Shown piece after piece: positions 1 through 20,000 of a stretch of 20,000 nt of DNA (its first letter is position 1; each line of letters starts with the position of its first letter). Both the position numbers and the translations under genes were made by a program. The stretch spans positions 53,296-73,295 of the forward strand of contig JAYWIR010000137.1 of the NCBI GenBank assembly GCA_036172245.1, in the 5' to 3' direction. Under the pieces are notes generated by a model. It had not been told where the DNA came from. It did no database searches and saw nothing but the letters and a program-made list of their open reading frames with translations. The stretch comes from Raillietiella orientalis (lineage: Eukaryota).

Positions 1-1965
1 TAGGAGAGCGGATTGGGAAGCGGAATCGCTCCCGTTCCATGCCACATCGCGCCCAGCTGAGTCCTGGGAGCCGAGGATCATCGCCTCGGTCTCCGTGCAA
101 GAGCCGAAACCGCCTCCGGCAACAGGCTCGTGCATTCGCACTTTAGCCCGGCTCGCTGCCGGCTTACCCCGGGATGCGCGCTCCATTTGTTTGCACTTGG
201 ACTCCACCTCGGAGTCCGAGTGCCGGGCGCTTGATTAACGTTTTGCCATTCTCTTTTTGTTCCGGCAGGTGGAGGCTTGCCCTGCCCGCGCGGAGGTCGT
301 CGCAGTCGCCAACGCAGCTTCCGGAGCTTTGGCTTCCGCAGCCGCCCTCTCGCGCGAAGCGACGGAGACAGAGCACGCAGCCGTAGTGCGTACCTGGGTA
401 CGCACGTTCTTCGGCGTGCTTCTCTTTTGCCTCCCACCCACCTTAAGGATGGGGAATATTGAAGGGTCAACCTTCTTCTTCCCCTTTGTGGGCGTCCTGG
501 AGACTCGAGTCCAGCCCGCGTCGGGGACGCCCTCCTGGGAGGCCGACGCCTCCCTCAATTGTTTGGCCGGAGATGCCGGCTCAGGTTTCGCGCTCGCGGC
601 GAGAGACGGCTCCGTCCCCGTTATGCACTGCACCTGCTCCTTAGTTGATGCGGGCGAAACGGCGGTCATTGCCGTCGTCCCACGAGGCGCTATTGCAGCC
701 TTCGCTGCTGGTGCCTTCGGCGTGGAAGACGTGATCTCCACCGCCGTAGGAGTAGACTGCCGTTCAGAGGCAGCTCCGAGGGTACCCGCGCACGGTTTCC
801 CGTGTACTCCGCTGGACGCGCAAGCGGACACGGACGGTTCAGCAGCCTTGATTGAGTGTGTGCCCGCACTCTTAGGCTGCTTCGAAGGTGGCGATTTTCC
901 CCCAGGGCGACGTGGCATCTTTGCCGTCTGCGCGGTTGTCTGGGATAGTGGCTTTCCTGATGCAACCGCGCCCTTATTCGCGGGACCGCCACTCGAAGAT
1001 GCCCCGCCCTTCGCGTCCGATTTCTCCCGTGGCACAACGGGGGATCTTTTCGGCGCGGACGGGGTCGATTGTTGGCGGCTTTTCGCCTGTCGCTTTCTCT
1101 TCAGCTCGGCGCACTCTTTGATGGAGTGGCCGAGCTGTTTACAATAGCGGCAGTTGCGTGGAGGGCACGTCCACGGACGGTGGCCCTCTGCACCGCAAAT
1201 GCCGCAAGCCGGTCGCTGACCTGCAAATTTAAGGTGGACGATCGCATCGCCCACCTGCAAGTGCGGAGGCATTTGCCTATTATCCGCCATGGTGACACGC
1301 GCCATGGCAAGTCCGCTGTGGAGAGATGCAATCCTTTTGATCGGATTGTCTGCTCTCCACAGCGCGTGCACCGTGGCGAATACACTTAGTGCAGCGACGA
1401 GCACGCAATCGGGCGTGTCCACCTGGACGGCGGATAATCGGACCACGAACGACTGGTCCATGGCCGACGGGACGACCTCCTTCCTGCGGATATTTAGCAA
1501 GGTGCGGAGAAGGAGATGGACTAGGGATGCCTCTTTGCAGTGCTCCTCCCAGCTTTCGAGCGCGTTAACCGGCATGACGGCCAGGAGGTCGCCCTCTCGG
1601 ACCCGACGCGCAAAAGCTCGTCCCACAAATTTTCTCCGACCCCGTCGAAGATAGAAGCACTCACCGGATAGCAGAGCGCAGGCTTGTAGCCATGGGCTGC
1701 ATATGCCTGCAGCTCTGCTTCGTCGGGCGGTGCTCCGTTGGCTGCCGCCACCTTGACGACGGCGGCGAAGCTTCTCGCCGGTGGCGAGACACAAGAATCA
1801 GAGGTGGACCGGACATCTGGAGTAGAGTCTCTACTGCCAGTAGCAGCCTCCACATCCATCTCTTGCTGCAGGGGCTCCGTGGACATCCCAGTGGACGCAC
1901 TCGGGCGCACCACACACAAGAAGACGGAAAGGATTCACGTTCGAGGAGCAACACAGAACACGTCC
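1..1965 (-). mobile_element. 5' part of non-LTR retrotransposon (5' UTR + ORF1), divergent subfamily; runs off the window's left edge
   Basis: Family 5' motif GGACGTGTTCT starts at 1965, followed by a 79-nt UTR and ATG at 1886. ORF1 is homologous to 14409-16160 (AYAAHGYKPALCY ~ AYKASGYKPSLVY; MDQSFVV ~ MDRSVVV). Confidence 0.9.
235..1886 (-). pseudogene. ORF1 (gag-like nucleic-acid-binding protein), frameshifted near 1603
   Basis: N-terminus is in ORF 1521..1919 and the remainder in ORF 235..1794. Two knuckles, CGICGAEGHRPWTC and CRYCKQLGHSIKEC, precede a low-complexity tail. True C-terminus uncertain. Confidence 0.85.
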
Positions 1966-1966
1966 T

Positions 1967-2520
1967 TGCAGCGTTGTCGTCGAGCGTATTACCGACAGCT
2001 GCGAAAAAGAACTAAACGCTACCGATGACAATCCCTCTGATGACTCTGTCAACAGCGAGGAGAGCGAATCGGCGGCGGCGTCTTTCATCGACACCACCAT
2101 CGATGTAGCCTTCGCGCGAGCCTCTGAGGAGCTCGCTGCCTCGTTGCAGCCAGAAACCTCCACGGCAAGCAAAAAGGCCGTTAGGCGTCGGACCTCCCCT
2201 CAGGAGTCCCCCACTTCCGACCCCGAGGTGGAGGCCGGAAGCGAAGCCTCCGTTTGCACGGCACCACGCAAGAAGGCTGGACGTCAGTCCACAAAGCCGA
2301 GAAAGCTCGTCTCTCCCGTCGAAGCGGAAGAGATGGCTTCCGCAAGCGAGGGTGCCATGAGCGTGAGAAACTCGCGGGACCCGTTGCCCGAGAGACTCCC
2401 ACGCGCGGACAAGTAGGGGATGTAGGGGAAACAGGCCGGAAAGGTGCTTCAGGTGCCTTAAAAGGCGTAAACCCCCATGGACATGCCGCAGGCGTGATCT
2501 CTGCAGAATAAGTGCAAGAG
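1967..2520 (+). mobile_element. ORF1 C-terminal fragment
   Basis: CSVVVERI, DVAFARASEELAASL and SDPEVEAGS..APRKKAGRQSTKPRK match the ORF1 tail of other copies (ECTVALERI, AAFAQAAEELA, LDLEAGS..PPRKSGRKSQKPRR). Likely ORF1 stop TAA at 2509-2511. Confidence 0.85.
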
Positions 2521-2521
2521 G

Positions 2522-3153
2522 TTTCTCACCCGGTCACGCCGGGGTGTTTATTTCATATAAATACAACATAAAGAAATATATAAAATAAACCGGTTTGGGA
2601 CCATGCACCCAACCGACGAAGCACAAGTATCAAGAGTACATTGCTGGCACGCAGGTCAGAATTACACAGAACGGTTTGTGGAAACTGGGAAAACGAACAA
2701 ACAAAAACAAAAGAAAAAGAAATCAGCGGGGGACGCGGGGACAAGGATCTTTGAAATCCCTCTGGTTCTCTCCGGGGTAATAGTGATGGCACCGGTATTC
2801 TAGCAGAGCGAGCGGGAAAGGGGTATGGGTGGTCTTCAGGACGTAGTGGTCACCGGATGAAGCCCTTCCTAAAAGTCTGTAAACCGGCGGTGGATGCCGG
2901 CGATGTCCTCTTTCACCTTGTCACGAAGATGAGACCACTTAGTAGAGTTTTTCATGAATTCTGCTGCAAACCGGTGAGCCTCGCTTCGCTGCGCTGACAA
3001 CTCCAGGGCGTAGCGGGCCTTCACGATGGCGCGAATGCAACACATGGTTGCGACAATCGCGCCTACCGAAAATCCATTCCTCCTGAAGAAGCGCCGCAGC
3101 ACATCAATAGCAGTGCCTCTCTGCGGCAGGATGGCTGAAATCAGCCTGTTTTT
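2522..3153 (-). mobile_element. 5'-truncated copy: ORF2 C-terminus + 3' UTR + 3' terminus
   Basis: ATMCCIRAIV..KWSHL..IAGIHRRFTDF* (stop 2869-2871), T-rich UTR, AATAAA (2552-2547), hairpin CCCGG-cgtga-CCGGG, then TGAGAAA. Confidence 0.88.
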
Positions 3154-3156
3154 TAG

Positions 3157-3308
3157 CCTGGCTTCGGCGGTCGAGGAGTTCTTCGACCTGCTGCATCGGG
3201 GAACCAGACTTACGGTGAACAGGGCGAAGTCGCCCGTGATGCCAGTTGATGCGACGTGGGCAGAACAGCAGGTCTGGGTCCGTTTAGGGATCACTGCGGT
3301 GAAGTACT
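3157..3308 (+). mobile_element. Short RT fragment (region just after YADD)
   Basis: ASAVEEFFDLLHRGTRLTVNRAKS..WVRLGI..KY matches AKAVGHFFDLLSRGTGLQVNRAKS..WVRLGI at ~18190-18345. Confidence 0.9.
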
Positions 3309-3604
3309 TCTTGCTTCGGTCACGCAGTGGCGCCAAATGGCAAGATAAAACTCTTTACTCCCCCTCCTGTTCGTGAGGTCCAAGCCGCTCGGTGCGTACA
3401 CCTTGGTGACGATCACATAAATCGAATCGAGCCACCTGACAGTCAGCTAACCGAGACGACCGTGATCGTCGAACCACACGCCCCGAGCCACGGCCTCGAC
3501 AACTTTCCGCAGTAGGGAGAAAACAACGCAACTCTTCCGCTAGCCACAACTATACGATAGCCGCCCTCAGAAGATCCGTTAAATCTCCTGCGCTCCTACA
3601 GTGG
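3309..3604 (-). mobile_element. APE endonuclease fragment from a divergent subfamily (not shown as an ORF in the track)
   Basis: Manual translation GVWFDDHGRLG*LTVRWLDSIYVIVTKVYAPSG aligns to GVRFDDEGRVGQLILSWSDSIELIVTNVYAPSG. Confidence 0.8.
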
Positions 3605-4147
3605 ACACGTGTTTTCGTGTCTTCGTCGAGAAAGACGTGGTCCAAGCTGCTGAACATCCCGCTTATTTCTGTCAACAGGTTGCGCGTGCGCATGGCAGCG
3701 CCCAACTCGTTGATCGAGTTCCCCTGTGCTCCGGGCTGATCTGAGAGCAGGCGGACGTTGAAATCGCCTGCTATCATATGCGCCTTTCGCACGTCCACGT
3801 CCACCAGCCATTCGCGCTTCAAGGTTTCCAGTAACACGTCGCGCTGCTGGTATCCCTGTTTACCGCTAGGAGCGTACACATTGGTGACGATGAGGTCGAT
3901 CGAATCGGACCATCTGAGAATCAGTAGGTCGATCCGTCCGTCGTCCCTAAAGCGCACGCCCTTCACGGGTGCGTTAATGGCTGACTTTAGGAAGAACGCG
4001 ACCCCACAAGTGTTGCGGGCGCCGCATCGCCAGTACAACCGCCCTCCCGCGATCGTTTCTATCTCCTGGGAGTCTTTTGCGGTGATCACGTGGATCACCT
4101 GCGAAAGCACCAGGTCAAAATCTCGCAAGGTGGCGGCTGTATCTCGA
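3605..4147 (-). mobile_element. APE endonuclease fragment
   Basis: ORF 3550..4128 has CGVAFF, NVYAPS, AGDFN and SLDHVFL, colinear with ~16240-16780. Confidence 0.92.
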
Positions 4148-4202
4148 AATTTTGTAATTTCAAAATTTTAGTACTCAAAGCCCCGGCTTACCCAGGTGAA
4201 AA
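4146..4202 (+). mobile_element. Extreme 3' terminus (~55 nt) of an element
   Basis: Similar to 6593-6650; ends CCCCGGCTTACCCAGGTGAAAA. Confidence 0.8.
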
Positions 4203-4510
4203 ACCTTGTATACAAGCGATGGCTTGTATTCAGAGGCCCGATAGGCGGCTTCCTCGCCAATGGCCTTAGCACTGGGGCGGCGACCATTTCACTCCAAGTC
4301 TTCGCCGGCTGCAAAGACGTTCCAGGGACTATTGCCCCATAGCTCTAGGTCTTGTGGTAGGACTTGCCTCTCCCACAACTACATCCATCGCATTGTCCTC
4401 TGGCACGGCCGCCATCGGACACCGACGACCCACACTTTACACCTGACTACACTAAAAACTCCGGTTGCTTCTCAGACAAGCGCTGGCGGAGCGACCAAAA
4501 AAACACGTCC
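4203..4510 (-). mobile_element. 5' terminus + ORF1 N-terminus, cut at YKPSLVYKV
   Basis: GGACGTGTTTT at 4510, CGGTGTCCG-ATG at 4415, MAAVPEDNAMDV.., then EEAAYRASEYKPSLVYKV; frameshifted. Confidence 0.88.
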
Positions 4511-4534
4511 ACCCACACCGGCTTTCGGCGATGC

Positions 4535-5773
4535 CACCCGGATACGCCGGGACGTTTATTAAAAACATTTCGACGGTCAATACAGAACGTGGTACAAGGC
4601 CTCACTGACGGCCACGCAATACTGGAACTGCCGGGACACCGGAACGCAGCCCGGTGTGGCTCTTCTCGGCAGTGGAGGGGGATGGAAGAGAAAAATGGAA
4701 TAAAATAAAAGAGAAAAACAAACCACAAAAAAAAAGTTTGGAGGGCCGGGAAGGGATCACAGAAAACTGCTGGGAGCGCCCATCCTTTGCAGGATGCCTT
4801 CTAGTTCCATTTTCAATTTTCCTAGATGGGGTAATCGGTTAGCTCTCTGCAGGAAGCGAGAAGCATACTCGGTGACGTCCCTTACGATGCAGTCTTCATC
4901 TTTGGCATCACTCCAGGCCGCCACGATCCCACGAATGCAGCAAAGTGCTGCCAGGCCTGCGGCTGGACTGAGGGCGTCCCGCACGAAGACAAGACTGAAG
5001 ACACATCCAACATTGCCATCATCCGGTATCCGGAGGGCCGTTTTAAAACGATCCCAAAGAATCTCGACGGCAGGGCATTCAACTAACAGGTGAGGGAGCG
5101 AATCCCGCTCCCCACACCTGACACACGCAGGATTTACTCTTACTCGCGTCCAGTGGAAGCGGCGCGCGTTGCAGGGTAGACCCCAATGCAGCCACAGTAG
5201 CGCCGATTCTTGCCACTTCAGGTGAAGAATCCTGGATCCAAGTAGAACCGGGGGCCACTTCAGGTCATCCAATCGAATGCCGAGCAGCTCGCCCCATCTT
5301 CTTAATCCACGCGGCTGGAGACTAGGGGTCGTTGCATCTGTCAACTCTCCCATGGTCCAGCCGCACATCATCTCTCTGCCTGCGATACGGCAGCAGACTT
5401 GCCACCTTGGCTTCCGGCTTTCGTGAAGCGCCCTTTGGAGGAAGGGCATCGCCGTAACAAGGGGTGTGCCTTCCGCCCACTTGCAACTCGTTGGAAATTC
5501 AAGAATTTCACGGAGAATTCGGCGGGCGTAAAAGCCGACTCGCAGGCAGTTCATCCGGTCTTCGCAGCTCTGGTTCTGCTTGGCCCAGGTGCCAGCAGTC
5601 TCCTCTAGCAAAGCGGAGCAGTTGGCGGGGCCACAAACCATCCAGTTCTCCTTTGCCAGGGTTGCCATGCGGCCGAGCAGTAGACCGCATCTTCGAATCT
5701 TCCGGCCAGGGCACAGAAGAAACGATGCGAGTCCTTCGCAGAGGGACACACGCCTGTCCAGGAGGCGGGCCGG
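4535..5773 (-). mobile_element. 3' part of element: ORF2 C-terminal third + 3' UTR
   Basis: ORF 4757..5749 has LKWQE, HWGLP and CVRCGERDSLPHLLVEC. The terminus reads AATAAAcgtCCCGG-cgtat-CCGGGTG. Confidence 0.92.
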
Positions 5774-6650
5774 AAGGCGTGGACGTCCCGGAAACTAGCT
5801 GACGCTAGTACCCCGAGTGTGCCGCCGAACGGAATTGTACGCTGGGGCGCGCTGCTCGGCATACCTCCGAAGGAGGTGAAGTGGCCCCCAGCGTCTTGGG
5901 ACAACGGCACCCTTCACCTGCAGTGGCAGGAGACGGCGTTTCTTCTGCTCTTCTGGGACTTTTAAGCAGAGCACGCCTGTCTCACTGGACATCGGGGAGT
6001 ATTGATGCTAGTTGTGCAGAGTGCGGGGAAAGAGAAACCTTCTCCCACTTAATCATAGAATGCGTTGCCCTCCTCGAGATGTGTAACCGACTCTTGTCGA
6101 TCCTGAACATTCCGGTGGGCGACCCAAAACATCTATTGAGACGCCTCCTACGCGAGATGGCTTGTTAGCCTCCGGATGCGTAGCAGTGCTCTGCTGCATA
6201 CGCGGTATCCTGCATAAGTGGACCGCGTCAAGGAGAGGAAGAACCAGTCGGAGAGCCATCCACTGGGCAGCGATCTCTTTGGAGAAAGCCTGTTGTTGGC
6301 GCCGACTTAATATACATTTGCCGGCATTTGTTTGCATCCGAAACCGGATGCAAAGGCCTCCTCACGGCGCACCGTGATTCCCTATCTCCCTTTCCATTCC
6401 CCAAAAACATTACCCTCTACACGTTATTCTTTGTTTCTTTGTTTTATTTTTTGTTTTGCCCGCCCCGGCGCTAGTGAGAAGGAACATATCGGCGTCCGGG
6501 TCGGTAAGGACAAGTGCAACGACACTACGATAAACTTCTGAATGTCCTAAAGAGGAAAATTAACCTTGTTTAAAAATTCAGACCTTATTATGAAATTTTT
6601 GTATTCTCAAAAATTTTAATAATAAAAGTCCCGGCTTACCCTGGTGAAAA
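5774..6650 (+). mobile_element. 5'-truncated degenerate copy: ORF2 C-terminus + 3' UTR
   Basis: KAWTSRKLADASTPSVPPNG..WG, CAECGERETFSHLIIEC and VAVLCCIRGI, with stops and frameshifts. AATAAA at 6621, ends GGTGAAAA. Confidence 0.9.
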
Positions 6651-6719
6651 ACCTTGTATACAAGCGATGGCTTGTATTCACAGGCCCGATAGGCGGCTTC
6701 CTCTGCCAAGGCATCCGCA
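6651..6719 (-). mobile_element. Tiny ORF1 fragment
   Basis: Reverse complement encodes ADALAEEAAYRACEYKPSLVYKV. Confidence 0.85.
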
Positions 6720-6720
6720 A

Positions 6721-7054
6721 TAGTTTTTTAGGTTAGCCAGCGCAAACATGTCGTCGGCTGCCCAGTGGGCCCATCTGCCACAGGGCGTAAGGAGAGAGAT
6801 CGCCGGCATCCATCGCCGGTTTTGAAAGGAAGGAACGGATTTACCAAAGACCCCTGTCCCCTGCCCTCCATATTTTTCTTTTATTTTTTTTATATAGTAG
6901 TGTGTTTGTGGTCCCTTCCCTCCCGTTCCGGACTTTCGGCATACCGACCTGCGTGTCGGGGATCCCACCCCCTTCGTCTCTTGTTTTCCCCTTTGTCCGG
7001 GAACCCTGTTCACGGATAGTTTATAATAAACGCACCGGCGCACCCAAGTGACAA
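6721..7054 (+). mobile_element. Short 5'-truncated copy: last ORF2 codons + 3' UTR
   Basis: AQWAHLPQGVRREIAGIHRRF* matches the C-terminus at 2869-2950. T-rich UTR, AATAAA at 7025, degenerate hairpin, then TGACAA. Confidence 0.8.
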
Positions 7055-7324
7055 CCAGCCACCCCCCTGCGATCCTCTCGATCTCCTGGGCGTTCTCCCC
7101 GGTAATCACGTGGATCTCCTGCAGGAGTGCCAGGTCGAAGTCACGCAGGGTGCCGGCCGTGTCCCGTCCGTTGCCGTCGTCGCGCAGCCCGTTGACGTCC
7201 CAGCAGGCTACGCGTAATCGACGGCGACAGGCGAGCCCAGGTGTTACTCCTGGGAAAGTGGCAATGAGACTCCCGCCACCTGGTCGGGCATGACGGATGG
7301 AGGCATGGGGGCACCGCCCAGCGG

Positions 7325-7500
7325 TTCTCCCACCTCCATGGGGGCCGATTCTTCGGCTGCGTTGGACGGTAAGGGGGAGCGGTTCTCAGCACTCTGCTCC
7401 CCCTCTTCCATGACCATCTCCTCCGCAGGCTCCACCGGTGGAAGGGGGAGGCAATGCCCTAGCTGCTCCCCCTCCTCCATGGGGGTGGCCGGCTCCTCGG
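7325..7500 (-). repeat. Three degenerate ~23-24-codon repeats (MEEGEQ) in ORF1 tail
   Basis: PMEEGEQ / VMEEGEQ / PMEVGEP. Confidence 0.75.
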
Positions 7501-8699
7501 TGGCGGAGGGTGGGAAAATTCCTCCCTCCGTTCCCACGCTGCCGGCTTCCCACTCGGCTGCCGGTGCGTCCCCCTCGCTCTTCGTCGGGATGCGCCTCTT
7601 GGGATTCTTGGACTTCCGTCCAGTCTTCTTCGGAGGCGCCTCCGTGAAGGAGGACGCACTTCCGGCATCCGGGTCGTGGTCACCTGTCGGAGATGCCCTG
7701 GTCGCGGCCGGCCTTTGCAAGGCCTTTTGCGCTCCGTTCTCACGGTCCGCGAGTTCGGCCGCGAGCTCTTCCGCCGCCTGCTGGAAGGCGGCCTCGTCGA
7801 TCGCGGCGAGCGCGTCGCGCGAACCCTCTGTTTGCACAGAGGGTTCGCCTTCCGTGATCGCGTTATCGTCGGCATCGACGCGGGGGATATCTCCCCCGGT
7901 GGCGGTCTCGGGTACCTCCACACGCTCCAAAGCGACCGAACATTCGCGGATCAACGCGCGGCGTTGTCTCCTATTTAAAGGAGACGTCGCGGTTTCCGCT
8001 GTTTACCCTTCGGTTTTCTTTGATTTCTTAGCTTTAGGCTTCGCCTTCTGCCAGCCTTCGCTCTTTTCAGCGTCGTCGGTAGATTCCATGACCGGCGTTT
8101 GCTGTACGGGCTCGGGCTCCGGCTGTGGGTTCCGCCTCACGGGTGCCTTCGCAGGGTTTTCCGTAGCCTCCGCGCGTTTCCCTTTGGCCTTTTTCAAGGC
8201 AGCGGGAGCCGGGGGTTCGCGCTTCGGGCACACTTTGCGGAGGTGGCCCTTCTCTCCACAGTGGAAACACTGGATGTGAGGGCACCGCTTTTTCAGGTGC
8301 CCTGTGGCATCACAGTGTCCACAGTACTTGGGCTTGCCCACGTACCAGACGTCGACGGTCTCGTTGCCGACGTCTAGTTTGTGGGGTAGCCCACCGTTTT
8401 CGTGAACAGTTACACGGGCACCAGCCATGCCACTAAACAGTCTTCCGTAACTCTGGAAGACGTTGGGCTTGGGCCATAGCGCGTGAACCGTTCAGTATTT
8501 TACGAGTTCCTCCTGCACGTCGGCTTTCAACATGCGGAGGGTGACTCCCGTGAGGTGCGTCACCACGGAGCGATCCTCCGTTACCGGGAAAACCTTCCGG
8601 CCTTCCAGTGTGATTGGCGTATTCAAGGAGGGCTGCAGGAGATGGGGCTGCAGCCACTGAACTCCAGGTCTTCGGCGATGCCGAAGACGCATTCGAGGG

Positions 8700-8880
8700 T
8701 GCAGCTGCCCCCTTTTTCAAGGAGGCGGTCGCGCCCTTTTCCAGGGTTGCGGTTGTCCCCTTTTTCAAGGGGGAGGTTGCACCCTGTTCCAGCGGGGCTT
8801 TTGCCCTTTTTTTCAAGGGGGCATTTGCCCTCGCTCCCGAGGCGGCGGTCGCCCCCTTTTTCAGGGGTGCGGCTGTCGTC
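8700..8880 (-). repeat. Coding minisatellite, ~24-bp unit, about 7 copies (APLKKGAT-like)
   Basis: APLKKGAT, APLKKRAK, APLEQGAT, SPLKKGTT, ATLEKGAT, ASLKKGAA. Confidence 0.85.
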
Positions 8881-9068
8881 GCCTCCGTGGGGGCGGTTGC
8901 GTCCACCTCCGTGGGTTGGGGAGAGGAGCAAGGCTCTCCCCCTCCTATATCCATCGCGGTGTCCTCAGGCATTTCCGACATTGGACACCGCAGATGATTC
9001 AGACACAAACACAATCGAAATCAACCGCTTTACACCAGGCGCGGAGGAGCGCTACAAAATCACGTCCG

Positions 9069-9570
9069 CACGCCAAGCTGCTAGCAGGGCTATGGGCTTC
9101 GCTTTTGGGGCAGGTGGCCGAGTCCATAATTAGCCCGGAGAAGACCTATGCTGTTCCCGGGCAAAGTATGGACGCCAACCTCTTCTTCAAAAGAACGTAG
9201 ATGCACCTGCAAATGAGAGAAAAGAAAGGGAAAGGGAAAATCGGCAACCCCACATTGGGGCCGCCAGCGGGTCTGGGAAGGGACCCTTGGGCGGGGAAGG
9301 GAGCCCTAGCGCTCGCAGTGGATCTCCACAAGTCGTTCGACTGTGTAGAGCAGGAACTCCTCTTGGAGCTCCTGGGTCGCATGGGCTTCCCACCCTCCCT
9401 GATTTCCTACCTGGGCTCTTGCTGGCGGAATGCGAGGATTACCGTCTTTTTCAGTGGACAGAAGGTGTATGGCGTGCCGGTGTGGCGGGGCATAAGGCAG
9501 GGCGATATCCTTAGCCCCCTGCTCTTCAGCACCTACTTTGAGTTGATGCTGAGAGCGTACAGGGAGCAAC
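9069..9570 (+). mobile_element. RT fragment
   Basis: AKLLAGLWASLLGQVAESIISPE..AVDLHKSFD..RGIRQGDILSPLLF; closely similar to ~17600-18095; premature TAG at 9198. Confidence 0.93.
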
Positions 9571-9810
9571 TCTTTTTGATTTGAGGAAGGGAGCTCGTGA
9601 GGGCGCCAGAAGTCGGCCCCGACGCAGCCGACCGATGGCGGCAACCTCGCCGGTGTGCTCAGCACGCCGAAAGCTCGCCGCCAAGGCTCCACTGGATTTG
9701 ATCGATGTTGGTGGCCAGGGTCGTGAGGAACTTGTCGAAACCGCTTCTGCAACGAAGACACATGATGCGCCATGCACGAAACGCATAGCTGCCGAAGGTG
9801 AGTGCGCTGC

Positions 9811-10742
9811 TCACTCGTATGTCGTGTGTTCATCCTCACTGCCTAGCAGCGAACCAGCCACGCAGGAGAACTGGAACGAAGAACAGGGAACATGGGTATC
9901 CGAAGGAGGAAACGCAGCGTTTTCGAAAGGCACCACCACGGAGAGGGCGCACAGGCGAGGCGCACCTGCATCTCGCTCAGCGCACCACCGTCCGCCAGCA
10001 GCGCGCGGTAATCGAGCGGCAGCGCCTCCGCGCCGCCGTCTGGCTCTTGCGTACGGAACCTGAGGAAGCACCGCGCCACGAATTGGTGTTGTGCGGTACT
10101 CTTGGATGCCGCCAGAGGGAACCTCGTTCTTTCCCCTCACTCTGAGGGTCACCGGTTGTTCTCTCACCTGCCGGGTGCATCTTGCTCGTTCTCGCTCTGT
10201 TCGACGTCACCAAGCACCTGCGCGATGTTTTGAAGCCTGAAACAAGGTGCAGGAGGAGAGCGCAACATGGAAGGAGAGCACGCTAGCAGCGCCCGGCGAC
10301 TGGACTCACCGGAGCGGGCAGACGTCGAAGAGGCGGGCCTGCGTCAGTTCGCTAGCGATCTGAAAGGAAGGGAGAGGGACCGTGGGGCGGAGTAACAAAC
10401 ACAAGAGAGGATGCGCGGATGGCGGGCGAATGGAGGCTCACGCAGGGCACCGAGGAAAGAGGGCGAGCGCGAGTGGGAAGGCGCCCGAGCTGACTGCGAG
10501 AGCTAAGTAGGCGCTTTGCCTGCTACGCGTAAAGCGAACCGCCACCGCGGCATTACGTCTTTGGAAGGGGCTCGTTGGGCGGCCGGGCGCACAGCAGACT
10601 CGACGGACGGATGGATGGTCCGCCGGGCTTCGGAGGGATTTTGCCGCCACTCCTCTTTCTTGCAGTCGTTTACCTGCATGCTGCGATGCGTGTTCATCGA
10701 TCGGCGCGCAGACGTCCTTTGCTGGCAATGCCGGAGCGGCAT
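9811..10742 (-). CDS. Putative spliced gene or gene relic, unknown product (~139 aa, 6 exons)
   Basis: Exons 10742-10674, 10519-10442, 10359-10310, 10236-10168, 10059-9966 and 9870-9811. Five GT..CAG introns of 73-154 nt, several with clear pyrimidine tracts; the spliced frame stays open. First and last exons are least certain. Confidence 0.6.
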
Positions 10743-10771
10743 TGTCGTCAGCTGTTGGTGACGTCACGGCG

Positions 10772-12879
10772 TTTTTACCGGGATATGCCTGGGCATTTAT
10801 TTAAAAAAATAAAAATATATGTAATTTTCGGGTGAAGAACCTGATGCTTCAGCACAAAGCAGCCTGCTTCTTGCCGGTTCCAAACGGGCGAGTCCTTCCA
10901 ACGCGCGGGAACGGAAAGAAAAAAACGAAACAAACAAAAAATGTAAAAGTTGGAGAGAGTACTTATGTTTGGGGAGGGGGGGGCGGGAAGGGAATCACAT
11001 TGCACGCTTAAAGGTCCTCTTGATCCTGTTCAGGATCTTCACAAGCTGCGTCCGTTGTGCACCCATTTGTCTCCACCTGCAAATGTTTCTCACAAAAAGG
11101 CGAGTCCAATGTACAGCATTGCCGCAAGCTTGGCGCCTTCTTCTTGTCGCGTTACAAGCCGACACGATCCCTCTAATCCAGCAAAGAACTGCCACAGAAG
11201 CGGGAGGGGACAAGGCATCACGCAAGAAGAGTCGCCTAAAAACGTTTCTAGGGCCGCCTCCGCGAATGTCCAGGATTGCTGCAAGACGATCCCAGAGAGG
11301 GCGGAGAGCAATGCACTCAATAAGGAGGTGGGGGAATGTCTCTCTCACCCCGCACCGGTCGCACTGGGAATCCACAGCCCCCCGAGAGGAGTGAAAGAGG
11401 AGTACCTTGAAGGGTAAACCCCAATGTATCACGAGCAGCGCCACCTCCTGCCATTTCAGGGGGAGGGAGTCACTATTCCAAGACGCTGAAGGCCACTTCA
11501 TCTCCTCCGCAGATAGTCCGAGTAGCTCTCCCCAGCGTCGGATTCTGTTGGGCGGGACACTCGGCGTCGCAGCGTCCGCTAGCTGCCGAGATGTCCACGC
11601 CTTAATCTTTTGTGTCCTACTTTCCATGGTGCAGGACACGGTCCATTTCCCCTGCTCCTTGTTGTCTCTAGCGTTTTGTAGGAAGGGCAGCATAGGAGCA
11701 AGCGGGGTTATCAGGGCCCACAGAAGCTGATCGTGGGACTCCACGATCTCCTGTAGCGTCCAGCGGGCGTGCCTTTTCAGGCAAGTGTTTTTTGTGCCCG
11801 CCGGAACGTGAAGCTTTTTCCAAGTGGAGACTGTCTCGTGCAACCATGCCGAGTCGTTCCCTGGGACGCAGGAGATCCAGGTGTTCTTCCGAACCACAAC
11901 GGCCATGCGCGGCAGATGAAAGCCGGAGTGTGCTTGTCTGCGGTCGCGCGCCCAGAGAAACGAAGAAAGTCCGCCATATCCTGAGGCTCGCCGGGCCAGA
12001 AGTCGTGCTGGACCGCACCAAGGCGTGTCCCACAAATCCGCCGCAAGGGCGAGAGTCCTAAACTGAAATTGTACTTCCATGCGGTCCAGCGTAAGTAGGC
12101 CAAGTCCACCGTCCTTACGTGGAGCGCACAAGTCTTTAAGACGCACACGGGACCTCCCTTTGCCCCAAAAAACTGTCCTCAGGAGGCCCGCTGCTCGTTT
12201 TCGAATAAAATAAGGGGCGGGGCAAACAAAATTAGGGAGCGAAGGAAGGGGGCGCAAACGCGTTCCACACCGCGGCCCGTTCCTGCAAGTAGAACTTGCT
12301 TTCTTGGAACGGACCGATCGCCAACGCTGCGTTTTGAAGACGCTCGGACCAGGCTTCTGCTGCGCAGAAATCTCCCAACGGAACGCCAAGGTACTTGAAT
12401 CACCTGCCCGTGGGGATCCCCAAGCGGATCCAGTCCGACCGTCCAGCGCACGCCGAACCGACAAAGACCATGGACGACTTCGCCCTGTTCACCTTCAGGC
12501 CCTTCCCGCGGTGCAGCAACTCGAAGAAATCCTCGAGCGCACTCGCCGGGGTGGACCCGGGAAGCAGCAGCAGAAGATCGTCTGCATAGGCCGACACAGC
12601 AGGCGTGCCGGGCCACGAGCTCGGCAGGGTTGCCAGAGTTACCCTGTATGCCCTCAGCACCAACTCAATGTAGATGCTGAAGAGCAAGGGGCTCAGGCTG
12701 TCACCCTGCCGGATGCCGCGGCGCACTGGCGCGCCATACACGTGCCGGCCGCTGAAAACAATATTACTCAACGCGTTGCGCCAGCAGCAGCGCAGGTAGG
12801 ACTGGAGCACGGCCGGGAAACCCATTCGTTCCAGGAGCTCCAAAAGGAGTTCCTCGTCGACGTAGTCGAATGCTTTGCG
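10772..12879 (-). mobile_element. 3' half of element (RT from KAFD onward, C-terminal zinc motif, 3' UTR), interrupted by the 12880-19969 insertion
   Basis: RKAFDYVDEELLLELL, RQGDSLSPLLF, AYADD and CDRCGVRETFPHLLIEC; stop at 10995-10997; ends AATAAAtgcccaggcatatcccggTAAAAA. Confidence 0.93.
12866..12879 (+). repeat. Target-site duplication, left copy (TCGAATGCTTTGCG)
   Basis: Exact 14-bp direct repeat of 19970-19983. Confidence 0.95.
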
Positions 12880-12890
12880 TCGGCTAGAGA

Positions 12891-14320
12891 GGACGTGTTT
12901 CCTCGGTGCTCGTCGTGCAGAAAACCGTCCCTAGGTGTAGGCTTCGTGTGTGGTGGTGGTCGATCAGGCAGCAATGCCTGACGCGACCACCAGTACGTGT
13001 CAAAGGGCGGTGGCAACGTCGCCTCCTGAGGAAATGCAGTGCCAGGTGGCGGCGGCAACGTCGCCTCTAGAGAAGGTGGAGTGCCAGGGGGCGGCGGCAA
13101 CGTCGCCTTAAGTGGCGAAGGAGGTGGGGGCGTCTGCCCCCACAAAACCGGTGCCCGCTGCAGCGCGGGCGTGAAGCGCCGCCGTGTCGGCGCCATCGCC
13201 TGCAACCGCGGCGGAATTATCTGCCTTTGTGGAAGAGGGGTATAACCCATCACTTTTCTACAAGGTAGGAAATTTGTATTCTGCTGAGAGTGCGCGCGCC
13301 TTTTCGAAGGGGATGCGCGCTCTCGATGTTAAAGAAGAGGAGCTCTGCGCTATGACCATTCGTAGCGGGGGGCAGTACGTAGAGGTGATCTGCAAACATG
13401 CAGATCTGGCCCTACGTCTGCTTAAAACCCGTGTGGTTATGGGGACACGCAGGCTCCTTCCCATTACGGAGGACCACAGTATAATGGTCCACCTTTTAGG
13501 AGATACCGCGCTGATGCGGAAAGAACAGGTTTGCAACGCTTTGGAACAGTTCGGAACGGTCCACGCGCAGTGGACGAAAGTAAGTCCTTTCGAGGACTAC
13601 ACGGGGCTGCAACACGGCCTCACTGCTGCGCGCGTGACCGTTCGGGAGGGCTGCACTCTTCCCCACAAACTGGTGGTTGGCGGAGAAAGCGTCGACCTCT
13701 GTTACGTGGTTAAACCCAAATACTTTGCCTTCTACAACACGTCGGGACACCTCAAAAGGAGGTGCCTCAACGTATGGTGCCAGGTATGCGGGACAATGAA
13801 CCACACGAGAAAAGTGTGCCCACAATCCGCTGTGCGAGTGGTTTCCGCGATGAACCTAAAAAAACGCGCGCCTGCTACACCAAAGGCTGGCGGCGAAGGC
13901 TGCCGCTCCAGCTGTGCCACCCACGCCCGTGATCCAGGCCGCAGCCGACACCCCGACAACGAATGCCGAAAACATCGACAACAGCGATCAGGTGCCGGAA
14001 TGGCAAGAAGCCAGAGCGGAAAACAAAAAGTCGAAGAAAGAACGACGAATTGAAAAAAAGCTCGCCTACCAAAATAAAAAACAGCAGGTTAGCGAGAATT
14101 TAAAAGAATGCAGCGTCGTCGTGGAACGCGTTCCCGCCCAACGCCGCAAAGTAGAAATCGCTGCTACCGACGAGCAACCCACTCTTGAAAATGTCAACAG
14201 CGTGAGGAGAGAACCGACGGAAGCGTCCGTCATCGAGATCGTGATCGATGACGCCGCCTTCGAGCGTGCGGCGGAGGAGCTGGCTGCATCGTTGGAGCCA
14301 GACCCCTCCACGGACAGTAG
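12891..14320 (+). mobile_element. 5' part of an element (5' UTR + truncated, degenerate ORF1)
   Basis: GGACGTGTTT at 12891, ATG at 12974, premature TAA at 13109, frameshift near 13900. First knuckle decayed, second CQVCGTMNHTRKVC. Ends after AAFERAAEELAASL. Confidence 0.9.
13006..13108 (+). repeat. 42-bp coding tandem repeat, ~2.5 copies
   Basis: GGCGG(T/C)GGCAACGTCGCCT at 13006, 13048 and 13090. Confidence 0.9.
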
Positions 14321-14408
14321 GAGGACGTGTTTTTCCTTCACTCCCCAAAGAGTAGTAGGAAAGCGCTTTTTCTTCTGTGTGGTGTTTTGTGTAAATCGTC
14401 GGTGTCCA

Positions 14409-16160
14409 ATGGCCACGACGCCAGAGGACACCGCGATCGAGGTGGGAGTGGGGGAGGCTAGTTCGCCCCCACAGCCTACTGGAGCAGGGGCAGCCGCCCT
14501 GGAATCATCCCCGGCCACGCCGAGGACATGGAGCGCCATGGTGGCCGCGCCCAGCGCAGAAGCCATGGCGGAGATGGCCGCATACAAGGCCTCCGGGTAC
14601 AAGCCATCGCTTGTCTACCAGGTAGGCAACTTGTTCGACGGCCGGACAGCGCGCGCCTTCAGCAAAGCGTTGAAGGACGCGAATGTTACAGAGAAGGATC
14701 TGGACGGCCTCTCCGTCCTCAGCGGCGGGCAGCGGGTCGAGGTGGTCTGCAAAGATGTCACCTTGGCTCACCGCCTAATCCATGCGCCGCTTAACGTAGA
14801 CGGCCGCAAGATCCTGCCAGTATCCATGGACCGCTCCGTGGTGGTCCAAATGACTGGCATCACCAGCCACATGACGCGGTCAGCGGTTGGTGAGGAATTG
14901 AGAAAGTACGGTGAGGTGCACGCACTGTGGCCGAAACCCTCCATTTTCGACGGCTTCGATAGCCTTTTTGGTGGGCAGGCTGCAGCGCGGGTCACCGTAC
15001 GGGAGAATTGTAGGCTTCCCCACAAACTACAGGTGGCGCAAGAAAACGTCGACCTGTGGTATGTAGGGAAGCCCCGGTATTCCGGGCATTGTGATACCGT
15101 GGGACACCTACCTAAAAGGTGTCCCAATATACAATGCCATTTGTGCGGGGAGCGGGGCCACGTTCGGCGCGTGTGTCCCAAACGCCCCACCCCGGTTCCC
15201 CCTGCCGCGAAAAAAGCGCAGGGGAAACGTGCTTTAAAGGTCTCTAGACCTAAAGTAGAAAAGGGCCAGCACAAGCTGCCAACACCTCAACCTCCGGAGC
15301 GTAAGCCGGAGGATAAACCTTCTGAAACGGTGGAAGGCGAAGAGGGATGGCAGCTTGTAGAGGCCAGAAAGCCGAGGAAACTCCCACCCGCGGAGAGCAA
15401 AGAGCGCAAGACGGCCGGTAAGCCGAAGAAACCCGGTCCGCGCTCGAAAACTTTGCGCGAGTGCACGGTAGCACTGGAACGAATCGTCGTTCCCGAGATT
15501 GCCACCCGGAGCGTCGATCCTCCCCTTGCCGTTTCCGCTGCGCCCGAGGCTCGCGACGGCGAACCCTCTGTTTACACAGAGGGTGAGCCGCGCGACATAG
15601 CGGCGGTCGAAGCCGCGGACGCCGCATTCGCGCAGGCGGCGGAGGAGCTCGCGGTCACGCTGGCCGAGCGTGAGAACCCCTCGCGCAAGGCCGTGCGAAG
15701 GCCGGCTCTGGCTAAGAAGGCCCCCACAGGTGAGTTAGACCTGGAGGCCGGAAGCACATCCTCCTCCTCGGAGGCACCCCCCAGGAAGTCGGGACGCAAG
15801 TCCCAGAAGCCCAGGAGGCGCCTCCCCTCCACCAGCGAGGAGGAGAAGACGGAAGCCGTCGCCAGCGTGGGAAATTCGGAGGAGGAATTCCCACGCTCGG
15901 AAGCCGTCGATCCGGCCACCCCCATGGAGGAGAGTGAACAGGGGGGTGAAGTCCCCCCTGCAGGCGCCAACCCTGAACAGCCCGCCCCCATGGAGGAGAG
16001 CGAACAGGTAGGCGCGACTCCACCTGCGGGTGATCCGGCCGACGCGCGGGCACCGATGGAGAAGGGGGACCAGGTGCCTTCAGCACCTGACCCCCCTCCT
16101 CTACCTAGCGTCCCGCCCCAGCAGGTGGCGGACGCCGCACTGCCATCTTCCCAGGAGTAA
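14409..16160 (+). CDS. ORF1 protein, 583 aa (RRM-like region, 2 zinc knuckles, acidic/Pro-rich tail)
   Basis: Open frame from CGGTGTCCA-ATG. Knuckles are SGHCDTVGHLPKRC (first Cys mutated) and CHLCGERGHVRRVC. Confidence 0.9.
   Translation: MATTPEDTAIEVGVGEASSPPQPTGAGAAALESSPATPRTWSAMVAAPSAEAMAEMAAYKASGYKPSLVYQVGNLFDGRTARAFSKALKDANVTEKDLDGLSVLSGGQRVEVVCKDVTLAHRLIHAPLNVDGRKILPVSMDRSVVVQMTGITSHMTRSAVGEELRKYGEVHALWPKPSIFDGFDSLFGGQAAARVTVRENCRLPHKLQVAQENVDLWYVGKPRYSGHCDTVGHLPKRCPNIQCHLCGERGHVRRVCPKRPTPVPPAAKKAQGKRALKVSRPKVEKGQHKLPTPQPPERKPEDKPSETVEGEEGWQLVEARKPRKLPPAESKERKTAGKPKKPGPRSKTLRECTVALERIVVPEIATRSVDPPLAVSAAPEARDGEPSVYTEGEPRDIAAVEAADAAFAQAAEELAVTLAERENPSRKAVRRPALAKKAPTGELDLEAGSTSSSSEAPPRKSGRKSQKPRRRLPSTSEEEKTEAVASVGNSEEEFPRSEAVDPATPMEESEQGGEVPPAGANPEQPAPMEESEQVGATPPAGDPADARAPMEKGDQVPSAPDPPPLPSVPPQQVADAALPSSQE
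15915..16075 (+). repeat. Three ~66-bp repeats (PMEESEQ) in ORF1 tail
   Basis: PMEESEQ / PMEESEQ / PMEKGDQ with 22-codon period. Confidence 0.8.
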
Positions 16161-19100
16161 CACCTGGGCTCGCCAGTCGTCGTCGGAATCGCGCGGCCTG
16201 TTGGAATGTCAACGGGCTGCGCGACGACGGTAACAGGCGAGATACAGCCGAAACACTGCGGGAGTTCGACCTGGCCCTGTTGCAGGAGATCCACGTGATT
16301 ACCGCGGCAGACGTCCAGGAGATGAAGACGATCGCAGGGGGTCGGCTGTACTGGCAATGCGGCATCCGCAACACCTGCGGGGTCGCGTTCTTCGTGAAGC
16401 CGGCCATCGACGCGGCCGTGAAGGGCGTGCGCTTCGATGACGAAGGTCGGGTCGGTCAGCTGATTCTCAGCTGGTCCGACTCGATCGAATTGATCGTCAC
16501 GAATGTGTACGCCCCCAGCGGTAAACAGGGATACAGCGACCGTACCAGGCTGCTGGAATCCCTGAAGCGCGACTGGCTGGCGAACACGTGCGTGCGGAAG
16601 GCTCACCTGATAGCGGGAGATATCAATCTCCGTCTGCTAACAGGTGAGCCAAAAACACAGGTGAACGCGATGAACGAGTTGTGCGCCGTCATGCGTGCAC
16701 GCAACTTGTTCGCGGGTGAGAGGGGAATGGTCCGCAGCATCGCCCACGTCTTCCTCGACGCTAACCTGTGTTCACGGGTCGGCAAACGTGGGATGGTTGC
16801 GTCAACGTTGTCGGACCATTTTCGGTTAATTTTCGAGATGCGCCCTCGCGACAAAGGACCGACATCCAGGGACTGGCGTCTGCCGGGGGACTGGACGCGA
16901 CTCTCAGGTGCGAAGGAACACCTTCGCGAATACCTGAGAGGCGTCACGCTCCGGAATCTCCAGGACTGGGACCTTTTGAAGGAATCGGTCCGGGAATTCT
17001 GCGAGCAGTTCCCCCTGGACCGCCTGCCCTTCGGATTTGGCGAGGGTCCTCGGAACCATCGGGCCTATTTACAGGCCCGTAGGTACGAGCGAACCCCTAA
17101 TGACCGACGCTTGGCCGAGTACCGCGCCGGGACCGAACGCCAAGCCTGGCAATCCGGGTCGGCCAGCTTGCTGGACGACCAGGGACGGGAATGTTCGTCC
17201 CCGGCGTCGGTACGGCATCTCGTGCGGAGTTATTATTCCTCCCTTTACGCCATGGCGCCCCCGGATCAAGACGCCTCTCGGCTCTAGCTTCCGGATGGTG
17301 CTGCGGCAATAGGGGAGGAGGAGTCGTTAAGCATCGATGAGCCTTTTACCACCGGCGAAATTCTCGCCGGTATCAAAAGGCTCAAGAGGCGGAAAGCTCC
17401 AGGGGAAGACGACTTGCCCGCGGAGTTCTATCAGAGCTTCGCGGAAGAGCTAGCACCCCTGCTGCTTCAGCTGACAAGGCTGTTTCGAGACGAAGGCCAT
17501 GTTCCCGCCTCGTTTCGGTCAGCCAGAGTGAGGCTCCTTCCGAAAGGGGGAGACCTTAGGAATTTGAACAACTGGCGTCCGATCACGATTGTGAATACGG
17601 ACGCCAAGTTGGTTGCCGGGCTATGGGCTTCGCGTCTGGGGCAGGTGGCAGAATCCATAATTAGCCCGGAGCAGACATATGCTGTTCCCGGGCGAAGTAT
17701 GGATGCCAACCTCTTCTTCGAGAGCACATGGATGCACGCGCAGAGGTGTCAAAAGGAAGGGAAACGAAAAATCGGCAACTCCACTTTGGGGCCGCCAGCA
17801 GAGCAGGGAATGGACTCTCGGGCGGGGAAGGGGGCCTTAGCGCTCGCAGTCGATCTCCATAAGGCGTTCGACTTCGTTGACCAGGGGCTTTTGTTGGAGC
17901 TCCTGGGTCGCATGGGCTTCCCACCCTCCTTGATCAAGTACCTGCGCTCCTGCTGGCGTCATGCCATAATTTCCATCTCTTTCAGCAGTCAGAAGGTGCA
18001 TGGCTTGCCGGTGCGGCGGGGCATCAGGCAGGAGATAGCCTGAGTCGCCTGCTATTCAGCACCTGCTTTGAGTTGGTGCTGAGAGCCTACAGGGTGACTT
18101 TTTCCTCCTTGCCGAGCTCGTGTCCCGGCACGCCCGCCGTAGCAGCCTATGCCGACGACCTTCTGCTCCTGTTACCTATGTCCACCCCGGCGAAGGCGGT
18201 CGGACACTTCTTCGATCTGCTCAGCCGTGGGACCGGACTGCAGGTCAACAGGGCGAAGTCGTCGGTGGTGCCAGTAGGTGCGGCGTGGGCAGGGCAGCAG
18301 GACTGGGTCCGTCTGGGGATCCCCACGGCGAGGTGCCTCAAGTACCTTGGTGTGCCGTTGGGTGACTACTCTCTAGCGGAAGCGTGGTCCAGCTGTCTTC
18401 AAAAAGTTGAGACGGTGATCGGCCCGTTCCTGGAAGGCAAGTTTCACTTGCCGGAACGGGCCGCGGTTTGGAACGCCTTCGCGGCCCCCCTCCTCCGCCC
18501 CATGCTTTTTGTTTGCCCCACCCCAAGAGTAGTTAAAAAGAAGACGAAGGACATCCTCCGCATCGCCCTTTGGGGCAACGGGAGGGCCCGAGTCCCTCTG
18601 AAGGACTTGTGCGCTCCGCGTCGGGACAGTGGTCTCGGCTTTCTGACATTGGAGCGGCTGGAGCTGAAGCTCCAGTTCGATTGTCGGCACTCGTTCCAGA
18701 GTTGTGGTGCACCTGTTGGTGCGTCCCTGCACGTCTCCTCCTTCAGCAAGCCACCGGCAAGATGGGACTTACGTCGTTTCCTGCACTCCATCGGAGCCGC
18801 ATCAACCGATGTGGGATTCAGCTACGTAGGGTGGTTGCGCTGGCGAGTAAAAATCACGGATGGATCACCTGTCTCCCCGCGAACGGTAGTGCCTGGTTGC
18901 AGGAAACCGTTCGCACGTGGGGACAGTTCGGCATGCAACCCTCACATCAGGAACGAAGGTTCCTGTTTGGGTGTTACAGAAGTTGCACGCTCCGTGAGAT
19001 CCTCAAGGATCCTAAGAAGAGAGCGTGGTCAGGAAGTACCCCCCTCGCTGCTACGCTGGACTCCCTAGTGGAATATCAGGACAGCGATGTTGCGGCGAAG

Positions 19101-19748
19101 TGGGAAGTTACAATAAAAATCTCCGGGAAGGAGAAGAAGCAGAGAGATTGGAATACGGGCCAGCTAACTGATGCTGCGACCCCGAGTACGCCTCCTAATG
19201 GACTTCTGCGCTGGGGAGAGCTGCAGGATGTTCCCATTGAACATCTGAATTGGCCCCCGATTCTTATGAACACTTCCATCCTCACCCTAAAATGGCAGGA
19301 GTCGGCATTCCTGTTGCAGCACTGGGGACTCCCCTGCAACGCCCGTCGACACCACTGGACCTGGGGAGCGGTGGATCCCAATTGTATAAGGTGCGGGGAA
19401 CGGGAGTCCCTCTCCCACCTCCTAGTGGATTGTGTTGCCCTTCAGCCCCTTTGGTTCCGCTTTGCCGCGGCCATCGGTATCCCTTGCAGTAACCCCAGGG
19501 ACGCAGTAAAAGCTTTCTTCGTTGCCGACGCCCTGCGGCCAGCGTCCTCGATAGCAGACTTGTGCCGCCTTCGTGGGATCGTCGCCGCCTGGAGCACGGC
19601 GACGGGAGGACCTAGCGATCAGGAAGCCATCCAGTGCGCCTCCGAATACCTGAGGAGGGCGTCGCGATGGCCTTACTTGGATGTTCACAACAAACAAGAG
19701 CTTGCCAGCAAACTGAGAGGGATGATACGGCCCCAGCAGCAACAGTGA
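16109..19748 (+). pseudogene. ORF2 (APE endonuclease - RT - zinc motif), with 1 stop (17285) and 2 frameshifts (~18031, ~18680)
   Basis: WNVNGL, LQEIH, NVYAP, GDIN and SDH (APE); KAPGEDD, NWRPIT, DLHKAFD, GIRQ, AYADD and KYLGV (RT); CIRCGERESLSHLLVDC. Confidence 0.95.
16150..16168 (+). promoter_or_regulatory. Putative ORF1/ORF2 translational-coupling stem-loop
   Basis: CCCAGG-AGTAACA-CCTGGG with the ORF1 TAA in the loop; identical at 7254-7236 (minus). Confidence 0.55.
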
Positions 19749-19938
19749 TCCCTTCCCGTTCTCTCCCACCCTTTGTTTTTTTTTTGTTCAGTTTTTTTTT
19801 GTTTTTCCCCTTTCCCCTGCTGCCTTGGTGGACCGCACCGGTCTAGAAACAGGTGGATTGGCAGGCGCCGTGGTTCTAAACTTCTGGCTGGAGCATTGCC
19901 ACAGCCATTAATAATTTGTTTACAAAGTTTATTTTTTT

Positions 19939-19969
19939 AATAAACAACCCGGAGAAATCCGGGTGAAAA
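19939..19969 (+). terminator. 3'-terminal signal: AATAAA + 7-bp GAAA-tetraloop hairpin + GAAAA
   Basis: ACCCGGA-GAAA-TCCGGGT at 19947-19964; variants at six other 3' ends. Confidence 0.75.
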
Positions 19970-20000
19970 TCGAATGCTTTGCGCAAGTCGACCGCGACTG
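19970..20000 (-). mobile_element. Right TSD copy and continuation of the interrupted minus-strand element
   Basis: Reverse complement encodes VAVDLRKAF(D), joining in frame to YVDEELLL at 12864 and below. Confidence 0.92.

Follow-up and report, generated by a model that had tools for sequence, protein, structure and literature searches.

Background

LINE lineages of mammals and plants replace their 5' ends repeatedly, and founding events with intact insertion signatures are rarely seen. Here, we describe a 7.1-kb insert in which the front part of one LINE subfamily (E1) precedes a full-length LINE of a second subfamily (E2), and compare it with the described systems that come closest. In L1 5' transduction chimeras (Cell Genom 2026, PMC13174262), the start of an upstream transcript is fused to an L1 of near full length. 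As characterized there, such chimeras share with our locus the one TSD pair, the 5' piece from the start of an upstream unit, the full length of the LINE and the foreign promoter region that is brought in. The upstream unit here is, however, another LINE subfamily (5' UTR and partial ORF1) rather than a host gene exon, and no splice junction is evident. Moreover, the clade is probably other than L1 proper, given that a hairpin and a few terminal A residues form the 3' end. Template-switch or ligation chimeras (U6/L1 and Alu/L1; the tripartite MGL of Magnaporthe, PMC2104539; R2 with 5' U12 or tRNA, PMC3414825) are also bipartite, in sense orientation, flanked by a TSD and the product of one TPRT event. 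In the examples given in these sources the partner is usually 3'-complete and the LINE usually 5'-truncated, whereas our locus has a partner that lacks its 3' part and a LINE of full length.

The R2/R1 hybrid SIDEs of Drosophila, as presented in PMC3414825, likewise take their 5' part from one LINE family and their 3' part from another, and are mobilised via the machinery of the 3' family; the TSD of R1 given there is also 14 bp, as it is here. These SIDEs differ in being short, non-coding, multi-copy and confined to a specific rDNA site; our insert is one copy of 7.1 kb that includes coding sequence from each element and occupies a non-specific site. Finally, in the 5' end switching of SolRTE in Nicotiana (bioRxiv 10.1101/2022.11.04.512097), LINE bodies gain foreign 5' regions, and that work proposes template switching between co-active LINEs together with 5' fusions. 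The exchanges set out there are inferred from copy families, whereas our locus is one raw event with a TSD and a second, partial ORF1. The chimera is thus a further case of known phenomena, namely 5' transduction, chimeric retrocopies and LINE 5' switching. A search of the literature returned no description of a LINE 5' piece joined to a full-length LINE of another subfamily within one TSD, which is not proof of absence.

Results

Insertion site

An earlier, sequence-only reading had proposed that one 14-bp TSD brackets the whole composite, and that removal of the insert with one repeat restores an RT motif of the host. We found both proposals to be correct. Exact copies of TCGAATGCTTTGCG lie at 12866-12879 (left) and 19970-19983 (right), both on the plus strand; these are the only two in the window (the whole stretch of 20,000 nucleotides that was analysed), and copies with one mismatch are absent from the remainder of it. 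The chance expectation for this 14-mer is 0.01, and two or more copies were seen in 0 of 200 shuffles. It is also the longest word common to both flanks of the insert. In 3000 random window pairs of matched sizes, a shared 14-mer never occurred and a shared 10-mer occurred about twice. When the 7,090 bases 12880-19969 are cut out together with one TSD copy, the RT motif of the host, VAVDLRKAFDYVDEELL, can again be read on the minus strand. With the flanks joined by script, the host reads VAVDLRKAFDYVDEELLLELLERMGFPAVLQ... on the minus strand, which parallels LALAVDLHKAFDFVDQGLLLELLGRMGFPPSL of E2.

The host is an older LINE whose orientation is opposite to that of the insert. Its ORF2 has 40-66% amino acid identity to pieces of E2 ORF2 (tblastn), and the piece 12400-12930 (minus strand) matches Pfam RVT_1 at 2.3e-14. 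The nearest solved chains to the host RT are L1 ORF2p (6.5e-13) and an 'RT-like protein', an R2-type RT (2.7e-12), two assignments that the PDB matches fail to separate. As had been claimed, the remainder of E1 does not follow downstream: the host frame stands directly after the right TSD, where the window has 17 more bases. The features of the locus are as follows (coordinates, strand, feature, basis).

11046..12879, minus, host: ORF2 of an older LINE from the RT to the C-terminus, lying 3' of the break (tblastn)
12880..12888, plus, nine bases between the left TSD and the E1 5' motif (read from sequence)
12880..~14319, plus, E1: 5' UTR and about 73% of ORF1, without ORF2 and without 3' end (sequence comparison)
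12889..12900, plus, 5' terminal motif of E1, GAGGACGTGTTT (exact; aligned with other 5' ends)
14316..14327, plus, E1/E2 junction zone with possible microhomology of 3-8 nt, AGGAGG (inferred from relatives)
~14320..19969, plus, E2: full-length LINE of the second subfamily (Pfam, tblastn, frames)
14321..14332, plus, 5' terminal motif of E2, GAGGACGTGTTT (exact)
14409..16160, plus, ORF1 of E2, an uninterrupted frame of 583 aa with one intact CCHC knuckle, CX2CX4HX4C by regex (frames)
16109..19748, plus, ORF2 of E2, APE-RT-zf (Pfam and frames)
~16202-16636, ~17540-18357 and ~19248-19454, plus, APE, RT and zf-RVT domains of E2 ORF2, respectively (Pfam)
19939..19969, plus, 3' end of E2: AATAAA (19939), 7-bp hairpin (19947-19964), tail GAAAA
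19984..20000, minus, host RT resumes, VAVDL... (joined-flank reading)

The two elements

Both 5' motifs were recognised in the sequence-only reading, which placed them at 12891 and 14323; the motifs are present, and the exact positions are those listed above. The nine bases in front of the E1 motif may be extra 5' bases, may reflect an upstream start or may be untemplated. ORF1 of E1 begins at ATG 12974 and ends at about residue 427 of the 583-residue ORF1 equivalent. It contains a 42-nt tandem repeat (13005-13108), one intact CCHC knuckle (CX2CX4HX4C, by regex) and, at 14073, a sense AATAAA. The idea that it forms an intact frame is disproved by TAA 13109 and TGA 13172, both in frame, and by a frame change at 13864, a point after which related contigs of run X1 show two additional letters. 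E1 and E2 ORF1 are 43.6% identical over 266 aa. A search of metagenome_contigs with E1 ORF1 gave 50 pattern matches, none of which was confirmed.

For E2 ORF2, Pfam reports Exo_endo_phos at 4.8e-08, RVT_1 at 4.4e-09 and 2.5e-05, and zf-RVT at 2.8e-04, the last under Pfam's own cut-off. The description of the second element as complete applies to its length, from 5' motif to 3' signature, and fails for its coding capacity, ORF2 having one stop (TAG 17285) and two frameshifts (~18030 and ~18677). The 3' hairpin has a z of -5.2 (0 of 200 shuffles), and the distance from AATAAA to the end of E2 is 31 nt. With an AP-endonuclease followed by an RT in its ORF2, E2 is an APE-type non-LTR retrotransposon (LINE), a class with which the RVT_1 match of the host agrees. 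The window shows the TSD, the constant 3' end and the variable 5' truncation expected of such elements, which have no terminal repeats.

Pfam families were not found in the ORF1 of E1 or E2 at E<=0.01. In the protein database, the sole relative of the ORF1 fusion frame and of E2 ORF1 is P0001 (48% identity, precomputed PF00098), and ORF2 has one distant match, P0002 (28%). The atlas neighbours of the ORF1s are zf-CCHC/ZCCHC3-like clusters (0.90-0.94), and the atlas neighbours in general are animal clusters (Arthropoda, Chordata, Cnidaria); we regard both as leads only.

The junction

The junction can be placed only to within 14316-14327. Past the break, relatives read S-(K/R/Q)-K-A-V/L, while E1 reads S-R-R followed by the E2 motif; a comparison of these readings suggests a possible AGGAGG overlap. 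Beyond 13864, the frame of E1 ORF1 is open across the junction and the E2 5' UTR into E2 ORF1, as far as TAA 16158. Further copies of the junction are absent from the window. The junction 22-mer had 0 matches in metagenome_contigs, viral_contigs and genome_contigs, which hold metagenome, viral and prokaryote sequences without eukaryote genomes, so that this is no evidence of uniqueness. Run X1 (Logan contigs of relatives, share 0.19) is the one public run listed for this sequence, and the listing names no RNA data set. From X1, 384 short contigs were placed at 85% likeness, 14 of them at 99% or more and 188 below 90%. Among the pieces listed (8 of 395), none bridges 14320, 12879/12880 or 19969/19970 and none has a joint that skips the insert, a result that is uninformative on copy number, misassembly and empty site. 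The likeness of these listed pieces is 86-91% over E1 and 89-97% over E2, too few pieces for a comparison of age.

Related copies in the window

With one to two mismatches, GAGGACGTGTTT recurs at three more 5' ends on the minus strand (4512, 9069 and 1967). It stands upstream of an ORF1 start in all three, the distance at 4512 and at 9069 being about 90-100 nt, and the ORF1s next to the recurring motif are only 28-48% identical. The GGACGTGTTT motif, or GAGGACGTGTTT, may mark the transcript start. A further candidate for the 5' motif, at 6744-6755 (two mismatches), was rejected as probably due to chance, similarity to the F copy beginning only at 6709. The 3' signature consists of a CCGG-loop-GGTG hairpin close to the element end. 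It was found at five sites and in diverged form at a sixth, with ATAAA ahead of it in 5 of the 6. Overall, at least 10 LINE fragments are present in the window, and LINE-in-LINE nests are abundant; 5'-truncated copies occur, for example at 9067-9564 and 4147-4203. RT regions among the copies reach 73-83% nucleotide identity, and the 3' UTRs of different copies have no detectable similarity beyond the terminal signature.

Discussion

We consider it probable that the chimeric template of E1 and E2 integrated once, as a single event. This is supported by the one exact 14-bp TSD around both parts, with neither part having a TSD of its own: the borders of E2 alone share no word of 5 or more bases, and the word shared at the borders of E1 alone is the 5' motif only. 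Moreover, a LINE is not known to insert without its 3' end, and E1 has none. Together with the restored host frame, these results support the original proposal that the chimera entered as one unit.

As to the origin of the template, the best fit, to which we assign a probability of roughly 0.45, is read-through from the E1 promoter across a nest of the same orientation, ending at the AATAAA of E2. At the putative donor locus, E2 would earlier have inserted, in the same orientation, into the ORF1 of an E1 copy. Transcription would start at the 5' end of E1, cross its 5' UTR and about 73% of its ORF1, continue into E2, and end at the AATAAA and terminal hairpin of E2; the rest of E1 would be excluded because the transcript stops at the 3' end of E2. 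A LINE RT that recognises this 3' end would then copy the whole RNA, presumably in one event of target-primed reverse transcription into the older, oppositely oriented LINE, which would make the 14-bp duplication. What the sequence itself shows is one TSD, a host frame that can be restored, two 5' termini, an E1 without its 3' part and an E2 of full length; a nest at the donor locus, transcription through it and recognition of the E2 3' end by the RT are inferred.

Several observations favour read-through. The first is the single exact TSD with the restored host RT frame and no TSD for E1 or E2 alone. The second is that E1 begins 9 nt ahead of the 5' terminal motif of the family. E2 spans 5' motif to 3' signature with its AATAAA, which explains why transcription would stop there, and the abundance of LINE-in-LINE nests among the fragments of the window also argues for this reading. 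In addition, the template-switch or ligation chimeras of the L1 study, as reported in PMC13174262, combine a full-length partner RNA with a 5'-truncated LINE, unlike the partial E1 and full-length E2 seen here. The locus thus has the one TSD pair, the 5' piece from a putative transcript start and the full-length LINE part that mark 5' transduction. Of the six disabling lesions, three lie in E1, which makes up about 20% of the coding length (binomial estimate, P ~0.10; not significant), an excess that fits an older outer element weakly. Against read-through, the window has neither a donor locus nor a second copy of the junction, the AATAAA at 14073 within E1 must be bypassed, and the promoter activity of E1 is assumed. 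In order to account for a co-transcript, we also considered a failed ribozyme cut. An Rfam search at E<=1 gave 8 weak matches, all far under the gathering scores, and neither 5' end showed a self-cleaving ribozyme; the idea was therefore dropped.

The possible AGGAGG microhomology fits template switching equally well. In that case, the RT would copy E2 RNA to its 5' end and then move to an internal site of E1 RNA, or an E1 fragment would have been ligated to E2 RNA beforehand, in either case in one event without a donor nest. We regard this as somewhat less likely than read-through and as the strongest of the alternatives. One TSD and a restored host are expected here as well, the copying of E2 reaches its exact 5' motif ahead of the switch, and the end of the cDNA could have paired with E1 RNA through the possible GC-rich microhomology at 14316-14327. 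Precedents can be found in the jumps of R2 RT to U12 snRNA and tRNA in vivo described in PMC3414825, in the L1 chimeras of PMC13174262 and in PMC2104539. However, the chimeras covered in PMC13174262 usually keep the natural 3' end of the 5' partner and usually have a 5'-truncated LINE, whereas E1 is cut within ORF1 and E2 has full length. The hallmarks of the U6/L1 type, a 5' partner whose copying starts at its natural 3' end and a LINE that is usually 5'-truncated, are thus absent here, these hallmarks being typical and not obligatory. End-to-end jumping of R2, moreover, needs the 3' end of the acceptor; template switching must therefore assume either that the E1 RNA was broken or that the switch took place internally, at microhomology. 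The anatomy of the insert leans to read-through over template jumping and does not separate the two.

The remaining explanations are considerably weaker. The copy could be the daughter of an established chimeric subfamily, in which the 5' UTR and partial ORF1 of E1 are fused in frame to E2 and propagate as a unit, in the manner of the R2/R1 hybrid SIDEs or the 5'-switched RTE variants. Hybrid LINE families and 5' switching are already on record (PMC3414825; bioRxiv 10.1101/2022.11.04.512097, as far as the cases set out there), and the frame beyond 13864 is open through the junction. An in-frame join would nevertheless arise by chance about 1 time in 3, because two of the three frames of the E2 5' UTR are open. 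Since there is also no second copy in the window, and no match to the junction 22-mer in the three collections, none with eukaryote genomes, we consider such a subfamily improbable. Slightly less probable still are two insertions followed by a deletion, in which E1 would make the TSD, E2 would enter E1 ORF1, and recombination between homologous ORF2/3' regions would remove the rest of E1 and leave a hybrid 3' part beside the old TSD. In favour of this reading, the region is a heavily rearranged LINE pile, with the identity among RT regions given above. However, the exchange would have to keep a continuous ORF2 and 3' end, the 3' UTRs of different copies are alike in the terminal signature only, the ORF1s of E1 and E2 share less than half of their residues, and no subfamily switch was found along E2, with no E1-type ORF2 as comparator. 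Lastly, an assembly artefact at the E1/E2 join is very improbable even in a region so rich in repeats, as mis-joins arise inside shared repeats while this join falls at an element terminus with few shared bases at most, and a mis-join could not create left flank-E1 and E2-right flank junctions with matching TSDs.

Conclusions

The locus is a clean example of LINE 5' end exchange that preserves the two partners, the 5' terminus of each and the TSD. In one step, a LINE can gain the putative promoter region of another LINE along with a portion of ORF1 and, judging from this single locus, nests may move as units. The chimera, being one decayed copy, has no evident function and leaves knowledge of TPRT unchanged. 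It is doubtful that it is, or was at insertion, a working recombinant in which the 5' UTR/promoter and most of the ORF1 of E1 continue in frame via the open E2 5' UTR to ORF1 and ORF2 of E2. Were this true, it would be a LINE 5'-end switch caught in the act that also places two ORF1s in tandem, and new LINE lineages would regularly arise from nested LINEs in this genome. A donor nest or sister copies, if found, would tell which route feeds LINE 5' switching in this organism.

Target site and interrupted host element

The 7.1-kb insert joins E1, the 5' part of one LINE subfamily (12880 to about 14319, plus strand), to E2, a full-length LINE of a second subfamily (about 14320 to 19969, plus strand). 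The 14-mer TCGAATGCTTTGCG is the longest word common to its flanks; it has exactly two copies in the window (12866-12879 and 19970-19983; 0.01 expected) and no one-mismatch copy there, and two matches occurred in 0 of 200 shuffles. Among 3000 random same-size window pairs, none had a common 14-mer and about two a common 10-mer. The 14-bp target-site duplication (TSD) that the sequence-only reading placed around the composite is thus real and far beyond chance. Its claim that excision of the insert and one repeat restores the host RT motif was borne out as well: with the flanks joined by script and one TSD copy removed, the minus strand reads VAVDLRKAFDYVDEELLLELLERMGFPAVLQ..., which parallels the RT stretch of E2, LALAVDLHKAFDFVDQGLLLELLGRMGFPPSL. 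Host positions 12400-12930 (minus) match Pfam RVT_1 at 2.3e-14, similarity to E2 ORF2 reaches down to about 11046, and among solved chains L1 ORF2p and an R2-type RT come closest, the two not separable. The interrupted element is a minus-strand LINE ORF2.

Element ends

Features of the insert and 3' signatures in the window
12889-12900, plus: E1 5' motif, GAGGACGTGTTT, nine bases past the left TSD
13005-13108, plus: tandem repeat of 42 nt, 2.5 times, within E1 ORF1
14321-14332, plus: E2 5' motif, 12-mer identical to that of E1; 89-nt 5' UTR
14409-16160, plus: E2 ORF1, open, 583 aa
2526-2551, minus: 3' signature, hairpin at 2527
4183-4203, plus: 3' signature, hairpin; no ATAAA just upstream
4535-4560, minus: 3' signature, hairpin; no GA(A)n tail
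6622-6650, plus: 3' signature, hairpin at 6631
7026-7052, plus: 3' signature, diverged hairpin at 7026-7051, GTG in place of GGTG
19939-19969, plus: 3' signature, E2 3' end; hairpin at 19949

With one to two mismatches, the 5' motif is found at three further LINE 5' ends (4501-4512, 9058-9069, 1956-1967, minus), each time upstream of an ORF1 start (by about 90-100 nt at 4512 and 9069). At two mismatches or fewer there are 8 matches in total versus 1.45 expected; at least that at 6744-6755 was judged chance. LINE copies headed by the form G(N)GGACGTGTTT have ORF1s of just 28-48% identity and 5' UTRs that are otherwise unalignable. GGACGTG within the motif fits RGWCGTG, the consensus for the downstream promoter element of Drosophila; here it stands at the extreme 5' end and not at +28.

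The 3' hairpin, CCGG-loop-GGTG (also written CCCGG-loop-CCGGG), recurs near LINE 3' ends. ATAAA stands just upstream in five of six cases, the exception being 4183; in five of six, all but the one near 4535, a short GA(A)n tail comes after it. This common terminal signature suggests 3'-end recognition by the RT (a 'stringent' LINE), which, if so, would permit mobilisation in trans. Taken together, the 5' and 3' family signatures mark 12889 and 14321 as true starts of elements and 19969 as a true end.

The two partners

E1 has a 5' UTR of about 95 nt and an ORF1 from ATG 12974 that is 43.6% identical to E2 ORF1 over 266 aa and retains one intact CCHC knuckle. It carries an in-frame TAA (13109), an in-frame TGA (13172) and a frame change (13864) where contigs of relatives from the public sequencing run X1 have two extra letters. 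This ORF1 breaks off at a point corresponding to residue about 427 of the 583 in E2, and E1 has neither ORF2 nor 3' end.

The ORF2 of E2 has APE, RT and C-terminal zinc motif domains by Pfam (the zf-RVT match is under Pfam's own cut-off), together with a TAG at 17285 and frameshifts near 18030, where one X1 contig has one extra letter, and near 18677. The second element, previously called complete, is therefore so in length and not in coding capacity. AATAAA lies 31 nt upstream of its end, and folding of the last 90 nt gives z = -5.2. The protein database yielded a single ORF1 relative (P0001, 48% identity) and a single distant ORF2 match; Rfam gave no ribozyme at the 5' ends.

Both ORF1s have a degenerate first CCHC knuckle (13715-13760 in E1, without both leading Cys; 15070-15115 in E2, without the first Cys), while in P0001 the two knuckles are intact. 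The first 125 nt of E2 fold with z -3.8 (0/200 shuffles), and its ORF1 start codon lies within a hairpin, GGTGTCC-(AUG)-N-GGACACC (14395-14437, plus), which is kept in the 9069 copy (about 8945-8990, minus); in the 4512 copy (about 4385-4430, minus) only GGACAAT on the 3' arm remains.

Origin of the chimera

LINE insertion proceeds from the LINE 3' end, so E1, which lacks one, could not have inserted alone. Neither part has its own TSD: no common word of at least 5 bases was found left versus right of E2, and, apart from the 5' motif, the flanks of E1 have just chance 5-mers in common. In agreement with the sequence-only reading, we therefore consider that a chimeric template integrated in a single event (probability about 0.8).

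How the chimera arose can be stated only tentatively. At a little under even odds, it came from read-through of a same-orientation nest. Transcription would start at E1's own transcript start, the E1 part would end wherever E2 had inserted, and the RNA would end at E2's own polyadenylation signal with E2 complete, which is why the rest of E1 would be absent. This accounts for each of the three borders with nothing further assumed. In PMC13174262, the L1 5'-transduction chimera class has the shape of our insert, whereas template-switch or ligation chimeras differ from it in having a 3'-complete partner RNA and a 5'-truncated LINE. LINE nests are plentiful, with at least 10 LINE fragments piled in the 20-kb window. 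E1, about 20% of coding length, carries three of six disabling lesions (P about 0.10, our own binomial estimate), which hints weakly that E1 is the older of the two.

Template switching or RNA ligation, at well under even odds, is a serious rival. Past the break point, the relatives of E1 ORF1 (copies 1967-2398 and 7247-8626, E2 itself and P0001) read S-(K/R/Q)-K-A-V/L-R; E1 reads S-R-R (AGT AGG AGG) and then E2's motif. Judging from two codons, AGGAGG may be common to both partners, which would amount to 3-8 nt of microhomology; the border is placeable only to within 14316-14327. Among the X1 pieces listed (contigs of relatives, share 0.19), none bridges any of the three junctions. Such microhomology fits both read-through and template switching, and, being GC-rich, could guide an internal switch. 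In vivo jumps of the R2 RT onto U12 snRNA and tRNA are on record (PMC3414825), and double jumps have been inferred for a fungal LINE (PMC2104539). Past 13864 the E1 frame is open across the junction and the E2 5' UTR into E2 ORF1, to TAA 16158; since that UTR is open in two of its three frames, an in-frame join has a chance of roughly 1 in 3.

That the insert is a daughter of an established chimeric subfamily is improbable. The junction 22-mer had no match in three collections, none with eukaryote genomes. Two insertions followed by recombination-deletion, slightly less probable again, would require either that the break fell precisely on the last base of E2 or that homologous sequences recombined in ORF2 or the 3' region. 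Misassembly is very improbable, as an assembler mis-join would not yield matching TSDs at both outer junctions.

Other nests and joins in the window

Positions 1-12865 hold at least 10 LINE fragments, lying on both strands and oddly joined, and resemble a TE graveyard of heterochromatic or cluster-like kind. At the 4146/4147 join, the sequence passes from ORF1 residue about 75 through 57 nt of a foreign 3' end to APE residue 44. Two copies of one composite (4147-4260 and 6594-6709) have a plus-strand LINE 3' end inserted in a minus-strand ORF1 at the same base, beside the palindrome CTTGTATACAAG; the inserted parts are about 85% identical and the ORF1 parts about 96%. Either one nest was duplicated or a preferred site was hit twice independently. 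At 4513-4560 (minus), one LINE's 3' end, 22 nt and the next LINE's 5' motif form a head-to-tail pair, which would permit read-through between elements. An X1 contig (15496 -> 12923; depth 2, side 38, four letters between, 85% likeness) joins an E2-like ORF1 to an E1-like 5' UTR in the same orientation, a weak indication that a relative has a nest of the reciprocal type. Tandem repeats occur in 5'-proximal regions of two LINE subfamilies, at 13005-13108 and at 8706-8872 (24/48 nt, about 7 times).

Place among known events

We group the event with L1 5' transductions, chimeric retrocopies, R2/R1 hybrid SIDEs (PMC3414825) and 5' switching of plant RTE LINEs (bioRxiv 10.1101/2022.11.04.512097). 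Particular to the insert are the nature of the transduced piece, which comprises the 5' UTR and most of the ORF1 of another LINE, and the preservation of an intact TSD. As a single case, the locus thus cleanly illustrates how LINEs can exchange their 5' ends.
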